A stretch of 64,000 nucleotides of DNA from Terriglobia bacterium (lineage in GTDB: Bacteria; Acidobacteriota; Terriglobia; Acidiferrales; UBA7541). The stretch lies in the NCBI GenBank assembly GCA_963695545.1, contig OY968796.1:1152001-1216000 (forward strand). The letters are read 5' to 3'. Positions 1 through 64,000 of this stretch are shown here, piece after piece; within the stretch, counting starts at the first letter, position 1; each line of letters opens with the position of its first letter. The notes under the pieces were generated by a model. That model saw nothing but the letters and a program-made list of their open reading frames with translations, made no database searches and was not told the origin of the DNA. Made by a program: the position numbers and the translations under genes.

Positions 1-156
1 ATTTTCTTTCGCCGAGTTTACGCCGCCCGCCAGCGCAATCATCCGCAACGCCGGCGGGAGCAGCGGGCGCGATCGCTCCAGCGAGCGCGCCGCACAATTG
101 AATGAGTTCGCGCGCGAGCCCAACGCATCCGGATTGCAACCGCGGAACAGACAAAT

Positions 157-185
157 TTGAGATTGACGAGCGAGCCGCATACACT
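157..185 (+). promoter_or_regulatory. Putative sigma70-type promoter of the TldD/TldE-like pair
   Basis: TTGAGA(157-162)-17 nt-TACACT(180-185). Confidence 0.35.
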
Positions 186-239
186 GGTTATCTGAACTGT
201 TATGACATCTCGCAAAACCTGGTCAGTTGAGGGAGTCCC

Positions 240-2021
240 TTGTTGAAACTTTGCCTGAAGACAATTTCATCCGCACTTCTCTATTCGCTATGCGCATTGC
301 TACTTTCGCCGGGTGTAGCGCTTGCCGGCGGAACGGCCCCGAATCGCAGCGCCAAATTGCAAGGCGCCGCCACGCCGCAGGCCGCACCGGCGCCGGCCAT
401 TGCGGCGATGAGCGAAGAGCTCGCTCGGGAAATGCCCATTTTGAGCCAGGCCGATCCGCCAGCGTATTTCATCCGCTACACACTGACCTCGAGCGACCGG
501 ATGGAAGTTTCGGGATCGAACGGGGCGCTGCTTTCAAGCGATCACAATCTTTCCCGGTGGCTTGAAGCGCAAGTGCGCGTAGGGAGCTACACGCTGGACA
601 ACACGCATCAGGTGGGCAACGCGCCGCCAGCGGAGCCCGCGAGCTACGGAAGATCGGCGCCTGTGGAGAACGATCCCGCGGTGCTGAAGCGCGAGGTGTG
701 GGCCGAGACGCAGAAGCAATACCGCTCCGCCGCCGAATCGTTCATCAAGATCGAGACCAGCAAGGAAGTGCAAGCCCAGGCGGCCGAAGGCGCGGCGCCG
801 GATTTTTCGCACGAAGATGCGCACGTTTCTTACGGGCCGGAGGTTGCGCTGCAATTCGACCGCACGCCGTGGGAAGCCAAAGTGCGGCTGTACACCAAGA
901 CGTTTCGAGAATCGCCGCAGATTTTGAATTCGATCGCGACGTTTACGGCCGATGCTGAAAACGAATACCAAGTTTCAAGCGAAGGCAGCCGGTTGCAGTT
1001 CGGAAATATCCGTTATCGTCTGGAGTTGTTCATTCAAGGAAAGGCGCCGGACGGGATGGACATCGATCGCTACTACAATTTCGATTGGACCGATCCTGCC
1101 GAGGCGCCGAGCGACGCGACAGTGCTGGCCGAGTGCGCGGCGCTGCGCAAGGAGCTGGAAGCGCTGGTGGTGGCGCCACTGGTGGAACCGTTTGAAGGGC
1201 CCGCGCTTCTTACCGGACGAGCCGCCGCGGTTTATTTCCACGAAGTGTTCGGCCATCGCGACGAAGGGTTTCGCCAAAAGGATGTAAACGAAGGCCAAAC
1301 GTTCGCGAAAATGGTCGGCCAGCCTCTGCTGCCGGATTTCATTTCCATCTACGACGACCCCACGACGCATCGAATCGGCTCGACCGTGCTGTTGGGAGAT
1401 TATCCGTTCGACGACGAAGGAGTTCCTTCCGAACGAGTGACGCTGGTGGATCACGGCGTGCTGAAGAACTTCGAGATGTCGCGCCAGCCGATATTGGGTT
1501 TTCTGCACTCGAACGGACACGGACGGCGGCAGATCGGCTATCAGCCGGTTTCGCGGCAAGGCAACCTGATCGTGGAGAGCAGCCACGCGGTGTCGAACGT
1601 GGAATTGCGCCGGATGTTTATCGACGAGATTCGCAAGCAAGGCAAACCCTTCGGTCTTTTGATCGACGACATCGAGGGCGGATTCACGATGACGGGGCGC
1701 GGCCAACCACAGGCATTTCAGGTGACGCCGCTGGTGGTTTACAAAGTGTTCGCGGACGGCCGGCCGGACGAGATGGTGCGCGGCGTGGACATCGTGGGAA
1801 CGCCGCTGACTTCGCTCACGAAAATCAAGGCCACCGGCGACACGCCGGAGGTCTTCAACGGATATTGCGGCGCGGAATCGGGCTCGATTCCGGTGGCCGC
1901 GGTATCGCCGGCGATCCTGATCTCCGAATTGGAAGTGCAAAAGAAAGAAACGGCCACGGACCGCCCGCCGATTTTGCCTCCGCCGGCGCACGACCCGGAA
2001 GCAAAGGGAGGCCAGCGATGA
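240..2021 (+). CDS. TldD/PmbA-family metallopeptidase (catalytic TldD-like subunit) with signal peptide
   Basis: FHEVFGH (HExxGH) zinc motif, YPFDDEGV, SNGHGR, C-terminal GYCG; hydrophobic N-terminus ending in ALA. Confidence 0.85.
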   Translation: MLKLCLKTISSALLYSLCALLLSPGVALAGGTAPNRSAKLQGAATPQAAPAPAIAAMSEELAREMPILSQADPPAYFIRYTLTSSDRMEVSGSNGALLSSDHNLSRWLEAQVRVGSYTLDNTHQVGNAPPAEPASYGRSAPVENDPAVLKREVWAETQKQYRSAAESFIKIETSKEVQAQAAEGAAPDFSHEDAHVSYGPEVALQFDRTPWEAKVRLYTKTFRESPQILNSIATFTADAENEYQVSSEGSRLQFGNIRYRLELFIQGKAPDGMDIDRYYNFDWTDPAEAPSDATVLAECAALRKELEALVVAPLVEPFEGPALLTGRAAAVYFHEVFGHRDEGFRQKDVNEGQTFAKMVGQPLLPDFISIYDDPTTHRIGSTVLLGDYPFDDEGVPSERVTLVDHGVLKNFEMSRQPILGFLHSNGHGRRQIGYQPVSRQGNLIVESSHAVSNVELRRMFIDEIRKQGKPFGLLIDDIEGGFTMTGRGQPQAFQVTPLVVYKVFADGRPDEMVRGVDIVGTPLTSLTKIKATGDTPEVFNGYCGAESGSIPVAAVSPAILISELEVQKKETATDRPPILPPPAHDPEAKGGQR

Positions 2022-3916
2022 GAGGCTCGATGCGTTCGATCCAAGTAACGGCGGCGGTTTGCGCGCTGTTTTTTCTGGGCGCTTCCGGAAGGACGCTGCG
2101 CGCGGCGCCGGTGCATAAGGCGGTTCCAGCGCGAAAGACCGCGGCACCGGCGGCGCAGAAGCCAGCGCCGCCAGATCTGGTTGACCACACGCTCGATTCC
2201 ATGCGCGATGAGATGGCGCGCTCGCGCGCGCGCCTGGCCATTTCGATCTCCGATGGAACACCGCCGGTCAAGCCCTACTACATCGAATACCGCTTGCTCG
2301 ATGTGGACGAGCGAACGATTACGGCGGAGTTTGGCGCATTAATTTCTTCCACTTCGACACGCAATCGCTTGATGAGCGTGGACGTGCGCGTGGGGAATTA
2401 TCAGGTGGACAGCTCGAACTTCATCGGCAGCGAAGGATTCAGCGGCTTCCTGGGGTCGACCGGCGAAGTGGGCATCGATCACGATTACGATTCGCTGCGC
2501 GAAGATTTGTGGCTGGCCACCGATCAGGCTTACAAAGAGGCGCTCGAGGATCTTTCCAAGAAGCAGGCGTTTTTGAATCGTCTGGCGAACGCGCCGACCA
2601 TCGCGGATTTTTCGCAGGAGCCCACGACCAACGACGTGGAGCCGCTCGAGCAGCCGGATTGGACCACGCGCGACTGGGAAGCGGAGGCTAAGAGCGCGTC
2701 CGCGGCGCTGCGCGCGTTCCCACAGATTTACGGCTCACGCGTAACCTACCGGCTGATCTTCACCACGACGTACTTGATGACCAGCGAAGGAACCGTGATG
2801 CGCACAAACCGATCGCTTGCGGCGATTGAGGCGAGCATGACGGGCGAAGCCGACGACGGCACGGGCGTGCACAACTTCTACGCCACCTACGCCAACACCG
2901 CCGGCGAATTGCCGACGGCGGACGCGGTGCACGACGCGCTGCTGAAGGCTGCGCAGCAACTTGTCGCGCTGCGCGATGCGCCCCCGATGCCGGATTACGA
3001 AGGGCCGATCCTTTTCGATGACACAGCTTCGGGTTCGCTGCTGGCGCAGGTACTCGGGCCATCGCTTTCCGGGGCGCGCGGGCCGGTTTCGATGGTGCCC
3101 GCGTACGACGAAATGATGGAGCGGCTGGGCGGCATAGGCGATTGGACTGGAAGGCCTGGATCGCGCGTGCTGCCGGCGAGCGTGACTCTGGTGGACGACC
3201 CGACCGCGAAACAGTGGAACGGACAGGATCTGATCGGCGCGTACGACGTGGACGAAGAGGGTGTGAAGGCCCAAAAGGTCACGGTGGTGGACGACGGGAT
3301 TCTGCGGCAACTATTGATGTCGCGGCGGCCTGGTCCGGATTTCGATCACTCGAACGGGCACGGGCGGTCTACATTTCTGGGCGATCCGCGGCCGATGCTG
3401 AGCAATTTATTTTTCTCCTCGAGCGACGGGACGCCGGCGGCGGAGCTGAAGCAGAAATTTCTGGATGCCTGCAAACAGGATGGGCAGAGCTGGTGCCTCG
3501 AAGTGCGGCGAATGGACAATCCGGTGCTGGCGATTGGCGAGCAGGACGATATGTCAGACCTGATCGCACTTGCGGCGTCGGGCGCAGCCACGGGCGACCG
3601 GATGCCGTTGCTGGTGTATCGCGTGTACGTCTCCGATGGACACGAAGAGTTGATGCGTGGCGCGCGACTGACGGGACTAACGATCAAAGCGCTGCGAAAT
3701 CTCGAGGGAATCGGGAGCGACCCGGCGCTGTTTTCGTTTGCGCAGAACCAGATCGAAGGGTTCAGCGGCACGGCGCTGGCGGCGTTTGGCAGCGCCGATG
3801 GCGGCGTGCCCAGCGCGGTGATCGCGCCTTCGCTGCTCTTCGACGACGTGGAAGTGCACGGGCCGCGCGGCGAGCCCGAACGCATGCCATTGGTGCCTCC
3901 ACCGCCGATCGACTGA
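2018..3916 (+). CDS. TldE/PmbA-like non-catalytic partner with signal peptide
   Basis: ATGA overlap with the upstream gene; YDVDEEGV and SNGHGR motifs but no HExxH. Confidence 0.8.
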   Translation: MRGSMRSIQVTAAVCALFFLGASGRTLRAAPVHKAVPARKTAAPAAQKPAPPDLVDHTLDSMRDEMARSRARLAISISDGTPPVKPYYIEYRLLDVDERTITAEFGALISSTSTRNRLMSVDVRVGNYQVDSSNFIGSEGFSGFLGSTGEVGIDHDYDSLREDLWLATDQAYKEALEDLSKKQAFLNRLANAPTIADFSQEPTTNDVEPLEQPDWTTRDWEAEAKSASAALRAFPQIYGSRVTYRLIFTTTYLMTSEGTVMRTNRSLAAIEASMTGEADDGTGVHNFYATYANTAGELPTADAVHDALLKAAQQLVALRDAPPMPDYEGPILFDDTASGSLLAQVLGPSLSGARGPVSMVPAYDEMMERLGGIGDWTGRPGSRVLPASVTLVDDPTAKQWNGQDLIGAYDVDEEGVKAQKVTVVDDGILRQLLMSRRPGPDFDHSNGHGRSTFLGDPRPMLSNLFFSSSDGTPAAELKQKFLDACKQDGQSWCLEVRRMDNPVLAIGEQDDMSDLIALAASGAATGDRMPLLVYRVYVSDGHEELMRGARLTGLTIKALRNLEGIGSDPALFSFAQNQIEGFSGTALAAFGSADGGVPSAVIAPSLLFDDVEVHGPRGEPERMPLVPPPPID

Positions 3917-4051
3917 GCGCTTCGCCCGCCAGGAGCGGGCGAGTGTTCGCGATCGATCTTCGGGAAGCTGCTGCGCCCGTCCCTCCGCCCATGGCGGTGC
4001 CGACGGGCGCAGCCATTTCAACCGATTCTTCCGAGCGTATAATCAACGCGC

Positions 4052-5515
4052 ATGAGCAGCGCCGACGAATTTTTCGACAATTTACGGCGGCAGACGGTAG
4101 TGGGGCATTCCGCCAAGCAGAAGGCGGCGCTGGGCTCGGTGGGCTCGGCGTTGGTGCTGGTGTCGATCAAGATTGTGCTGTCGGTGATGACGCACAGTTT
4201 GGGAGTTCTCTCCGAAGCGCTGCACTCGTGCCTTGATCTGATCGCCGCGATTCTCACCTATCTATCCGTGCGCGTCTCGGATCTGCCGGCCGATTCGAGC
4301 CATCTTTACGGGCACGGCAAAGTCGAAAATTTTTCGGCGTTCGTCGAAACTGGCTTGCTGCTGCTGACAGCCGTGTACGTGATCTACGAAGCGTTTCGCC
4401 GCCTGTTCTTCCAGCACGTGGAAATCGAGCCGAGCCTTCTGGCGATCGCGGGGCTTGGGGTGGCCGTGGTGGTGGACGTGCTGCGCTCGCGCATGCTGAC
4501 GCGCGTTGCGAAGCTATATCGAAGCGACGCACTTGAAGCCGACGCGCTGCATTTTTCAACCGACGTGTGGAGCACGCTCGTGGTGATGCTGGGGATGTCG
4601 GCGGTATGGCTGGGGCGTTATACGGGAATTAGCTGGCTGCGCTACGCGGACCCCATCGCGGCGCTGGCCGTGGCGGCGGTGATCATCTGGGTGGGATCGC
4701 AGCTGGGGCGGCGCACGCTCGACGCGCTGCTCGATGCCGCGCCGGCGGGACTGCAGGAGCGACTGGCGGCGGAAATTGATCGGATCGACGGCGTGCTGGG
4801 AACCGAGCGCGTGCGCGTGCGGCGCTCGGGCAACCGCCACTTCGTGGACGTGACCATTGGCGTGCCGCGCACGGCCACGTTCGAGCACGTGCATGAAATA
4901 AGCGATTCGGTGGAGCGGCGCGTGGCGGAAATTATTCCCGCCGACGTGATGGTGCACATGGAACCGCGCGCGGCGCGCAACGAACATTTGTTCGACGCCA
5001 TCCGCGACATCGCCGACCGCCGCAGCTTGCCGATCCACGAACTTTCCGCTCACCAGCTCGATGGGCGGCTGCTGATCGAATTGCATCTGGAGGTCGATGA
5101 GGAATCCACGCTGCGCGAAGCGCATCGGCACGCGAGCGAGCTCGAAGAAGAAATCAGCAACCTGCCCGCCGCTTCCCAAAGCGGCCCGGCGCAGGTGATC
5201 GTGCACATCGAGCCGCTGGGCACGCACATCCCCGCCGCGGATTCGAGCATGGGCGAAATGAAGGAACTGGCGCGCGCGATCGAAGCGTACATCAACACGC
5301 TCATCGGCGAATACCACGAGTTGGTGGACTGCCACGAGGTGCACGCGCGCCGCGTAGAGAACAAAATTCTGGTGGCGTGCCACTGCGCCATGGATGGCAA
5401 CCTTCCGATCACCGAGATTCACGACGCCACGGCGGCGCTTGAAGACCGCGTGAAAGAAAAATTTCCGCAAATTTTTCGCGTGAGCATTCACCCCGAGCCG
5501 GTTGAAGAACGTTGA
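4052..5515 (+). CDS. Cation diffusion facilitator (CDF) transporter with repeated C-terminal dimerization domains
   Basis: SEALHSCLD, HLYGHGKVE, ADALHFSTD, three xHxEP-ending C-terminal domains. Confidence 0.9.
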   Translation: MSSADEFFDNLRRQTVVGHSAKQKAALGSVGSALVLVSIKIVLSVMTHSLGVLSEALHSCLDLIAAILTYLSVRVSDLPADSSHLYGHGKVENFSAFVETGLLLLTAVYVIYEAFRRLFFQHVEIEPSLLAIAGLGVAVVVDVLRSRMLTRVAKLYRSDALEADALHFSTDVWSTLVVMLGMSAVWLGRYTGISWLRYADPIAALAVAAVIIWVGSQLGRRTLDALLDAAPAGLQERLAAEIDRIDGVLGTERVRVRRSGNRHFVDVTIGVPRTATFEHVHEISDSVERRVAEIIPADVMVHMEPRAARNEHLFDAIRDIADRRSLPIHELSAHQLDGRLLIELHLEVDEESTLREAHRHASELEEEISNLPAASQSGPAQVIVHIEPLGTHIPAADSSMGEMKELARAIEAYINTLIGEYHELVDCHEVHARRVENKILVACHCAMDGNLPITEIHDATAALEDRVKEKFPQIFRVSIHPEPVEER

Positions 5516-7026
5516 CGAGCGCTGATGCCGCGAATCCCGTGAAATCTTCGTGGTCATATCGCTGGGCGTGGATTGCGGCGATAGCGACGGCGCTCGCGCT
5601 GCGGATTCTTTTTGCATTCACGACCAACCCCGCTACGGGCGATGGCCCGATCTATCAGGAACTGGCGAAAAACTGGCCCAGCAGCCGAATCTACGGACTG
5701 GTTCTGGGACAGGGCGCGCCAACGCCGGTGGATATCCGCATGCCGGGATATCCATTTTTCCTAGCCACGATCTCGCGTCTATTCGGAGGCGGGCTGCGGC
5801 CCCCGATGCTGATTCAGGCATTCGTGGACGTCGGAACGTGTTTGCTGGCGGCGATTTTGGCGGCGTGGCTTGTGCCCGCGGAGTGGCGGAAGCGGACCGC
5901 GCTCGCGGCGATGTGGCTGGCCGCAGTGTGCCCGTTCCTTGCGAATTACAGCGCGGTGGTTTTGACCGAAGTGCTGGCCACGTTTTGTACGGCGGCGGCT
6001 CTGGTGGCGCTGACGGCGGCGTGCGCGGGAAGTGAGCAATTGACGTGGGGGTCCGCGGCGGACGCGGCGGGGGAGCCTTCGTCGCGCAGCAGGATCAGCG
6101 CGTTCCTTCTCAATCGATGGTTCCTCGGTGGACTGGCTGTTGGATTCGGGACGCTGGTTAGACCAGAAACCCCGCTGCTACTGGTTGCGTTGGCATTGCT
6201 TCTGATTTGGCGGTGGCGGCGCGTGGCGGATTGGGGGAAGCTCGCGCGCGCGGGCGCGCTGACCGCCGCGGGTCTCGTGTTGCCTTTGATTCCGTGGGTC
6301 GCGCGCAACGCGATCACGCTTCACGAGTTTCAACCGTTGGCGCCTCGCTACGCGCAAATGCCCGGCGAATTTGTGCCGAGGGGATTTATGGCGTGGACGC
6401 GAACCTGGCTGGTGCGCTACCGCGACGTGTACCTGACGCCGTGGAATCTGGGCGAGCAACCGCTGAATATTTCCGATCTGCCGGCGTCGGCCTTCGATTC
6501 CGACGCGGAACGCGCGCGCGTTCAGGAACTCTACGATGAATATGACAACAACTGCTGCGATTTCACACCGGAATGGGACGCGCAATTCGGGGCGCTGGCG
6601 CGCGAGCGCGCGGCGCGGCATCCATTGCGGACCTATTTCGAGATTCCGATTGGGCGAGTGTTCACGCTGTGGTTGACGCCGCGCATCGAGCTCTCGAATT
6701 ATTCCGGCCGGTTGTGGCCGCTGCGGGAGCAGTTTCGTTTGGATCCGGAAGATTTCGGCGTGACCGTTCTGGCGGGCGCGATCGGGATATTCTATGTCGC
6801 GCTGGCGATTGCAGGAGTGTGTTGCGCGTTTGCGCGCCGCGCTGAGTGGCCATCATCGCGGCGCTGGGCGATCGGATTCCTGGTTTTATTCTGCGTCGTG
6901 CGGACAATTTATTTCACGCGCGTGGAGACGCCCGAGCCGCGATACATGCTCGAATGCTTTCCGGCGGTATTTGCGCTGGGAGCTTTGTTCTTCGCCCGCT
7001 CCAAGAAAACCGCAGCGTTGAACTGA
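5512..7026 (+). CDS. GT-C (ArnT/PMT-like, GT39-like) integral membrane glycosyltransferase
   Basis: Multiple TM segments, D-x-x-x-Y, RMPGYP, LTEVL, LVRPE, EPRY. Confidence 0.7.
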   Translation: MTSADAANPVKSSWSYRWAWIAAIATALALRILFAFTTNPATGDGPIYQELAKNWPSSRIYGLVLGQGAPTPVDIRMPGYPFFLATISRLFGGGLRPPMLIQAFVDVGTCLLAAILAAWLVPAEWRKRTALAAMWLAAVCPFLANYSAVVLTEVLATFCTAAALVALTAACAGSEQLTWGSAADAAGEPSSRSRISAFLLNRWFLGGLAVGFGTLVRPETPLLLVALALLLIWRWRRVADWGKLARAGALTAAGLVLPLIPWVARNAITLHEFQPLAPRYAQMPGEFVPRGFMAWTRTWLVRYRDVYLTPWNLGEQPLNISDLPASAFDSDAERARVQELYDEYDNNCCDFTPEWDAQFGALARERAARHPLRTYFEIPIGRVFTLWLTPRIELSNYSGRLWPLREQFRLDPEDFGVTVLAGAIGIFYVALAIAGVCCAFARRAEWPSSRRWAIGFLVLFCVVRTIYFTRVETPEPRYMLECFPAVFALGALFFARSKKTAALN

Positions 7027-7157
7027 CCTGGGCCGTGATGGGGCGCTCATCGTTCGCCCGCGTGCCGAACAAGCACTGATGGAATCCTGAGCGACACGCG
7101 CGAGTCGTGCGCGCGCCGCGCTTTTTATGTACAATCCGGGCAAAATCAGCTTCCCTC

Positions 7158-8597
7158 ATGACCCTCATTCGCGACCTGTGGAACCCGGCGACACGAAGAA
7201 ACTTCGCCATCGCGCTGCTACTCGGATTGCTTCTCCGATTATATTTCGTTTTCTACCTGCCGATGTTCGATATCGATACGGTGATGTACGAGGCGCTCGG
7301 GCACAACATTGTGCTGCATCACGCGTACGCTTACCTGAAGGGACAGACGTTGGTTCCCACCGATGTGCGCGTGCCGGGTTATCCGTTGTTTATCAGTGTG
7401 ATCTACATTTTTTTCGGGAATTCGCAGCGCGCCATTCTGGTCGCGCAGGCATTTGTGGATCTGGGAACATGCGTTTTGATCTCGATCCTCGCGGCTTCTC
7501 TAGCGCCTGAACGATCGCGAACGCGCGTAGCGATTGCCGCCGTGTGGCTGGCCGCGACGTGTCCGTTCGTCGCCAACTACACTGCCTCGGCGCTGACGGA
7601 AGTGCTGGCGACATTATTCAGCGCCGCCGCGCTGTTGGTTCTGGTTTGGGCGGATCAGAGCGAACCCGGGCCAGGCGGCGCGGCGCGCAAACCGGGGAGC
7701 TGGCGCCTTTGGTTCTTCGGCGGAGTGATTGTCGGGCTCGGATCGCTGGTGCGGCCCGAGACGCCGATCATGCTCGCGGCGCCCGCGTTGGTGCTGGCCG
7801 TGCGGTGGTGCAAACCCTCTGACTGGGCGCGTCTGGTGCGCACCGGACTCTTGCTCGCGGTGGGGTTGTTGACGCCGCTTCTGCCATGGGCCGCGCGCAA
7901 TTGGATTACGCTTCACGAGGTGCAGTTTCTAACGGCTCGTTACATCGACATGCCGGGTTCCTACATTCCAGTGGGCTTCTATGCATGGACGCATACCTGG
8001 ATGGTGTCGTACGCGGATGTGGACAACGTGCTGAACCGCTTAGAGCACGAGCCGATCAATATTACGGATTTTCCTTCCTACGCTTTCGATTCAGCGGAAG
8101 AACGAACGCGTGTGGAGACGCTTCTGGTGGACCAACATCAGAATTCTTTCGTGTTCTCTCCCGCGGCGGACGCACAATTTGCCGAACTCGCACGCGAGCG
8201 CACCGCGCGAGATCCGCTGAGGACCTATGTGAGTGTGCCCCTCCGCCGCGGACTGACGCTTTGGTTTACGCCGCGGACGGAAATGCTGCCGTACGAGGGC
8301 CAGTGGTGGCCGCCGATCCGTCCGTGGAGTGAGTACGACATGGACTTTGCAGTCGGCTTGCTGTTTACGATGCTGAATTATTTTTACGCGGGACTGGCGC
8401 TAGCCGGCGCATATCTGATGCGAAAGCAGCGCGGAGTCGCGCTACTGGTAGTTTTTATCATCGTGCGCACGGCTTTCATTGCCATCGAGCACTTCACTGT
8501 GGAGCCGCGCTTCGTGCTGCCTTGCGTCCCCGCGGTTCTGGCGCTTGCGGCGCTGGTGTGGGCCAGGCGTTCTCCTGGGGAAATGCACAGCGTTTGA
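7158..8597 (+). CDS. GT-C (ArnT/PMT-like) glycosyltransferase, paralog of the upstream gene
   Basis: RVPGYP, LTEVL, LVRPET, EPRF shared with 5512-7026; ATG at 7158 chosen as start. Confidence 0.7.
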   Translation: MTLIRDLWNPATRRNFAIALLLGLLLRLYFVFYLPMFDIDTVMYEALGHNIVLHHAYAYLKGQTLVPTDVRVPGYPLFISVIYIFFGNSQRAILVAQAFVDLGTCVLISILAASLAPERSRTRVAIAAVWLAATCPFVANYTASALTEVLATLFSAAALLVLVWADQSEPGPGGAARKPGSWRLWFFGGVIVGLGSLVRPETPIMLAAPALVLAVRWCKPSDWARLVRTGLLLAVGLLTPLLPWAARNWITLHEVQFLTARYIDMPGSYIPVGFYAWTHTWMVSYADVDNVLNRLEHEPINITDFPSYAFDSAEERTRVETLLVDQHQNSFVFSPAADAQFAELARERTARDPLRTYVSVPLRRGLTLWFTPRTEMLPYEGQWWPPIRPWSEYDMDFAVGLLFTMLNYFYAGLALAGAYLMRKQRGVALLVVFIIVRTAFIAIEHFTVEPRFVLPCVPAVLALAALVWARRSPGEMHSV

Positions 8598-8879
8598 GCG
8601 GTGGCCGCGACAAAATTGTCGAGCGAAAAAAATCGCGCGTGAAACTGCGCGTGACGGACCAATCGCGCATCCAATGAACATCGCGGTAACTACACCGGGC
8701 GCCGCAATGAGGGCCATTGGGACAGTCATGGCGTCTGCCCGCCGGACAAGCTGCGAGAAGGAAATCGTCGGCGCCCGACGGGATGACTCAACTGCCCGGT
8801 CGGGGTAAAATCACGCGCTAAAGCTGCTTGGAGGGAGACGCGGGCGGAGCTGGGTCGGACCGCTTGCCTTGATTCTCGG

Positions 8880-11800
8880 ATGGAAACGCACAGGCCCATA
8901 TTTTACGACGAACAACGGCGCCGCTGGCGGCGGCTCCGGTGGGCACTCGAGGTCACGGCGCTGGTCTTGGTGCTGGTGCTGATGGTGTTTACGGTGAGCG
9001 TGCTTCACCGCATGACTTTGCCGGGAGAGATGCAGCAACTCGCCGAACGGCCCGGGCTCCGGCCCTTTCTGAGCGCGCAAGCCAGGCCGCGGGCGCCGGC
9101 AAGGCGCGCCGGGCTGCGGCGCCGCGTAAATGCCCTGGGCTCCACGACTCCGCCGGCGAGCTACGATCCGCTGCGCGCAGCGTTTTACGTGTCGTACGAT
9201 CCAACCAGTCTAGCCTCGCTGCAGCGACATTATCGCGATATCGACGTTCTGATCCCGGACACGCTGTACACCGACACGGCCGACGGTAAACTGAACAAGC
9301 AAACCGATCCGAAACTGACGGAGTGGATGCACAGCTCCGGGATCGAAATCCCGATTATGCCGCTGGTGCAGGATACCAACGGGACAATGTGGGACGTGCC
9401 GGGGACGATCGCCATGCTTCGGAATCCCGTCGCGCGGCAAAGTCTGGTGCACCAATTGGTTCAATACGTTGTGGACCAGAACGACCCGGGCCTGGTGGCG
9501 GATTTTGAGGAGATTCCCCCGGCGAGCCAGAAAGATTTCTCAAATTTCATCGGCGAACTCTCGGCCGATCTGCACGGCGCAGGGCTCAAGTTGATGGTCG
9601 CGTTGCCGGCGGGGGATTGGGACTACGACTACGCCGGAATTGCGAAAATGTCGGACGCCATCATCGTGATGGATTACGACCAGTATTCGCAGGATACGGA
9701 GTCAGGACCGATCGCCGCGCAAGATTGGTACGTGGATCGTTTGCAGGCGATCCTGAAGCTCGTGCCCGCGCAGAAAATTGTCGCCGGCGTGGCCAACTAC
9801 GCGTACGACTGGACCGAACCCACCGGAAAAGCCAAGAGGCAACCCGCGACGATCGAAACCTACCAAGGCGCGGTGGTGACCTCTTCGGAATCCGACGCGA
9901 CGATCGACTTCGATTCCGACGCGCTCAATCCGCACTTTTCCTATTACGACGAGCACAATCAGGTGCACAACGTCTGGATGCTCGACGGCGTGACGGCTTA
10001 CAACGAGCTGCGCGCCGCGGAGCGGCTAGGCGTCCAGGGCACGGCACTGTGGAGACTCGGTTCCGAAGACGGATCGCTGTGGACGATCTGGGATGTGACG
10101 CGGCCGGACGATGCGGCGCGCGCGCGTCTGGACGACATACCGTACGGATTCGACCTGATCCTCGAAGGGGAAGGCGATATCTGGAACCAGATCAACACGC
10201 CGCAACAAGGCAGCCGATCGTTCGATTTCGATCCAACGTCGAACCTGATCACCGACGAACACTACGATGTGCTTCCGATGCCTTACCGCATTTTTCAGGT
10301 CGGCGCGAAGCCGAAAGAAATCGCGCTCAGTTTTGACGACGGGCCGGATCCCGTCAACACGCCCAAGATTCTCGACATTCTGAAAGCAAAGCACGCGCCG
10401 GCAACGTTTTTTGTGATTGGCGTGGAGGCGAACAATGCGCTGGACTTACTAAAACGCGAATATAGCGAGGGCCACGAAATCGGCAATCACACCTACACGC
10501 ACCCGGCTTTCACGCCGAACCTTTCGGCTACGCAGATAAAATTGGAATTGAATTTGAACGAACGGCTGCTGGCGAGCACGCTGGGAATCAAGACGCAACT
10601 TTTCCGTCCGCCTTACGGCATCGACCACCAGCCAGAAACCGCGGACGAAGTGGAGATGCTGCCGATTCCGCTTTCGATGGGCTACATGCTTGTGGGCGCA
10701 CAGATCGATCCGCACGATTGGGGCGAAGCGGGCGGGATCGCTCCGCCACCGGCGCAAACCATCGTGGATCGCGTGATGGAGCAGACGCGCGCCGGCCTCG
10801 GGAACATCGTGTTGCTGCACGACGGCGGCGGGGACCGCAGCCACACCATCGCGGCGCTGCCGACGATCATCGACCAACTGCGCGCGGCGGGATACGAATT
10901 GGTGCCGGTGTCGGAACTGGTTGACGAAACGCGCGCCGAAGCCATGCCGCAATTGAATTTCAGGGAGCGCCTGGTGGCGCGCACGGACGGACTGATTTTC
11001 ACGCTGTTCGAGTATTTGCGCGACGGCATCGCGTTCATATTCGTGCTGGGGATTTTCCTGGTCAGCTTGCGCGCGCTGATCATCGGCCTGCTGGCGTTGA
11101 TTGAGAAACTGCGGCCCACGCCGCCGGAGCAACCGGGCTACGCACCGCCGGTGAGCGTGCTGATTCCCGCGTACAACGAAGAATCCGTGATTGTCGGGAC
11201 AGTGCGTTCGGCGCTGGCGAACGATTATTCGCCGCTCGAAGTGATCGTCATCGATGACGGCTCGTCGGACCTCACCGGCGAATTGCTCGATCGCAATTTC
11301 CTGGCCGACTCGCGCGTGCGCATCATTCACCAGCCGAACAGCGGCAAGCCGGCCGCGCTGCGCCGGGCGCTCTCAGAGGCCACAAGCGAAGTGATCGTGA
11401 CCATCGACGCCGATACGCACATCGAGCCAGACGCAGTGCGCCACCTCGTGCGCCATTTCGCCAATCTGCGCGTGGGAGCAGTGGCCGGCAACGTGAAAGT
11501 GGGCAATCGCGATCGCTGGATCACGCGCTGGCAAGCGCTCGAATACGTGACGAGCCAGAACCTCGAAAAGCGCGCATTCGATCTGCTCAATTGCATCCCC
11601 GTGGTTCCGGGAGCGCTGAGCGCATGGCGCACCGAAGCGATTCGCGCGGCGGGAGGCTTCACCGCCGATACCGTGGCCGAAGATACGGATTTGACCATCG
11701 CCATACGCCGCTCGGGCTGGGCGATTCTTTACGACGAAGACGCGATCGGTTGGACCGAAGCGCCGGAGACGCCGGGGCAATTGGTGAGGCAGAGATTCCG

Positions 11801-12284
11801 TTGGACGTTCGGCACGCTGCAATCTTTCTGGAAACATCGCGATACGCTGGGGCGCTGGCGCTACGGCACGCTGGGCTTCGTGGCTCTGCCGAATATTTTC
11901 CTGTTCCAACTTTTGTTGCCGCTGTTTTCTCCGATCATCGATCTGCTGTTTATCGGCTCGCTGGTTTTTTGGGGACTGGCGCAATTCCACTTCACCAAAC
12001 TGCCGCCGCTTTGGACTACGGCCGACGTGGAGCTCTCGCTGCTATTTTTCGGGGGCTTCATGTTGATCGACCTGCTGACGTGCGTGATCGCGTTTGCGCT
12101 GGAAAAGCGCGAGGATTGGTCGCTGCTGTGGCCGGTGCTACTGCAACGCTTCTACTACCGGCAGATGATGTACGTGGTGCTGTTCCGCGCGGTGATGGGA
12201 GCGGTGAAGGGGAGATCGGTGGGTTGGCGCGGCGTCGAGGCCGAAGTGGAAGCGCCGAGGCCGACGACGATGGCGCCAGCCTGA
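8880..12284 (+). CDS. Fused GH18-like / polysaccharide deacetylase / GT2 glycosyltransferase
   Basis: ADFEE and MDYD (GH18), LSFDDGP, GNHTYTH, FRPPY, LLHDGGG (NodB), VIDDGS, DAD, AEDTD, QRFRW (processive GT2). Confidence 0.9.
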   Translation: METHRPIFYDEQRRRWRRLRWALEVTALVLVLVLMVFTVSVLHRMTLPGEMQQLAERPGLRPFLSAQARPRAPARRAGLRRRVNALGSTTPPASYDPLRAAFYVSYDPTSLASLQRHYRDIDVLIPDTLYTDTADGKLNKQTDPKLTEWMHSSGIEIPIMPLVQDTNGTMWDVPGTIAMLRNPVARQSLVHQLVQYVVDQNDPGLVADFEEIPPASQKDFSNFIGELSADLHGAGLKLMVALPAGDWDYDYAGIAKMSDAIIVMDYDQYSQDTESGPIAAQDWYVDRLQAILKLVPAQKIVAGVANYAYDWTEPTGKAKRQPATIETYQGAVVTSSESDATIDFDSDALNPHFSYYDEHNQVHNVWMLDGVTAYNELRAAERLGVQGTALWRLGSEDGSLWTIWDVTRPDDAARARLDDIPYGFDLILEGEGDIWNQINTPQQGSRSFDFDPTSNLITDEHYDVLPMPYRIFQVGAKPKEIALSFDDGPDPVNTPKILDILKAKHAPATFFVIGVEANNALDLLKREYSEGHEIGNHTYTHPAFTPNLSATQIKLELNLNERLLASTLGIKTQLFRPPYGIDHQPETADEVEMLPIPLSMGYMLVGAQIDPHDWGEAGGIAPPPAQTIVDRVMEQTRAGLGNIVLLHDGGGDRSHTIAALPTIIDQLRAAGYELVPVSELVDETRAEAMPQLNFRERLVARTDGLIFTLFEYLRDGIAFIFVLGIFLVSLRALIIGLLALIEKLRPTPPEQPGYAPPVSVLIPAYNEESVIVGTVRSALANDYSPLEVIVIDDGSSDLTGELLDRNFLADSRVRIIHQPNSGKPAALRRALSEATSEVIVTIDADTHIEPDAVRHLVRHFANLRVGAVAGNVKVGNRDRWITRWQALEYVTSQNLEKRAFDLLNCIPVVPGALSAWRTEAIRAAGGFTADTVAEDTDLTIAIRRSGWAILYDEDAIGWTEAPETPGQLVRQRFRWTFGTLQSFWKHRDTLGRWRYGTLGFVALPNIFLFQLLLPLFSPIIDLLFIGSLVFWGLAQFHFTKLPPLWTTADVELSLLFFGGFMLIDLLTCVIAFALEKREDWSLLWPVLLQRFYYRQMMYVVLFRAVMGAVKGRSVGWRGVEAEVEAPRPTTMAPA

Positions 12285-12348
12285 GTTTGCAGTTGCGCGC
12301 CCGCTATTTGCGGCGCGTAAGCGGAGCGTTACACCCAGGAGAATCTCG

Positions 12349-12900
12349 ATGTCTTCCGCAACGTTCTCGACGATGCCGCGAACTATGCCGGACCCCGCGC
12401 AACAGATGACGCTGCTCTTCAAATATAACCAGTGGGCGAATCGGCGGACCCTGGGCGCGTGCGAAGCACTCACGAGCGAACAATTCACGCGCGCGATGGG
12501 TTCGAGCTTTTCCTCTGTGCGCGACACGCTGGCGCACATTTATGGCGCGGAGTGGGTGTGGCTCGAGCGTTTCCACGGGCGCTCGCCCATGGCCTTGCCG
12601 ACGGGAACGGATTTTCCGGATTGGGCCGCGGTACGCTCGCGGCTGGAAGAAATGGACAACGCGCTTTTGGAATATGTCGCGGGACTTCGCGCGGGCGATC
12701 TCGATCGCGTGATCGAGTTCAGCACGTTCGCCGGAAAGGCGAGCTCGGGCCCGCTGTGGTCGATGCTGCAGCACCTGGCCAATCACGGCACGTACCACAG
12801 GGGACAAATCACCACGATGCTGCGTCAATTGGGCACGAAACCGGCGGGGACCGATCTAATTGGGTTTTATCGCGAATTGGCCGCGAGCGCGCCGGCCTAA
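12349..12900 (+). CDS. DinB family protein
   Basis: YNQWAN, TLAHI, HLANHGTYHRGQ. Confidence 0.9.
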   Translation: MSSATFSTMPRTMPDPAQQMTLLFKYNQWANRRTLGACEALTSEQFTRAMGSSFSSVRDTLAHIYGAEWVWLERFHGRSPMALPTGTDFPDWAAVRSRLEEMDNALLEYVAGLRAGDLDRVIEFSTFAGKASSGPLWSMLQHLANHGTYHRGQITTMLRQLGTKPAGTDLIGFYRELAASAPA

Positions 12901-12935
12901 ACGCATCGCGAGACTTCGCGGCTCAAGACCACACC

Positions 12936-13421
12936 TCAGGCGCTCGCGCTCGCCTTCGCCTGCAAGGAGCGGACAGCTTCAAGAACATCGGCGGCGTGAC
13001 CTTTGGCGGGCGCCGTCTCCCACACTTTCGCGATTTTTCCATCGGGGCCGATCAGAACCGAGCTGCGCACGATGCCCAGAAAACTTTTGCCCAGAAATTT
13101 TTTCATCCGGCGCGCGCCGTAGCTTTCGATCACCTGAAAATCCGGGTCGCACAGCAGCGTGAAGTTCAGGCGTTCCTTTTTCTTGAAGCGCGCCTGCGCC
13201 TCGACCTGATCGGCGCTGCAACCGAGCACAACCGCGCCCAATTTCTCGAACTCCTTCTGCGCGTCGCGAAATTCAACTGCTTCGCACGTGCATCCCGACG
13301 TGCCGGCCTTCGGATAAAAATACAAAACAGCGAAACGGCCGCGGAGATCCGCGAGCGAAACCGGGCGGCCGTCATCGCAGGGCACGCTGAAATCGGGAGC
13401 GGGATCGCCGACCTTTACCAC
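12936..13421 (-). CDS. bcp: Thioredoxin-dependent peroxiredoxin BCP
   Basis: YFYPKAGTSGCTCEAVEF, GIVRSS. Confidence 0.9.
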   Translation of the reverse strand: MVKVGDPAPDFSVPCDDGRPVSLADLRGRFAVLYFYPKAGTSGCTCEAVEFRDAQKEFEKLGAVVLGCSADQVEAQARFKKKERLNFTLLCDPDFQVIESYGARRMKKFLGKSFLGIVRSSVLIGPDGKIAKVWETAPAKGHAADVLEAVRSLQAKASASA

Positions 13422-13487
13422 CTTGAGCCTCCTCGAACGCGACCTACACTCTTTCCTAGACTGCGGTCTCGAAATCTTTTCAAGCTC

Positions 13488-14981
13488 TTACGCGAGCAAG
13501 CGCCGCAATGTTTCCTGAACGACCTGTGGATTCGCTTGGCCGCGCGAGGCGCGCATCACCTGGCCTACGAAAAAATTGAAGACTCCCTGGTTACCCGCGC
13601 GGAGCTTCGCGGCATTGTCGGGACTGGCGGCGAGCGCTTCCCGGCAAAGCCGTTCGATTTCGGACGAGTCGTCGATCCTTTCAAAACCTTCGGCCGCGAC
13701 GATTTCCGCGGCGCTGCGGCCGCTGCCAAACATTTTTGGCAGGATTTTTTTTCCCATGGCCGCGGTGATCTTGCCATCTTCGATCATTTTGAGCAGGGCC
13801 GCGAGTTCGGCGGGCGCAACGGGGAATTCGGCGCCAGCCGTATCGGTTGACGCGGCTTGATTCCGTTGGCGTAGCAGTTCGGTCTGAATCCACGCGGCGG
13901 CCAAGCGCGGGGGTGCGCCGGCGCGGGTGGTCTCTTCGTAATAATCCGCCAGCTCGCGCGTGTCGGTGAGCACGCCGGCGTCGTACGGCGTGATGCCGTA
14001 CGCAGCGACGAAGCGCGCGCGGCGCGCGGCCGGGAGTTCCGGCATGTTCGCCGCGATTTCCGCAAGTTGCGCGGCGGAGACGCGCACGGGCAGCAAATCT
14101 GGATCGGGGAAATAACGGTAATCGTGGGCGAATTCCTTCGAGCGCATGGGCTCGGTGCGTCCGGCCGGGACGTTCCACAATCGCGTTTCCTGCGCGATCC
14201 GTTCGCCGGCTTCGAGCGCGCCGATTTGCCTGGTGATTTCGTATTCGAGCGCGCGTTGCAGATACCGGAATGAATTCAGATTTTTCACTTCGGCCTTGGT
14301 GCCGAGTTTGGTTTCGCCGCGCCGGCGCACGCTGACGTTGGCGTCGCAGCGCAGAGAACCCTTTTCCATGTCGCAATCGCTGACTCCGGCGTACTGCAGA
14401 ACTTGCTTGAGCGTCGTGAGATAGGCATAGGCCGCCGCGGGCGAGCGCAGGTCCGGCTCGGACACGATTTCGATCAGCGGCATTCCGCAGCGGTTGTAAT
14501 CGATGTAGCTTTTCTCGGCCGAATCCGGAAAGCCTTCGTGCAAATTCTTGGCCGCGTCTTCTTCGAGATGCAAACGCGTGATGCCGATTCGCAGGGTCGC
14601 ACCCTCGGATTCGGCTTCGAGCCAGCCGGCGGTGGCGAGCGGCAGCTCGTACATCGAAATCTGATAGCCCTTCGGCAGGTCCGGATAAAAATAATTCTTC
14701 CGCGCGAAGCGGGACGATTCCTGAACCTTGAGATTCAGCGCGAGGGACGCACGCACGGCGAATTCGAGCGCGCGCCGATTCATCACCGGCAACGAACCGG
14801 GCAGGCCGAGACACACCGGACACGTGTGCGAATTCGGCGCGTCGCCGAAGCGCGTGGAGCAGCCGCAGAAAATCTTCGTTTCGGTCTTCAGTTGGACGTG
14901 GACTTCAAGACCGATCACCGCCTCGTAGGACGCCAGAACTTCGGCCGCAATGGGCGGCGCGTCTTGGGTAACTTTGACCAT
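13488..14981 (-). CDS. gatB: Asp/Glu-tRNA(Asn/Gln) amidotransferase subunit B
   Basis: IGLEVHVQL, RKNYFYPDLPKGYQI, RCDANVS, DYRYFPDPDL. Confidence 0.97.
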   Translation of the reverse strand: MVKVTQDAPPIAAEVLASYEAVIGLEVHVQLKTETKIFCGCSTRFGDAPNSHTCPVCLGLPGSLPVMNRRALEFAVRASLALNLKVQESSRFARKNYFYPDLPKGYQISMYELPLATAGWLEAESEGATLRIGITRLHLEEDAAKNLHEGFPDSAEKSYIDYNRCGMPLIEIVSEPDLRSPAAAYAYLTTLKQVLQYAGVSDCDMEKGSLRCDANVSVRRRGETKLGTKAEVKNLNSFRYLQRALEYEITRQIGALEAGERIAQETRLWNVPAGRTEPMRSKEFAHDYRYFPDPDLLPVRVSAAQLAEIAANMPELPAARRARFVAAYGITPYDAGVLTDTRELADYYEETTRAGAPPRLAAAWIQTELLRQRNQAASTDTAGAEFPVAPAELAALLKMIEDGKITAAMGKKILPKMFGSGRSAAEIVAAEGFERIDDSSEIERLCREALAASPDNAAKLRAGNQGVFNFFVGQVMRASRGQANPQVVQETLRRLLA

Positions 14982-15102
14982 GGGGAACGGTGATTATAGC
15001 ATCGCGCGCAACTTCTATTGAACGCCTGCTCGAGGGCTACCGCAAGGGGCGCTCCGCGGGTCCGCCTCATCCGCGAACCCGCGGTGCGCGAAGGCCTATA
15101 GC

Positions 15103-17364
15103 TCAGGGACTCTCATGAGCATGCTCGGACGGAAAGCTGATCTTGATGCCTGTGAGAAAATTAAGGTGCAGCGCCGGGTAACCGAACGCCTCTTCGTACT
15201 TCTGGTCGAGAAGGTTATTCAGGCGGCCATAAATTTCCACGCCGCGAGGCAGTTGATAGGAGAAACCTGCGTTGACGTCCACGTAGCCTTTGTTTTCGAA
15301 CAGGCACGGCAAATCGATATCGCACGCGTAGGTTCCGTAGTTCGGCTCGACGTCAAGATCCGCTCCATGCACCACGGCATTTGAATTCAGCAAGAGGCGG
15401 CCGTGGCGCCAACTGACATCGTAGCCGCCCAAGTTTCGCGGACGGCGGAGCAGCGGTTCGCCGACGACGAAAGGGACCAGAGGCTCGGGAGAGCCGTTGA
15501 GCGCCAGGATTTCGGAATTCAGCCACGTGTAATTTAGCGTCATTTCGATCGAGCGCGTCGGCCTGAGGCGCAGGCTTGACTCCACTCCACCGGCGCTCGA
15601 GTTCGCAAGATTGGCGTAGGTGTAGTTGCTGAGATTCGTGCCGCCCACGAAGGTGATTTGATCTTTGAAGCGATTGTAAAAGTAGGTCACGTCGAACACC
15701 GCCTTGCCGCCCATCAGACGCTGTTCAACACCGGCGTCGAAGCTGATGTTTCGCTCCGGCAGGAGCCGCGGGTTCGTGCCGTTGAGCTCGAATCCGTTCG
15801 GGGGGCTGATCCCGGTGCCGTAGCTTCCGTGAATACGCGTGGCACCGAAAAAGCCGTCGCTCGATTGGCGGGCGATATAGGCAACCGAGAGCCGCGGGTC
15901 CACTTGAGTGATGGACGTCGCCGGAATCACAGGATCGAGCGGCAAGTTGCCCGTGAGGATGTCGTCCACGCGCAGACCGGCCGTGAAAAACCACCCAGAA
16001 CCCGGATTCCAGCGGTCTTCGGCGAAGAAAGCGTACGTGTCGCGCGGCAAATTAAAGGGGTTGCCGTCGGCGTCGTCGTTATAGGTGTCCTGGAATTGCT
16101 CGTGGTCGAATTCAAATCCGGCGACGAGAATATCCTTCGATGAAATAGTTATTTCGCTCTGCGTGTTCGCCACCAGATGCATGTTGTAGGTGAGCTCATC
16201 GCCATAGGAAGCAAAGGACGTGTAATTGTCGGTGGATGCGCTGACGGTGGTGACTTGCTGAAAGCGGCTTGAGAACTGTTCGGTGTAATTCACCTGATAG
16301 CCGAAAAGATTTTGCCGCAGGCTGGAGGCGGATGCCGCGATTCCCGGGAAAAGTCCATCGGGGTCCGAGCCGTACGGTCCGGGACTCGCGTCCGCGCCGT
16401 TATCTCCGAAGAAATGCACTTCGATGCGGCGGCGCGGGCTGCGCGAATATCCGAGGGTCACGAGCGAAGTCTGATTTCGATAATTGTCGTCAATCACCGG
16501 GCCGCGATCACTGAAACGCGAGAGATCGTAGGACCAATTGAAACCACCTTCGGAGCCGGCGCCGCTGGTGGCAACGCGCAGCGTTTCGTTGCTGCCGCCT
16601 TCGCTGAGAAATCTGAAATGCGGCGCGCCTTCGCCGGGATCGCTGATCACGTCAATCACGCCGGCGACGGCATTTTCACCATAGAGGGCGCTCTGAGGCC
16701 CGCGCGTGACCTCAACTTCGTCCACTCCATCGACCGGCAGCGGCGAGAGATTGAAGCCGCCGCCAAAATCGTCCATCGGAATCCCGTCGATCATCACCAG
16801 GTTGTAATCGGAATCGCCGCCGCGGATGAAGGCGCTGGCCACAGCGCCGCGCTCGCCCGACTGCGCGAGTGCAACGCCCGGCACATTGCGGAGCGCTTCG
16901 TACACGCTTTGCGCGCCTTGATTCTCGATGTCCTGCTGGCTTACGACTGTGACCGAGGAGCCGAGCTGCGGAGCAAGCGCGCCGCCGAGCGAGGCCGACA
17001 CCACAACTTTTTCCTCGACCGCGCTCAACTTCAGATGCAGATCGGTCGTTTGCGTTTCCGCGCCCTTCAATTCGATTTCAGCGGACACGTCGCTGAACCC
17101 AGGTGCATTGGCCACCACCGTGAACGCACCCGCGCGAAGCCCGTCAAATCGATAACGGCCCTGCGCGTCTGCCTGGGTCTCAGCGACGGCTAGCATGGAT
17201 TCAAGCAAATTCACTTTGGCGCCCGCCAAGATTCGTCCGCCGGGATCGAACACTGTTCCTTGGATCGAAGCGCCCGAAGAAGATGCAGTCGCCTGCGCGA
17301 ACAGCGCGTGAGGCAGAAAAAATGTAGCGGCTAAAAACAACGGAAGAAAAATTCGGAGTCTCAT
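15103..17364 (-). CDS. TonB-dependent receptor, probably cobalamin (BtuB-like), with N-terminal carboxypeptidase-regulatory-like domain
   Basis: Signal peptide from ATG 17364, plug motifs (FIRGG, VMIDGIP, EVTRGPQSALYG), NLLDQKY; riboswitch directly upstream. Confidence 0.88.
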   Translation of the reverse strand: MRLRIFLPLFLAATFFLPHALFAQATASSSGASIQGTVFDPGGRILAGAKVNLLESMLAVAETQADAQGRYRFDGLRAGAFTVVANAPGFSDVSAEIELKGAETQTTDLHLKLSAVEEKVVVSASLGGALAPQLGSSVTVVSQQDIENQGAQSVYEALRNVPGVALAQSGERGAVASAFIRGGDSDYNLVMIDGIPMDDFGGGFNLSPLPVDGVDEVEVTRGPQSALYGENAVAGVIDVISDPGEGAPHFRFLSEGGSNETLRVATSGAGSEGGFNWSYDLSRFSDRGPVIDDNYRNQTSLVTLGYSRSPRRRIEVHFFGDNGADASPGPYGSDPDGLFPGIAASASSLRQNLFGYQVNYTEQFSSRFQQVTTVSASTDNYTSFASYGDELTYNMHLVANTQSEITISSKDILVAGFEFDHEQFQDTYNDDADGNPFNLPRDTYAFFAEDRWNPGSGWFFTAGLRVDDILTGNLPLDPVIPATSITQVDPRLSVAYIARQSSDGFFGATRIHGSYGTGISPPNGFELNGTNPRLLPERNISFDAGVEQRLMGGKAVFDVTYFYNRFKDQITFVGGTNLSNYTYANLANSSAGGVESSLRLRPTRSIEMTLNYTWLNSEILALNGSPEPLVPFVVGEPLLRRPRNLGGYDVSWRHGRLLLNSNAVVHGADLDVEPNYGTYACDIDLPCLFENKGYVDVNAGFSYQLPRGVEIYGRLNNLLDQKYEEAFGYPALHLNFLTGIKISFPSEHAHESP

Positions 17365-17440
17365 GGCATCCCCTTCTCCTGCCTCGCGCAGGAGTTTAAG
17401 GTTGGCCGGCAGCCGGGATCGTTTCCGACTTTCGCGGCTT

Positions 17441-17593
17441 GCAGACTCCGCCGGTATCCTGGCTTGGCGGCATACCACGCGCGCGGCCTTCCCATCCCCG
17501 AGGTGCGGGACAGTGGCTCGCGCGCAGTGCACTCCGCCTTACAGTCGCGCGGCGGCGACGGCTTCAAACCGTCTTCCCGGACGCGGAGTCTGC
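17441..17593 (-). ncRNA. Cobalamin riboswitch (long, class I-like)
   Basis: Minus strand GGGAAgacGGTttgAAgCCG...ACTGTAA...GCCACTG...GGGAAGG...AAGCCAGGAtACC, closed by the perfect helix GCAGACTCCG/CGGAGTCTGC. Confidence 0.88.
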
Positions 17594-17674
17594 GGTTGCG
17601 GTGGTCGGAGCCGGTGGCGCAGCTGATCGCTGCGTACGCACAGCTCCGGGTGAATCGAACGCGTGCCTCGCCGA

Positions 17675-18583
17675 TTACGTCGCTCGGCCTCGCGTTCGGT
17701 CGGCGCCTTCGGTTCCGGCAACATCCGCGGGCCTGGAGCGCAAACTCACGCGCGGCCGGCCGGCGGGCCCCGCCTCGACTTCGAGCGGCGCCTCAAAAAC
17801 TTGTTCGAGCAACTCTCGCTGATAAACCGCCGCGGGGGTGCCGACGCGCAGGCACTTGCCGCGGTGCAGCAGAACAACCTGATCGGCGAATTCGGCGGCC
17901 AGAGCCAGTTCGTGTGTGACCACGATCACGGTGTAGCGATTGGCTTCGGCGAGCCGGCGCAGCCGCTCCAGCAACTCCACCTGCGCGCCGATATCGAGAT
18001 GCAGTGTCGGCTCGTCGAGCAAGAGCAGCAGCGGCTGCTGCGCGAGAGCGCGCGCCAAAATGATGCGCTGCTTTTCGCCGCCGGAGAGTTGATCCATGCG
18101 CCGATCCGCCAGATGTTCGGCGCCGACTTGAGCGAGCGCGTTCTGCGCCAGGGTCACGTCTTCGGCGTTGGCGAGATGAAGCGCGCGGCCATATGGGTGG
18201 CGGCCCTGGAGCACGAATTCGCCTGCGCGCGCGGGAAACACCAGCGGCGCATGCTGCTCGACCACCGCGATGCGCTGCGCGCGCGTGCGCGTGTCCAGCG
18301 AGCGGATTTCGATTCCGTCAAGCAGTACGCGCCCGGAAAGCGGCGCAAGCGAGCCGGCGATCAATTGCAGCAGCGTGGATTTGCCGCTCGCGTTGGGCCC
18401 GAGGATCGCAACTAATTCCCGCTGGCGCGCTTGAAAACTGGTGGCGCCAAGCGTGAACGTCGGAATCTGCCGGCGCGTGGGCGAGTAGGCGTAGCTGGCC
18501 TGCTCGACAGAGAGGCGCGGCGTGTCGTCGGAAGGCGGACGCGCCTCCTGCGTCTGCATGGAACTGGTGCTCGGGGCATTCAT
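17675..18583 (-). CDS. Cobalamin/iron-chelate ABC transporter ATP-binding protein (BtuD/FecE-like)
   Basis: GPNASGKS, LSGGEKQR, LLLDEPT; start MNAP overlaps the permease stop. Confidence 0.9.
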   Translation of the reverse strand: MNAPSTSSMQTQEARPPSDDTPRLSVEQASYAYSPTRRQIPTFTLGATSFQARQRELVAILGPNASGKSTLLQLIAGSLAPLSGRVLLDGIEIRSLDTRTRAQRIAVVEQHAPLVFPARAGEFVLQGRHPYGRALHLANAEDVTLAQNALAQVGAEHLADRRMDQLSGGEKQRIILARALAQQPLLLLLDEPTLHLDIGAQVELLERLRRLAEANRYTVIVVTHELALAAEFADQVVLLHRGKCLRVGTPAAVYQRELLEQVFEAPLEVEAGPAGRPRVSLRSRPADVAGTEGADRTRGRAT

Positions 18584-19599
18584 TGCATGCTTCTCCGCAG
18601 CAAATAAATAAACAGCGGCGCGCCGGCGATGGCCGTCATCGCGCCGACGGGCAATTCCGAGGGCGCGATGATCGTGCGCGCCAGCGTGTCTGCCAGCACC
18701 AGAGCGATGGCTCCGCCGAGCGCCGACGTTGGAATCAACAAGCGGTAATCGGAGCCGAACAGGAATCGCATGGCGTGCGGCACAAGGAGTCCTACGTAGC
18801 CGATCGCGCCGCTGGCGGAAACGGCGAGCGCCGTCAAGCCCGACGCCGCGACGTACACCACCAGCTTCACGCGCGTAACGTCCACGCCAAGATGCATGGC
18901 CTCGCGCTCGCCGGTCACCAGCAAATTCAGATCCGGCGAAGTCGTGTAGATCGCGCCGATGCCCACAATCAACGCAACCAGGAAAAACCAACGCAGGCTC
19001 GGAACCAGCGGCGTCGAAAGATCGCCCATCATCCAGAACGCCATGCCACGCACATCGCGGCTGGTGAGCGTGGTCATCAAAAACATGATGATCGCCGAAA
19101 GAAACGACGCTGAGATGATGCCGGCGAGCAGCAACGTCGTGCTGTCGAGTTGGCCTTGGCGGCGGCCCAGGTAATAGACGCCCGAGATCGTCGCGACCGC
19201 GCCGACAAACGCGCCGAGCGGCGGCGCAAGAACAAGCTGCGGCATAAATTGCAACGCCACCACCGCTCCCAGCGCCGATCCGCTGGAAACGCCGAGAACA
19301 TAAGGATCGGCCAGCGGATTCCGCAGCAAGGCTTGAAATCCCGCGCCGGCGACGGAAAGCGCCGCGCCGACCAGCGCGCCCAGCACGATGCGCGGCAAAC
19401 GCAGGTCGAAAACGATCAAGCGATAATCGAGAGGCAATTGATCCGTGCGGCCGATGGCCAGGCGGCCGAGACTCACGACGAGGTCCGTCACCGAAATCGG
19501 CACGGCGCCGAGTTTCAGAGCCATCACGGATACGGCGAACAATATCCCCGCGAGCAGCGTGCAGGTCCAGACCACGCGGCGCATCGTCAGCGGGCGCAT
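18580..19599 (-). CDS. FecCD/BtuC-family ABC transporter permease
   Basis: LRLPR, QALLRNPLADPYVLGVSSG, IGYVGLLVPH, ELPVG. Confidence 0.92.
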   Translation of the reverse strand: MRPLTMRRVVWTCTLLAGILFAVSVMALKLGAVPISVTDLVVSLGRLAIGRTDQLPLDYRLIVFDLRLPRIVLGALVGAALSVAGAGFQALLRNPLADPYVLGVSSGSALGAVVALQFMPQLVLAPPLGAFVGAVATISGVYYLGRRQGQLDSTTLLLAGIISASFLSAIIMFLMTTLTSRDVRGMAFWMMGDLSTPLVPSLRWFFLVALIVGIGAIYTTSPDLNLLVTGEREAMHLGVDVTRVKLVVYVAASGLTALAVSASGAIGYVGLLVPHAMRFLFGSDYRLLIPTSALGGAIALVLADTLARTIIAPSELPVGAMTAIAGAPLFIYLLRRSMQ

Positions 19600-20648
19600 G
19601 CGGTGCAGACCTCCGTCGGTTTTTCCGATGCCGTGATGCCTGAGCTGCCAGAAGATGCGCCCGGTGCGCTCGGCGCAAATAATTCGGGATGCAACAGATG
19701 CGCGAGCTGTTCGATGGCGTCGATCATGCGCGGGCTGGGCCGGTCAATCGCGTCGGAAACAATCACGATTTTTCCGCCGCGCACGGCATCGAGATCGCTC
19801 CATCCGGGAAGTTTGGCCAGCTGCTCGACAGGCGGCGCATTCGCCTCCGCAAGCGATCCCGCAAATACCAGATATTCCGGCTGAAGCTTAAACGCGTATT
19901 CAAAATTGATCTGCGGCCAGCCTTCCGCGATGTCCACCACCGACTGCGCGCCGGCGTGGGCCAGCGCGTCGGCGAGAAACGTGTGCTTGCCGATCGAGAT
20001 CAATGGCTCAGTCCACACAACGAAAAGCACGCGCCGCGGCGGAACGCCGGCGAGACGCTGCGCCAGCGCATCGAGGCGCGCATGCATGCCCGCGAGGACC
20101 GCATCGCCTTTCTCTCCCGCGCCGATCAGACGCGCAAGTCGCGCGGTCGAGTTGAGCACGTCGTCGATGGACAGCGGGTGCGTGACGTAGACCGCCAGGC
20201 CCAGGCGCGCGAGGGCTTCAACCGTTTCACGGCGATTCAAATCATTTGTCGCCAGCACCAGATCGGGATGCAAAGCTACGATTTGTTCCAGGCTCGGCGC
20301 GAGCACATCGCCGACGTGCGTGATGGTTTTCGCGGCGGGGGGAAAATCGTCGGCGCTGGTGTCGCCGACCACGCGATCCCCCGCGTCGAGCTCAAAAACG
20401 GTTTCCGTTAAGTTCGGCGCGAGCGACACGATGCGGCGCACCGGCTGCGGCACTTCGATCGTGCGGCCAAGCTCGTCGGTGACTTCGATGTGCGTGGGCG
20501 GCACATCTTCGGGCCGCGCCACTCTAACCGACCCTGCGAGCGCGAAGAGCGCCGCGAGCGCGATCCGCAACGCAACGCGGCCGCGAGCGCCGCGGTCGTG
20601 CCGATCGGCGCCGAAGATGTGCGTTTCCGAAATCGAGATTTGCGACAA
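19587..20648 (-). CDS. Cobalamin-binding periplasmic protein (BtuF-like); start uncertain (TTG 20648 or 20570)
   Basis: VTDELGR, RIVSLAPNLTE, LEQIVALHPDLV, RPSPR. Confidence 0.88.
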   Translation of the reverse strand: MSQISISETHIFGADRHDRGARGRVALRIALAALFALAGSVRVARPEDVPPTHIEVTDELGRTIEVPQPVRRIVSLAPNLTETVFELDAGDRVVGDTSADDFPPAAKTITHVGDVLAPSLEQIVALHPDLVLATNDLNRRETVEALARLGLAVYVTHPLSIDDVLNSTARLARLIGAGEKGDAVLAGMHARLDALAQRLAGVPPRRVLFVVWTEPLISIGKHTFLADALAHAGAQSVVDIAEGWPQINFEYAFKLQPEYLVFAGSLAEANAPPVEQLAKLPGWSDLDAVRGGKIVIVSDAIDRPSPRMIDAIEQLAHLLHPELFAPSAPGASSGSSGITASEKPTEVCTACAR

Positions 20649-20675
20649 CAAAAAGCCCCACAAAAAGAGTGGGGC
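20646..20675 (-). terminator. Intrinsic terminator, likely the expression platform of the upstream riboswitch
   Basis: Minus strand GCCCCAC-tcttttt-GTGGGGC followed by TTTTTGTTG. Confidence 0.7.
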
Positions 20676-20705
20676 GCAAGGCCACACTCTTTCTCGCGAA
20701 GAGTG

Positions 20706-20815
20706 TCAGCACCAACTGGGCGCGGGCGGGTAACCTGACTCACGGCTCGAGAGCCGCTCACAGTGGCGGGACCGTGGCCGATTTTCACGGCCTTCCCCGC
20801 ACCCACGCCTGCTGA
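20706..20815 (-). ncRNA. Cobalamin riboswitch (short, class II / AdoCbl-variant-like)
   Basis: Minus strand GGGAAggccGTGAAAATCggccACGGTCCCGCCACTGTGA...GAGTCAGGttACCCG; lacks the P6-extension GGGAAGG block. Confidence 0.85.
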
Positions 20816-20914
20816 TTTTGAAGTGTCAGTGTAATTCGCTGCCCGGCCGGGTGTCAACGCCGAGCAGCGCGCGACGCTGCGCGCGAAAATTCGGCGCCGT
20901 GTTAGCATCGAAGC

Positions 20915-21271
20915 ATGCCTACGAGACCAGGTTTGATACTGCGTGTGGAAGCTGCGGTCGTGCTCGTTCTCAGCGTGGCTCTTTACCGGCACGCCGGAGG
21001 CGGATGGTTGCGCTTCGCGTTGCTGTTTCTGGTTCCGGATCTTTCGCTCGCGGGCTACGCGTTCAGCGTGCGTTTCGGGACGGCGCTCTACAACACGGTG
21101 CATACCTACACGGGGCCGCTGGTTCTCGCCGGCATCGCTATTTTCGGCGCGCGCCCTGTGATGCTGCTCTACGCGTTGATCTGGACCGCGCATATCGGTA
21201 TGGATCGCCTCGTCGGGTTTGGACTGAAGTATCCGACCCGTTTCCAAGACACGCATCTGCAACACGTCTGA
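20915..21271 (+). CDS. DUF4260-family membrane protein
   Basis: [34 protein letters not shown]...FQDTHL. Confidence 0.85.
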
Positions 21272-21344
21272 ACGTTTTCCGCAACGGAAGCAACTCGTAT
21301 TCCGATTCGTCCATTCCGGCGGAGTTGGGTTATTCTTTCTGACC

Positions 21345-22616
21345 ATGCATGACCTTCATTATTTCCGCGAGCACTTGAACGAATTCGAGGAGATGGCCGC
21401 GCGGCGCGGCGCGCGCATCGATTTCGACGGCTTTCGCGCACTCGATCGCGAGCGCCGCGAGCGCATTACCGCGGTCGAGCGCCTGAAATCAGCGCGCAAC
21501 AAAGCCGGCGAAGAGATCGCGCGCCGCAAACAGGCCGGGGAAGACGCAGCGCCGCTACTGGCGGAGATGAAGCAGGTCGCCGAAGAAATCAAGCGCGCCG
21601 ACGAAGAAGTCTCCGCGCTCGACGCGCGCTTGGCCGATTTCATGCTGACCGTCCCGAACTTAACGCACAGTTCGGTTCTTCCCGGGCGCGACGCCACCGC
21701 CAACGTCGAAGTGCGCCGCTGGGGCGCGCCGCCGAAGTTTTCGTTCGCTCCGCGTCCGCACTGGGAGATTGGCGAGAACGCCGGAATTCTGGATCTCGCG
21801 CGCGCGGCCAAGATCGCCGGCGCGCGTTTTGCGGTGTATCGCGGCTGGGGCGCTCGCCTGGAACGCGCGCTCGCTTCATTTTTTCTCGATACGCACGCGG
21901 CCAACGGCTACACAGAACTTCTGCCGCCGTTCCTTGTGAACACGGCGTCGCTCACCGGCGTCGGTCAATTGCCGAAATTCGCCGCCGATATGTTTCACTT
22001 GGAAGGGACCGATCTTTGGCTGACGCCGACGTCAGAAGTCGAGCTCACGAGTTACCGTCGCGATGAAACGCTGGACGCCGACGCGCTGCCGATCAAACTA
22101 TGCGCGTGGACCGCGTGCTTTCGCTCGGAAGCCGGCGCCGCGGGCCGCGATACGCGCGGCATCAAGCGCCAGCACCAGTTTCAAAAAGTGGAGATGTTCA
22201 AATTCACGCGGCCGGACCAGAGCTACGCGGAACTCGAATCGCTCGTGGCCGACGCCGAAGGATTGCTGCAAAAACTCGGCTTGCATTATCGCGTCGTGCA
22301 ACTATGCGCGGGTGACATGGGCTTTGCCGCGGCCAAGACCTACGACATCGAAGTCTGGCTGCCCTCCGCCGGCGAGTTCATGGAGATTTCTTCGTGCTCG
22401 AACTGCGAAGCGTTTCAGGCGCGCCGTTCGGGCATTCGCTTTCGGCCCAAGGGCGGCAAGAGCGAATTCGTGCACACGCTGAACGGCTCGGGTCTGGCCG
22501 TCGGACGCACCTGGATCGCGCTGGTCGAAAATTATCAACAGGAAGATGGATCAATCGCCGTGCCGGAAGTGTTGCGGCCTTATGTCGGCACGGACGTCAT
22601 TCCCGCCGCTGGCTGA
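21345..22616 (+). CDS. serS: Serine--tRNA ligase
   Basis: [41 protein letters not shown]. Confidence 0.97.
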
Positions 22617-22669
22617 CTCGGCGGTTTGCTGCAGCAGACCAATCCGCCACAAATTTCGCCCCAAAAATA

Positions 22670-22721
22670 AAATGGGCCGGAGCACTGCGCGCCTGCGGGC
22701 GCGCGGCTCAGGCCCATGTTT
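22670..22721. terminator. Hairpin between convergent genes, probable bidirectional terminator
   Basis: ATGGGCC...GCGCGCC/GGCGCGC...GGCCCAT with an A-rich flank. Confidence 0.55.
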
Positions 22722-22765
22722 CAATTCGTCGTAACGCGTTCCGAATGTTTCCGGAACGATCCGGT

Positions 22766-23122
22766 TTACATCGCGCCGGTACTGATGGGCGCGATTTTGT
22801 CCACGTGCAAAGCCCCGCTCGCCGTCATCGTGCCGGTCACGGTTACTTCGGTGCCCAGATCCGCGTCCTGGTCGACGATGCTTTGATTGTCGATGGCTAT
22901 AACCTTCTTGGTCTTGTCGTCCACGAAAACCCAGGACTGGCCCTTGTTCTTCACGCAATCGATGGCGCACGCCTTGTGGCCGGCGTTTGCGCCCTTCGCG
23001 CCGCAGCTGCTATCGCTGATCCAGCCCGTCCACGTCATGGCGCTGTCCGCGGCCTTTACTGCGATGGCCGCGATCGCAAGCACCACAGTCATGAGAACCA
23101 GCACGCTCATCACTTTTCTCAT
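22766..23122 (-). CDS. Small secreted hypothetical protein with Cys motif
   Basis: Signal peptide MRKVMSVLVL...VKA; GWISDSSCG, CAIDCVK; SD GGAGG upstream. Confidence 0.75.
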   Translation of the reverse strand: MRKVMSVLVLMTVVLAIAAIAVKAADSAMTWTGWISDSSCGAKGANAGHKACAIDCVKNKGQSWVFVDDKTKKVIAIDNQSIVDQDADLGTEVTVTGTMTASGALHVDKIAPISTGAM

Positions 23123-23465
23123 TTTGAATATCCTCCGATTCGTTGGGACGGATCGAATCTCGTCCAGCAAAATTTGTGTCGCGAAAACGCACCCTCAGAT
23201 GAACCGTCAGGCTGGAACCGAAAAAAGGACCGCGCGATTCACCCTCGAAATGAGCTACGAAGGACGCCATGAGCTGGATGAAGCGGCCGCCTTCGGGCAA
23301 AATCATGCGCTGATATGGTTGAAAAAGCAATGACGACCAAGCATTTGGCTGATAGTCTGTTAACATGCTTGTTTGCTGTGAGTTGCGTCATTTCAGGGAC
23401 CTCCAGTAGCCTCCCTTTACGACGTTTTACGGGCCATCAGCCCCCCAGCAATACGCGACGCGTTG

Positions 23466-23494
23466 TTGACACTCTTAGGGGCGCTGACTAAACT
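23466..23494 (+). promoter_or_regulatory. sigma70-type promoter followed by a TTGCGTAAC direct repeat
   Basis: TTGACA-17 nt-TAAACT; TTGCGTAAC twice at 23502-23519. Confidence 0.65.
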
Positions 23495-23605
23495 GCGCCC
23501 ATTGCGTAACTTGCGTAACAACGAAGACCGTAACGAGCGGACCTGCTGCGCCGGGGCGCGCGGTAGAATTACTGATCAAGCGCCGCCTGAAAGCGTCGGT
23601 TCCAA

Positions 23606-23962
23606 TTGAAAATGCTGGGGCGTATGGTGCGGTTCGTCGCGTGGCTTGTGGCGTTCGGGTGGATTGCGTGGTTACTCAAGAGGCATTTCCAGGCGCGCGC
23701 GAATCAGGCAACTAGCGCGGCGCGCGGCGCTTCACGCGTCCGTGTGGCAGCGCCGCGGCGTGTGGTTCGTCTTGAACGCGACCCCTGGTGCGGCACGTTC
23801 GTTTCGCCGGAGAATTCTTTTCCGGCAGAGCAAATCACCAGCGGCTTCGAAGTGCATCCCGCGCCGACGGGACCTCGAGAAGAGGAGAGCCGGGTAATTC
23901 ATTTCTGCTCGGCTGAATGCCGCGCACGTTATCTGCACACGGAACGGCGCGCGGCCAGTTAG
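23606..23962 (+). CDS. YHS/TRASH-like metal-binding protein with N-terminal TM anchor
   Basis: RDPWCG...HFCSAECR. Confidence 0.7.
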   Translation: MKMLGRMVRFVAWLVAFGWIAWLLKRHFQARANQATSAARGASRVRVAAPRRVVRLERDPWCGTFVSPENSFPAEQITSGFEVHPAPTGPREEESRVIHFCSAECRARYLHTERRAAS

Positions 23963-24012
23963 TTCATTGCAATGCGCTCCACGCGGTGCGGGAGCGAAGG
24001 AGAAAAACACTG

Positions 24013-25314
24013 ATGGGCACTTTGGCCAAAGCCGCGCCCCAACCGGTGCTGCCGCGAATGGCGCCGCGGGAGGATTTGAACACCTTCCGCATTTCGCAGA
24101 TCCAGTTCGATATGGCCGCGGAATATTTGAAGCTCGATCCGGGCCTGCGGCAAATTCTGCGCACACCCAAGCGCGTGCTTGAGGTCTCCATCCCGGTCAA
24201 GATGGACAACGCGCAGATCAAAGTGTTCACGGGCTATCGCGTGCAGCACAACATCGCGCGCGGCCCCGGCAAGGGCGGCATCCGATTTCATCCCAACGTT
24301 ACGCTCGACGAAGTGAAAGCCCTGGCCGCGTGGATGACCTGGAAGTCCGCGACGGTGAACATTCCCTACGGCGGAAGCAAGGGCGGCGTGATTTGCGATC
24401 CGAAGCGGATGTCGCGCGCGGAACTCGAGCGCATGACGCGGCGCTATACATCCGAAATTCTGCCGCTGATCGGCCCCGAGCAGGACATCCCCGCTCCGGA
24501 CGTTTACACCGACGCGCAGACCATGGCCTGGATCATGGACACGTATTCGATGACCGTCGGATATTCCGCGCTGGGCGTGGTGACCGGCAAACCCATTTCG
24601 CTCGGCGGATCGCTGGGTCGCAGCGAAGCGACCGCGCGCGGCTGCCTGATGGTTGTCGAAGAAGCCTGCAAGGTTAAGAAAATTCCTCTGCGCGGCGCGA
24701 CCGTGGCGATTCAGGGATTCGGCAATGCGGGTTCGGTTGCCGCGCGATTGTTCGCGGAGAAAAAAGCCAAAGTGGTGGCGGTGAGCGATTCGCGCGGCGG
24801 CGTGTACAACTCGCGGGGAATCGATCCGCTCAAGGCCCTGCGCTATAAGGAACGCTCCGGCACCGTCGTGGGCATGCCCGGGGCTTCGCGCATCAGCAAC
24901 GACGATCTGCTCACGCTCAAGTGCGACATCCTGGTTCCCGCGGCGCTTGAAAATGTGATCACGCTGCACAACGCCGACTTGATCAAGGCGCGCATCGTGG
25001 CCGAGGCTGCGAATGGTCCGACCACGCCGCACGCCGACGAAGTGCTCGCGCGCAAAGGCATCATGGTCCTGCCGGACATTCTGGCGAACGCCGGCGGCGT
25101 CACCATGAGTTATTTCGAGTGGGCGCAGGATTTGCAGGGATTCTTCTGGCAGGAAAACGAAGTCAATCAGAAACTCGAAGGCGTGATGAAGCGCGCCTTC
25201 GCCAGCGTGCAAGAGACCATGCGCAAATTTCACGTGCATTCGCGCGCGGGCGCATACATTCTCGCCGTGGGCCGCGTGGCCGAAGCCACATTGATTCGCG
25301 GATTGTTCCCTTAA
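24013..25314 (+). CDS. gdhA: Glu/Leu/Phe/Val dehydrogenase (glutamate dehydrogenase)
   Basis: GPGKGGIRFHP, GGSKGG, DIPAPD, QGFGNAG, EAANGP. Confidence 0.93.
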   Translation: MGTLAKAAPQPVLPRMAPREDLNTFRISQIQFDMAAEYLKLDPGLRQILRTPKRVLEVSIPVKMDNAQIKVFTGYRVQHNIARGPGKGGIRFHPNVTLDEVKALAAWMTWKSATVNIPYGGSKGGVICDPKRMSRAELERMTRRYTSEILPLIGPEQDIPAPDVYTDAQTMAWIMDTYSMTVGYSALGVVTGKPISLGGSLGRSEATARGCLMVVEEACKVKKIPLRGATVAIQGFGNAGSVAARLFAEKKAKVVAVSDSRGGVYNSRGIDPLKALRYKERSGTVVGMPGASRISNDDLLTLKCDILVPAALENVITLHNADLIKARIVAEAANGPTTPHADEVLARKGIMVLPDILANAGGVTMSYFEWAQDLQGFFWQENEVNQKLEGVMKRAFASVQETMRKFHVHSRAGAYILAVGRVAEATLIRGLFP

Positions 25315-25471
25315 GACACGCCGCGCGACTTCGCGCGCGCTCACTTCAAAGAATCTCCTTGCGCTCACCGGATTGCTGCGCGTACATTGCATCTTGCCGG
25401 CTCGCTCCGCAGCTCGGGCGACGCCGGCTCCGCTTTCTGCGGACGATTTTTTTCGCGGAGGATTTGCGCAG

Positions 25472-26353
25472 TTGTCCAATCACGTTCACTCGGCTCCGCC
25501 GATCGTGCTGACCATCGCCGGCTTTGATCCCTCATGCGGCGCGGGCGTCGCGGCGGATCTGAAGACTTTCGCGGCGCACAATTGCTACGGCGTCGCCGTG
25601 GTCGCGGCGCTCACCGTGCAGTCCACGCAGGGCGTGAAATCCACGCACATTACTCCGGCGGCCACTTTGCGCGCGCAGCTTGACGCGCTCGCCGACGACG
25701 TGCAACTCGCCGGCATCAAGATCGGCATGCTGGGCAATCGCGCGAACGCCATGGTGGTTGCCGAATTTCTCGATCGCGTGAATTGCGCGAACGTGGTGCT
25801 CGATCCTGTAGTGAAGCCTTCGCTCGGCGGCGCGGATTTGCTCGATGCGGCAGGCGTCAGATATGTCGCGGAGGAATTGCTGCGGCGCGCGACGGTCGTG
25901 ACGCCGAACATCGCCGAAGCCGAGCTGCTGGCCGGAATTGAAATTAAAGACGTCGCCGCAATGGAAGCTGCGGCGCGAAAAATCGTGGAGCGCGGCGCGC
26001 GCGCGGTAATCGTCAAGGGCGGCCACATGGATAAGCCCGTCGACGTGCTCTTCGACGGCACGGACGTCGTGGCGCTCGGCGGTGAACACGTGCGCACGCA
26101 GAATACACACGGATCCGGCTGCACGTATGCGGCGGCGGTTGCCGCCATGCTCGCTTGCGGCCGCTCGCTATCCGAGTCCGCGACGCTCGCCAAGGCTTAC
26201 GTCACCAAGGCGATGGAAAATGGATTCGCCATCGGCAAAGGCCCCGGCTCGCTCGATCATTTTTACCGTGTTCACCACGAGCCGCCCCCGCGCGGCGTCC
26301 ACGAAGTGCCGCAGCACGGAATGCATCCGGCCGCCGAGCCCGCCACTCGATAA
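25472..26353 (+). CDS. thiD: Hydroxymethylpyrimidine/phosphomethylpyrimidine kinase
   Basis: LTIAGFDPSCGAGVAADLKTF, KIGML, TPNIAE, KGGH, THGSGCT; TTG start after GGAGG. Confidence 0.92.
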   Translation: MSNHVHSAPPIVLTIAGFDPSCGAGVAADLKTFAAHNCYGVAVVAALTVQSTQGVKSTHITPAATLRAQLDALADDVQLAGIKIGMLGNRANAMVVAEFLDRVNCANVVLDPVVKPSLGGADLLDAAGVRYVAEELLRRATVVTPNIAEAELLAGIEIKDVAAMEAAARKIVERGARAVIVKGGHMDKPVDVLFDGTDVVALGGEHVRTQNTHGSGCTYAAAVAAMLACGRSLSESATLAKAYVTKAMENGFAIGKGPGSLDHFYRVHHEPPPRGVHEVPQHGMHPAAEPATR

Positions 26354-26460
26354 CCCGGCACACTCTTTTTCCAATGAGCGCGGCGTTCCGCTCGGCAAAG
26401 CCTCAAGCATCCTCTCCCGAATTTTCGATGATTAGAATCTTGGAGTAGAGGGAGACTTAT

Positions 26461-26949
26461 TTGAACGTGACCGCTGCGTGGACCAATTTTCTTGTCGCCG
26501 AAGCCGGCGCCTCCGCCGCGCTTGCCGGCCTGATTTTTGTGGCCGTCTCGATCAACGTAAAAAAGATCATCGAGTACCAGGGTGTTGCCGGCCGTGCCGC
26601 GGAAGCCCTCGCTTTACTGATCGGCGTCCTGCTCATATCCACGTTCGGATTGGCGCCAAATCAATCGGAAAAATTGCTGGGGTCCGAGATCTTGGCAGTC
26701 GGAGGCCTGTCATGGGTGATGACGGTGATTCTTCAAACGGGTCAACTCGGTGCCAGACGCCGTGCCTGGTGGTGGCTCGCCACTCGCGCGCTCTTATGCC
26801 AGTGCGCTACAGTTCCCTTTTGCATCGCCGGGATTCTACTAATTCGCGGCAATCCCGACGGTATGTATTGGCTGATCCCCGGCTGCGTCTTTACATTCCT
26901 AGCATCCACGATCAGCGCCTGGGTCCTTCTGATCGAAATCCTCCGCTAG
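26461..26949 (+). CDS. Hypothetical integral membrane protein
   Basis: AGASAALAGLIFVAVSIN...AWVLLIEILR, about 5 TM segments. Confidence 0.7.
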   Translation: MNVTAAWTNFLVAEAGASAALAGLIFVAVSINVKKIIEYQGVAGRAAEALALLIGVLLISTFGLAPNQSEKLLGSEILAVGGLSWVMTVILQTGQLGARRRAWWWLATRALLCQCATVPFCIAGILLIRGNPDGMYWLIPGCVFTFLASTISAWVLLIEILR

Positions 26950-27120
26950 CTCCGGACCATTTCATCGCCTCGAGCCAACCGGATACCGATCGACGACGCC
27001 ACGCATCGTTGGGACTTACATACTTAACTTCTAATCCCCAAACCCCTTAAAAACAAAAGACTTAGCGGTGTGTTAAGCGGAGGATTTATGCGTTGGAAGA
27101 AAATCATTCAAATCGGATTA

Positions 27121-28038
27121 CTAAGTGTGTTTGTTGTACTCTTGTGGGCCACCTACTTGAACAAACTGCCCGTTGTTTTTGTCCATCCAAAAGCACATCC
27201 GGCTTTCGTGTTGAAGAACGAGGTTCGGGTCGGAATTACTCAAGGGGTTTCTATAAATAACGCGGAAAAAGACAGCCAGTATTTTCTTTTCGGGGTCGGG
27301 CGCGGGCGTACCTCTGAGATTAAAATTTCCGACACTAATGTTCGCCCCGTCTTTATAGTGGTCGGGTGTCAGAAGCGCGAGTGGGGGAAATTGGTCTTTG
27401 CCGTAAACAGGCGGGACGGGGAGATTCTCGATACGGTCAACAAACAGGGTGTTACTGGCGTAAGAGATAATTTCCGCCGGGGTGTTTCCGAGATTTGCCG
27501 CCTTGAAGGTGTGAATCCCGCTTCCAGTTTCAACGAAGAAACTGACCCAAGGACGCGCCGCCGATATAGCGGCCTGAGCGTTGAGCAACGCGGCGTTGGC
27601 GGCATTGCGAGTTTGAATTGCTGTGTTTTCGAGGTGGGCGGTTTGTTGTTTGATGGTCTCTCCTTGCCCATGAATTTCTTTCATAGTTCGCCACAAATAG
27701 TAGGCTTGTACTCCCCCAACAATGACCAGAAAAATGTCAAAAACATACAAGAACCAATCGGGGCCAGCGTTTCCGTTTATGTTTACAGAGATTACGGGGA
27801 TGTTGAGGGAGTCCTTTCCATTCTTGGCATTTTGTGCCTCTCCATGTACGTCTGTGCTTTGAGTCTGTGGTGCATTCTCGACAAGCGGTACTTTTGGCGC
27901 GGCGGTCTGTTGATTATCGTTTGCCTGACTCTGGATTTTTGGGGGTGTACTTCCGCGCTCTACCACGTCTTTCCGTGGCACTTGTGGCGCTGTTTGAGCG
28001 GCAATTAACAATGTGGTCGTGAAGAAAAGTCTAAGCAC
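27121..28038 (-). CDS. Passenger membrane-anchored hypothetical protein
   Basis: Signal-like N-terminus, low-complexity linker, TM segment, helical AANAALLNAQAA-RPW, NLGNTPA; GTG start chosen. Confidence 0.65.
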   Translation of the reverse strand: MLRLFFTTTLLIAAQTAPQVPRKDVVERGSTPPKIQSQANDNQQTAAPKVPLVENAPQTQSTDVHGEAQNAKNGKDSLNIPVISVNINGNAGPDWFLYVFDIFLVIVGGVQAYYLWRTMKEIHGQGETIKQQTAHLENTAIQTRNAANAALLNAQAAISAARPWVSFFVETGSGIHTFKAANLGNTPAEIISYASNTLFVDRIENLPVPPVYGKDQFPPLALLTPDHYKDGANISVGNFNLRGTPAPDPEKKILAVFFRVIYRNPLSNSDPNLVLQHESRMCFWMDKNNGQFVQVGGPQEYNKHT

Positions 28039-28111
28039 TTTTGACCTTCTTTCGTTTCTCTTTCTTCGGCCTATAAGCCAACACACGATCAACTACTTGC
28101 ACTAGCGTCAT
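28031..28111 (-). CDS. Small basic 26-aa ORF downstream of the transposase (MTLVQVVDRVLAYRPKKEKRKKVKSA)
   Basis: Translated by hand; its stop overlaps the passenger gene start. Confidence 0.4.
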   Translation of the reverse strand: MTLVQVVDRVLAYRPKKEKRKKVKSA

Positions 28112-28155
28112 ACCCGCCAGCGAGAGCCTTTGCTGGTACTTCTTTTTCGCGCGTT

Positions 28156-29079
28156 TTAGTTTGCGTTTGATATGAGCCTCGCGTGAGTCAGTCTCTTTCC
28201 GGCCACCGCATCAACAAAGCTGTCGAGACGGTCTAGCGAATGGCGCTTTACGTTGCCTTCATTCAAGCGCCAAGTGAATTCGTTGACGTATCGGGCGATA
28301 TGTTTCTTGCTGGCATGATGATAAACGCCGTGCAAACCACGGCGCATAACAGCAAATACCGACTCTACGGAGTTGGTTGTGACACCATCTTTCGAGTAAA
28401 TCTCTTTGCTGTGATTCACGCTCTTGTGGACGTAATCTCCGCGAAGATGCTTATACGCTGCGAGTTCGTCTGTGTGAAGTGTAGAGCCCGATTCAACGTT
28501 TTGGCGGACAATAGTGTTTATTCCGCGTGCGCCTACGCTTCCAGCAACAACGCCGCGAGCACGTCCGCCTTTTTCTCGCATCCCGATAATGGCTGTTTTC
28601 TCCGGTACGCCGAGATCGCCGTAGAGACGTTGTTTCATGTGTTTGTTTTGCTCTTTGCCGCCGAGATAGACCTCGTCAACTTCGACTGTGCCCTTGAGCA
28701 ACGTCGCATCATCGGCGCACGCTTCGCGGAGACGTTGGAGAACGAACCACGCGCTCTTTTGAGTTATGCCAACCTCTTTAGCCAACTGCATCGAACTGAT
28801 TCCCTTACGGGCCGTAATGAGCAAGTACATGGCGTAGACCCATTTGTGAAGTGGCACATGGGAACGTTCAAATATCGTGGCTGTTCGGATGGTAAAAACT
28901 AGCTCACAGGCGTTGCAATAGTAATAGCCGTCTTTCTTCGCGTGTACCCGCTCCGTTTTGGAGCAAGTCGGGCAGGTCGCGCCGTTCTTCCAAAGGCGGG
29001 ATTCGAGATACTTCCGCGCGGCCTCAGAGTCTGGATAGAGTTCAAAGAGTTTGAAGGTGCTGATAGTTGTTCGGCTCAT
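28156..29079 (-). CDS. IS1595-family DDE transposase
   Basis: Zn ribbon CPTC...CNAC, GISSMQLA, VEVDEVY, LHTDE, VNHS, TNSVES, YVNEF. Confidence 0.95.
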   Translation of the reverse strand: MSRTTISTFKLFELYPDSEAARKYLESRLWKNGATCPTCSKTERVHAKKDGYYYCNACELVFTIRTATIFERSHVPLHKWVYAMYLLITARKGISSMQLAKEVGITQKSAWFVLQRLREACADDATLLKGTVEVDEVYLGGKEQNKHMKQRLYGDLGVPEKTAIIGMREKGGRARGVVAGSVGARGINTIVRQNVESGSTLHTDELAAYKHLRGDYVHKSVNHSKEIYSKDGVTTNSVESVFAVMRRGLHGVYHHASKKHIARYVNEFTWRLNEGNVKRHSLDRLDSFVDAVAGKRLTHARLISNAN

Positions 29080-29138
29080 GGACTAATTATGCCTAAGAAG
29101 TGTTTGGAAGTCAAGTATATAAGTCCCGCATCGTTCGG

Positions 29139-29168
29139 TTGACGCCGTGTGAAGTGCGCCCGTATAAT
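29139..29168 (+). promoter_or_regulatory. rplU-rpmA promoter
   Basis: TTGACG-18 nt-TATAAT. Confidence 0.7.
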
Positions 29169-29198
29169 GTTCTTTCCCACTAGTGTGCAGGAGGGTAG

Positions 29199-29513
29199 AT
29201 GTACGCCGTAATTCGCAGTGGCAGCAAGCAGTACCGCGTCGCGCCGGGCGAAACCGTGCGCGTCGAAACCCTGCCGGGCAAGATCGGCGGCAAGGTCACA
29301 TTCGACGACGTCCTCGCGGTTCGCACCGACGAGCCGAAGCTTATGACCGGCGACGCCCTCGGCAAAGTCACCGTCACCGGCAAGATCGTCGAGCAGGGCC
29401 GCGCGAAAAAAGTGATCGTGCTGAAATTCCGCAGGACCAAGCAATACAAGATTCGCACCGGGCACAGGCAGAACTACACGGCCGTCGAAGTCGGCGAAAT
29501 CAAGCTGCCTTAA
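29199..29513 (+). CDS. rplU: 50S ribosomal protein L21
   Basis: MYAVIRSGSKQYRV, GHRQNYT. Confidence 0.97.
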   Translation: MYAVIRSGSKQYRVAPGETVRVETLPGKIGGKVTFDDVLAVRTDEPKLMTGDALGKVTVTGKIVEQGRAKKVIVLKFRRTKQYKIRTGHRQNYTAVEVGEIKLP

Positions 29514-29540
29514 GCTTCCCGTTCAAAAAGAGGATTCCTG

Positions 29541-29822
29541 ATGGCACACAAAAAAGGCGGCGGTTCTTCGGTCAATGGACGCGATTCTCAGGGCCAGCGC
29601 CTCGGCGTAAAGCGCTTCGGCGGCGAAGTGGTCCACGCGGGCACGATCCTGATTCGCCAGCGCGGCACGCGCCACAAGCCCGGCCGCAACGTCCGCCGCG
29701 GCAAGGACGACACGCTGTTCGCCACCATCAACGGAGTCGTTCTGTTCGAGGATAAGGGACGCGACGGCCGCTACATCAGCGTGCTGCCGCAGGTGCAAGC
29801 CGAGTCCGCAGCGCAAGCCTGA
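29541..29822 (+). CDS. rpmA: 50S ribosomal protein L27
   Basis: [29 protein letters not shown]. Confidence 0.98.
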
Positions 29823-29885
29823 ACCAAGCTGCAACTTTATTTTTATTTTCTTCCGCGTTCGGCAAACATCCGCGAAATATTTTTC

Positions 29886-30890
29886 TTAGTGTGCGCCTTT
29901 ATCGGGGGCGGGCTTCGCTTCAAGTATAAACGCCTGGCCGCGCGCGGCGTTCAGCGTCACGGTTTTTCCGAGATCGATTCGGTCGAGAGGAATCGCGTTC
30001 GCGCCGCCGTAGTTCGTGACGTAGTGCAGCTCGCCGCCTTCCACCCAGTACGCCGTCAGGCCGTACATCGAGCCATCTTTAAGTTGCAGCAGCGTGAGCT
30101 GCGGCGTCGCGTCGGCCGTTGCTGTCGGGTCGTCAGGCGAAGCGGCGACAACTTCATCGTCCGAAGAATAATCCGGCTCCGCAGACTCATCATCGTAGTC
30201 GGGCCCATAGGTGAGGCCGGCGTAGCCTTGTTGTCCGAAGCATCCGAGCGCGCCGTTATCCAGGTTGTTGTACAGGAAAGATTGATCGTAAGCCGCCCAT
30301 CCGAAGGGATCGCAGAACGGCGTTCCGAACGCGCCAAAGAAAAGAAATCCCGAATGCCGAAATCGGAAATAATCGCGACCAGCATGATCGAACGACGTGT
30401 GACCCATCCATTCCCGATTACCGCGTTCGGATCGCTCGCTGGCCGCGCCGATCTGAAACGACGCGCGCGAATTCGCCGTGGCCGGCCTCAAAGGCAGCAT
30501 GCTGGCCGTAAACCGAGGGCTCTCTTCAAACCCGAAATCGCTGAAGCGAATTCCGCCGTGACTGGTGAATACGGCAGCGCTTCCGCCGCCGGCGCCTGTT
30601 ACGTGCATTCCTGTTCCTGGGTAGGTGTAAGACTCAGAAGAGCCGCGCGCGCCGCTGTAAGCCACACTGCGACCGCCCGAATAGCTCGAACCACCAGAGA
30701 CGTGGACCGAAGAAGAGCCGCCGCCATACGAGCGGCTTTCGCCGCCACTGCTTGGGTGCGATCCGCCGCCGGCACTGAAGTGGCCGCCACCACCGCCACC
30801 GTGGCTCGCGCCGCCGCCACGTTGCGCGACAGCCGGTACCGCAGCCAGCGCGAAAACACAAAGACCCGCCAATTGACGAAAGAGCTTCAT
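29886..30890 (-). CDS. Secreted Gly/Ser-rich hypothetical protein with C-terminal beta domain
   Basis: Signal peptide MKLFRQ...AVA, QRGGG low-complexity region, LLQLKDGS...YWVEGGELHY...IDLGKT. Confidence 0.7.
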   Translation of the reverse strand: MKLFRQLAGLCVFALAAVPAVAQRGGGASHGGGGGGHFSAGGGSHPSSGGESRSYGGGSSSVHVSGGSSYSGGRSVAYSGARGSSESYTYPGTGMHVTGAGGGSAAVFTSHGGIRFSDFGFEESPRFTASMLPLRPATANSRASFQIGAASERSERGNREWMGHTSFDHAGRDYFRFRHSGFLFFGAFGTPFCDPFGWAAYDQSFLYNNLDNGALGCFGQQGYAGLTYGPDYDDESAEPDYSSDDEVVAASPDDPTATADATPQLTLLQLKDGSMYGLTAYWVEGGELHYVTNYGGANAIPLDRIDLGKTVTLNAARGQAFILEAKPAPDKGAH

Positions 30891-31095
30891 AGCAGGCGGG
30901 GACGCCGAGGGCATTATACTCTTCCCGGGCCAAATCAAGCACGCAAGTTCGATTTCGCGTGACGAGCACCGAAGCTGACGCGCGCGGGCAGGCGAGTCGT
31001 AACCAGGTGTGCGGTAGCGTAATCTAATTGCTCGAGGATTCAACCGAATCTGCCGGCAGAGCGGATTGCATCTCCGCGCGGAGCGCGCAACCCAG

Positions 31096-32178
31096 ATGTT
31101 TGTTGACGAAGCCAAAATTTACGTGAAGGCCGGCGGCGGCGGAAACGGCTGCATGGCCTTCCGCCGGGAAAAATTCGTGCCGCGCGGCGGACCCTCCGGC
31201 GGCGACGGCGGCGCGGGCGGAAGCATCGTGCTCGAAGCCACGCCGCATGACAACACGCTGTTGCGCTACCGCTACAACCGCGAATTCCGCGCCGACCGTG
31301 GACGTCACGGCGAAGGCTCGAACTGCACCGGCCATTCCGGCGAGGACATGATACTGACGGTGCCGATAGGTACGCTTGTGTTCGACGATCAATCCGGCGA
31401 TCTGCTCGCCGACCTCACCACCGCCGGCCAGCGCGTCACCGTCGCGCAGGGCGGACACGGCGGCCGCGGCAATCAACATTTTGCGAAGCCCTGGCATCAG
31501 GCACCTCGCGAATTCGAGCCAGGCCAACCGGGCGAAGAGCGGCACTTGCGTCTCGAATTGCGCCTGCTCGCCGACGTCGGCCTTGTAGGCTTTCCCAACG
31601 CCGGTAAGTCCACGCTGATCTCGCGCATTTCCGCGGCGCGCCCGAAGATCGCCGATTATCCCTTCACCACGCTTGAGCCGCATCTCGGCGTCGTCTCCGA
31701 AGGCGACCCCGCCCGCGGCGGCGCGCGCACGTTCGTCGTCGCCGATCTGCCCGGCCTGATCGAAGGCGCGCACACAGGTGTGGGGCTAGGCGTGCGTTTT
31801 CTGCGTCACATCGAACGCACACGCCTCGTTGCGCACTTGATCGACACCAGCGACGCGTCCATCACCGATCCCGTGCGCGATTTCGAGATCATCGAAGGCG
31901 AACTGGCCGCCGCCAGCGCCGGCCTTGCCGAAAAAACAAAACTGGTCGTCGCCACCAAACTCGATGCCACAACCGATCGCACGCGTCTCAATCGTCTGCG
32001 CGATTTCTGCGCGGAGCGCTCGCTCGAATTTCACGCCATTTCCGCCGTCACCGGCGAAGGCATCCCCGCTCTGGTCCACGCCATGGCCGACGCGCTCGAT
32101 CGCTTGCCCGCCGCCGAGCGCCCTGAGCCTTCCGAGCCCGAAGAATCCGAACCCGCCGCCCGCGCGGAGGACAATTGA
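31096..32178 (+). CDS. obgE: GTPase ObgE
   Basis: [37 protein letters not shown]. Confidence 0.97.
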
Positions 32179-32867
32179 GCGCGCGCGGTCCCCGCGGTCA
32201 GCGCATCGCGTTGTTCGGCGGCACGTTCGATCCCGTGCATTCCGGCCACATCGCCGTGGCGCGCGCCGCGCTGCGGCGCTTTCATCTCGATCGCATTTAT
32301 TTCATCCCATGCGGCCGTCCGCCGCACAAGCGCGGCAGAGAACTCGCGCCGTTTCCACATCGCTACGCCATGGTGGCGCTGGCCTGCGCGGGCCACCACA
32401 ACTTTGTGGCCTCGCTCGCGGAAGCGGGCAAGGATCTCGCGGGGCGCGAAGTGTTTTATTCGGTGGACACGGTCCGGAAATTTCGTAAGCAATCAATCGA
32501 GCGCGGCGACCATCTTTTTTTCCTGATGGGCGCCGACTCGTTTCTGCAAATCAAAACCTGGCGCACGCCGGAAATTCTGCTCGGCCTGTGTGATTTCATC
32601 GTCGCCAGCCGCCCCGGCTTCTCGAGCGACGCGTTGCGCCGCGCGGTTCCCGCATCGGTTTTGCCGCGTGCACAAAGCGCGCCGGCGAAGCGCGCCGCCG
32701 GAATTCTCGCCTTGCGCCGCACCACAGTTTTTCTGCTCGACGCCGTTTCGAGTCCCGTCTCCGCCACGGATGTCCGCTGGCGAATCAAGCACGGCCGATC
32801 GATTCGCGGGCTTGTGCCGGTCCGCGTCGAGGAATACATTACGCGGCAGGGCCTATACCAACGGTGA
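32175..32867 (+). CDS. nadD: Nicotinate-nucleotide adenylyltransferase
   Basis: [28 protein letters not shown]. Confidence 0.95.
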
Positions 32868-33277
32868 CCACGGACGGGCTTCGACACGAATTGCAGTGGG
32901 CCATCGAGGCGGCGCAGAGCAAGAAAGCCGCCGCCATGACGCTGCTCGACCTCACCAATCTCAGCGCATTCACGGGATCATTTTTATTGTGCAGCGGACT
33001 GAGCACGCGTCAGGTGGAAGCCATCAGCGACGCCATCGCCGAAGCCGGCGCGCGCCGCGGAATTCGTCTGGCGCATCGCGAAGGCAAATCCGGCGCGGAA
33101 TGGGTTTTGCTCGATTTCGGCCACGTCATCGCGCACGTCTTCACCGAGCGCGCGCGCAAATTCTACGATCTTGAGCGCCTCTGGCGCGCCGCTCGCCGTA
33201 CCGACATTCCCGACGTCGAAGATATGACGCCACGCGTCTCTCGCGCGCAGGCCGCCGAACACGAGGATTCCTTGTGA
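32864..33277 (+). CDS. rsfS: Ribosome silencing factor
   Basis: WVLLDFGHVIAHVF, RKFYDLERLW. Confidence 0.93.
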   Translation: MTTDGLRHELQWAIEAAQSKKAAAMTLLDLTNLSAFTGSFLLCSGLSTRQVEAISDAIAEAGARRGIRLAHREGKSGAEWVLLDFGHVIAHVFTERARKFYDLERLWRAARRTDIPDVEDMTPRVSRAQAAEHEDSL

Positions 33278-34206
33278 TCGACGCCGCCAGCGTTTGGGTG
33301 ACGGCCGATCCCGCTTCGGCAGCCGTATTGGAGCTTGCACGCCGGGTGGCGCAGACCGCCACGACGGCGCTGATCATCGGCGAGAGCGGCACCGGCAAAG
33401 ATCAACTCGCGCGCGCCATCCATCAGATGAGTCCGCGACGCGACGCCCCGCTTCTGAAAATCGATTGCGCCAGCATGCCGCAGGAACTTGTGGAATCCGA
33501 ACTGTTCGGTCATGAGCGCGGCGCTTTCACCGGCGCGGTCGAGCGCAAACGCGGGCGCCTCGAAATGGCCGCCGGTGGCACGATCGCGCTCGACGAAGTC
33601 GCCGCGCTTTCGACGGCCACGCAATCGAAACTGTTGCGCGTTCTCGACGAGCGATCGTTCGAGCGCCTCGGCGGCACCGAAACGCTCACCATCGACGCGC
33701 GTCTGCTCGCGCTGACCAACGCCGACCTCAGCCGCCTGGTTTCCGCCGGGCGCTTTCGCGAAGACCTCTTCTTTCGCTTGAGCGTGCTGACGATTCGCGT
33801 TCCCCCGCTGCGCGAGCGCCCTGGCGACATCGTGCCGCTCACCGACCATTTGCTCGAGCGCCTCGCCGCTGTGCACGGCAAGCCCGGCGCGCGCCTCACC
33901 GAGCCCGTGCGGCGCATGCTGCTTGCCTACTCGTGGCCCGGCAACGTCCGCGAACTCAAGAACGCGCTCGAACACGCGCTGGTTTTCGCCGCCTCGGACG
34001 CACTCGAGCCGCGCGATTTTCCCGAAAGCATTCGCGCGGCGGATACGCAACTCGGCGCGGGCTTGCACTCCCTCGAAGAACTTGAAAAAGAGGCGATCCG
34101 CGCCACGCTCGAAGCCACGCGCTACAAAATCACGCGCACGGCCGAAATCCTCGGTATCAGCCGCAAGACGCTCCTCGACAAACGCAAGAAATACGGCTTG
34201 AACTAG
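33274..34206 (+). CDS. sigma54-dependent activator (AAA+ and Fis-type HTH) without N-terminal regulatory domain
   Basis: GESGTGKD, ESELFGHERGAFTGA, LDEV, FREDLFFRL, WPGNVRELKN, HTH. Confidence 0.92.
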   Translation: MIDAASVWVTADPASAAVLELARRVAQTATTALIIGESGTGKDQLARAIHQMSPRRDAPLLKIDCASMPQELVESELFGHERGAFTGAVERKRGRLEMAAGGTIALDEVAALSTATQSKLLRVLDERSFERLGGTETLTIDARLLALTNADLSRLVSAGRFREDLFFRLSVLTIRVPPLRERPGDIVPLTDHLLERLAAVHGKPGARLTEPVRRMLLAYSWPGNVRELKNALEHALVFAASDALEPRDFPESIRAADTQLGAGLHSLEELEKEAIRATLEATRYKITRTAEILGISRKTLLDKRKKYGLN

Positions 34207-34231
34207 GAAAGAGACAAGAGGCAGAACCGCG

Positions 34232-34663
34232 ATGCGCATTCGTCTGGTGATGCTCGGCAAGACGCGTCGCCCTGAAATCCGCGCTCTCCTCGAAGATTAC
34301 GTCGCGCGCATTCGCCGCTACGCCGAAGTGGATTGGATCGAGTTGCGCGAAACTTCCGCGACCGCGATGCGCCGCGCCGAACCTTCGGAAAGCTCTACAG
34401 TGGTGTTGCTCGATCCAGCCGGGCGCACGCTCACTTCAGAAAAATTTGCGGGATGGTTGCGGGAAGCGCGCGATGGTGGCGTGCGCGAACTCGTATTTCT
34501 GTGCGGCGCAGCCGAGGGATTTCCGGAAGCTTGGCGGCGTCGCGCGGGAATGAAGCTATCTCTTTCCGCGCTCACCTTCTCGCACGAACTCGCGCGCGCC
34601 ATCCTCGCCGAACAGCTCTACCGCGCGTTCACGATTCTCGCGGGACACCCGTACCCGAAGTGA
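34232..34663 (+). CDS. rlmH: 23S rRNA (pseudouridine1915-N3)-methyltransferase
   Basis: GAAEG, SLSALTFSHELAR, EQLYRA, GHPYPK. Confidence 0.93.
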   Translation: MRIRLVMLGKTRRPEIRALLEDYVARIRRYAEVDWIELRETSATAMRRAEPSESSTVVLLDPAGRTLTSEKFAGWLREARDGGVRELVFLCGAAEGFPEAWRRRAGMKLSLSALTFSHELARAILAEQLYRAFTILAGHPYPK

Positions 34664-34706
34664 ACCCAGGCAGCTCGAACAATTTTGCGGGTTTGCTGAA
34701 AAATGT

Positions 34707-35402
34707 TTAACTGGCGACAGCCTGACGACGTGCCTCGATCCCGTCGAGCGCGCGCCACAACGCCTTCGCCGCGTTTTCTGCAGCGTCCAGCGCCGGCGTG
34801 GCCACATCAGGATCTTCCGAAATCAATCGGTCGAGTTGCTCGCGCCACACGCGGCTGTGGTACACGTCCGCCGTCGCGTGCAGTGTGAAGTATTCGCACG
34901 CTGCATCGTCGGCGCCATAGCGATCGCGCAGACCGCTCGCCTTCTCCGCCGCAACGCGCGGCACTTGCGATTCGTATGCGTAGAACGCTCCGAGCGCTTC
35001 GGCAGGACGCCCCGTGCGCGCCAAATTCTCAAAGCTCTCGATCAACTCGCGCACTTCAAGCAGCGGCTCGCTTGCAGCGACCTCCGCGGAATCCGCGCCC
35101 ATTGCCCGAGCGAATTCAAGCCAAATGGCATGGTGCGGGCGCCCGCCCGCCGCTTCCGTCCCCAATTCATCGGCTCGATTCTCGAGCACGGCCGTGCGCA
35201 GCGCCCCCTCCGGCAAACGCGCGGCCAGCGCGCCCAGATATTCCGGAAACGCGGCGACGTGATGATAGTAATCGCGCGCATATTCCCGCAATTCCTCGCG
35301 CGTCAATTCGCCGGCCTTCCACGCCTTATAAAATGGATGGCACAACAAGTCGTACTTCGCCGTGCGCCGCTCAAGCTCGCTCCAAAAAATGGTCTCGGAC
35401 AT
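34707..35402 (-). CDS. CADD/PqqC-like heme-oxygenase-like diiron protein (putative pABA synthase)
   Basis: HPFY-x2-W-x2-GELT, DYYHHV, ADE...PH, YAYESQVP, EK-x2-GL, YFTLH-x3-D-x2-H. Confidence 0.85.
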   Translation of the reverse strand: MSETIFWSELERRTAKYDLLCHPFYKAWKAGELTREELREYARDYYHHVAAFPEYLGALAARLPEGALRTAVLENRADELGTEAAGGRPHHAIWLEFARAMGADSAEVAASEPLLEVRELIESFENLARTGRPAEALGAFYAYESQVPRVAAEKASGLRDRYGADDAACEYFTLHATADVYHSRVWREQLDRLISEDPDVATPALDAAENAAKALWRALDGIEARRQAVAS

Positions 35403-35614
35403 TGACACGAAGTCTCTCCTTGTAAAAACTTGTGGAAACGCGAAATCGTTTCGTCAAGTGTAGCGCCCCGTACGGCGCCCAGTCCAGCAAATGACGGGCC
35501 TACGCACCGGCGTCTTGTGATCGCGCGCTGCTGTGCGGCTCCGCCCCGGCCCATGTTATGCTTCCTCCTTCCGTCTCCGCGCCGCAGGGCGTGGCGTCTT
35601 GTGACAAAATCTCC

Positions 35615-36151
35615 ATGCCCGACGACAAGGGACTCCTGATCGTTTACACCGGCCCGGGCAAGGGCAAGACCACCTGCGCTCTCGGCACCGCATTTCGCGC
35701 CGTGGGACAAGGCCTGCGCGTGATGATGGTCCAGTTCATAAAAGGCTCGTGGCATTACGGCGAGCTGGACGCCGCGGAAATGCTGGGCGAGGGAAAATTC
35801 GAGATTCGGCCGATGGGCCGCGGCTTCGTCAAGCTCGGGCAGGATCAGACCGATCCCGAAGATGTCCGCCTCTGCGAGCAAGCCTGGGAATTCGGCCGCG
35901 CGCAAATCGATAGCGGCCGTTACGATTTGGTTGTGCTTGACGAGATCAACTACGTGATCAGCTACAAGATGCTCGATCCGGAAAAGGTCGTCGCCGCGCT
36001 CGCCGCGCGGCCCGAACGTGTGCACGTGATCTGCACCGGACGCAACGCGCATCCCAAGCTCGTCGAGCTCGCGGACCTGGTGACGGAGATGCGCGAGATC
36101 AAGCATCCGTACACCAAGGGCGTGCTGGCTCAGCGCGGCATCGATTACTAG
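35615..36151 (+). CDS. cobO: Cob(I)yrinic acid a,c-diamide adenosyltransferase (CobO/BtuR)
   Basis: YTGPGKGKTT, QFIKG, VLDEI, TGRNA, KHPY. Confidence 0.93.
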   Translation: MPDDKGLLIVYTGPGKGKTTCALGTAFRAVGQGLRVMMVQFIKGSWHYGELDAAEMLGEGKFEIRPMGRGFVKLGQDQTDPEDVRLCEQAWEFGRAQIDSGRYDLVVLDEINYVISYKMLDPEKVVAALAARPERVHVICTGRNAHPKLVELADLVTEMREIKHPYTKGVLAQRGIDY

Positions 36152-36166
36152 GGCGGAGAATTTCCA

Positions 36167-37015
36167 ATGGCCTGGTTCAAGCGCGAAAAAAAATCGATCG
36201 ACCACCCGGTCCCGCCCGACGAGCGCACCGTGAAGACCGAAGGCCTGTGGACCAAGTGCGCAAGCTGCCGCACCATCGTCTGGAAAAAGGATCTCGAGGC
36301 CAATTTTTACGTCTGCCCGAAGTGTCAGCACCATTTCCGCGTCGGCTCGAAAAAGCGGCTCGAGCTGCTTCTTGACGGCCACTGGGTCGAGCACGACGCC
36401 GCGCTCGCATCGAGCGATCCTCTGCACTTCACGGACACCCGCCCCTACGCCACGCGATTGCGCAAGGCGCAGCGCGATCTCGGCATGGCTGACGCCATCG
36501 TCACCGCCGAAGGCCTGCTGAACGGCCGCCCCGTAATGTGTTGCTCGATGGAGTTCGGCTTCATCGCCGGTACCATGGGCGCCGTCGTCGGAGAGAAAGT
36601 GACCCGCGCGATCGAAATGGCCATCGAGCGGCGCCTGCCCTTGGTGATCGTTTCCTGCTCCGGCGGCGCGCGCATGATGGAAGGCACCATCAGCCTGCTG
36701 CAGCTCGCCAAAGTTTCGGCGGCGCTCGCGCGTCTGGACGAAGCGCGTCTCCCGTTTATTTCCGTGCTCACCGATCCCACCACCGGCGGCGTCACCGCCA
36801 GCTACGCCATGCTCGGCGATTTGAACATCGGCGAGCCCGGCGCCCTGATCGGCTTCGCCGGCGCGCGCGTGATCGAGCAAACCATCCGCCAGAAATTGCC
36901 CGAAGGTTTCCAGCGCTCCGAATTTTTATTGCAGCATGGATTTCTTGACGCCGTCGTGCATCGCAAGGATCTGAAAACCTACATCTCCTCGGCGCTCGAT
37001 TTTTTTCTGGCGTAG
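36167..37015 (+). CDS. accD: Acetyl-CoA carboxylase carboxyltransferase beta subunit
   Basis: LWTKC-x2-C...CPKC, SGGARMMEG, PTTGGVTAS, FQRSEFL. Confidence 0.97.
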   Translation: MAWFKREKKSIDHPVPPDERTVKTEGLWTKCASCRTIVWKKDLEANFYVCPKCQHHFRVGSKKRLELLLDGHWVEHDAALASSDPLHFTDTRPYATRLRKAQRDLGMADAIVTAEGLLNGRPVMCCSMEFGFIAGTMGAVVGEKVTRAIEMAIERRLPLVIVSCSGGARMMEGTISLLQLAKVSAALARLDEARLPFISVLTDPTTGGVTASYAMLGDLNIGEPGALIGFAGARVIEQTIRQKLPEGFQRSEFLLQHGFLDAVVHRKDLKTYISSALDFFLA

Positions 37016-37056
37016 CGCCGCACGAGAGTTTTCTTTTTCCGCCAACACCCGCTCCC

Positions 37057-38505
37057 ATGTCCGTCTCGCTCAATTACGATGAAGCCGTCCGCTACCTGCT
37101 CTCGCTCGGCCGCGAACTGGCTTCGCCGCAACAAGCCAGCGCCACGAAATTCGGCCTTGAAAACATTCGCGCTCTCGTCGAACACCTGGGCCACCCCGAG
37201 CGCCGCTATCCCTCCGCGCTCATCGCCGGCACGAATGGCAAAGGCTCCACCGCCACCATGCTCGCCTCGATCCTCGATTCCGCCGGAATGCGCACGGGCC
37301 TTTACACTTCGCCGCACCTCGCGCGCATCAACGAGCGCATTCGCATCTCCGGCCGCGAAATTTCCGACGACGATTTCGCCGCCGCTCTAGCGCGCATCCG
37401 CAAAGCCATCGAAGAACTGCTCGCAGCCGGCGATCTCGCGGCCCATCCAACTTTCTTCGAGTGCGTCACGGCCATGGCCTTCGATGAATTTGCCCGCGAG
37501 CGCGTCGATTTCGCTGTGTTCGAGGTCGGCATGGGCGGCCGTCTGGATGCGACCAACGTCATCGAGCCCGAAGTCGCCGTCATCACGCAAATCGCGTTCG
37601 ACCACGAAAATTTTCTAGGTCATTCCATCGAGGAAATCGCCGGCGAAAAAGCCGGCATCATCAAGCCCGGCGCGTGGGTGGTGAGCGCCGCGGAAAATCC
37701 ATCCGCGCGCGCCGTGATTCGCGCCCGCGCCGAAGCCCAGCACGCGCGCTTCGTCGAAATCGACGAAGCGTTTCACGTGAAACAATTGAGCGCCCCATAC
37801 GCCAGCGAAACCGCGAACGAAAGCGCGCCCGATTCGCTGCACGCCACCCACTTCGAGGCCATCGAGAAATCCTCAGACCGCGCAATCGAAATCACCGTGC
37901 CGCTCCCCGGCCGCTTCCAGCAGCGCAACGCCCTCGCCGCGCTCGCCGCAGCGCGCCTCCTCGCCGAGCGCGGATTCCCCCCGGTCTGCGCGGAGCGCAC
38001 TGCTTTAATCAACGATGCGGCCATCGCACGCGGCATCGCGCGAGTCCACTGGCCTGGCCGCCTCGAACGCATCGGCGATCGCCCCGCCGTGTACCTCGAC
38101 GGCGCTCACAATCCCGCGGGCGCGCGAGAACTCGTGGCTTTTTGGGATGAGCACTTCGCCGGCGTTCCAATTCATCTGGTTTACGGCGCGCTGCGCGATA
38201 AGCCTGTCGACGAAATCTGCGGCCTACTCTTCCCGCGCGCCGCCACCGTGATCATCACCGAGCCGCGCCAGCCCCGCGCGCTCTCCGCGTCCGTGCTAGC
38301 CGCCATGACAGCCCATTTCGCACACAACGTCGAGATCGTCCCCGATCCCGCCGTCGCTCTCGAGCGCGCGGTCCTCCGCGCCGCGCCCGAAGACGCCGTC
38401 TTCGCCACCGGCTCGCTCTACCTCATCGAAGACTACCGCCGCGGCTGGGCCAACGCCCACGCCGCCAGCGCTTCCTCGCCGCCGATCCGCGGAAGTTCAC
38501 GTTAA
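37057..38505 (+). CDS. folC: Folylpolyglutamate synthase / dihydrofolate synthase
   Basis: AGTNGKGST, YTSPHL, EVGMGGRLDATN, WPGRLE, DGAHNP, GSLY. Confidence 0.95.
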   Translation: MSVSLNYDEAVRYLLSLGRELASPQQASATKFGLENIRALVEHLGHPERRYPSALIAGTNGKGSTATMLASILDSAGMRTGLYTSPHLARINERIRISGREISDDDFAAALARIRKAIEELLAAGDLAAHPTFFECVTAMAFDEFARERVDFAVFEVGMGGRLDATNVIEPEVAVITQIAFDHENFLGHSIEEIAGEKAGIIKPGAWVVSAAENPSARAVIRARAEAQHARFVEIDEAFHVKQLSAPYASETANESAPDSLHATHFEAIEKSSDRAIEITVPLPGRFQQRNALAALAAARLLAERGFPPVCAERTALINDAAIARGIARVHWPGRLERIGDRPAVYLDGAHNPAGARELVAFWDEHFAGVPIHLVYGALRDKPVDEICGLLFPRAATVIITEPRQPRALSASVLAAMTAHFAHNVEIVPDPAVALERAVLRAAPEDAVFATGSLYLIEDYRRGWANAHAASASSPPIRGSSR

Positions 38506-38551
38506 AGCGCTGTGGTACGGAGCGGCCCAAACGCGCGGTCGTAAAGGAGAG

Positions 38552-38776
38552 ATGATGCCCGGCGAATCTCAAAAGCCAGTGTGGTGGAAAATCCTCGTAG
38601 GGCTAGTGTTACTTTATGTTGAAATCAAGAACCATTTTAGTCAGGCGCCCAATCTGATGAAGGCGCGCGATCCAGCCGAGCAGCTGGGGATGAACATAGC
38701 GATGGGATTCTTTATCGCGCTGGGATGCTGGTTACTCTACTCTGGAATCAAGCCAGTGTGGCGCAAAACCCTTTGA
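38552..38776 (+). CDS. Small 2-TM hypothetical protein
   Basis: SD AAGGAG, two hydrophobic segments, lower GC. Confidence 0.55.
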   Translation: MMPGESQKPVWWKILVGLVLLYVEIKNHFSQAPNLMKARDPAEQLGMNIAMGFFIALGCWLLYSGIKPVWRKTL

Positions 38777-38870
38777 ATAAAACCCGAGAGTTTGATTTCA
38801 AGCTGACCACCATTAAACCGGCCGTCGAGTTGCCCGCCTCCGCGAGCGGATGCTACGATTGCCGGTTCCC

Positions 38871-39677
38871 ATGGCCACTCCACCACACACCAAGCCGCGC
38901 GTCGGCGTCCCCTGGCGCAACACCGCCGAAGAGACCAAGAACCAGCGCCCGAAGATTGATCCCTATCTCGACGCCGTTCGCGCCGCCGGCGGCGAGCCCG
39001 TCCTGCTCTCGCTCGACCAATCGCCAGAAAAGCTAAAAGGTCTGGCGAACACGCTTGACGCCTTCGTCCTCCCCGGCAGCCCCTCCGACGTGGACCCCGC
39101 CCGTTACGGCGCGCCGAAGCACCCCGAGACGAGCGATGCTGACGCCGCGCGCGAGCGCATGGACGCAACTCTTCTCGACCACGCGCTCGCCACGCATAAG
39201 CCTGTGCTGGCCATCTGTTACGGCACGCAATTCCTGAATGTCTATATGGGCGGCAGCCTGTTTCAGGATCTGCCTGACGAAAAACCCAGCCCGATCCGCC
39301 ACGATCGCGAGGACGACGCGCCCGATTCCGAGCACGCCGCGCGCATTGAAGCCGGCCGCGTCGCGGAATTGGCGCACCGCGTCGGAGCAACTGAATCGGC
39401 GCGCCCCGCGCAGTCCGGCGCCGCCGCCGAACTTGTCGTCAACAGTTCGCATCACCAAGCCGTACGCGAGCCGGGCCGCGACCTGCGCGTTACCGCGCAT
39501 GCCGCCGACGGCACGATCGAGGGAGTCGAATACACCGGCCCAGCCGACTGGATCGTCGGCGTGCAATGGCATCCCGAGCGAATCTCGAACAAAGCCAGTG
39601 GCGCCGAACTTTCGCGAGCGTTGTTCCGCGAGCTGATCTCGGAATCCGCCGCGCGCCGCGCGAAGCGCACTGGCTGA
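38871..39677 (+). CDS. Gamma-glutamyl-gamma-aminobutyrate hydrolase / peptidase C26 family
   Basis: DVDPARYG, LAICYGTQ, VNSSHHQAV, GVQWHPE. Confidence 0.9.
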   Translation: MATPPHTKPRVGVPWRNTAEETKNQRPKIDPYLDAVRAAGGEPVLLSLDQSPEKLKGLANTLDAFVLPGSPSDVDPARYGAPKHPETSDADAARERMDATLLDHALATHKPVLAICYGTQFLNVYMGGSLFQDLPDEKPSPIRHDREDDAPDSEHAARIEAGRVAELAHRVGATESARPAQSGAAAELVVNSSHHQAVREPGRDLRVTAHAADGTIEGVEYTGPADWIVGVQWHPERISNKASGAELSRALFRELISESAARRAKRTG

Positions 39678-39762
39678 AAAAAAGCGATAGGCATCAGGGC
39701 GGCGCGATCCCGACACCCGCGCCAAACCCGCGCACAAAAAATAGGCACCAGAGAGGAACCGA

Positions 39763-40527
39763 ATGATCTCCTTGGCAGGCAAAGCGGCACTCGTCACTGG
39801 CGGCTCACGCGGCATCGGCGCCGCAACCGTAAAAATGTTCGCGCAAGCCGGCGCCGACGTGGTGTTCAGTTACAACCGCAATCGCGAGGCCGCCGCGCAA
39901 GTCGAGCAGGAAGCGCGCAAGCACGGCACGCGCATCGAATCGCTCAAAGCCGATCTGGGCCGCATGGCCGACGCCAAGCGCCTGGTCGGCTACACGATCG
40001 AGCGCCTCGGCCGCCTGGACATCCTGGTCGCGAACGCCGGCATCTGGAACGCCGTGGACGCGCCCATCGAAAAGTTGACCGAGCGCGAATGGGACGACAT
40101 GATGCGCGTAAATCTCAAAAGCGTCTACGACGTCACGCACTTCGCCTCCGCGCGCATGATCGCGCAGCGCTCCGGCCGCATCATCGGCTTAAGCTCCACC
40201 GCCGGACAGCGCGGCGAGGCCTTTCATTCCCACTACGCCGCCACCAAAGGCGCCGTCATCAGCTTTGTGAAAGCTCTTTCCACCGAACTCGCGCGCCACA
40301 ACATCCTCGTCAATTGCGTCGCCCCCGGCTGGGTCGATACCGACATGTCAAAGTCTGTCCTGGACAACAAGGAAGGCTTGAAGTTTGCCACCTCGGTGAT
40401 CCCTCTGCGCCGCGTCGCCAAAGCCGAAGAGGTCGCCGGCGCCGTACTGTTCCTCGCCTCCGACCTGGCAACCTTTATCACCGGCGAAGTGCTCAATGTA
40501 AATGGGGGATCGGTGTTGTGCGGATGA
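39763..40527 (+). CDS. SDR family oxidoreductase (FabG-like)
   Basis: TGGSRGIG, ANAG, YAATK, VAPGWVDT. Confidence 0.92.
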   Translation: MISLAGKAALVTGGSRGIGAATVKMFAQAGADVVFSYNRNREAAAQVEQEARKHGTRIESLKADLGRMADAKRLVGYTIERLGRLDILVANAGIWNAVDAPIEKLTEREWDDMMRVNLKSVYDVTHFASARMIAQRSGRIIGLSSTAGQRGEAFHSHYAATKGAVISFVKALSTELARHNILVNCVAPGWVDTDMSKSVLDNKEGLKFATSVIPLRRVAKAEEVAGAVLFLASDLATFITGEVLNVNGGSVLCG

Positions 40528-41453
40528 AAAATGCGGCGTGGATGAAAGCTGCTGTGCGGACGCACGATGTGGCGCGGATACGAAACGTTGTGCGCACGAG
40601 CTTGCGATTCGCGGTCCTAACTCTCGTAGCGCTGGCCCTCGCCGCCGCGCCGCTCCCGCTTCGCGCGCAGAACGACGAAGCGCTGATGCCCGACCAAAGC
40701 GCCGCCAAAGCCAAAGTCTTGCTGCAGCAGGAAATCGCTGCGCTCGGCGGCCAGGCCTATCTCACCGTGCACGATTACGTTTGCGAAGGACGCCTGGCTC
40801 AATTCGGTCACTCTGGCGACGTCACCGGCTATCCGCCCTTCAAGGATTTCTGGATTCTCCCCGACAAGAACCGCACCGAATGGGACAAAAAAGCCACCAT
40901 CGTCGATCTTTTCGCGGGCAACCAGGGCTGGTCGCTCGATCGCAGCGGCGTCAACGATCAGTCCGCCCAAGCCATCGCCGATTTCCGCGAACAAATCAGA
41001 GTGGATATGGACAACGTCCTGCGCTTTCGCCTCAACGAAGACGGCATGACCTTTCGTTACGCCGGCCCGGACATCGTCTATCTACAGCAGATCGACTGGG
41101 TCGAATTGGTCGATAAGAACGACACGACCATGCGCTTCGCGCTCGACGCATCCACGCACTTGCCGATTCAATACCAGGTGATCACACGAAATCCCGTCAC
41201 CCGCGAGCGCAGCGAGAAAGACACGCTCTATTCCGAATACATCCCCATCGACGGCGTGAACACCCCGCGCAAAGTTTCGCAGACGCAGGATGGCCGCGAA
41301 ATCTACGCCGCCGCTTACACCGGATGCCAGTACAACACCAATCTCGACGCCTACCTCTTCACCAAAAAATCCCTCGACGACCGCTACGCCCAGGAACCCA
41401 AACCGAAAAGCCAGAAGCCGGCGCCGCCAACGCATCCCGCTCCGTCGCACTGA
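40524..41453 (+). CDS. Secreted hypothetical protein (possible LolA-like fold)
   Basis: Signal-like segment; PDKNRTE; Y-x-E-Y-x-x-IDGV; host-like codon usage. Confidence 0.65.
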   Translation: MKNAAWMKAAVRTHDVARIRNVVRTSLRFAVLTLVALALAAAPLPLRAQNDEALMPDQSAAKAKVLLQQEIAALGGQAYLTVHDYVCEGRLAQFGHSGDVTGYPPFKDFWILPDKNRTEWDKKATIVDLFAGNQGWSLDRSGVNDQSAQAIADFREQIRVDMDNVLRFRLNEDGMTFRYAGPDIVYLQQIDWVELVDKNDTTMRFALDASTHLPIQYQVITRNPVTRERSEKDTLYSEYIPIDGVNTPRKVSQTQDGREIYAAAYTGCQYNTNLDAYLFTKKSLDDRYAQEPKPKSQKPAPPTHPAPSH

Positions 41454-41560
41454 ACATCGCGCCGCTCAGATCCCTGCGCGCCTCCCATTCCTCGCTCCGA
41501 TTGCGTCGTCGAGTGGCTTTACAGAGTACAATCGCTTGTTCTTGAACGGGAGGCTCTCGA

Positions 41561-42157
41561 TTGCGTCCCCTGCCGTTTTCCGCCGGTCCCCTCTACGCGA
41601 TTCTTTTCTGGGGAGCCTACGGCTTGTGGATCGTCCTGGAAACCATCGGGGGCGCGACCAAACGTTCCGGCGAGAGCTCCAAGGGTCGCGACCGAGGCTC
41701 CTACAAGCTGATCATGATTCTGCTTTGGCTCGGCCTCGGATTGGACTTCGCATTTTCCTTTATCATTCCGAAAGCCACGATACTCTGGCACCGGCATTTG
41801 CTCTTCTTCGTGGGAATCGCACTGATGCTTGCGGGATTGGCCTTTCGTTTCTACTCCATGTCGATTTTGGGCCGATTCTTTACCTACGATGTCGCTATTC
41901 GCTCCGGACACACCGTCATCGAGTCCGGACCGTATCGCTATATCCGCCACCCGTCCTACACTGGCGCTTTCGTCACTCTCGCCGGACTGGGCCTGGCGCT
42001 CGGCAATTGGGCAGGCCTTCTCGCGCTTCTAGCCTGCATGGGAATTGCCTATGCGTATCGCGTGCACGTTGAAGAAGCCGCACTCGTCGCGGCCCTGGGC
42101 GAGCCTTACGCGCTTTACATGCGCCGCACACAACGCTTCGTTCCATTCTTGTTCTAG
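41561..42157 (+). CDS. Isoprenylcysteine carboxylmethyltransferase family protein
   Basis: LGRFF, GPYRYIRHPSY, VEEAAL, RFVPFLF. Confidence 0.88.
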   Translation: MRPLPFSAGPLYAILFWGAYGLWIVLETIGGATKRSGESSKGRDRGSYKLIMILLWLGLGLDFAFSFIIPKATILWHRHLLFFVGIALMLAGLAFRFYSMSILGRFFTYDVAIRSGHTVIESGPYRYIRHPSYTGAFVTLAGLGLALGNWAGLLALLACMGIAYAYRVHVEEAALVAALGEPYALYMRRTQRFVPFLF

Positions 42158-42231
42158 AACGTGACTTCGCTCCAGTGAATTAAACCTACCGCCTCGGTTT
42201 CCAAATCGTCTAGACGCGCGCGAAGCGGCGA

Positions 42232-42705
42232 TTAAGCTTTTGGGTTGGATTTCGACGATTTTTTGGCCTTCGATCCGGAGGCCCGCCGCGCACCCGGCAC
42301 TTTCCCGATTCGAGCGTCCCCGGCCAGGATCAGCTCGCACGCGCGCAGCGCCGCCTCCTCGAAATCCTGCGCGTCGACTGGAAGCACTTGCCAGCCCGTG
42401 ATTTTCTTCCCCAGCAGTTGAATCGATCTCATATTCGGGAAATCGCGCCGCAAACTTTCGTGGTTTTCCACGTGAGTGGCCAACCAGACGCCGTTGTCTT
42501 CCGTAGAGGTGGGCCTGTCGCGGAGGATCAGAACAATCTTTTCCCCCACATAGACAGCGAGACACCCGAACATGGGATGTGTCCGCGGCGCGAGCGGAGC
42601 GATCGCGTCAAGCACAAATTCGTGCGGCACCCGCTTGCGTTTCTTTGCGCCGAAGAGCGTGTCATCCAGCGAAAGAAAATCCGTATTGCGGCGTGACTTC
42701 GGCAT
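42232..42705 (-). CDS. Hypothetical protein, TfoX-N-like
   Basis: PMFGCLAVYVGEKI, DNGVWLAT, IGKVP. Confidence 0.65.
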   Translation of the reverse strand: MPKSRRNTDFLSLDDTLFGAKKRKRVPHEFVLDAIAPLAPRTHPMFGCLAVYVGEKIVLILRDRPTSTEDNGVWLATHVENHESLRRDFPNMRSIQLLGKKITGWQVLPVDAQDFEEAALRACELILAGDARIGKVPGARRASGSKAKKSSKSNPKA

Positions 42706-42846
42706 GCGCGCGATGAATCGACTATCCCTTTTCTTCTGCTTCGAGCAAGCTCTGAATGTACCTTAATCTCGCTTCGCGCGGCGAGTCATCGACCGAGCAT
42801 TTTCGTCCGCGGCTTCAAGCAGCCGGTATCGCGGTATAATAGTTGA

Positions 42847-43410
42847 ATGGCTTGGGCCCAAAGTAACGCGCAGTCACCGCTCGCAATGCACGCAACCACT
42901 GTTCTCTGCGTGCGCCGCGACAATAAAGTAGTCCTCGCGGGCGACGGCCAGGTGACTCTGGGCGAGCACGTCATGAAACACACGGCGAAAAAAATCCGCC
43001 GGCTGTTTGAGGGCAAAGTTTTGGCCGGCTTCGCGGGTTCCACGGCCGACGCGCTTTCACTTTTCGAGCGCTTCGAGGGCAAGCTCCAGGAATTTCACGG
43101 CAATTTGCAGCGCGCCTCCGTCGAGCTCGCCAAGGAGTGGCGCAAAGACCGCGCGCTGCGCCACCTTGAAGCGCTGCTGATCGTGGCCGATTCCAAAGGC
43201 ACGTTTCTGCTCTCCGGAAATGGCGACGTCATCGAACCAGACGACGGCCTCTGCGCCATCGGCTCCGGCGGCCCTTATGCTCTTTCCGCCGCGCGAGCGC
43301 TCGCGCGCCACACGAAACTCGGCGCCAAGGAAATCGCGCAGGAAGCCATGCACGTGGCCAGCGAAATCTGCATCTATACGAATGGCAACGTCACGATCGA
43401 GGAGCTCTGA
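42847..43410 (+). CDS. hslV: ATP-dependent protease peptidase subunit HslV
   Basis: [35 protein letters not shown]. Confidence 0.97.
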
Positions 43411-43422
43411 GGCAACCGACCC

Positions 43423-44856
43423 ATGGTGATCTATCTTCCAGGTGAGCAGCGCGAACCGGAACCCGAGCCGCAGCCGTCCTTCGACGAGCTGACGCCGCGG
43501 GAAATCGTCGCCGAGCTCGATAAATACATCGTCGGTCAGGCCGCCGCCAAGCGCGCCGTGGCCGTGGCGCTGCGCAATCGCGTGCGCCGCCAGAAATTGC
43601 CCGCCGAGCTTGCCGAGGAAATCCTGCCGAAAAATATTTTAATGATCGGACCAACCGGCGTCGGCAAAACGGAAATCGCGCGGCGTCTCGCGCGCCTCGC
43701 CGGTTGCCCTTTCATCAAGGTCGAAGCCTCGAAATACACCGAAGTGGGCTACGTGGGCCGCGACGTCGAATCCATGGTGCGCGATCTGGTCGAGACCTCG
43801 ATCGATATGATCCGCGAAGAGAAGCTCGACGAAGTCGCAGAGCGCGCCGACCAAACCGCCGAGGAACGTGTTCTCGATCTGCTGTTGCCGCCGTCACCCG
43901 CGCCATCGCCCGCGTCACCGGACGCGCCGCTCTCCACGGGAATCGCGCCCTCGGATACGCTGCGCCGCGAGCCAACCGATCGCACGCGCGAAAAACTGCG
44001 CGCGCAGTTGCGTGAAGGCAAACTCGATCAGCGCATGGTCGAAGTCGAAGTGCGCGAGCGCGCCATGCCTTCCTTCGAGATCATCACCAACCAGGGCGTC
44101 GAGGAAATGGACGTCAACGTCAAGGACATGCTCTCCGGCCTCTTCGGGCAGCAGAAAAAGAAACGCAAGATGACCGTCGCCGACGCCTTCGAGTACTTGA
44201 TCCAGGAGGAAGAAAACAAACTCATCGACATGGATCAGGTCACGCGTGCGGCCGTCGAGCGCGCCGAACAAATGGGCATCATCTTTATCGACGAAATCGA
44301 CAAAGTCGCCGGACGCGAATCGGGGCACGGGCCCGACGTCTCTCGCGAAGGCGTGCAGCGCGATATCCTGCCCATCGTCGAAGGCACCACCGTGAACACG
44401 CGCTACGGAATGATCCGCACCGACCACATTCTGTTCATCGCCGCCGGCGCGTTCCACGTCACCAAGCCGTCCGATCTGATCCCTGAGCTTCAGGGCCGCT
44501 TGCCGATCCGCGTCGAGCTTTCCGCGCTGCGCGAAGAGGATTTCGTGCGCATCCTCACCGAGCCCAAAAACGCGCTGCTCAAGCAGTACACCGCGCTGCT
44601 GGAAACCGAAGGCGTGAAGCTCAGCTTCACCGACGACGCCGTCGCCGCCGTGGCGCGCTTCGCCGTGCAGGTAAATGAACAAACCGAAAATATCGGCGCG
44701 CGACGCTTGCACACCATTCTCGAGCGCCTGCTCGACGAAATTTCGTTCGAGGCGCCCGAATTGAAAAAGAAAAACGTGAAAGTCGACGGCGCCTACGTCT
44801 CAAAGCAACTCGCTGAAATCGTCAAGAACCAGGACCTCAGCCGGTACATCCTCTGA
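43423..44856 (+). CDS. hslU: ATP-dependent protease ATPase subunit HslU
   Basis: [43 protein letters not shown]. Confidence 0.97.
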
Positions 44857-44873
44857 CGGCTCGCGAAGCGGAT

Positions 44874-46115
44874 ATGCGCGCCTCGGTTCTCCATTCCATA
44901 CCACAACGCCTCGTTCCCGCCTTCAGCACACAGCGTGGCTTGAAGCGCCGCGCACCGCGCAGATCAGAATTGCGCCGTGGTTCAGAAATTCCCGAACGCA
45001 TTGGCGGCCGCACTGGAATCGCGTTGCTCCTCGCGCTCGCAACTTTCGCCGTCGCTGGCTGCGGCGCGCCCGGTGAGCCTGAACCGCCAAAACCAATCGT
45101 GCCGCAACCCGTCGCCGATCTCGCCGCGCGGCAGCAAGGCGACACCGTAATCCTGACCTTCACGCTGCCGGCTCGTTCGACCGAAAATGAGAATTTGGAC
45201 GGCGTTCCCACGGTTGAGATTTACCGCGGCATGCTCGCTGCGGGAGAAGCGGGCCATAAAACAACTACGCATCTCGTCTACACAATTCCTGCCGCGCTCG
45301 TGGATACCTATCTCTCCGGCGAACATTTGGAATTTCGCGATCCATTTCACACCGATGATCTCGCGCGCGAAGCCGGCGCGAGCATGGTGTACATGGTGCG
45401 CACGAACGTCTCGCGCCGGCACGATTCCGCCGATTCCAACATCGCCGAAACGCAAATCTATCCCGTGCCCGCTCCACCCGTCGCGCTGCGTGCTGTCGTC
45501 ACCGAGCACGCGATCGAAGTCGCCTGGGACGCTCCCGCGGCGGCCTCGGGAATTTCAGGCTACCGCGTTTATCGCGGCGAACTCGCATCCGATTCCCCGC
45601 CGAACGAAACCGATCTCGCCAAAATGAAATTCGTTTCGCCGCTCGCGCTCGCGGGACCGGCATCCGAAACAGCCTTCGACGACGCGCAGTTTGAGTTCGG
45701 CCACACCTACGTCTATATCGTGCGCAGTGTGGCGCAATACGGACCGAACGAAGTTGAATCGGACGATTCCGCGCCCGCTATCGTCACCCCGCGCGACACA
45801 TTCCCTCCCGCCGCGCCGCGCGGCCTCGAAGCAATTTACGTCCCGGCAACCGCCGGGGCGCCTGCCGACATCGAACTCTCGTGGGACATCAGCCCGGAAT
45901 CGGACCTGGCCGGTTACAACGTCTATCGCAGTGAACAACCGGGCACACGAGGCCAGAGATTAAACCCGGAATTGTTGCCCAGCCCGGCGTTTCGTGATAT
46001 TCAGGTGGCCGCCGACAAGCATTACTTCTATTCGGTTTCCGCCGTCGATCGGGCTGGCAATGAAAGCTCCCTGAGCCCCGCGGTTTCCGCAGAAGTCCCG
46101 GCGAATTCGCCGTAG
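44874..46115 (+). CDS. Lipoprotein with fibronectin type III-like domains (true start may be further downstream)
   Basis: Lipobox VAGC, GYRVYR/GYNVYR, YSVSAVDRAGNES. Confidence 0.8.
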   Translation: MRASVLHSIPQRLVPAFSTQRGLKRRAPRRSELRRGSEIPERIGGRTGIALLLALATFAVAGCGAPGEPEPPKPIVPQPVADLAARQQGDTVILTFTLPARSTENENLDGVPTVEIYRGMLAAGEAGHKTTTHLVYTIPAALVDTYLSGEHLEFRDPFHTDDLAREAGASMVYMVRTNVSRRHDSADSNIAETQIYPVPAPPVALRAVVTEHAIEVAWDAPAAASGISGYRVYRGELASDSPPNETDLAKMKFVSPLALAGPASETAFDDAQFEFGHTYVYIVRSVAQYGPNEVESDDSAPAIVTPRDTFPPAAPRGLEAIYVPATAGAPADIELSWDISPESDLAGYNVYRSEQPGTRGQRLNPELLPSPAFRDIQVAADKHYFYSVSAVDRAGNESSLSPAVSAEVPANSP

Positions 46116-46149
46116 GCAGCTAGGCTCCGCAAGGAAAAAAGAAAGAGGC

Positions 46150-46614
46150 GTGAAGGCGATGACCCGAACTCAATTCTCGGGCATAGAGAGATTTTTCTCG
46201 CTGCGCGGCGCGACGCTGCGCACCGGAATCTTCACGGGCCTCGCGCTTTCCGCGGTGCTGGTGGCGTGGGTGCTCGTAGCCAATCGCGTCGCGCAACTTG
46301 AATCCTTCGCGCTCGAGCGCAATTGCGCCGCCGTCGGCGCGTTGCTGGCGCTGATGGCCATTCCGGTTTGCCGGTTCGTGAAATCTCCACGCGCGCTGTT
46401 TATTTCCGGCGTTGCCGCCTGGACGATTTTGACGTTCGCGTATATGGCGTTGGAAGTGTTTTTTCCGCGCCTCGAAGATCGAATGGGGCCGTTGCAACTC
46501 TTCATGCTCGGAGCGACATCCTACGGGCTTCTGGCCGTAATCGGTTGGGTGATCGGCATTATCCGCCTCGCGCGTCACCAGCCCCTGGTAGCGACGCGGC
46601 GCAGACATCCCTGA
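46150..46614 (+). CDS. Hypothetical membrane protein
   Basis: Four hydrophobic segments. Confidence 0.6.
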   Translation: MKAMTRTQFSGIERFFSLRGATLRTGIFTGLALSAVLVAWVLVANRVAQLESFALERNCAAVGALLALMAIPVCRFVKSPRALFISGVAAWTILTFAYMALEVFFPRLEDRMGPLQLFMLGATSYGLLAVIGWVIGIIRLARHQPLVATRRRHP

Positions 46615-46716
46615 TCCTCGCTCGCGCCGTCCCGCTGATCTGTCTCCTTCGGCGTTGTGATTTCCCGCAACGATCCCAACCCGACCCGTGGGCGGTCCAG
46701 CCTTTGACCTGAGGTG

Positions 46717-46881
46717 GGGGGTAGCGCACCCTTTGCCCGCGTCTGTAGTTTTTCAGTCCTCACGCGCAGATTCTACTAATAGCGACCTTCACCCTGGAGT
46801 AACATCGGGCGTCTGTCGGGCTGCGGTGTGCGCAGCCCGGGGTGGCCCATCCTTTGTCCGCTGCGGCGGACAAAGGGTGGG
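46717..46881. repeat. Left arm of the long inverted repeat containing a REP-like hairpin
   Basis: GGGGTGGCCCATCCTTTGTCCGCTGCGGCGGACAAAGGGTGGG; the core 46784-46881 matches the reverse complement of 47480-47576. Confidence 0.85.
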
Positions 46882-46898
46882 TCCGTGGGCTCCCCTTG

Positions 46899-47456
46899 AT
46901 GCCCTGGAATCTCAAATGCTACTACGGCAGCCAAGACCTCCATTTCCTTACGTACACGTGCTACCGGCGGTTGCCACTTCTTTCCTCCGCGCGCGCCAGA
47001 AACGTGTTCGTTGAGATTCTCGCGGAAGTCCGCGATGGCTACGGTTTTCTTCTCGCCGGATACGTCGTGATGCCTAACCACGTTCATCTCCTGATCGGCG
47101 AACCCGCGAAAGGAACGCCTTCCACCGTGATGCAAGTGCTCAAGCAAAGAGTCTCGCGCCGCCTGCGCGCCAGGAAGAGGCGCGCGCCGCAAACGCAACT
47201 CCAGCTCGCATTCGTCGAAGGCGAACTCATGCCGCGGCAATTCTGGCAGCGCAGATTTCACGATTTCAACCTGTGGAGTCACAAGAAAATAATCGAAAAG
47301 CTCGAATACGTGCACATGAATCCGGTGAAGAACAACCTGGTGGAACATTCGAAGCACCGCGCTCCGCGCGGGCCGGCAAAGGACTGGCCGTGGAGCAGTT
47401 GGTCGTACTACGCGAAGGGCGAGCAAGGACTCGTCCGGATCGACGAGAGTTCGTAG
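46899..47456 (+). mobile_element. REP-associated tyrosine transposase (RAYT, Y1 HUH family)
   Basis: HFLTYTC, YVVMPNHVHLL (HUH), FWQRRFHD, EYVHMNPVK, DWPWSS. Confidence 0.92.
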
Positions 47457-47479
47457 AAGCGATCCCGGAAATCGAAAGC

Positions 47480-47643
47480 CCCACCCGTTGTCCGCTGCGG
47501 CGGACAAAGAATGGGCACCCCGGGCTGCACAAGGCGCAGTCCGCCAGACGCGCCACGTTACTCCAAGGTGAAGGTCGTTAGTGGTATCATTCGCGCGTGG
47601 AGCACGAGAATCGCGAGACGCCCATATAGGGTCTGCCACCCGC
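47480..47643. repeat. Right arm of the long inverted repeat containing a REP-like hairpin
   Basis: CCCACCCGTTGTCCGCTGCGGCGGACAAAGAATGGGCACCCCGGGCTG...TTACTCCAAGGTGAAGGTC...CTGCCACCCGCC. Confidence 0.85.
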
Positions 47644-47645
47644 CC

Positions 47646-48119
47646 GTGCAGAACGTACAGAGCTTCCGCGCTTCCCCGGGGTGCACGGCAGCAGTCACAG
47701 CCCTCTCGACGGTTGCCGGAGCCTACGCCGGGGCATCGGTTCTCGGCCCCTTGCTAGCGCCGGCAGGCGCTGCTGCAGGGGCGCCGGGAGGGCCGCCAGG
47801 CGCCGCCGCGGGAGTCGCGGCGGCAGAGGTCGCCGGCGCTGCGGCAGGCGGGGCTGCCGGCCACGCAATCGCCCCAGCCGTTTCAAATATAATGTGCTCC
47901 TCCGGCACGGGGAGCGGAGGCCAGAGCGGCGGGTCGCGCGGCGGAGGCAGTGGGCAGAGAGAGAACCGGGCATTTAAAGAGGCAGTTAGGAGGATCAATC
48001 AGGATAGACGGGAGCCGTTGACCCCGGACCAGGTTCGAGCGCTTCACGACGAAATCCCGAACCAAGGATTTAGCCTTGATGAGATAGTGGAAATCGGCAA
48101 GGGAATGTTCAGGAACTGA
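47646..48119 (+). CDS. Orphan polymorphic-toxin C-terminal fragment (candidate)
   Basis: Gly/Ala-rich hydrophobic segment, GS linker, small helical domain ENRAFKEA...LHDEI...EIVE; begins at the REP boundary with no RHS core. Confidence 0.55.
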   Translation: MQNVQSFRASPGCTAAVTALSTVAGAYAGASVLGPLLAPAGAAAGAPGGPPGAAAGVAAAEVAGAAAGGAAGHAIAPAVSNIMCSSGTGSGGQSGGSRGGGSGQRENRAFKEAVRRINQDRREPLTPDQVRALHDEIPNQGFSLDEIVEIGKGMFRN

Positions 48120-48131
48120 GGACGGAAAACC

Positions 48132-48623
48132 ATGAGTGCTGCAAACGCGGAGATTATGGAAATCGTATCGACTCTAAAGGGCAAGGCGCCCTGGGGGGTC
48201 CGCTTGGGTCATGGTTCGTTCGTAACGATGGAGTTTGGAGACCCGGATCCCAGAGCAGGCGGTCGGGTCATCCATGGCGAGTGGCACCTGTGGCTGTACA
48301 TGTGTAACTGGAGGATCGAGGCCAAACACAGGATTTTCGCGGGATCAAACGACGACCGCAAAGCGATTGAGGCAACGCTGGGAGATTTATCGTTTGACAG
48401 CATCGAATCGATCGACGTTATACAGCCGTCGCTAGATCTCTCCATTCAGTTCCGGTCAGGGATAAGGATACTTACATTTTCGTCTTCCTCTGATCACGAT
48501 GAAGAAGAGTGGAAGCTATTTACCCCCGGCGGGAAATGCCTGCTGGCGTACGGCGACGGCACCTATGAGTACGCCAGAAGCGACGAACCTAGTCCACGGA
48601 CGAGCGGCGGCCCCGAGGCCTAG
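48132..48623 (+). CDS. Hypothetical protein, candidate immunity protein
   Basis: Starts 12 nt after the toxin-like ORF; acidic soluble 163 aa; lower GC. Confidence 0.55.
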   Translation: MSAANAEIMEIVSTLKGKAPWGVRLGHGSFVTMEFGDPDPRAGGRVIHGEWHLWLYMCNWRIEAKHRIFAGSNDDRKAIEATLGDLSFDSIESIDVIQPSLDLSIQFRSGIRILTFSSSSDHDEEEWKLFTPGGKCLLAYGDGTYEYARSDEPSPRTSGGPEA

Positions 48624-48732
48624 ATCGGCGGGTGGCGCAGCCTTTGACGTGAGGGTGGCCCTCGATAAGAACGAAGGCGCTGTCAAGGCGCAGAACGCAC
48701 GTCCCGGTGTTTTACCACCGCGGCGTTGCCAC

Positions 48733-48909
48733 AGAAGATGGAGGACCAAGACTCTGGAAATCTCACGGTAAATCATTTCGCTATGCCCCACACCAACCGT
48801 ATTCGAATAATAACTTATAGATAATATTGACATTACATTGCCGCCCGTGCTATCATGTTGCATGAGCCTCGTACCGCACCTCTCATCCGCATTCCCGCGC
48901 AAGATTTTT
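48733..48909 (+). repeat. 177-bp promoter-containing element, copy 1
   Basis: Ungapped match to the reverse complement of 53221-53397; TTGACA(48827)-18 nt-TATCAT(48851), ATG at 48862. Confidence 0.9.
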
Positions 48910-49395
48910 CCGTTCGGGCCCGGCTCAGCCGCGCAAATCCTGGCGGACAACTTTACGCCCGCACGTCGGAGCCTGCCTGCCGCCCGCCCTGCTCGGCCTA
49001 CAAAATCCCATCGATTGACCACAACCGAACCGTGCTTACCCGCACAAACGCGTCGCCGTAAACCGCTGATTCCAAACCAAATGCAAAAGAGTGCGCATCT
49101 TGCTGAAAATAAACGCTCGCAAGCCCATTGCGCTCAATCTCTTGCGCACTCTTTCTCACTCTTTTCCCGCAAGCCCTGTATTTGCCGCTCTTACGCAAAA
49201 GATACCCGGGGGTGTACCCCCCTCCAGCCGCGATCTCGCTCCCGCAACACGCATCACAAGCTCATCTCAGCCCGCAGTGACGGGGAGGTCGGCTCTCGGC
49301 GTTTCGACGGTCAAAACCTGCGTCCCACTGGCTGCGTGGAAGGCCTTCCGCGGTTCCTGTAAACTATCCGCGGCACAACGCCTAAAAGGGACATC

Positions 49396-50208
49396 ATGAA
49401 ATTTTGCCGATTCCAATTGCTTGAATTCAATGCCGCCGCGGCCGGCCGCTCCGGCGAAACCGTGCATCCCGAGCCGCGCATCGGCCGCGTCGAAGGCGAC
49501 ACGGTTCACGAACTCTCCGGCAGCCTGCTTGGCGAGAACAAGGCTTCCGGCCACACGTGGAAACTTTCCGAAGTGGCTCTGCTGCCGCCGTCGGTGCCCA
49601 CCAAAATCGTTTGCGTCGGGCGCAATTACCTCGAACACGCCGCCGAATTCAACAGCGAAGTTCCCAAGGAGCCGCTGATCTTTCTGAAACCGCCCTCCGC
49701 AATTATTGCGTCCGGAGAAACAATCGTTCTGCCCGCGATTTCCAAGCGCGTCGATTACGAAGGCGAGCTGTGCGTGGTGATCGCGCGGCGCTGCCGAAAA
49801 TTGTCCGATACGGACGACGTTCGCCCGTACATCGCCGGATACACCTGCTTGAACGACGTCAGCGCGCGCGATTTGCAATTCACGGATCCGCAATGGACGC
49901 GCGCGAAAGGATTTGACACGTTCTGCCCGTTCGGTCCCGTGCTCGAGACTGAACTCGATCTCAAGCACACCACGGTTGAGACTTACCTCAATGGCGTTAA
50001 GAAACAGTCCGCGCCGACCACGGACATGATTTTTTCCGTTGATGTTATAATTCGCTGGATCTCGCGCGTGATGACGTTCGAGCCGGGCGACATCATTGCC
50101 ACTGGCACGCCCTCGGGCGTCGGTCCGCTGGCCGCGGGCGACATCGTGGAAGTCGTCGTCAGCGGCGTCGGCACGCTGCGCAATTCGGTTCAGGCGGCGA
50201 ACTCTTAG
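49396..50208 (+). CDS. Fumarylacetoacetate hydrolase family protein
   Basis: KIVCVGRNY, FLKPPS, DYEGEL, NDVSARD, KGFDTFCP, TGTPSGVG. Confidence 0.93.
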   Translation: MKFCRFQLLEFNAAAAGRSGETVHPEPRIGRVEGDTVHELSGSLLGENKASGHTWKLSEVALLPPSVPTKIVCVGRNYLEHAAEFNSEVPKEPLIFLKPPSAIIASGETIVLPAISKRVDYEGELCVVIARRCRKLSDTDDVRPYIAGYTCLNDVSARDLQFTDPQWTRAKGFDTFCPFGPVLETELDLKHTTVETYLNGVKKQSAPTTDMIFSVDVIIRWISRVMTFEPGDIIATGTPSGVGPLAAGDIVEVVVSGVGTLRNSVQAANS

Positions 50209-50242
50209 CGCCAGCCGCGATGCGCGGACAAACAGGAATGAA

Positions 50243-50707
50243 TTGAAGGCGCTCACCGACGATTGGAGGCTCCTTGCCGCAGCGGGCGCGGCCGTCGCGG
50301 TGGCGATTGCCGTCGCGTCGTACGCGAAATTTCGCCGCCGCCCCGATGCCGACGAGATCGAGCGCAGGCGGCGCGCGCACGTGAATCAGATAGGACGCAT
50401 CGCCGAAGGACGCGTCACGGAACTCGCGGAGGTTCCGCCGTCCGCCGCGCCGAACGCTCGCTTCGGGATGTTTCGCGGCGCCGACAAAAATTCCGCCAAC
50501 CGCGCGGCGCGCAACCGAAAACTTCTCTGGTACACCTACTCGATTTCCGGCGTCACGTACGAAACCGCGCAGGACATCACCGGTCTTGAACATCGCGCCG
50601 CCGGACGCGGGCAATTGCTCTCCGGTCAACTAGCAAGCGTGAAGTACGATCCGGCGAACCCGAGCAATTCCATCCTGGTATCGGAAGACTGGTCGGGCCT
50701 GCACTAG
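50243..50707 (+). CDS. Hypothetical TM-anchored protein (DUF3592-like)
   Basis: YTYSISGVTY, VKYDPANPSNS. Confidence 0.65.
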   Translation: MKALTDDWRLLAAAGAAVAVAIAVASYAKFRRRPDADEIERRRRAHVNQIGRIAEGRVTELAEVPPSAAPNARFGMFRGADKNSANRAARNRKLLWYTYSISGVTYETAQDITGLEHRAAGRGQLLSGQLASVKYDPANPSNSILVSEDWSGLH

Positions 50708-50762
50708 CTCGCATCGCGCACCGCGCTCGAATCAACTGAAGCGGCGGAGACCGCTGATTCAG

Positions 50763-51047
50763 ATGTCGCAAATGCCCCGAAAAATCGCGATCGGCGTGTT
50801 CGCAGTGGTCGCAGCATTCAGCGTTCTGCTGGCTGCATCGGTCGCGGTTGTTTTTGCCACGCTGCGCATCGAGCGCATCGCAGCTCCTGCCGCGCACGCG
50901 GTCGCAGCCTTCGGCGAGCTGATTCTTGGCGCGGCCGTGCTGCTCGTGGCCGTCTACATCTCGACGCGCGTCGTCGTTCGCTCCCTCGCGACGGAAGTCG
51001 GCACTACTGGACGGCGCGACCTAACACCTCCCAAGCAAAAACCCTGA
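50763..51047 (+). CDS. Small 2-TM hypothetical protein
   Basis: Two hydrophobic helices. Confidence 0.5.
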   Translation: MSQMPRKIAIGVFAVVAAFSVLLAASVAVVFATLRIERIAAPAAHAVAAFGELILGAAVLLVAVYISTRVVVRSLATEVGTTGRRDLTPPKQKP

Positions 51048-51570
51048 AAGATTGGTGGGTAGGATGTATCAGTCCTCCACGGCGGGCTTCGATCCGCTCT
51101 GACAATCTCATTTGGAGAACGTTTCCCGCGATCGCCTGGAAGGACTCAACCAGAGGAGTGAGATCAATCCTGGCCGGATCATGCTCATATCCGATTACGA
51201 GTACCGCTCGACGCTCAGACCCTGAATACTCCAGCAGTTTGTAGCAATCGCCGATCGTGCTGACGTTTCCGGGATAGGGGTGTAAAAGATTGACCGACCA
51301 ATTCTCCGCTTCCTTGCCGTTGTCTCCAAATGGACGCGTGATCTTGACTTCGACTGCCCACTCGCCCGGGACGAGGAGATCTGAAGTTCTCTTTGTCCGG
51401 ACGCTCCCCCGATACCTCGGCAGCGTGTTTAAGTGCAATGAGATGCGCTTGACCAACTGAGGTTCGCCATACGGTCCAACACCCGGCTGGAACGCCCGAA
51501 AGTTCTCGTGAGACGCATCGACCTGAACGAGCGCGTCGCTGATATCCGAGACTAGTTCTTGCAAGGTCAT
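51004..51570 (-). CDS. Hypothetical protein, possible PD-(D/E)XK nuclease fold
   Basis: E...SDLLV...WAVEVK pattern; lower GC. Confidence 0.55.
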   Translation of the reverse strand: MTLQELVSDISDALVQVDASHENFRAFQPGVGPYGEPQLVKRISLHLNTLPRYRGSVRTKRTSDLLVPGEWAVEVKITRPFGDNGKEAENWSVNLLHPYPGNVSTIGDCYKLLEYSGSERRAVLVIGYEHDPARIDLTPLVESFQAIAGNVLQMRLSERIEARRGGLIHPTHQSFRVFAWEVLGRAVQ

Positions 51571-51626
51571 TGGCGAACCATTGTGAGAAGCGATTAGATG
51601 GCCAGTACCGCCTTTCCCTCCCTGAG

Positions 51627-52754
51627 CTACTGCTGTGGCGGAGGCGCTTCGGAGGGAGGCTGAGAATCGGGCGGAGGCGCGCCAGGGGCGGGCGGCGCAG
51701 CGGGCGTGGCGGTGATTTCGGGAAGGCGGCCGGCGGATTCGATGACTTGCTGCGCGAGATAATTTTCAACCTTAGCTTCATCGCGCGCTTCGGTGAGATA
51801 GGCGGTGCGCAGCAATTGCTCTTTGCGCGTGCGCAGGGCGTCGCGAATGGTTTGCTGTACGGATGGATCGTTCAGATCGCGCTGGCCGGGCGCTTCCTTG
51901 GAGATGAGCTTCAGGATGCGGTAGGAATCCGGGAGGACGATGACGTCACTGATCTCGCCGGGCTTAAGCGCCATTACTGCTTTTTTAAGCGCGGGATTGC
52001 TTTGGCCCAGCGAGGATTCCGGAACGTAACCGAGGTCGCCGCCGGAGCCGGCAGTCTGCGGATCTTCGGAATAATCCATGGCCAATTCCGAAAAATCCGC
52101 GCCGCTTTTCAGTTGCTGCATGAGCATGGCGACTTTGCGGCGAGCCTCAGCGTCGGTGGTGGCGTCGTCGTTCTTGCGATTGCGCACTTCGGGATCCTTG
52201 TGCGGCGTGACCACGATTTGCGCGAGGCGGTATTGGGTTTCCGCAACGTTGAACTGCTGGCGGTTCTCATTATAGAAGTCGGTGACGTCCTGATCGGTGA
52301 TGGTGACTTTGGAATTGACTTCGGCGTTGATGAGCTTCTGGATGGAGAGCTCGCGGCGAATATCTTTTTTGAGGTCGTCAACGGTGACGCCGCGCGCCTG
52401 CAACTGGCGTTGAAATTCATCGTCGGTGTAAGGACTCTTGAATTCGGTGAATTTATCCTCGACATCTCCATCGGAAGCGGACAGGCCGAGTTTCTGGGCG
52501 CGCTCGAGCAGAATTTCGTTGTTGATGAGGTCGTCGAGGATATTGAGCATGAGCGAGAGCGCTTCTTCGTGGGAGGGCATTTGCGCTTCGGGATTGACCC
52601 GCGTGCGGTAATACTGCTCGACCTCGCTGCGCTGAATCTGCGTGCCATTCACTTCGGCCCACACGTCGGGCGAAGGAGCTTCGCCCTTGCGACAGCCGCC
52701 CGCCCAGGCCACGGTCGCCACGATCAGTGCTGCCGAAATCAGCCGCTTTTGCAT
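51627..52754 (-). CDS. SurA/PrsA-like peptidylprolyl isomerase (lipoprotein)
   Basis: AGGC lipobox-like, AEVNG, FSELAMDYSED, GGDLG, LKPGEIS. Confidence 0.88.
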   Translation of the reverse strand: MQKRLISAALIVATVAWAGGCRKGEAPSPDVWAEVNGTQIQRSEVEQYYRTRVNPEAQMPSHEEALSLMLNILDDLINNEILLERAQKLGLSASDGDVEDKFTEFKSPYTDDEFQRQLQARGVTVDDLKKDIRRELSIQKLINAEVNSKVTITDQDVTDFYNENRQQFNVAETQYRLAQIVVTPHKDPEVRNRKNDDATTDAEARRKVAMLMQQLKSGADFSELAMDYSEDPQTAGSGGDLGYVPESSLGQSNPALKKAVMALKPGEISDVIVLPDSYRILKLISKEAPGQRDLNDPSVQQTIRDALRTRKEQLLRTAYLTEARDEAKVENYLAQQVIESAGRLPEITATPAAPPAPGAPPPDSQPPSEAPPPQQ

Positions 52755-52821
52755 CTCGCCTCGTTGAAGCAATGCGCTCCGCGCAGCCGATTAAAGCAAT
52801 GCGCTCCGCGCAGGCCGGTGC

Positions 52822-53013
52822 CTACGCCGCTTTGACGACTTTCCCGTCGCGCAGACACGATGTGCATACGCGCACTTGCTTGCGCACGCCGGAGACCACG
52901 GCGCGAACGCGCTTGAGATTGGGAATCCAGCGGCGACGCCGGGCATTATTGGCGTGGCTGATCACATTTCCATACTGCGGAGATTTTCCGCAAATTTCGC
53001 ATTTCTGCGCCAT
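52822..53013 (-). CDS. rpmB: 50S ribosomal protein L28 (Zn-binding form)
   Basis: CEICGK, GNVISHA, RRWIPNL, CTSC. Confidence 0.96.
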   Translation of the reverse strand: MAQKCEICGKSPQYGNVISHANNARRRRWIPNLKRVRAVVSGVRKQVRVCTSCLRDGKVVKAA

Positions 53014-53220
53014 GTCTGCTCCTTACAGTGTTTCCAGTACGCGTTTCAACAGCCACTAAAACCTACAAAGTATAGCAACGAACGTCACGCCAGCCTAGAA
53101 CGCGGTTTTGGGAAGAGCGATAGGCGGGGGCGATTGTGGCCATGCGCTCCGCGCAGTTGATTAAAGCAATGGGCTGCGCGCGGACCGGGGCCGAATGCTC
53201 GGAACGATCGGACCGTGACC

Positions 53221-53397
53221 GAAAATCGTGTGCGGGTGAGCGGACGGGAGGTGTTGTTCGAGGTTCATACTCAATGGTAGCACGAACGACAATACGATGT
53301 CAATATTACCTATGGGTCATTATTCGAATACAATTGGTGTGGGGCATAGCGAAATGATTTAGTGTGAGATTTGCAGGGTCTTGGTCCTCCGTCTTCT
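53221..53397 (-). repeat. 177-bp promoter-containing element, copy 2
   Basis: Minus strand TTGACA(53303)-18 nt-TACCAT, ATG at 53268; about 143/177 identical to copy 1. Confidence 0.9.
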
Positions 53398-53444
53398 AAC
53401 GATTGCGGTACGGGCGAGATGAGCCGCGACGGTCGAAATATCAG

Positions 53445-53513
53445 AAAACGTCCCGTCTGTCCCCGATGATCCGTCTGTCCCCGATGATCGTCCCCGATGA
53501 TCCCGATGATCCC
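53445..53513. repeat. Decaying tandem repeat (CCGTCTGTCCCCGATGAT)
   Basis: Units of 18, 18, 13 and 9 nt at 53453-53510. Confidence 0.85.
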
Positions 53514-53517
53514 AATC

Positions 53518-53844
53518 TCACCACAGGGGCGGAACACCCGGCTTGTACCAAGGATTGACTTGCCAGAAATGGACGAGTTGCACCGCGCCGATTGCGATTA
53601 GCGAAAGGCCAAGCGCCAGAAAAACGATGCTCGCAATGCCCAGGCGGCCATGAGGATAAGTTCGTTTATATTCTCGAACGAGCGTGAGTGCCTTCACAGG
53701 GATAAACGCATATGTGACCTGTTGGTCAGTCGAAAGTTTTCGGTTTATCTTTCCGATCATCACGTACAGAATCCGCAAGCAGATGCCCACTGCGCTCAAA
53801 CCAACGCAGAAAATTACGGCCGGAACGAACGGAAAAGTTATCAT
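53518..53844 (-). CDS. Small 2-TM protein, candidate RHS immunity paralog 2
   Basis: LYVMIGKIN, REYKRTYPHGRL, HFWQVNP. Confidence 0.7.
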   Translation of the reverse strand: MITFPFVPAVIFCVGLSAVGICLRILYVMIGKINRKLSTDQQVTYAFIPVKALTLVREYKRTYPHGRLGIASIVFLALGLSLIAIGAVQLVHFWQVNPWYKPGVPPLW

Positions 53845-54026
53845 TGCTCCACCCCTTCGGTATTCCACTGTGCCAGCGCGCTAAATTCGGCGGTCCGACG
53901 CTGGCTAGGGTCGGGCGTTCCGCGGGTTTGGCCGCGTCCCCTTTTAATTACCACTTTTCAAAGTCGGCGTCGGCAGCGCTAGTTTCCCGACATCGAACCT
54001 TAAACGCGCGCCCTGCCCTGGAAACC

Positions 54027-54365
54027 TCACCAGGGAGAAGGCCAAGGGGCTGGCCAATAGCTGGGGTTGGCCTGCCAGAAATGGATCAGGCGTACCGCCG
54101 CGACCAAAATTAACAGAATGCCAAATGCAAGGGCAGCGATACGCACGGCATTGAGGCGGCTGTGGGGGTACAGCCGTCTGAACTCTCGGTTGATCCTAAT
54201 CATCTTTGGGAAATGGAAGACCACGTATCCGATCTGCTGCTGGTCCGGGAGTCGTTGGTTTATCTTGCCGACGACCACATACAGCATCAGGGTCGAAATA
54301 TTTATCATTGCAGTGCCCAACGCGATCAAGACCACCGCATCAACCGGTGCAGTTATCATGGACAT
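54027..54365 (-). CDS. Small 2-TM protein, candidate cognate RHS immunity protein
   Basis: Start overlaps the RHS stop; LYVVVGKIN, REFRRLYPHSRL, HFWQANP. Confidence 0.72.
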   Translation of the reverse strand: MSMITAPVDAVVLIALGTAMINISTLMLYVVVGKINQRLPDQQQIGYVVFHFPKMIRINREFRRLYPHSRLNAVRIAALAFGILLILVAAVRLIHFWQANPSYWPAPWPSPW

Positions 54366-56180
54366 GCGGCTTGTCTCGCATAGTAGAGAACGGGGTCAAA
54401 CGGTGCCAACGCGAGGGCGCCTGCACGGCCCATACTGTGCTGCTTTGCTGTCTTGGTGCCCGCGATCGCCGCTCCCGGGTTGCCCGCAAGCGAAGCCCCG
54501 TAGACACGAGCAGTTTTTCCAAACGATGCAAATCCCCCAACTCCTTCGGCAGAGGCAGAGGCGGTAGCAAAAGGTCCCGAATAGCCGCTATTGTCGGATC
54601 CCAGGTCACCGTAGATGAAACCCGAGGAAACTGACGCGCCCTCTCCCCCGCCTTGTCCGCCTCCAGTCCAAGATAAGGTTACGTTGCCGTTGTTATAGTT
54701 GACGACGGTCGAAACGCTGCCAGTAAGCCCGAGCCCGCCAGGGAAATTTACCGTCAGACTCGTCGCGCGACCCTGAGGAAGCGCCGAACAGACCTTCGCG
54801 GCGACTTGGCGGAAGAATCCAGGCGATTGCGGTGATTGGAAATTTCTGTATATCTCTTGGCAAAGGAAGCTCGACATGTCGCACACGAATGTGTCAAACA
54901 ACGGGGGAGGGGGAGGGCATGGCGTATCTCCGCAGCCGTGAGGCGCACGCCGTTGCGCCGCCCATTGTGGGTCGCCGCCGGTAAGTACTTGGCCGCCGTC
55001 GGAACTGCAGTCTGACGGCTCCTCGTCATCGGTAATACTGTCAGCGGGGCTGGCTTGCCTGTCGCGTCCAATCGTGTAGAGGCATCCGTCAGGACTTAGT
55101 CCGCTCGGATCGGTTAGGGTGACTGGGTTGTTGCGCACGTACGTATAGAGATTCAACTGCTGTGGATCCGTTGGATCGGCCTGGGAAATTCCGGATGGGT
55201 CCGGGGACATAAAGCGGGCTCCGGAGAAAGTGTAGAAGCGCGCGTCGAAGTTGTAGAGGTTGGATTCGGTGTCGAATTCCTTGTGGGTAAATTTGTAGTT
55301 ATTGGTGCTGGTCTCGGTGGCGACGTAACACTCGTTGCCGTAGGGACAGTAGTCGATATCTTCGAGGGTGTTGCCGCTCGAATCGGTCAGGATGCGGGTC
55401 GAGTCGAGATCGTCGGCGAAGTAATATTCGACGTCGCCGGAGGAGGAGGCGTCGCGGCGGGCGATGCGTGAGCCGTTCAGGAAGACGTACTCGTGGAAGG
55501 CGCTGTCGGTGGTGCTGCCAGTTCCGTCAGTCTCTTCAAGCGCGTCGGTGCCGGTTCCGTACCAATAGAGCTCGTAAAAGGGAGGGTCGGTAGCCATGTA
55601 CTTCTCGACGCGCTTGCCATCGCCGTCGTAAAAGTAGTTCACGCCAGCGGTGGAGGTCAACTCGTTTTCGGCATTGTAGGTGTACGTGGGAGACGTCGGC
55701 GGACAAGGCGAACTCGTCTCCGCAAGCAGATTGCCCGCGGCGTCGTAGCAGTAGCCGGAGATCTGATTCTGGGCGGTGGCTGCCATAGAGGCGGAGGACT
55801 CCTCGAACGGCAGGCTCTCGTAGGACTGGAATTGAGTCAAATTGCCCCAGGGGTCAATCTGGTAGGACTCGCCCCAAGCTCCGCTAGCGGCAGACGCGAT
55901 CCGATTCAGCGGATCATAAGCAAACGTTTCCGATCGCGATGAGGTGACGCCATTTGCGATATGCGTGATGTTCCCATTGTTGCCGGTATGGGGACTGGAA
56001 GGGCACGCGCCGCCGGACAGCGGATAGTAACAATAAGTGAGATTGAGTTCCGCGCTGCCCGTGGAATACGCCAGGATCGAGGACGGCTGGAGTCGAGGAT
56101 TGTACGAAGCGTCGAGATTGATGCCCGTGAATGAGCCGCCTTCGCCCATGAGCGCCGACGTTAGCGCACCGGCGGGATTG
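54356..56180 (-). pseudogene. RHS repeat protein, C-terminal part (RHS core plus toxin tip)
   Basis: YDPLNR, YDAAGN, YDGDGKR, KFTHKEFD, FMSPDP, NLYTYVRNNP, DPSGL followed by a variable Gly-rich tip. Confidence 0.9.
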
Positions 56181-56220
56181 TGACCAGCCCGAGTTTTTGT
56201 ACCACGGTGAATGAGAGAGT

Positions 56221-57063
56221 CTACATCACAGCCGTCGACGGCGAACCGAGAATTGGCGGCACCAAGGGGCTACAGGCCACCGGCGCCGGTGGCCTGTAGC
56301 CCAGCGCTGAGTGCGGACGCAGCGTGTTGTACACCATCCGCCATTTCTCGATCACGATCTGCGCTTCCTTCAGCGAGTAAAAAATCTCTCCGTTCAAACA
56401 TTCATCGCGCAATTTCCCGTTGAAGCTTTCGCAGTAGCCATTCTCCCAAGGGCTTCCCGGTTCGATGTACAGCGTCCCCGTTCCCACCTTCGCCAGCCAA
56501 CTCCTCAGCTCCTTGGCCACGAACTCCGGGCCGTTGTCCGAGCGAATATGTTCCGGAATTCCCCGGTAAAGCATCACGTCCGCCAGCGCTTCGATCACTT
56601 CGTATCTCCCCAGCCTTCTCGCCACGCGGATCGCCAGGCACTCCCGCGTGTATTCGTCGATCAGCGTCAGCATTCGCAGTGTTCGGCCGTCGTGGGTCAT
56701 CGCGCTCACGAAATCGTAGCTCCACACATGGTTGGCTCGTTCCGGCCGGAGACGAACACACGATCCGTCGTTCAACCACAGCCTTCCTCGCGGCCTTTGT
56801 CCCTGCGGCACTTTCAGCCCTTCGCGCCGCCAGATCCGCTGCACCCGATCCTTGCCCACATACCAGCCCCGTGCTTGCAACAGCGCCGTGATCCTCCGAT
56901 AGCCGAAGCGCCCGTACTCGCTGGCCAGCGCCACGATGTCTCGCGTCAGCGCGTCTTCATCCGTTCGGTGGATCACCTCGTAGCGTTGTGTCCCTCTCCA
57001 CTGCCCCAGCAACCGGCAGGCATGCCGCTCTGATACTTGGTAGCTCTCGCGTGCATGCTCCAC
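56221..57063 (-). CDS. IS3 transposase OrfB (DDE)
   Basis: FGYRRI, WSYDF, IDEYTRE, SDNGPEF, PWENGYCESFN, RPHSALGY. Confidence 0.93.
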   Translation of the reverse strand: MEHARESYQVSERHACRLLGQWRGTQRYEVIHRTDEDALTRDIVALASEYGRFGYRRITALLQARGWYVGKDRVQRIWRREGLKVPQGQRPRGRLWLNDGSCVRLRPERANHVWSYDFVSAMTHDGRTLRMLTLIDEYTRECLAIRVARRLGRYEVIEALADVMLYRGIPEHIRSDNGPEFVAKELRSWLAKVGTGTLYIEPGSPWENGYCESFNGKLRDECLNGEIFYSLKEAQIVIEKWRMVYNTLRPHSALGYRPPAPVACSPLVPPILGSPSTAVM

Positions 57064-57086
57064 CGCGCTACGTCGCCGCTCAGGGC

Positions 57087-57365
57087 TTAGAAGTTTCCCT
57101 CTGCCACATCCTTCAGAATTTGCTTCTCCAACGAAAGCTCCGCCACCAACCGTTTCAGCTTGGCGTTTTCCCGCTCCAACTCTTTGAGGCGTTTCGCTTG
57201 ATCCAACTTCAGGCCGCCGTATTCCTTCCGCCAGCGGTAGTAGGTCTGCGCGGTGATCTCGGCTTCCTTGCAGGCTTGTGGGGTGCTCTTTCCGTTGGCG
57301 ATTTCAACTTCAACTTGCCGCAGCAGCGTGACGATCTGCTCCGGCTTGTATCTCCTCATCGGCAT
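57087..57365 (-). CDS. IS3 transposase OrfA (HTH), probably fused to OrfB by -1 frameshift
   Basis: QTYYRWRKEYGG, LKELERENAKLK; junction GAGGGAAACTTCTAAGCCC. Confidence 0.92.
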   Translation of the reverse strand: MPMRRYKPEQIVTLLRQVEVEIANGKSTPQACKEAEITAQTYYRWRKEYGGLKLDQAKRLKELERENAKLKRLVAELSLEKQILKDVAEGNF

Positions 57366-57430
57366 ACCAGCTTCCCTCCAGAGTGAATTCTCTCTCACTC
57401 CCGCTGGTACAAAAAACCCCGGTCAGGTCA

Positions 57431-59229
57431 GTGATGAAGGTTCCCGACGAGACCATTCTGCTGACGCCGGTCAGATTTCCTCGCACGGTTTGGGATGCCG
57501 AATAGTTGGAATCGTCGTGGTTCGTCGCGCCGGTCTGGGAGGACAGTGAGGTAGCGTCGTAGGAAAAGTTCGTCTGCGCAATCATAGTTCCCCTGCTCGA
57601 TCCGCTGCCACGATACACACTGATGGACGATGGGAGGTCTAAGATATGCTGATTCTCGTACGTGCTGGTTTGGACGTAACTCACGTCGGTTTCCCGAAGG
57701 AGGTTGCCGTTGAAATCGTAGACCTGGACCAAATCGGGGAGGTACGCGTAGCCCGTATACCCGTATTTGCTTGTGGATGACATTCCGTTTCCTATCGATG
57801 TCGTGACCGATTCCACGTCTTGGAGGTCATCCTCGACATACGTGGCGCTTCTTAGCAGAGTTCCAGAGGACGAGCCCGCGTAGAAGTTCGCCACATACTG
57901 GGTCAATATAAAGTAGTCCGCGGGGCAGTAATGATACGTGAAAGCGTAGGTTGATTGGTTCTCGGTGCCGCTTTCATCGGCCGGGTCCGTAACCGTCAGT
58001 GCGGCATTTCCCAGCGACGGATCGCCCCCCTGACAGGAAATCGCTGACCAGTTGAACCCCCACGTGGCCCCTTGCTCGGTAAGCGTTGCCAGCTTTAGGT
58101 CGCCGACGAAAAAACCGTCCCCGTTGGGTGGATTGACGACTTGGTAGGTGAACCCCACCTCGCCGCCCGTGGGCAACGTCATGCTGGTCATTTGCCCATA
58201 GTCTCCTGGACTCGTTCCCCCGTCGTAGCCGAATTGATAGCTTCTGCCGTCGGGTAGAGTGATGCTTTGTACGACCATCATCGGGCCTGTGAACTGAGTG
58301 GTGCCGTTAAAGCCGCCAACCCAGGCGGGGAAATTGGTGCTTACCTGGATGGTTTCCATCTGAATTGTGGCTCCGCCATAACTGTAGGTAGGCGAGGAAC
58401 TCGAGCAATTGGCGGTGCATTGCATATTCGGAATTTGCCGCCCAAGTTCGTCTTGAAGGTTGCTCGTGCCTGGAAAATAAAAATTGCCGTTGGAATCCTC
58501 GACGTTGCCAGAGCAGGCGTACTCGTATTGCGTACTCCCGGTGTAGCTGGCCGCGCTGCTGGTACACACGGATGCTCCGTGCTTATCCCAAATCTGTGCG
58601 GTCATCGAGGTAGCGCTTATGGTGACGGATATCTGGTAGCCGCTCGAATCCTGCGCGTAACCGGGCGTGACCTGGTTCGCGTAACCGCAGGCTGGCATCG
58701 AGTTGTCAAGGGTGCCGAGCCCAAACTGATGCTCTGTCCCGCTCGGGTCGATGTATACGAAATTTTGCCACGATTGGTATGACCAAGGGGAAGACCCATT
58801 GCCGCATTGCACGGATGAGCCTTCGCTAGTAGTGGACCCGAACATGCCGACAGGGCTGCCGGTAAATCGCCAGCCGGCGGTTGAATTGTCCGGAGTAGCG
58901 TCGTTCCACACGTAATTGTAGCCTTCGCCGGTGGGGTACGAAGATATCGAGTAGAACTGGCTGTCATAGGTCATCCCCAGATTGACAGTCTGTCCGTTTC
59001 GTTGCTTGTAGCTGAGAAGGGGGAACGCCAAGTGGACGTTCCCGTTCTCCAAATTGACCTCGCCCATGGGAATCTGCATGGAGGGGCGACTCGGCGGCGT
59101 CGGTCCAAGGCGCATCATGATGTCGTCGTCGTCGTTCTGTGCGACGAGCGGTAAGCAAAAAGCAACAAGAAGGAGCGCGCAGATTGAAGAAATACAGAAG
59201 ATCACGGCAGACGGGGTGCGCATGAGCAT
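57431..59229 (-). pseudogene. RHS repeat protein, N-terminal part with Sec signal peptide
   Basis: Signal peptide, VNLENGNVH, TYDS, TLPDGRSY, TLPTGG, RGNLT; cut by IS3. Confidence 0.85.
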
Positions 59230-59321
59230 TCCCTCCGCAGGGCTTCGAGATGTGGTTGTCGCCGCGCCACGAAACATTTCACGGCGCCATGATTCTCTTA
59301 TTTCTATAAAGTGTAGTCGCG

Positions 59322-59537
59322 TTACGTGTCAAGGAGAATTATGGCGTCAGCGATAGGTCCATCGGACAGCAACACTTCGCGGAGTGGGGAAAGGCGGGCT
59401 TCGGCGAGGGGCAGGCCGGAGGCGACCAATTTTTGGACGTGCTGATCGAAGTGGAAGCGGAGCTCGGCGTCGAGTTCGGTTTCGACGGCGTTGCGTCGGA
59501 ACAGGGAGCGCAGGCGAATCCAGAGATCGTTGAGCAT
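59322..59537 (-). pseudogene. Truncated acidobacterial ADOP-type ABC permease (permease prefix domain only)
   Basis: RLRSLFRR...ELDAELRFHFD...GL-x3-EAR then abrupt loss of similarity; directly follows PadR. Confidence 0.8.
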
Positions 59538-59544
59538 GGGACTC

Positions 59545-59889
59545 CTACGCGGTTTCCAATACTTGGGCCACGGCGGCCGCCAGTTTCTTCCATTCGCTTT
59601 TTTCGGTTTCGAGCTGTTTGCGGCCGGTTTTGGTGAGTTCGTAGAATTTCGCGCGGCGATTGTTTTCGGAGGCTCCCCAGCGGGCTTTGATCCAGCCGCG
59701 GCGTTCGAGGCGATGGAGCGCTGGATATAAGGAGCCTTGCTGGATCTGGAGAACGTGGCTCGAGACCTGGTGGATGCGCTCGGAGATGGCCCAGCCGTGC
59801 TCGGGACCGAGCGCGAGGGTGCGGAGGATGAGCAGGTCGAGGGTGCCCTGCGGAAGATCGATGCGTTGATCGGTTGGGCGTTCCGGCAA
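59545..59889 (-). CDS. PadR family transcriptional regulator (acidobacterial type)
   Basis: [34 protein letters not shown]. Confidence 0.92.
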
Positions 59890-59990
59890 GAATGTCCCCT
59901 GATACTTCTACAGGAGTATACGCCATCTCTTGTCGAAGTGCAAGAGGAAAAGCCGGCTCGTTAGGAATCGGCGGCGCGGCGTGCGTTCGG

Positions 59991-61289
59991 CTAGACGTAA
60001 TCCCAGCGCTGCGCGATTTTGCGGGCGATCGCGAAGAGCACAACGCCAGTTGCGAGAAGCACGGAGACCTGCGGCCAAAGATGCGAGACCGGCTCGTCGC
60101 GCCAGAACACCTTGGTGAAACCGTCGATGGCCCAAGCGTTGATGGTAAGCAATCCGGCTTTCTGCACCGCCTCGGGCATAAGAAAGCGCGGAAACATGCT
60201 GCCGCCGACCGAAGACATAATCAAAATCACCAGCGTCGAGAGCGCGCCCAATTGGGCGCGCGTGCGGCAGATGCTGGCGAGCAACATTCCGAAAGCACCG
60301 ACCGCGAAAGCGGTGCAGACTCCCATCACGATGAAACCGGGGATGTGATGGAATAAATCAAGTTTGAAGACGGCCCAGGCCCAGAGAAACATAATCACCA
60401 GTTGTGAGAACGCCAGCATGGTGTTGAAGGCGAGTTTGCCCGCCAAGAGCGAAGTCATGGTCACACGCGAGCTGAGGACGCGATCCAGGGTGCCGCTTTC
60501 GGCTTCGTCAAGCAGCGAACCGGACGATCCACTCGCCGTGAACAGCAGGAACATCACGCCGATCGCGGCGGCGTAGAACGACACCATGGGATTGTTCTTA
60601 TTTTCTCCGACCACGGCGCGGGTCTTGACCGCGATGATGCCGCCGCTGCTGCTGGACGCATTTGCGGCGTTGTCTGCGGTGACGGTCGCGGCAGTCTCAT
60701 GCTGACGCAAGCGTTCGAGGCCGGCGTCCATCTGTTTCTGTTGCGCCGGCGTGAATCCGCCGACCCATTGACCCGCGTACTTTGAGCCCTGTTCGGCCAT
60801 GACATCGGGCATGGAAGTCATTGCGACTTTTTGCAAAAGGCCTGAGACCATCTGCGGTGCGACGGTGTCACTGGCGTCGTTTAACAGCTCGATCGCTGGA
60901 TGGCCTTGATCGCCGCGGAAAGAAAAGGAAATTGGATTTTCGCCGAAACCGGACGGAATGATAAGCGCGACGGAAACATCGCCGGCTCTCACCGCGGCTT
61001 CCGCAGTTGCCGCGGTGTAGTCGGGTTGCTGCACACCTTTCCTGGGCGCGGGGCTGGTTCTGACAACGAGAGAACCCTCGAGCTCCAGGCCCCTTACCAA
61101 TTGTTGCGATGCGTGACTCTGATCTTGGTCCACCACGATGACGTTGATTTTGGGCACAGTGTCTCGCCGACCGCCGAAGATCACGGCAAAAATGCTGAAG
61201 AAGGCGATCGGCAGAACGAAACTGAGCGCCAACGCGGCGCGATCGCGGCGCAGGGAAACAATGGCGGTGCGGATGATCGGGACGATCAA
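59991..61289 (-). CDS. ABC-2 type exporter permease
   Basis: N-terminal TM, large extracellular loop, ESGTLDR, GGSMFP. Confidence 0.88.
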   Translation of the reverse strand: MIVPIIRTAIVSLRRDRAALALSFVLPIAFFSIFAVIFGGRRDTVPKINVIVVDQDQSHASQQLVRGLELEGSLVVRTSPAPRKGVQQPDYTAATAEAAVRAGDVSVALIIPSGFGENPISFSFRGDQGHPAIELLNDASDTVAPQMVSGLLQKVAMTSMPDVMAEQGSKYAGQWVGGFTPAQQKQMDAGLERLRQHETAATVTADNAANASSSSGGIIAVKTRAVVGENKNNPMVSFYAAAIGVMFLLFTASGSSGSLLDEAESGTLDRVLSSRVTMTSLLAGKLAFNTMLAFSQLVIMFLWAWAVFKLDLFHHIPGFIVMGVCTAFAVGAFGMLLASICRTRAQLGALSTLVILIMSSVGGSMFPRFLMPEAVQKAGLLTINAWAIDGFTKVFWRDEPVSHLWPQVSVLLATGVVLFAIARKIAQRWDYV

Positions 61290-62242
61290 TCGCGCAACTC
61301 CCTTCCCGTCAAGTGCAAGAACACGGACTCGAGATTCGGCCGGTGCAGCGAGACGTCAATCACATCCAGGCCGGCGGTGGCGGCATCGTCGAGCAGGCCG
61401 GCAATCTCCGTGGGACGCGCAACGGTGAACTGCGCGGTTGAATCGACCAAACGCCCGCCGCGCAGCTCGACCCAGGCAGCGACTCCATCGGAGGGGCCCG
61501 CAAAGCGCGCGAGCACCTGGCTGCGCGACGCGAAAGCATTCTCGACAAGTTCTTCGTTCGTGCCGAGGGCGATGATGCGACCGTGGTCGACTATGGCGAC
61601 GCGGTCGCAGAGGCGCTCGGCTTCTTCCATATAGTGCGTGGTGTAGATGATGGCGGTGCCTTCGCTGTGGAGCGTTTCGATCATTTCAAAGATGCGATTG
61701 CGGGATTGCGGGTCCACTCCGACGGTCGGCTCGTCCATCAGCACCAGCTTCGGGCGGTGGATAATTCCGGCGGCCATGTTCAGCCGGCGCCTCATGCCAC
61801 CGGAGAGATTCTTGGCAAGCTCCGCGGCGCGATCTTGGAGCGATGACCAATCGAGACACCATGCGACGGCTTCGCGCAGGCCGGCACCGGCCAGCCCGTG
61901 GTATCGGCCGAAAGATTCCAGATTTTCCTTACACGTGAGCCGCGGATAGAGGGCCAACTCTTGCGGCACCCATCCGAGGGCCGCGCGGGCCGCGGCTGAA
62001 TTCGCCGGAAAACCAAAGACCGCGACCCGGCCCGCGTCCGGAATCACGCGGCCAACAATGCTGCGGATCAGCGTGGTTTTGCCGGCGCCGTTGGGCCCAA
62101 GCAGGCCCAGGCATTCGCCAGCACGGAGTTCGAGCGTGATGCCATCGACGGCGGTCACTTGGCCGAAGCGCTTGACCAACGCCTCAACCTGTAGAGGCAG
62201 CGGCGACGAGGATGAAACCGGACTAGCGGGCGCGGATACCAC
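61286..62242 (-). CDS. ABC exporter ATP-binding protein
   Basis: GPNGAGKT, LSGGMRRR, MDEPTVGVDPQSR, THYMEEAE. Confidence 0.93.
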   Translation of the reverse strand: MVSAPASPVSSSSPLPLQVEALVKRFGQVTAVDGITLELRAGECLGLLGPNGAGKTTLIRSIVGRVIPDAGRVAVFGFPANSAAARAALGWVPQELALYPRLTCKENLESFGRYHGLAGAGLREAVAWCLDWSSLQDRAAELAKNLSGGMRRRLNMAAGIIHRPKLVLMDEPTVGVDPQSRNRIFEMIETLHSEGTAIIYTTHYMEEAERLCDRVAIVDHGRIIALGTNEELVENAFASRSQVLARFAGPSDGVAAWVELRGGRLVDSTAQFTVARPTEIAGLLDDAATAGLDVIDVSLHRPNLESVFLHLTGRELRD

Positions 62243-62469
62243 ACGACCTCCTGAGCTTCGCGACCGGCACCATATTACCCGGACGGCGGCCGCCCGCAGA
62301 GTTTGAATCTACATTTCTTCGTCTCGATTTCTCCGCGAATCAGTGTATTTCCCAGGCCGGCGAATGGGTGTCAGATGGAAGCCGAAGTAGCGGCAACATG
62401 AATCCTTGCGGCGAGGCGCCGTCCGGCTGGGGCGGGCCGCGGCCAGAGGCCATCATTCAGGAGGGTTCC

Positions 62470-62739
62470 ATGAACTGGGATCAATTGGAAGGCAAGTGGA
62501 AGCAGCACAAAGGAAAAGTGCGCGAGAAATGGGGCCAACTCACGGATCGCGACCTCGACGTGATTCGGGGGCAACGGGACCAATTGGTGGGAACAATTCA
62601 AGAGCGATACGGGATTGCCAAAGAGGCGGCCCAAGAGCAAGTGGATGAGTTTGTGAACGCCCTTCAGGAGGACAACGCTGCGGAGAAGCCGGCGTCGCGC
62701 AAGGAGCGCAGCAAGGCACACAGCGCCGGAAGAACGTGA
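62470..62739 (+). CDS. CsbD family general stress protein
   Basis: MNWDQLEGKWKQ-KGKVREKWG-LTD, LVG-IQERYG. Confidence 0.92.
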   Translation: MNWDQLEGKWKQHKGKVREKWGQLTDRDLDVIRGQRDQLVGTIQERYGIAKEAAQEQVDEFVNALQEDNAAEKPASRKERSKAHSAGRT

Positions 62740-62828
62740 TGGTGTTTGGTTGTGGCTGAGCAGGACTGATCGTGAGGGGAAGCGAGAGCCGGATCGCGGC
62801 GTCAACGCTGCGGTCCAAAGGAGGAAAC

Positions 62829-63005
62829 ATGCTGTACTACGCGCTGCTGTTTCTGGTCGTTGCGATCGTGGCGGGGATCTTGGGATTTGGCGGGATCGCG
62901 TTCGCGGCGGCGGGAATCGCGAAGATCTTGTTCTTCGTGTTCATCGTGATGTTCCTCGTGTCGCTGGTGGCGCACCTGTTTCGGGGACGGCCTTCGGGAA
63001 CCTGA
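62829..63005 (+). CDS. DUF1328 (YtjA/UPF0391-like) small membrane protein
   Basis: [33 protein letters not shown]. Confidence 0.9.
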
Positions 63006-63068
63006 AACGAATTGGCGTTTTGATGCGTGTGCGACGGGGCGCCAGGGGGCGCCCCGCGGGGGAATCGA

Positions 63069-63230
63069 ATGCTCATCGCCGCTCTGCTCATCGCTCTGGT
63101 GGTTCTGCTCGCGGGATACTTGCCTGTGCCGGCGCACAGCGAGTTTTGGAGGTACTATCCGAGCGGCGGCGCGGGCGCGAGCGCGGTCCTATTGATTTTG
63201 CTGATTTTGCTGGTGCTGGGGCGTCCATGA
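63069..63230 (+). CDS. DUF3309-like small membrane protein
   Basis: LP-x3-HS...YYPSGG...LLVLGR. Confidence 0.75.
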   Translation: MLIAALLIALVVLLAGYLPVPAHSEFWRYYPSGGAGASAVLLILLILLVLGRP

Positions 63231-63330
63231 GCGAAGATGTAGCGACGGCGTTCAGTTGCGAAGAGAACAGAACCGTAGAAACGCTTCAAGAAGACAAATC
63301 CGGACGACGGCGTCCTACTGAGGTGACGAG

Positions 63331-63579
63331 ATGTCCACGCGAGAGGATCGGGTGTTGACCGACGTTGCGACTGCTGTTGGCACGACGCTGGGCGCAGCCG
63401 CAGCTGAAACGGAGAAGGTCAAGCGCTTCGTGAAGGAGAAAAAGCGAGTCGTGGCGAAGAAGGCGCGCAGCGCGCGGATCCGGATTGCCGAAGGGCGGAA
63501 GGCAGCCAGGGCAGCGGGCAAAAAGATTCGCGCGAAAGTCCGGAGCATGCGCAAGGTTGCCAAGCGCCGCTTGCGATAG
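63331..63579 (+). CDS. Small Lys/Arg-rich hypothetical protein
   Basis: LTDVATAVGTTLG followed by a very basic tail; GAGGT SD. Confidence 0.55.
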   Translation: MSTREDRVLTDVATAVGTTLGAAAAETEKVKRFVKEKKRVVAKKARSARIRIAEGRKAARAAGKKIRAKVRSMRKVAKRRLR

Positions 63580-63719
63580 GGCGCGCGGAGCGATACGCGC
63601 TGACGCGGAGCGCCTTGGCGGCGCCGGCGGGTTTGGCGCCGCGGCGGGCGGCGCCGATTCACTTTGCTTTTTAGTGACGCGGACTTGGGATTACGGAATT
63701 GCCCGGCGCTTCCAGCGGC

Positions 63720-64000
63720 TTAGGCTTGGGTGATTCCGTTGCGGATCGCGTAGTGAACCAGATCCGTGACGGAATGGCAATCCAGGCGGCGCATGATGTT
63801 GGCGCGGTGAGTTTCGGCCGTCTTGACACTGATATCGAGCACCACAGCCACTTCTTTGCTGCTTTTTCCTTCGGCCAAAAGTTGCACGATTTGCCTTTGG
63901 CGAGCGGTGAGACGCAAAGCGCCATTTGCGGCGTCTTCACCGGCGCCCTTGGGACTCTTGTTGAGGTAGCCTTCAAGAACAATCTGGCCGACCTTGGGAG
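63720..64000 (-). CDS. LuxR/NarL-family response regulator, C-terminal HTH (partial, runs off the window)
   Basis: LTARQRQIVQLLAEGKSSKEVA, SVKTAETHRANIM. Confidence 0.9.
   Translation of the reverse strand, partial: PKVGQIVLEGYLNKSPKGAGEDAANGALRLTARQRQIVQLLAEGKSSKEVAVVLDISVKTAETHRANIMRRLDCHSVTDLVHYAIRNGITQA

Follow-up and report, generated by a model that had tools for sequence, protein, structure and literature searches.

Analysis of the window, a 64,000-nt stretch of contig OY968796.1 from a soil Terriglobia bacterium, and of related genomes points to Rhs toxin tip/immunity modules which are bounded by the termini of two TIRtrons and are likely cut, moved and trimmed by the joining of single element ends. 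The 177-bp element shared by the two Rhs loci of the window is in turn a general promoter repeat next to which such foreign DNA accumulates. This explanation is regarded as somewhat probable. It is based on sharp termini, several copies with unrelated flanks, a G|C bias at junctions and the lack of target duplication, along with lone boundary arms facing the module, an arm-core fusion behind different genes, an exact chromosomal copy joined to a terminus and an orthologous site that is empty. The original prediction, in which a RAYT shuffles REP-bounded toxin tip/immunity cassettes, was partly supported.

All the features predicted for 46688..59229 were located. The first locus is on the plus strand and begins with a degenerate short TIR-A arm (46688..46715), which is repeated in the same direction at 48627 (78% over 32 nt). 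It is followed by the left arm of a TIR-A TIRtron (46716..46881) composed of a degenerate terminus, a spacer and an inner hairpin, a class 2 Y1 (HUH) transposase of 185 aa (46899..47456; NHVH, WQ and YVHMNP motifs) and the right arm (47480..47644) with a hairpin, an outward extended -10-like motif TGGTATCAT and the terminus GCCACCCGCC. The left arm is 71% complementary to the right arm over 139 nt and the arms pair in the predicted fold. Next to the element lies an Rhs C-terminal toxin tip (47645..48119), cut on its 5' side by the TIR-A end and with the core gone, and then a predicted cognate immunity gene (48132..48623, 163 aa), homologues of which follow the same tip elsewhere. A lone short TIR-A arm (48627..48732) begins 3 nt past the stop at 48623 with its outer end toward this stop; the whole cassette lies between two same-direction TIR-A arms (46688 and 48627). 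About 85 nt further, the 177-bp element (48733..48908) combines a linker, a TTCGAA palindrome, a sigma-70-type promoter (-35 at 48827, -10 ending at 48856) and the start of a leaderless ORF. The leader ORF of this P-T element (48862..49362, 166 aa) reads through a T hairpin repeat (49075..49227) which has 89 copies in the genome.

The second locus, on the minus strand, is a toxin/immunity locus as predicted; however, it is a full-length Rhs gene (~1,200 codons) split by IS3 rather than a tip cassette. The 5' part (57433..59229) is separated by an IS3-family element (56176..57432; 9 identical copies in the genome) from the 3' part with YD repeats, core and tip (54356..56175; TIGR03696 69.7 bits; PF05593). 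The predicted immunity gene A (54027..54365, 112 aa) overlaps the Rhs stop, and a membrane-type immunity gene B (53518..53868, 116 aa) is predicted from its position and 43% identity with gene A. It is followed by a TIR-B arm (53398..53513) made of GGGGACAGACGGGAC and the decayed start of its own Y1 gene; the array at 53445-53513, 4 nt past the stop at 53518, is a nested expansion of the terminus of this arm. Some 48 nt beyond the array is the second copy of the 177-bp element (53222..53397) without the T repeat (ORF of 35 codons), and the two copies form an inverted pair (176 nt, 81%). The common 3' layout of the two loci was confirmed in its positions, but three separate repeat families make it up. 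Short repeats are present at both loci but are mutually unrelated and come from two different Y1 elements.

The RAYT beside the first cassette is assigned by its sequence to a TIRtron, a Y1 element present in several copies and ending in terminal inverted repeats (TIR-A, GGCGGGTGGC), and the array at 53445 likewise to the end of a second Y1 element (TIR-B, GGGGACAG), a full copy of which with a Y1 ORF is present in L276. The transposase appears intact as predicted, with H61-V-H63 and Y137..NP motifs, and H61, H63, Y137, N141 and P142 are invariant across 9 transposase sequences. The NHVH and YVHMNP motifs and the NF047646 score (97 bits, cut-off 80) place it in TnpA-Y1 class 2 (RAYT in the broad sense). 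An assignment to IS200/IS605, a group marked by a Y---Q motif, the lack of terminal inverted repeats and a tetra- or pentanucleotide target, is opposed by the Y---NP motif, the presence of TIRs, the dinucleotide bias and the NF033573 score (42 vs 55 bits). A single-sequence structure model with a mean pLDDT of 41 was set aside. According to the consulted parts of the literature, REPtrons are single-copy, vertically inherited, not transposed as units and associated with GTAG-tagged REPs (PMC3333891, PMC8266576, PMC5581495). As far as these accounts go (Ton-Hoang 2012, Corneloup 2021, Bertels 2017), TIR-A resembles REPtrons and RAYT-REPIN systems in having a Y1 enzyme of class 2 with hairpins on either side, a specificity for a dinucleotide (C|T in E. 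coli) and ends that are amplified locally, but it is multicopy, occupies non-orthologous sites, lacks the GTAG tag and shows G|C joining. The GTAG foot was absent from the flanking hairpins and termini, and three copies in the genome, near-identical copies in G001 and G005 and an empty congener site do not fit a single-copy, vertical and immobile gene. The predicted bounding of tip/immunity cassettes by element ends stands, but the ends are terminal inverted repeats of TIRtrons, not GTAG-type REPs.

In both TIR-A and TIR-B, the Y1 gene lies within terminal inverted repeats, as in TIRtrons or TIRYTs. These are described in structure only in the portions consulted, an acidobacterial group being included (Di Nocera et al. 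2013, PMC3733652; Quentin et al. 2018, PMC6006769), and the TIRYT subclass is discussed in the latter. The same sources give GGGGWSAS as the motif of the majority of described TIRs, with TIRs lacking it also listed. TIR-B fits this motif, and the occurrence of TIR repeats as singles, dimers and clusters is a further likeness. TIR-A does not fit it and, going by those descriptions, also differs by a 185-aa enzyme without a long C-terminal tail. Evidence that they moved recently, prefer G|C at junctions, capture DNA from their flanks and are linked to Rhs modules distinguishes the present elements from TIRtrons as so far described in these sources.

A total of 64 distinct full TIR-A elements were collected, with a median length of 826 bp (~830 bp). 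No target duplication longer than 2 nt was observed at these 64, and a search among them for an insertion site found precisely empty of the full element gave none. The TIR-A transposase has two paralogues elsewhere in the genome, and dN/dS among the three copies is 0.14-0.20. Copies on two contigs of G001 are 100% identical over 752 nt with unrelated flanks, and those of G005 are 99.5% identical over 839 nt, again with unrelated flanks. TIR-A junctions were G|C in 24 of the 42 scored, which are not independent of one another, against a null of 19.7% (p 9e-8). For many junctions the donor comes from the same locus at a distance of 0.2-5.7 kb, in some cases from inside the gene of the element itself. 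An idea that targets mimic the terminus holds at one junction with a copy of fpg (10/12 nt) and was rejected as a general rule.

The tip and immunity gene of the first cassette are, on homology, a real Rhs pair, with a tip predicted to be toxic and an immunity protein predicted to neutralise it. In L260 the tip matches the C-terminal part of an Rhs protein beyond DPLG, and a homologue of the immunity gene comes after this tip both in L261 (E 1e-20) and in L260 (E 7e-4); an Rhs C-terminus homologue with a cognate immunity gene corresponds to an orphan tip/immunity module. The DUF6188-like fold of the immunity protein is a lead only. Pfam, NCBIfam and PADLOC gave no family for the window tip, the immunity genes or the ORF at 51004-51570. 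Longer proteins carrying the C-terminus of the tip were absent among 26 candidates, which is weak evidence, and an Atlas search with it gave no usable match.

Element ends recur at the boundaries of such modules. Two of the three Rhs-core matches in this genome touch TIR-A ends, and 10 of 117 element ends adjoin a cut Rhs core, at many different core positions, which together with the TIR-A ends around the window cassette agrees with the predicted coincidence of breakpoints and element ends. A TIR end was found within 3 kb in 17/28 Rhs clusters of this genus and in just 7/41 outside it, and downstream of 35 of 56 distinct modules; raw TIR-Rhs co-occurrence is inflated by the selection of loci near RAYTs or TIR ends. 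Lone TIR ends face the module in 20 cases and away from it in 2 (p 1e-4), with one locus entered twice and one probably mis-scored. Arrays from three genera (L282, L283, L285) also have arms that separate an immunity gene from the core fragment after it. An integron-like cassette array would have a recombination site directly behind the stop of each gene; here 10/31 module ends lie within 60 nt of the immunity stop, not clearly more than the baseline of 10/64 (p 0.11), and generic TIR ends lie within 15 nt of a stop in 1/64. Toxin genes are neither the sole substrate of the process nor the majority of TIR neighbours: Pfam identified Rhs or immunity for 2 of 91 neighbours of full elements, which are diverse and mostly without family. 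Immunity-gene homologues mostly occur alone, with a TIR end at 1 of 8 loci examined. A candidate rule of cassettes circularly permuted at one point was rejected, as start and end core positions differ (e.g. ~288 vs 275 at L001).

Several of these observations would also be expected if Rhs arrays are permissive sinks where TIRtrons insert like any IS, hop locally and delete up to the immunity gene protected by selection, the arms being scars and modules moving by ordinary homologous recombination and horizontal transfer alone. The Rhs enrichment near TIR ends is matched by IS3-type elements, since integrase matches lie within 3 kb of Rhs cores in 7/24 cases and TIR-A ends in 13/48 (Fisher p 1). 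One of the 9 IS3 copies of this genome sits inside the Rhs gene of the window, and it is polymorphic in the population, an IS-free form being found in contigs of 2 of 4 runs. The local junction donors, even within the gene of the element, suit such a sink, and loss of the far arm could account for part of the orientation bias. TIR bounding is also similar in dispersed orphan clusters (18/51) and clusters with a full gene (6/18), by which a greater bounding of dispersed orphans than of classical arrays was rejected. A passive arm, however, should remain behind one immunity gene, and one TIR-B-arm/core fusion was seen five times in two genomes behind five different genes, the DNA upstream being unrelated in 9 of 10 pairs and similarity stopping near the core end. 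The sink explanation is a real possibility but rather improbable.

Two further observations oppose the sink. The window pair occupies a site without Rhs in five congeners; the cassette site is empty in three of the five (G001, G002, G005), where a 6-nt spacer replaces the 2,781 nt found here, and the cassette is bounded by TIR-A ends. In addition, 356 nt comprising the 3' half of tRNA-Ala, a spacer and the start of fpg reproduce exactly a locus at a distance of 2.3 Mb and are fused to a TIR-A end, with a direct arm on each side; this copy moved 2.3 Mb or came from a sibling cell. Contigs contained a 339-nt two-copy piece, and the left junction of the fpg copy was bridged in run X4. Four low-depth contig sets gave neither a circle nor a clean cassette-free population variant; runs X1-X4 are from a single study, may include the source sample and are not independent.

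Selection for expression in place of mobilisation was also considered, in which promoters pointing out of the arms would activate orphan immunity genes that are otherwise silent. Such an outward motif, of extended -10-like type, is present in 30/64 TIR-A left arms, and Rhs matches in RAYT loci are mostly on the opposite strand (20/26 loci), so that the left arms come to lie upstream of the tips. It leaves unexplained why lone arms stand downstream of immunity genes, as well as the fusion of arm and core and the fpg copy, and is given hardly any credence.

The 177-bp element is a young member of a family in which a promoter with a leaderless ORF occurs in some 60 copies, diverged to a median identity of 59%. 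The genome has 62 profile matches and 64 strict-pattern matches, with 0 in a reversed-pattern control. The frame from the start at the predicted +1 through the hairpin repeat is kept open across P-T copies: over 54 copies, stops number 4/137/167 in frames 0/1/2, with a dN/dS of ~0.7-0.8. A word-based search gave 2 relatives of the leader ORF, and Rfam, searched for known structured RNAs over positions 44000-62000, gave 0 matches at E up to 1 for the element and the T repeat. The gene after T is on the same strand in 46 cases and on the opposite in 39, which is uninformative with a crude gene caller. A start codon of the RAYT inside the element was dropped as an idea, as the arm homologues diverge before that point. 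In the part of Nijveen 2012 (PMC3575422) consulted, putative mobile promoters are similarly repeated before unrelated genes, but the present family differs in its ~60 diverged copies keeping a frame open through a hairpin repeat.

It had been predicted that the 177-bp element is a toxin-specific dock to which one RAYT brings toxin/immunity cassettes. TIR arms do lie directly upstream of all four copies of the young subfamily, which includes this element, and three of the four follow Rhs tip/immunity genes. G001, G003 and L134 likewise have an Rhs module followed by a TIR and the promoter. A TIR arm directly ahead of a promoter of the family was counted for 8 of 28 arm patches here, far above the 0.13 expected, and for 4 of 12 promoters in G001, which retains a weaker form of docking. 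The specific form is largely refuted by the genome-wide census: of 57-64 copies most have no toxin genes, only 3-4 of 57 following Rhs-type genes. At the same site in G003 and G004, other copies of the family are accompanied by kinase or HNH cargo. Moreover, two unrelated TIR families are involved, and the promoter family is nearly restricted to this genus while TIR-Rhs junctions are not. Dedicated docking is very unlikely, and of shuffling by one RAYT, the recurrence of the arm-core fusion behind different genes stands, but with two enzymes and cargo beyond toxins.

Under the favoured single-end joining, the enzyme would nick single-stranded DNA at a terminus and join it to a nearby G|C site. 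A lone arm 5' of a core fragment could thereby attack a site beyond the immunity gene and free a circle of arm, core fragment, tip and immunity gene. Re-entry of the circle by Rhs core homology would give arrays of immunity gene, arm, core and old tip, and re-entry at another arm would give direct-repeat arms such as those at 46688 and 48627. Selection would retain events which spare the immunity gene. In the window, the full TIR-A element probably arrived later and removed the core. An extension is that TIRtron ends provide self-renewing Rhs diversification, in which a lone arm fused to a core fragment, joined time and again by its HUH transposase to a site directly beyond the resident immunity gene, yields circles that exchange tips through core homology and establish orphan immunity at new sites; this is possible, falling a little short of probable.

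Rhs displacement has been explained by a circle formed through homologous recombination, its origin left open and no integrase known to co-occur in the part of the account consulted (Jackson 2009, PMC2935791). As far as that account and Koskiniemi 2014 (PMC3967940) could be compared, the arrays of core fragment, tip and immunity gene, the variable core fragment length and the proposed re-entry by core homology are alike; transposon termini at module boundaries and many modules away from full Rhs genes are different. The rAID-1 and polyimmunity loci (Ross et al., 10.1101/471110; Zhang 2012, PMC3482391), from the portions available, similarly have arrays of acquired immunity genes accompanied by an enzyme of recombination and by short repeats between genes. 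There, a XerD-type tyrosine recombinase heads one long immunity array (10.1101/471110), unlike the HUH Y1 enzyme on a mobile element, with short scattered loci, retained tips and mixed cargo. An rAID-1 assignment fails as no XerD-family recombinase stands upstream of a co-directional immunity array; the enzyme is an HUH Y1 and the arrays hold tips and core fragments. In the literature searched, with few subscription papers and partial texts, no RAYT-Rhs link was found, the two being treated separately where both occur, and nothing was found on the module-TIR-promoter layout.

Two questions meet here, the roles of RAYT-like enzymes beyond the spread of repeats and the origin of Rhs tip/immunity circles. 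The P-T family adds about 60 promoters, mostly in one genus, with a leader ORF held open by selection. Even under the sink explanation, the data show a RAYT-like element moving as a unit and carrying flanking DNA, unlike REPtrons as reported in the sources consulted. If the self-renewing diversification is true, the circular intermediate whose origin the displacement model left open would be made by an enzyme, and a RAYT-like enzyme would have a job relevant to the host. The answer would be testable with defined substrates, namely a 10-nt terminus, a G|C target and a predicted circle junction.

The genome under study (G000) is a single 4.16-Mb contig (C1) of 60.6% GC, with the window at C1:1152001-1216000, and all feature positions in the original prediction were found to be correct. 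Locus 1, a toxin tip with a 163-aa immunity gene (47645-48623, +), and locus 2, an Rhs gene with immunity genes (59229-53518, -), possess the shared 3' layout described there: the stop codon of an immunity-like gene, a repeat 3-4 nt on and, about 50-85 nt further, a 177-bp element, which forms an inverted pair of 81% identity (48733-48908 and 53222-53397). The RAYT described as intact-looking has complete catalytic motifs; it passed the RAYT model and failed the IS200 model. Its relatives were found in Terriglobia and Ca. Acidiferrales. Locus 2 is a full Rhs gene, rather than a tip cassette, split by IS3 (56176-57432), which has nine identical copies in the genome. An IS3-free form of the gene was present in contigs of runs X3 and X4, two of four low-depth runs from one study, and IS3 was also missing at C1:3534890-3536150 in X4, so IS3 is on the move in the population. 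An additional ORF is situated at 51004-51570 (-). Short dispersed ATGCGCTCCGCGCAG-like repeats lie at 47351-47386, 52764-52822 and 53134-53192, and a related piece forms a 9-residue in-frame insertion in the window transposase gene which its paralogues lack.

The repeats following the two loci had been taken as REP ends of one RAYT, and they proved to belong to two families. The repeat at 48627 is a lone arm of TIR-A, the terminal inverted repeats of the RAYT-like Y1 transposase element at 46716-47644. The TIR-A arms, about 140-170 nt each with termini GGCGGGTGGC / GCCACCCGCC, flank the transposase gene. From 193 tblastn hits, 64 distinct two-ended elements were obtained (median 826 bp), none with a flank duplication longer than 2 nt. 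Two contigs of one congener (G001) share 752 nt of the element at 100% identity, and copies in another (G005) agree at 99.5% over 839 nt; dN/dS among the three G000 transposase copies was 0.14-0.20. A G|C junction was found at 24 of 42 scored ends against 19.7% in the null (286 ends, 47 with an uninterrupted homologue, 42 scorable; the homologues share 75-100% identity and do not count as independent). The junction donors were often 0.2-5.7 kb off within the same locus. The invariant CGGGTGGC is separated from the target G by 1-3 extra G (or GA). At L050, L051, L055 and L277, genes which we take to be IS110-like from their N-terminal sequence are inserted in or beside TIR-A hairpins. Accessory-gene runs at C1:1710000-1715000 and 2956300-2962600 carry TIR-A arms between genes, some of which begin or end exactly at an arm; these arrays are cassette-like and without toxins. 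Among described elements, this one fits best with the TIRtrons (Di Nocera et al., PMC3733652); it differs from REPtrons, which are reported not to move as a unit.

The array at 53445-53513 is a nested expansion of GGGGACAGACGGGAC and comes from TIR-B, the ends of a second, unrelated Y1 element; GGGGACAGACGGGAC matches GGGGWSAS, a motif described for TIRtrons by Di Nocera et al. (PMC3733652). A complete TIR-B element with its own Y1 gene was present in locus L276, and G000 possesses the Y1 gene as a fragment only. TIR-B ends punctuate a presumably Fur/PerR-like and catalase-peroxidase-like gene pair in G003 (L075:3967-7544), and a pair presumably of the same kind is placed after rpmB in G002 (L073:1809-3161).

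Sequence comparison indicates that the tip and immunity gene of locus 1 are a genuine Rhs pair. The frame from 47645 had 14 other-genome matches in 401 genomes. The best two were the C-terminal end of an Rhs protein (L260, E 5e-7) and a small gene standing alone (L261, E 2e-5), the remainder being weak and of low complexity; in both, a homologue of the 163-aa gene follows. Neither protein was assigned a family in Pfam, NCBIfam or PADLOC. Other homologues of the 163-aa gene (L243-L250) are lone low-GC genes amid housekeeping genes of other Acidiferrales-like genomes, and most of them lack a toxin or TIR end nearby. Orthologous intervals were compared in the five congeners. The membrane-gene/FAH interval, 2,781 nt in G000, measures 6 nt in G001, G002 and G005, so the site is empty in three congeners; G004 carries 2.8 kb of unrelated inserted DNA that includes a promoter copy in reverse orientation (L067:1230-3980), and G003 has kinase genes followed by a different promoter copy. 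The genes of the G004 insert are presumably HTH-like and HNH-like. On the rpmB side synteny is broken in all four congeners with contigs reaching past it (G001, G002, G004, G005); none showed Rhs there, and TIR-A arms lie downstream of rpmB in G001 and G004.

The 177-bp element, suggested as a docking site or conserved boundary of the cassettes, turned out to have about 60 copies genome-wide, only three clearly after Rhs tip/immunity genes and a fourth after a putative immunity-like gene. It belongs to a family composed of a promoter, a leaderless ORF and a downstream T hairpin, with one such unit at 48733-49362 in the window. Profile searches of G000 gave 62 copies at E<=1 (57 at E<=0.1) and 89 of the T hairpin repeat, which is of two types. 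The strict pattern occurred 64 times in G000, 3-35 times in the five congeners and 0-3 times in 35 other relatives; the reversed-pattern control gave 0. TTCGAA is present in 53 of 55 copies, and a TTTCCACA/TGTGGATA motif upstream resembles what we take to be a DnaA box. In 54 copies (median identity 59%) the start codon is 34-36 nt from TTGACA, and stops per frame numbered 4, 137 and 167 over 5,137 codons. In-frame stops are nearly absent and the amino acids are weakly constrained (dN/dS about 0.7-0.8), so what selection maintains seems to be the open frame itself; translation of the leader may protect the transcript. GC is lower upstream of the element than downstream (0.586 vs 0.616, p 2e-5). 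TIR arms stand immediately upstream of it in 8 of 28 arm patches (0.13 expected), as do 2 of 8 TIR-B motifs.

Rhs matches were present in 26 of 155 transposase loci (15 of 67 among those of at least 10 kb), a cut Rhs core abuts 10 of 117 element ends, and two of the three Rhs-core matches in G000 touch TIR-A ends. Rhs lies on the strand opposite the transposase in 20 of the 26 loci (L087-L241). The predicted enrichment was seen in five relatives, with 13 of 48 TIR-A ends within 3 kb of an Rhs core (0.8 expected), but IS integrase matches in the same relatives were equally enriched (7 of 24; 0.3 expected), and the remaining TIR neighbours are mostly unrelated accessory or housekeeping genes. 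Since IS integrases are as close to Rhs as TIR-A, co-location alone shows just that Rhs loci attract mobile DNA. Rhs loci acting as a sink, with a ratchet of insertion and deletion, account for much of the same data. Clusters with a TIR end did not differ between orphan and full-gene Rhs (18/51 vs 6/18) and were 17 of 28 in this genus vs 7 of 41 in others.

Further evidence goes beyond co-location. A downstream TIR end was found in 35 of 56 distinct modules of a biased loci set, and lone TIR ends point toward the module in 20 cases vs away in 2 (one locus double-counted, one probably mis-scored). Proximity to the immunity stop did not clearly exceed the baseline, with TIR ends within 60 nt in 10 of 31 modules vs 10 of 64 (p 0.11); six more reading frames run into an arm, and the baseline had no means of counting this class. 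Classical arrays of three genera have arms in the gap that separates an immunity gene from the core fragment after it. One and the same fusion, of a TIR-B arm and its Y1-gene start to a piece of Rhs core, recurs at five places in G001 and G002, each time after a different gene; of 10 pairs, 9 have unrelated upstream DNA. Were the arm a passive scar, it would be expected after a single gene. G005 carries a duplicated 503-nt core-plus-tip stretch (98.6%), which is cut at a TIR-A end and joined to a different toxin end. Finally, C1:3537286-3537641 (L003:9287-9642) is an exact 356-nt copy of C1:1228197-1228552, containing the tRNA-Ala 3' half, a spacer and the opening 44 codons of a gene resembling fpg. 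The copy lies between two arms in direct orientation and stops at a TIR-A terminus, at a site resembling that terminus (10/12 nt); it is the sole one at a TIR end among nine non-IS3 near-identical repeat pairs in the genome. Run contigs supported a two-copy piece. The left junction was bridged in one of the runs, and the right one was absent among the pieces listed. The other edge of the copy falls within the anticodon loop, suggesting an earlier integrase island.

TnpA-REP is described as cleaving single strands at a dinucleotide with strand transfer. By analogy, the TIR enzyme likely joins its terminus to a nearby G|C. Where a lone arm lies on the 5' side of a core fragment, this would release the arm as a circle together with the core fragment, tip and immunity gene. 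If the circle re-entered via core homology, as in the Rhs displacement model (PMC2935791), it would produce immunity-arm-core-old tip, and re-entry at another arm would leave direct-repeat arms. The former pattern was seen, and direct-repeat arms flank both the window cassette (46688/48627) and the fpg copy; no such circle was observed in the four low-depth contig sets. The combination of TIRtron, Rhs displacement and mobile promoter was not found described in the literature searched, mostly outside subscription journals; each part is of a known kind, and rAID (10.1101/471110) is a functional analogue. Because the ratchet covers much of the same data, the sink explanation is kept as a serious though less probable one, and we lean, with some reserve, towards TIRtron ends mobilising Rhs tip/immunity modules.

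Follow-up and report, generated by a model that had tools for sequence, protein, structure and literature searches.

Oriented promoter cassettes and local strand-skew switches in a soil bacterium of the Ca. Acidiferrales

The locus

The window, the whole 64,000-nucleotide stretch of DNA analysed here, comes from the genome (G000) of a soil bacterium of the Ca. Acidiferrales. Its longest inverted repeat consists of a left arm at 48,733-48,909 (+ strand) and a right arm at 53,221-53,397 (- strand). The arms align without gaps and are identical at 143 of 177 positions, including 89 of the first 100, as the initial annotation had counted; the longest exact block is 28 bp. They are also AT-rich, as described there, with GC contents of 45.2% and 46.3% against 60.6% for the genome. 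Between them (49,396-53,013) lie ordinary genes: FAH, DUF3592, a SurA-type PPIase and rpmB, assigned by Pfam, and two unassigned ORFs. A strand-skew switch falls in this interval. Accessory DNA upstream of the left arm includes a RAYT gene (Y1_Tnp, 46,842-47,456) flanked by 139-bp inverted arms (46,716-47,644, + strand).

Both arms are members of a dispersed family of promoter cassettes and not the ends of a flipping segment. Comparison with other copies identifies the left arm as the 5' portion of a complete cassette, E1. It is preceded by a REP-like remnant (48,627-48,661, + strand) of the same family as the REPs flanking the RAYT gene, inside which an IS110-family terminal non-coding end begins (48,653-48,779), 79-85% identical to IS ends that lie ~250 bp from PF01548/PF02371 transposases in relatives. 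Then follow, all on the + strand: i) the family's upstream box, the palindrome TATTCGAATA (48,800-48,809), a putative protein-binding site with 49 copies in the genome; ii) a predicted sigma-70-type promoter, TTGACA-18-TATCAT (48,827-48,856); iii) a leaderless frame of 166 codons (48,862-49,362), open through the repeat array and without protein conservation; iv) within the AT-rich array, the inverted pair AAAGAGTGCG ... CGCACTCTTT (49,086-49,154), held at a fixed distance of 62-63 nt in 44 subfamily-A copies; v) the terminal ACCCGGGGG-TGTA-CCCCCC motif, the 3' end of the family (49,204-49,222); and vi) a 3' extension common only to E1 and the subfamily copies E3 and E4 (49,223-49,286).

The right arm is a truncated cassette, E2, lacking the repeat array and the terminal motif. 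On the - strand it retains the TATTCGAATA palindrome (53,321-53,330), a predicted promoter, TTGACA-18-TACCAT (53,274-53,303), and a leaderless frame of 35 codons (53,161-53,268) whose homology stops after ~16 codons, where a REP of another family begins. The 5' flank of the subfamily (53,398-53,472, - strand) contains the REP-like GACAGACGGGACG, 158-160 bp before the -35 box in E2, E3 and E4; all five genome copies of GACAGACGGGACG lie 38-505 bp upstream of a cassette. In both arms the ATG stands 5 nt downstream of the -10 box, as first reported, and a TG precedes that box (extended -10).

The initial annotation stated that no transposase explains the repeat. This is partly wrong: the first ~47 bp of both arms derive from the IS110 end remnant. 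An IS110 element as such was rejected: only ~130 bp of one end are left, and neither a PF02371 match nor an IS110 transposase was found in G000. The reported conservation peak upstream of the -35 box is real (54/59 and 29/35 identical upstream, 23/30 and 37/53 beyond), but the upstream invariant blocks are an IS110 remnant and a subfamily junction, a role as binding or recombination sites not being supported, and identity is higher there because the four-member subfamily was copied recently.

A dispersed cassette family

What had been described as a pair proved, in a genome-wide copy-number check, to be part of a large family of 116 candidate copies (roughly 110 cassettes); copies of the promoter module number 94 across the genome. 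No description of it was found in the literature searched. Full copies of ~550 bp lie at G000 1,474,555-1,473,931 and 1,709,950-1,709,297. The parts of a cassette are a TTCGAA palindrome, a sigma-70 promoter, a leaderless frame, a repeat array and a G-run. Conservation across the family is limited to TTCGAA, TTGACA, TGnTA and the start codon. The promoter with its leaderless start is a family trait, the start codon lying 5 nt past the -10 box in 86 of 94 copies and the spacer measuring 17-18 nt in 91. The subfamily of E1 is young, with four members at 81-87% identity. Cassettes are evenly spaced (CV 0.58 against 0.98 for random placement; none of 2000 random sets reached 0.58), and three further facing pairs less than 15 kb apart occur in the genome. 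Sixty-nine of the 94 copies sit before a co-oriented gene and 25 face antisense genes.

The frame is kept open. Over codons 3-82 of 86 copies, 11 stops occur in the leaderless frame against 126-320 in the other five, and the frame is open in 80 of the 86, compared with 22% of shuffles. It continues past the terminal motif in 73 of 76 copies, in all three phases (36/20/20), and ends at stops scattered from 18 to >3000 nt beyond that motif. E1 and E3 differ by 20/18/14 at the three codon positions, with 34 non-synonymous and 10 synonymous codon changes. The free phase switching, scattered stops and codon-position pattern show neither amino-acid constraint nor a fixed frame, and a protein-coding gene family was rejected on these grounds. 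A known structured RNA was also rejected, the consensus fold of 61 subfamily-A arrays reaching only -0.56 kcal/mol. The sense strand of the inverted pair is the more stable in 3 of 44 copies, with 29 G-U pairs against 115 antisense, thus showing no sense-strand RNA bias; the outer stem is nearly invariant, hence covariation is not scorable. The Rfam search proposed at the outset, run over 46-60 kb with E up to 5, gave three chance-level matches, none inside the cassettes.

Some features are confined to part of the family. DnaA-type boxes, mostly single, occur upstream of 36 of 94 promoters (0.6% expected), E1 and E2 not among them; they are of the same variant as the boxes of the densest cluster in G000, which directly precedes dnaA. 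Four of the 116 cassettes carry a zinc-finger gene. Examined for a small-terminase fold, its product (model pLDDT 75) has a best PDB Z of 7.1, to helical pairs only, and no viral match at E 0.001; it belongs to no family in Pfam or PHROG. At the head of E1-E4, and of several further copies though not of most, stands a REP-like motif, and G000 has six Y1_Tnp matches. A MITE or Correia-type element was rejected, since end-to-end exact inverted matches in 76 copies are no longer than those of mismatched pairs, leaving no terminal inverted repeats. Nor was any direct repeat above chance found around the 76 copies, in a comparison confined to the copies themselves, which are old; short target duplications would escape it.

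Strand-skew switches ahead of the cassettes

The cassettes are oriented toward local switches in G/C skew. Of the 116 copies, 107 point at a switch a few kb ahead (null mean 55.8, maximum 71). Conversely, a cassette is aimed at 80 of 95 upward switches; for random positions the figure is 27%, and for downward switches 3 of 100. On the cassette strand, four-fold-site skew in G000 stays between -0.2 and -0.37 over the interval -6 kb to +2 kb, crosses zero at ~+4 kb and reaches +0.12 to +0.18 at +8 to +14 kb. The profile is alike in co- and counter-oriented genes and independent of neighbouring copies and of the oriC fork. Genes converge on the switch rather than diverge from it; at 160 convergent junctions lacking a cassette, skew does not switch upward. 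Sixteen of 18 atypical or weakly scored copies are also positive, some sharing a neighbour's switch as E2 does; the young copy E3 scores negative (-0.30). The score is nearly the same without and with a DnaA-type box (0.38 and 0.37).

Modelling the events as a kernel that extends downstream from the promoter accounts for 48% of the genome-wide skew variance. A fixed offset explains 35%, an origin at the cassette 13%, random orientations 14-20% and rotated positions at most 2%. Distance to the first antisense gene fits no better (R2 0.377) than permuted distances (0.342-0.374), which counts against priming by untranslated antisense RNA. The signature is chiefly a C-for-G exchange at constant GC content; we know of no bacterial process that produces one.

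At the present locus, four-fold-site skew is -0.27 over hslV-fn3, -0.13 at 49.4-51.0 kb and +0.33 at 51.0-55.2 kb, so the switch sits between the facing E1 and E2. In the fine profile, skew within 48,910-53,220 continues that of the flanks.

The oriC of G000 leaves a different trace. The turning points of T/A skew and GGGNAGGG polarity remain at dnaA and opposite it, and the oriC forks show a T/A skew of +0.033/-0.035 with no G/C skew at four-fold sites. Around the cassettes C 0.54/G 0.285 gives way to C 0.31/G 0.51, and T/A is reversed relative to the oriC leading strand; agreement in direction is limited to two-fold sites, and the "origin-like" polarity of the cassettes thus means G/C skew and two-fold sites. 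Since oriC still works and its signature differs, the cassettes are not ordinary extra origins; an oriC-type origin at the cassettes was rejected on this strand signature and on the lack of a DnaA-box cluster. RNase HI and Rho genes are both present in G000, and cSDR/oriK through loss of either control was rejected likewise.

Comparison with relatives

The switch was replicated with copies chosen without looking at skew in G015 (20/20, two near zero) and G001 (18/20), and was also seen in G018. Its offset varies by genome: ~+4 kb in G000, +2.5 kb in G001 and +0.5 to 1 kb in G015. At the present locus the rise is 0.60 in the window; among 48 relatives in which no cassette was detected, a single one has a rise above 0.3 and the switch is missing in 47. 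Genes downstream of FAH differ among most relatives in this comparison. Two relatives with a cassette upstream of hslV read +0.67 and +0.58 over genes that read -0.27 in the window. In one relative (L071) skew over hslU is +0.42, and the search within range found no cassette. In L021, the closest relative, the corresponding gap contains a cassette of a different subfamily pointing the same way, consistent with replacement in place. Oscillation in G017 is equally strong (sd 0.26), and a search of 200 kb there yielded no cassette; G008 has cassettes with weak skew (sd 0.11).

Gene order and orientation are identical in all 10 relatives that have the upstream membrane gene, FAH, surA and rpmB in one locus. 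No inversion joint occurs in the contigs of four sequencing runs from one study, in which the left arm is bridged in 4/4 and the right in 3/4, contigs being apt to drop rare variants.

Models for the switch

The favoured model, to which we give a probability of roughly 45%, is that the switch shared by E1 and E2 records repeated DNA synthesis, independent of oriC, a few kb ahead of the cassette, probably triggered by its long transcript. Something most likely travels from the cassette, probably this transcript, and triggers synthesis locally. The predicted promoter would fire, and a ribosome starting at ~+1 would keep Rho off the C-rich RNA as far as the end of the repeat array; such shielding would account for a frame kept open in any phase. 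A protein at the array, perhaps the zinc-finger protein of some copies, would let RNA polymerase continue for kilobases. An R-loop or break at variable distance (best-fit mean ~8 kb) would then prime repair-type synthesis extending ~9 kb in both directions, and the C/G asymmetry left behind would differ from the one that oriC forks produce. Firing may be coupled to the cell cycle by the DnaA-type boxes that roughly one copy in three has, and new copies would spread by REP/RAYT-linked duplication, replacing older ones in place. A bolder extension is doubtful: ~110 evenly spaced, oriented, sequence-defined secondary starts would operate beside oriC, each launching two-way synthesis from a leaderless, translation-shielded transcript and together producing a eukaryote-like saw-tooth skew, with E1 a complete site and E2 a newly born, truncated site for the same start zone.

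It is unlikely, though the best of the alternatives, that the cassettes are packaging starts for a domesticated, GTA-like virion cluster whose terminase would cut there or further ahead, the skew being left when the fragments are repaired or taken up. G000 has a single-copy terminase/head cluster (3.386-3.413 Mb), and 11 of 31 genomes have its major head protein, at 77-92% identity within the family and with flanks shared in G008 and G016. A D-x-P-x-P-D tail resembling that of the cluster's P0025 closes three of the four zinc-finger genes on G000 cassettes, P0025-like genes directly precede the terminase gene in five relatives, and G017 has both cluster and oscillating skew. Regular, non-random bidirectional packaging starts, without a motif, have been proposed for the Dinoroseobacter GTA (PMC5786225). 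However, in G018, 100% complete in 90 contigs, cassettes and switches occur together with 12 zinc-finger matches, yet the head and terminase queries used matched nothing. G010, G013, G016, G017 and G019 have the cluster and no zinc-finger match; skew in G016 is flat, and neither G016 nor G017 has a cassette in the 200 kb searched in each. The zinc-finger tails seen in G015 (4/8) and G008 (1/2) are unlike that of their own cluster protein. The gene is absent from most G000 cassettes, and the promoter and open frame are left unexplained.

Also rather improbable is a DNA motor or nuclease (e.g. FtsK) loaded one-way on the repeat array or G-run and breaking DNA ahead, recombination repair leaving the skew and the promoter only opening or regulating the site. 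The offset is indifferent to gene layout and varies by genome, and the fixed inverted pair without RNA bias is as expected of a DNA site. The motif GGGNAGGG, the KOPS consensus, occurs in 15 of 15 subfamily-B ends; yet it occurs in 0 of 61 subfamily-A ends, which have the same switch. No motor or nuclease gene accompanies the cassettes, and the transcript seems to matter, given that selection keeps its frame open.

We consider it slightly less probable again that the cassettes are selfish or co-opted mobile promoters, inserted or kept behind switches of other cause and acting by driving neighbouring genes. Promoter reuse is common in prokaryotes (PMC3575422), most copies lie ahead of a co-oriented gene, switches occur in G017 where no cassette was detected, and the E1 subfamily is young whereas synonymous-site skew needs long times. 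But skew follows the cassette at the orthologous locus, the L021 cassette fits replacement in place, and neither the even spacing nor the copies facing antisense genes are explained.

A family of small basic proteins under shared control is very improbable: start codon and open frame are strongly kept and two database proteins resemble the E1 product, but the phase switching, scattered stops and excess of non-synonymous changes oppose it and the skew is unexplained. Finally, the invertible 4.3-kb FAH-to-rpmB segment of the initial annotation can be dropped as extremely improbable: inverted orientation, 81% identity and the 28-bp block would permit occasional homologous inversion, but relatives keep one orientation, contigs hold no joint, inner skew matches the flanks, other facing pairs exist, the repeat is not confined to the segment ends, and no serine or tyrosine recombinase occurs among 18 ORFs scanned (44.9-59.9 kb).

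Relation to known systems

The cassettes share parts with mobile elements. Their IS110/IS1111 and REP/RAYT pieces, the IS110-derived start of the arms and the REP-like motif heading E2, E3 and E4, are passengers of one four-member subfamily, and other copies lack them. Mobile promoters and promoter-bearing repeats (Correia elements, ERIC, REPINs) are likewise dispersed, non-coding, lineage-specific and promoter-carrying, lie before unrelated genes, and are like the cassettes in being absent from the orthologous site in most relatives (PMC3575422). The cassettes differ in having no terminal inverted repeats or above-chance target duplication, in their ~110 diverged, evenly spaced copies and open leaderless frame, and in an oriented mutational footprint of ~20 kb, which PMC3575422 does not mention.

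GTAs, with run-off replication in Bartonella and packaging in Dinoroseobacter shibae, resemble this system in a domesticated virion cluster and regular two-direction sites. D. shibae, however, has seven peaks, which lack a motif, and Bartonella a single phage-derived origin (PMC5786225); cassettes and virion cluster do not consistently co-occur across the 31 genomes.

In E. coli, widespread low-frequency R-loop origins have been proposed for constitutive stable DNA replication, cSDR (PMC4287441); the oriK likeness lies in transcription-linked starts across the chromosome, outside oriC, each with a small chance of firing. cSDR arises in mutants and without a dedicated cis-element, whereas G000 keeps RNase HI and Rho, and antisense gene position does not set the cassette switch.

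Starts of synthesis at many sites in bacteria without regular GC skew have been shown in cyanobacteria, as DnaA-independent multi-origin replication with irregular skew, and the likeness is the lack of a two-replichore GC skew and the many local switches (PMC7198777). The cassette genome differs in that T/A skew and GGGNAGGG polarity keep their turning points at dnaA and opposite it, and in that its local switches are linked to a sequence that is both defined and oriented; the cited part of that study names no such element (PMC7198777). In several genomes of an abundant soil lineage this element predicts local strand asymmetry, well enough to account for roughly half of the variance across the genome, which makes the question of multi-site synthesis testable. 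Be the cause replication, repair or virion packaging, it would be new for a dispersed element to reshape mutation over ~20 kb around each of ~110 copies.

The Cassette Family and Its Anatomy

The window, at 1,152,001-1,216,000, falls within a single 4.16-Mb contig, and its FAH gene has its nearest named relatives in Candidatus Acidiferrales. The inverted repeat of the initial annotation aligns without gaps at 143 of 177 positions (89 of the first 100), its arms are AT-rich as stated there (GC 45-46% vs 60.6% for the genome), and both promoters are present: TTGACA-18-TATCAT at 48,827-48,856 and TTGACA-18-TACCAT at 53,303-53,274. A copy-number check by genome BLAST and profile searches showed that the pair belongs to a large dispersed family. 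Full copies of ~550 bp were found at 1.474 Mb (E3) and 1.710 Mb (E4), together with a shorter copy at 3.538 Mb and numerous copies of greater divergence. The Rfam check that had been proposed returned no family matching the cassette. Both arms belong to a cassette family that seems not to have been described before; its mutational footprint is strong, replicated and oriented, and its mechanism can only be proposed.

A promoter model finds 94 cassettes in the host genome, and repeat-array models add 22, for a total of 116 candidates, of which a few are weak. The constant anatomy begins with one to three TTCGAA boxes, then TTGACA and TGnTAnnnT; the promoter spacer is 17-18 nt in 91/94 copies, and an ATG or GTG stands exactly 5 nt past the -10 in 86/94. 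Past the start codon come a middle part that varies between copies, the AT-rich repeat array and a CCGGGGG-type end. Two kinds of array divide the 76 well-scored copies into 61 of subfamily A and 15 of subfamily B. Copies have diverged in spacer sequence but retain the spacer length and the boxes, as would be expected of promoters under selection. The left arm (E1, from 48,733 onward) is a complete cassette; the right arm (E2, from 53,397 backward) loses homology after ~16 codons and is without array or end motif.

By pattern search, 44 of the 61 subfamily-A copies carry an inverted pair at a distance of 62-63 nt, and its lack of a sense-strand RNA bias would suit a DNA site. Neither terminal inverted repeats of the MITE kind nor target duplications exceed chance among the 76 copies. 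Consensus patterns are established for boxA, KOPS and DnaA boxes. A boxA-type antiterminator in the array is not supported, a similar motif occurring in both orientations (47/61 and 44/61) and being missing from subfamily B; the rRNA leader of the genome carries its own boxA. KOPS was discarded as a shared end motif (0/61 in subfamily A).

The leaderless frame is kept open. Codons 3-82 of 86 copies contain 11 in-frame stops, against 126-320 in each of the other five frames, and the frame is open in 80/86 copies vs 22% of shuffles. In 73/76 copies the open frame extends across the end motif, in any phase (36/20/20), with stops scattered beyond. This free phase, together with changes spread evenly over codon positions (E1 and E3 differ at 34 non-synonymous and 10 synonymous codons), led us to reject a conserved protein; only 2 homologues of the product were found among 67 candidates. 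Selection keeps the openness of the frame, not the peptide, and the passage of ribosomes probably matters.

The block upstream of the -35 box, described as invariant, contains the remnant of an IS110 end. Window positions 48,653-48,779 match a repeat in 11/31 genomes, which in relatives is the far end of an element with an IS110-type transposase and sits inside REP-like sequence. The host genome has neither an IS110-type transposase nor an intact IS110 element. E2, E3 and E4 retain just the last ~47 bp of the remnant and start with another REP-like motif, placed 158-160 bp ahead of the -35. Each of the five genomic copies of this motif is upstream of a cassette, in one case behind a truncated RAYT gene. 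Because of the remnant and the shared REP-like start, the high identity in this region is the mark of a young subfamily. Five tandem partial IS110-end copies with ~81-bp spacing occur in the related genome G015 (contig C1, 941,225-941,622). A third REP-like family (GCGCGGAGCGCA), with many genome copies, is found at 37,979-38,020, 52,764-52,822 and 53,134-53,192 and flanks rpmB on both sides.

The Locus in Related Genomes

Inversion of the FAH-rpmB segment, suggested earlier, was rejected on the basis of gene order in relatives (the upstream membrane gene, FAH, surA and rpmB occur together at 10/80 related loci, all 10 in the window's orientation), of contigs and of skew comparisons. The contigs come from four soil runs of a single study; they bridge the left arm in 4/4 and the right arm in 3/4 and contain no inversion joint between the arms, although rare variants could be lost in assembly.

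Only 6-93 bp separate the membrane gene from FAH in most relatives. Here the gap holds 2.8 kb of accessory DNA (46,614-49,396), and the orthologous loci of the closest two relatives, L021 and L022, have different cargo and a different cassette, in the same orientation in L021 and reversed in L022. The gap is an insertion hot spot behind a cassette. The stretch 46,716-47,644 comprises a RAYT gene (Y1_Tnp) between 139-bp inverted arms that are 71% complementary, and one opposite-strand contig joint was seen at these arms (46,881/47,467). On the minus strand an RHS-repeat gene (54,356-59,277) is in two pieces with an IS3-type element between (56,221-57,398); after it come two small membrane ORFs that resemble each other (53,518-53,868 and 54,027-54,365).

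A Skew Switch Ahead of the Cassettes

The 116 copies are evenly spaced along the genome (CV 0.58 vs 0.98 for the null). On the cassette strand, the G/C skew of four-fold sites lies between -0.2 and -0.37 over the interval -6 kb to +2 kb, changes sign near +4 kb and amounts to +0.12 to +0.18 between +8 and +14 kb. The rise is seen at 107/116 copies; the null mean is 55.8 with a maximum of 71 in 300 draws, and reversing the orientation gives 69. A cassette points at 80/95 upward switches vs 3/100 downward ones. Skew goes up in sharp steps and comes down gradually, with 38 steps exceeding +0.5 and 4 below -0.5.

Gene orientation and convergent junctions do not account for the skew, since the profile is alike in co- and counter-oriented genes and no upward switch occurs at 160 convergent junctions without a cassette; nor do neighbouring cassettes, since isolated copies also show the rise. 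The G-rich strand of the skewed zones carries 648 of their 1434 genes. Calibration of polarity by ribosomal-protein genes was abandoned as confounded by codon choice. Within the window, skew ranges from -0.25 to -0.48 over 36-45 kb and has risen to +0.46 by 51 kb; the switch therefore lies between E1 and E2, both facing it.

The orthologous-locus comparison covered 63 loci, 51 with enough flank and 48 without a cassette match. Only 1/48 loci without a detected cassette rises by >0.3; the window rises by 0.60. At two loci with a cassette upstream of hslV (L060 and L064) the skew is +0.67 and +0.58, measured over genes whose value in the window is -0.27. L022 conforms to the cassette-skew rule only in part; at L071 the skew is +0.42, and no cassette was found in range.

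Six other genomes were sampled for skew (G001, G008, G015-G018). Test copies were chosen blind to skew and outside previously fetched stretches (20 of ~31 detected in G015, 20 of ~24 in G001); the rise was found at 20/20 in G015, two of them near zero, and at 18/20 in G001. Samples of 200 kb show cassettes at or immediately before 3/5 switches in G018, and flat skew with no cassette found in G016. Two samples count against a simple cassette-skew rule: G008 has cassettes and weak skew, and in G017 (contig C3, 1.10-1.30 Mb, loci L215-L224) the skew oscillates strongly with sharp upward steps and no cassette was found by four models or pattern.

A Proposed Mechanism

A travelling-start kernel, with starts spread exponentially ahead of the promoter, accounts for 48% of the variance between bins of 2 kb, compared with 35% for a fixed offset, 29% for a one-sided lobe and 13% for an origin at the cassette. 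The best fit has a mean distance of ~8 kb, tracts of ~9 kb each way and a start no more than ~1 kb from the promoter. Priming at the first antisense gene was rejected, with no gain in fit and a weak rank correlation (0.21). Something therefore probably leaves the cassette the way the promoter points, blind to gene layout.

The footprint may be explained by a transcript-triggered local start of DNA synthesis, a reading to which we give slightly less than an even chance (about 45%). The family, its footprint and the footprint's direction are observed, and from transcription onward we infer each step. The cassette promoter would fire, leaderless translation would shield the C-rich RNA from Rho, and the repeat array would keep the polymerase transcribing; two-way, repair-type synthesis might then be primed, at a variable distance, by an R-loop or a break. 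Rho is present in the genome. Against this model stand the missing antisense effect, the presence of RNase HI, genomes G017 and G008, and a C-for-G signature for which we know of no process.

The Zinc-finger Gene and the Virion Cluster

The first rival to transcript-triggered synthesis is packaging, in which the host's virion cluster would act at the cassettes. This cluster (L106, 3,386,000-3,413,000) is a GTA-like, single-copy set of terminase, head and structural genes, conserved across the host's family at a shared chromosomal site; an IS3-type element lies between its 93-aa gene and the major head gene. A link to the cassettes comes from a CCCH zinc-finger protein, whose gene follows four cassettes of the host genome, is present in 18/31 genomes, and stands behind the end motif at 8/14 inspected loci of other genomes (one further pattern match is a REP). 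Three of the four host zinc-finger proteins have a terminal tail resembling the one of P0025, which is encoded in the conserved single-copy terminase/head cluster; five relatives have P0025-like genes before the terminase gene. However, cluster and zinc-finger gene co-occur inconsistently, the zinc-finger tails of G015 and G008 are unlike their own cluster protein, and no head or terminase match was found in G018, which does have cassettes and switches.

The CCCH zinc-finger plus helical-pair protein that some cassettes carry is encoded at L101:479-979, L102:403-915 and L103:141-572. Its cysteine spacing is reminiscent of WRC-type fingers; Pfam WRC does not match the protein, which has no Pfam, PHROG or fold assignment. 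Among atlas clusters, its nearest named one is DUF5763 (0.80), and P0025 is nearest to phage-rich hypothetical proteins and DUF5681, both as leads only. In viral contigs neither a zinc-finger relative nor the inverted-pair pattern was found.

Relation to oriC

Ordinary extra origins were rejected, since the signature of oriC differs from that of the cassettes and the cassette profile is indifferent to fork direction (57 copies with and 59 against the oriC fork). Between 1.2 and 3.4 Mb, four-fold T/A skew is positive in all 11 of the 200-kb bins; of the 10 bins elsewhere, 9 are negative, and GGGNAGGG shows a partial polarity in the same sense. Both switch at dnaA (1.364 Mb) and opposite it, and oriC therefore works. 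It leaves no G/C skew, and no G/C switch occurs at dnaA. The cassette signature is an exchange of C for G that leaves GC content unchanged. Two-fold sites move in the sense seen on the leading strand of oriC forks, T/A in the opposite one. DnaA-type boxes, of a variant found upstream of dnaA, precede 36/94 promoters, are absent at E1 and E2, and leave the effect unchanged. A single 16S rRNA gene was found at ~1,600,300-1,602,400 (minus strand), with a terminator-like hairpin within ~270 nt; 23S sequence is not evident in the next 500 nt, and the rRNA genes are possibly unlinked.

Comparison with Known Systems

No description of the cassette family was found in the literature, where supplements to surveys of mobile promoters or RNA motifs might list members, and no paper was found on repeats in Acidiferrales genomes. 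Correia elements are repeats of established anatomy. Promoter-bearing repeats (PMC3575422) share one aspect with the cassette. So, as far as the available parts of the respective papers go, do the multi-origin cyanobacteria (PMC7198777), cSDR (PMC4287441) and non-random GTA packaging (PMC5786225). Of each known family tested, the cassette fails a defining feature.
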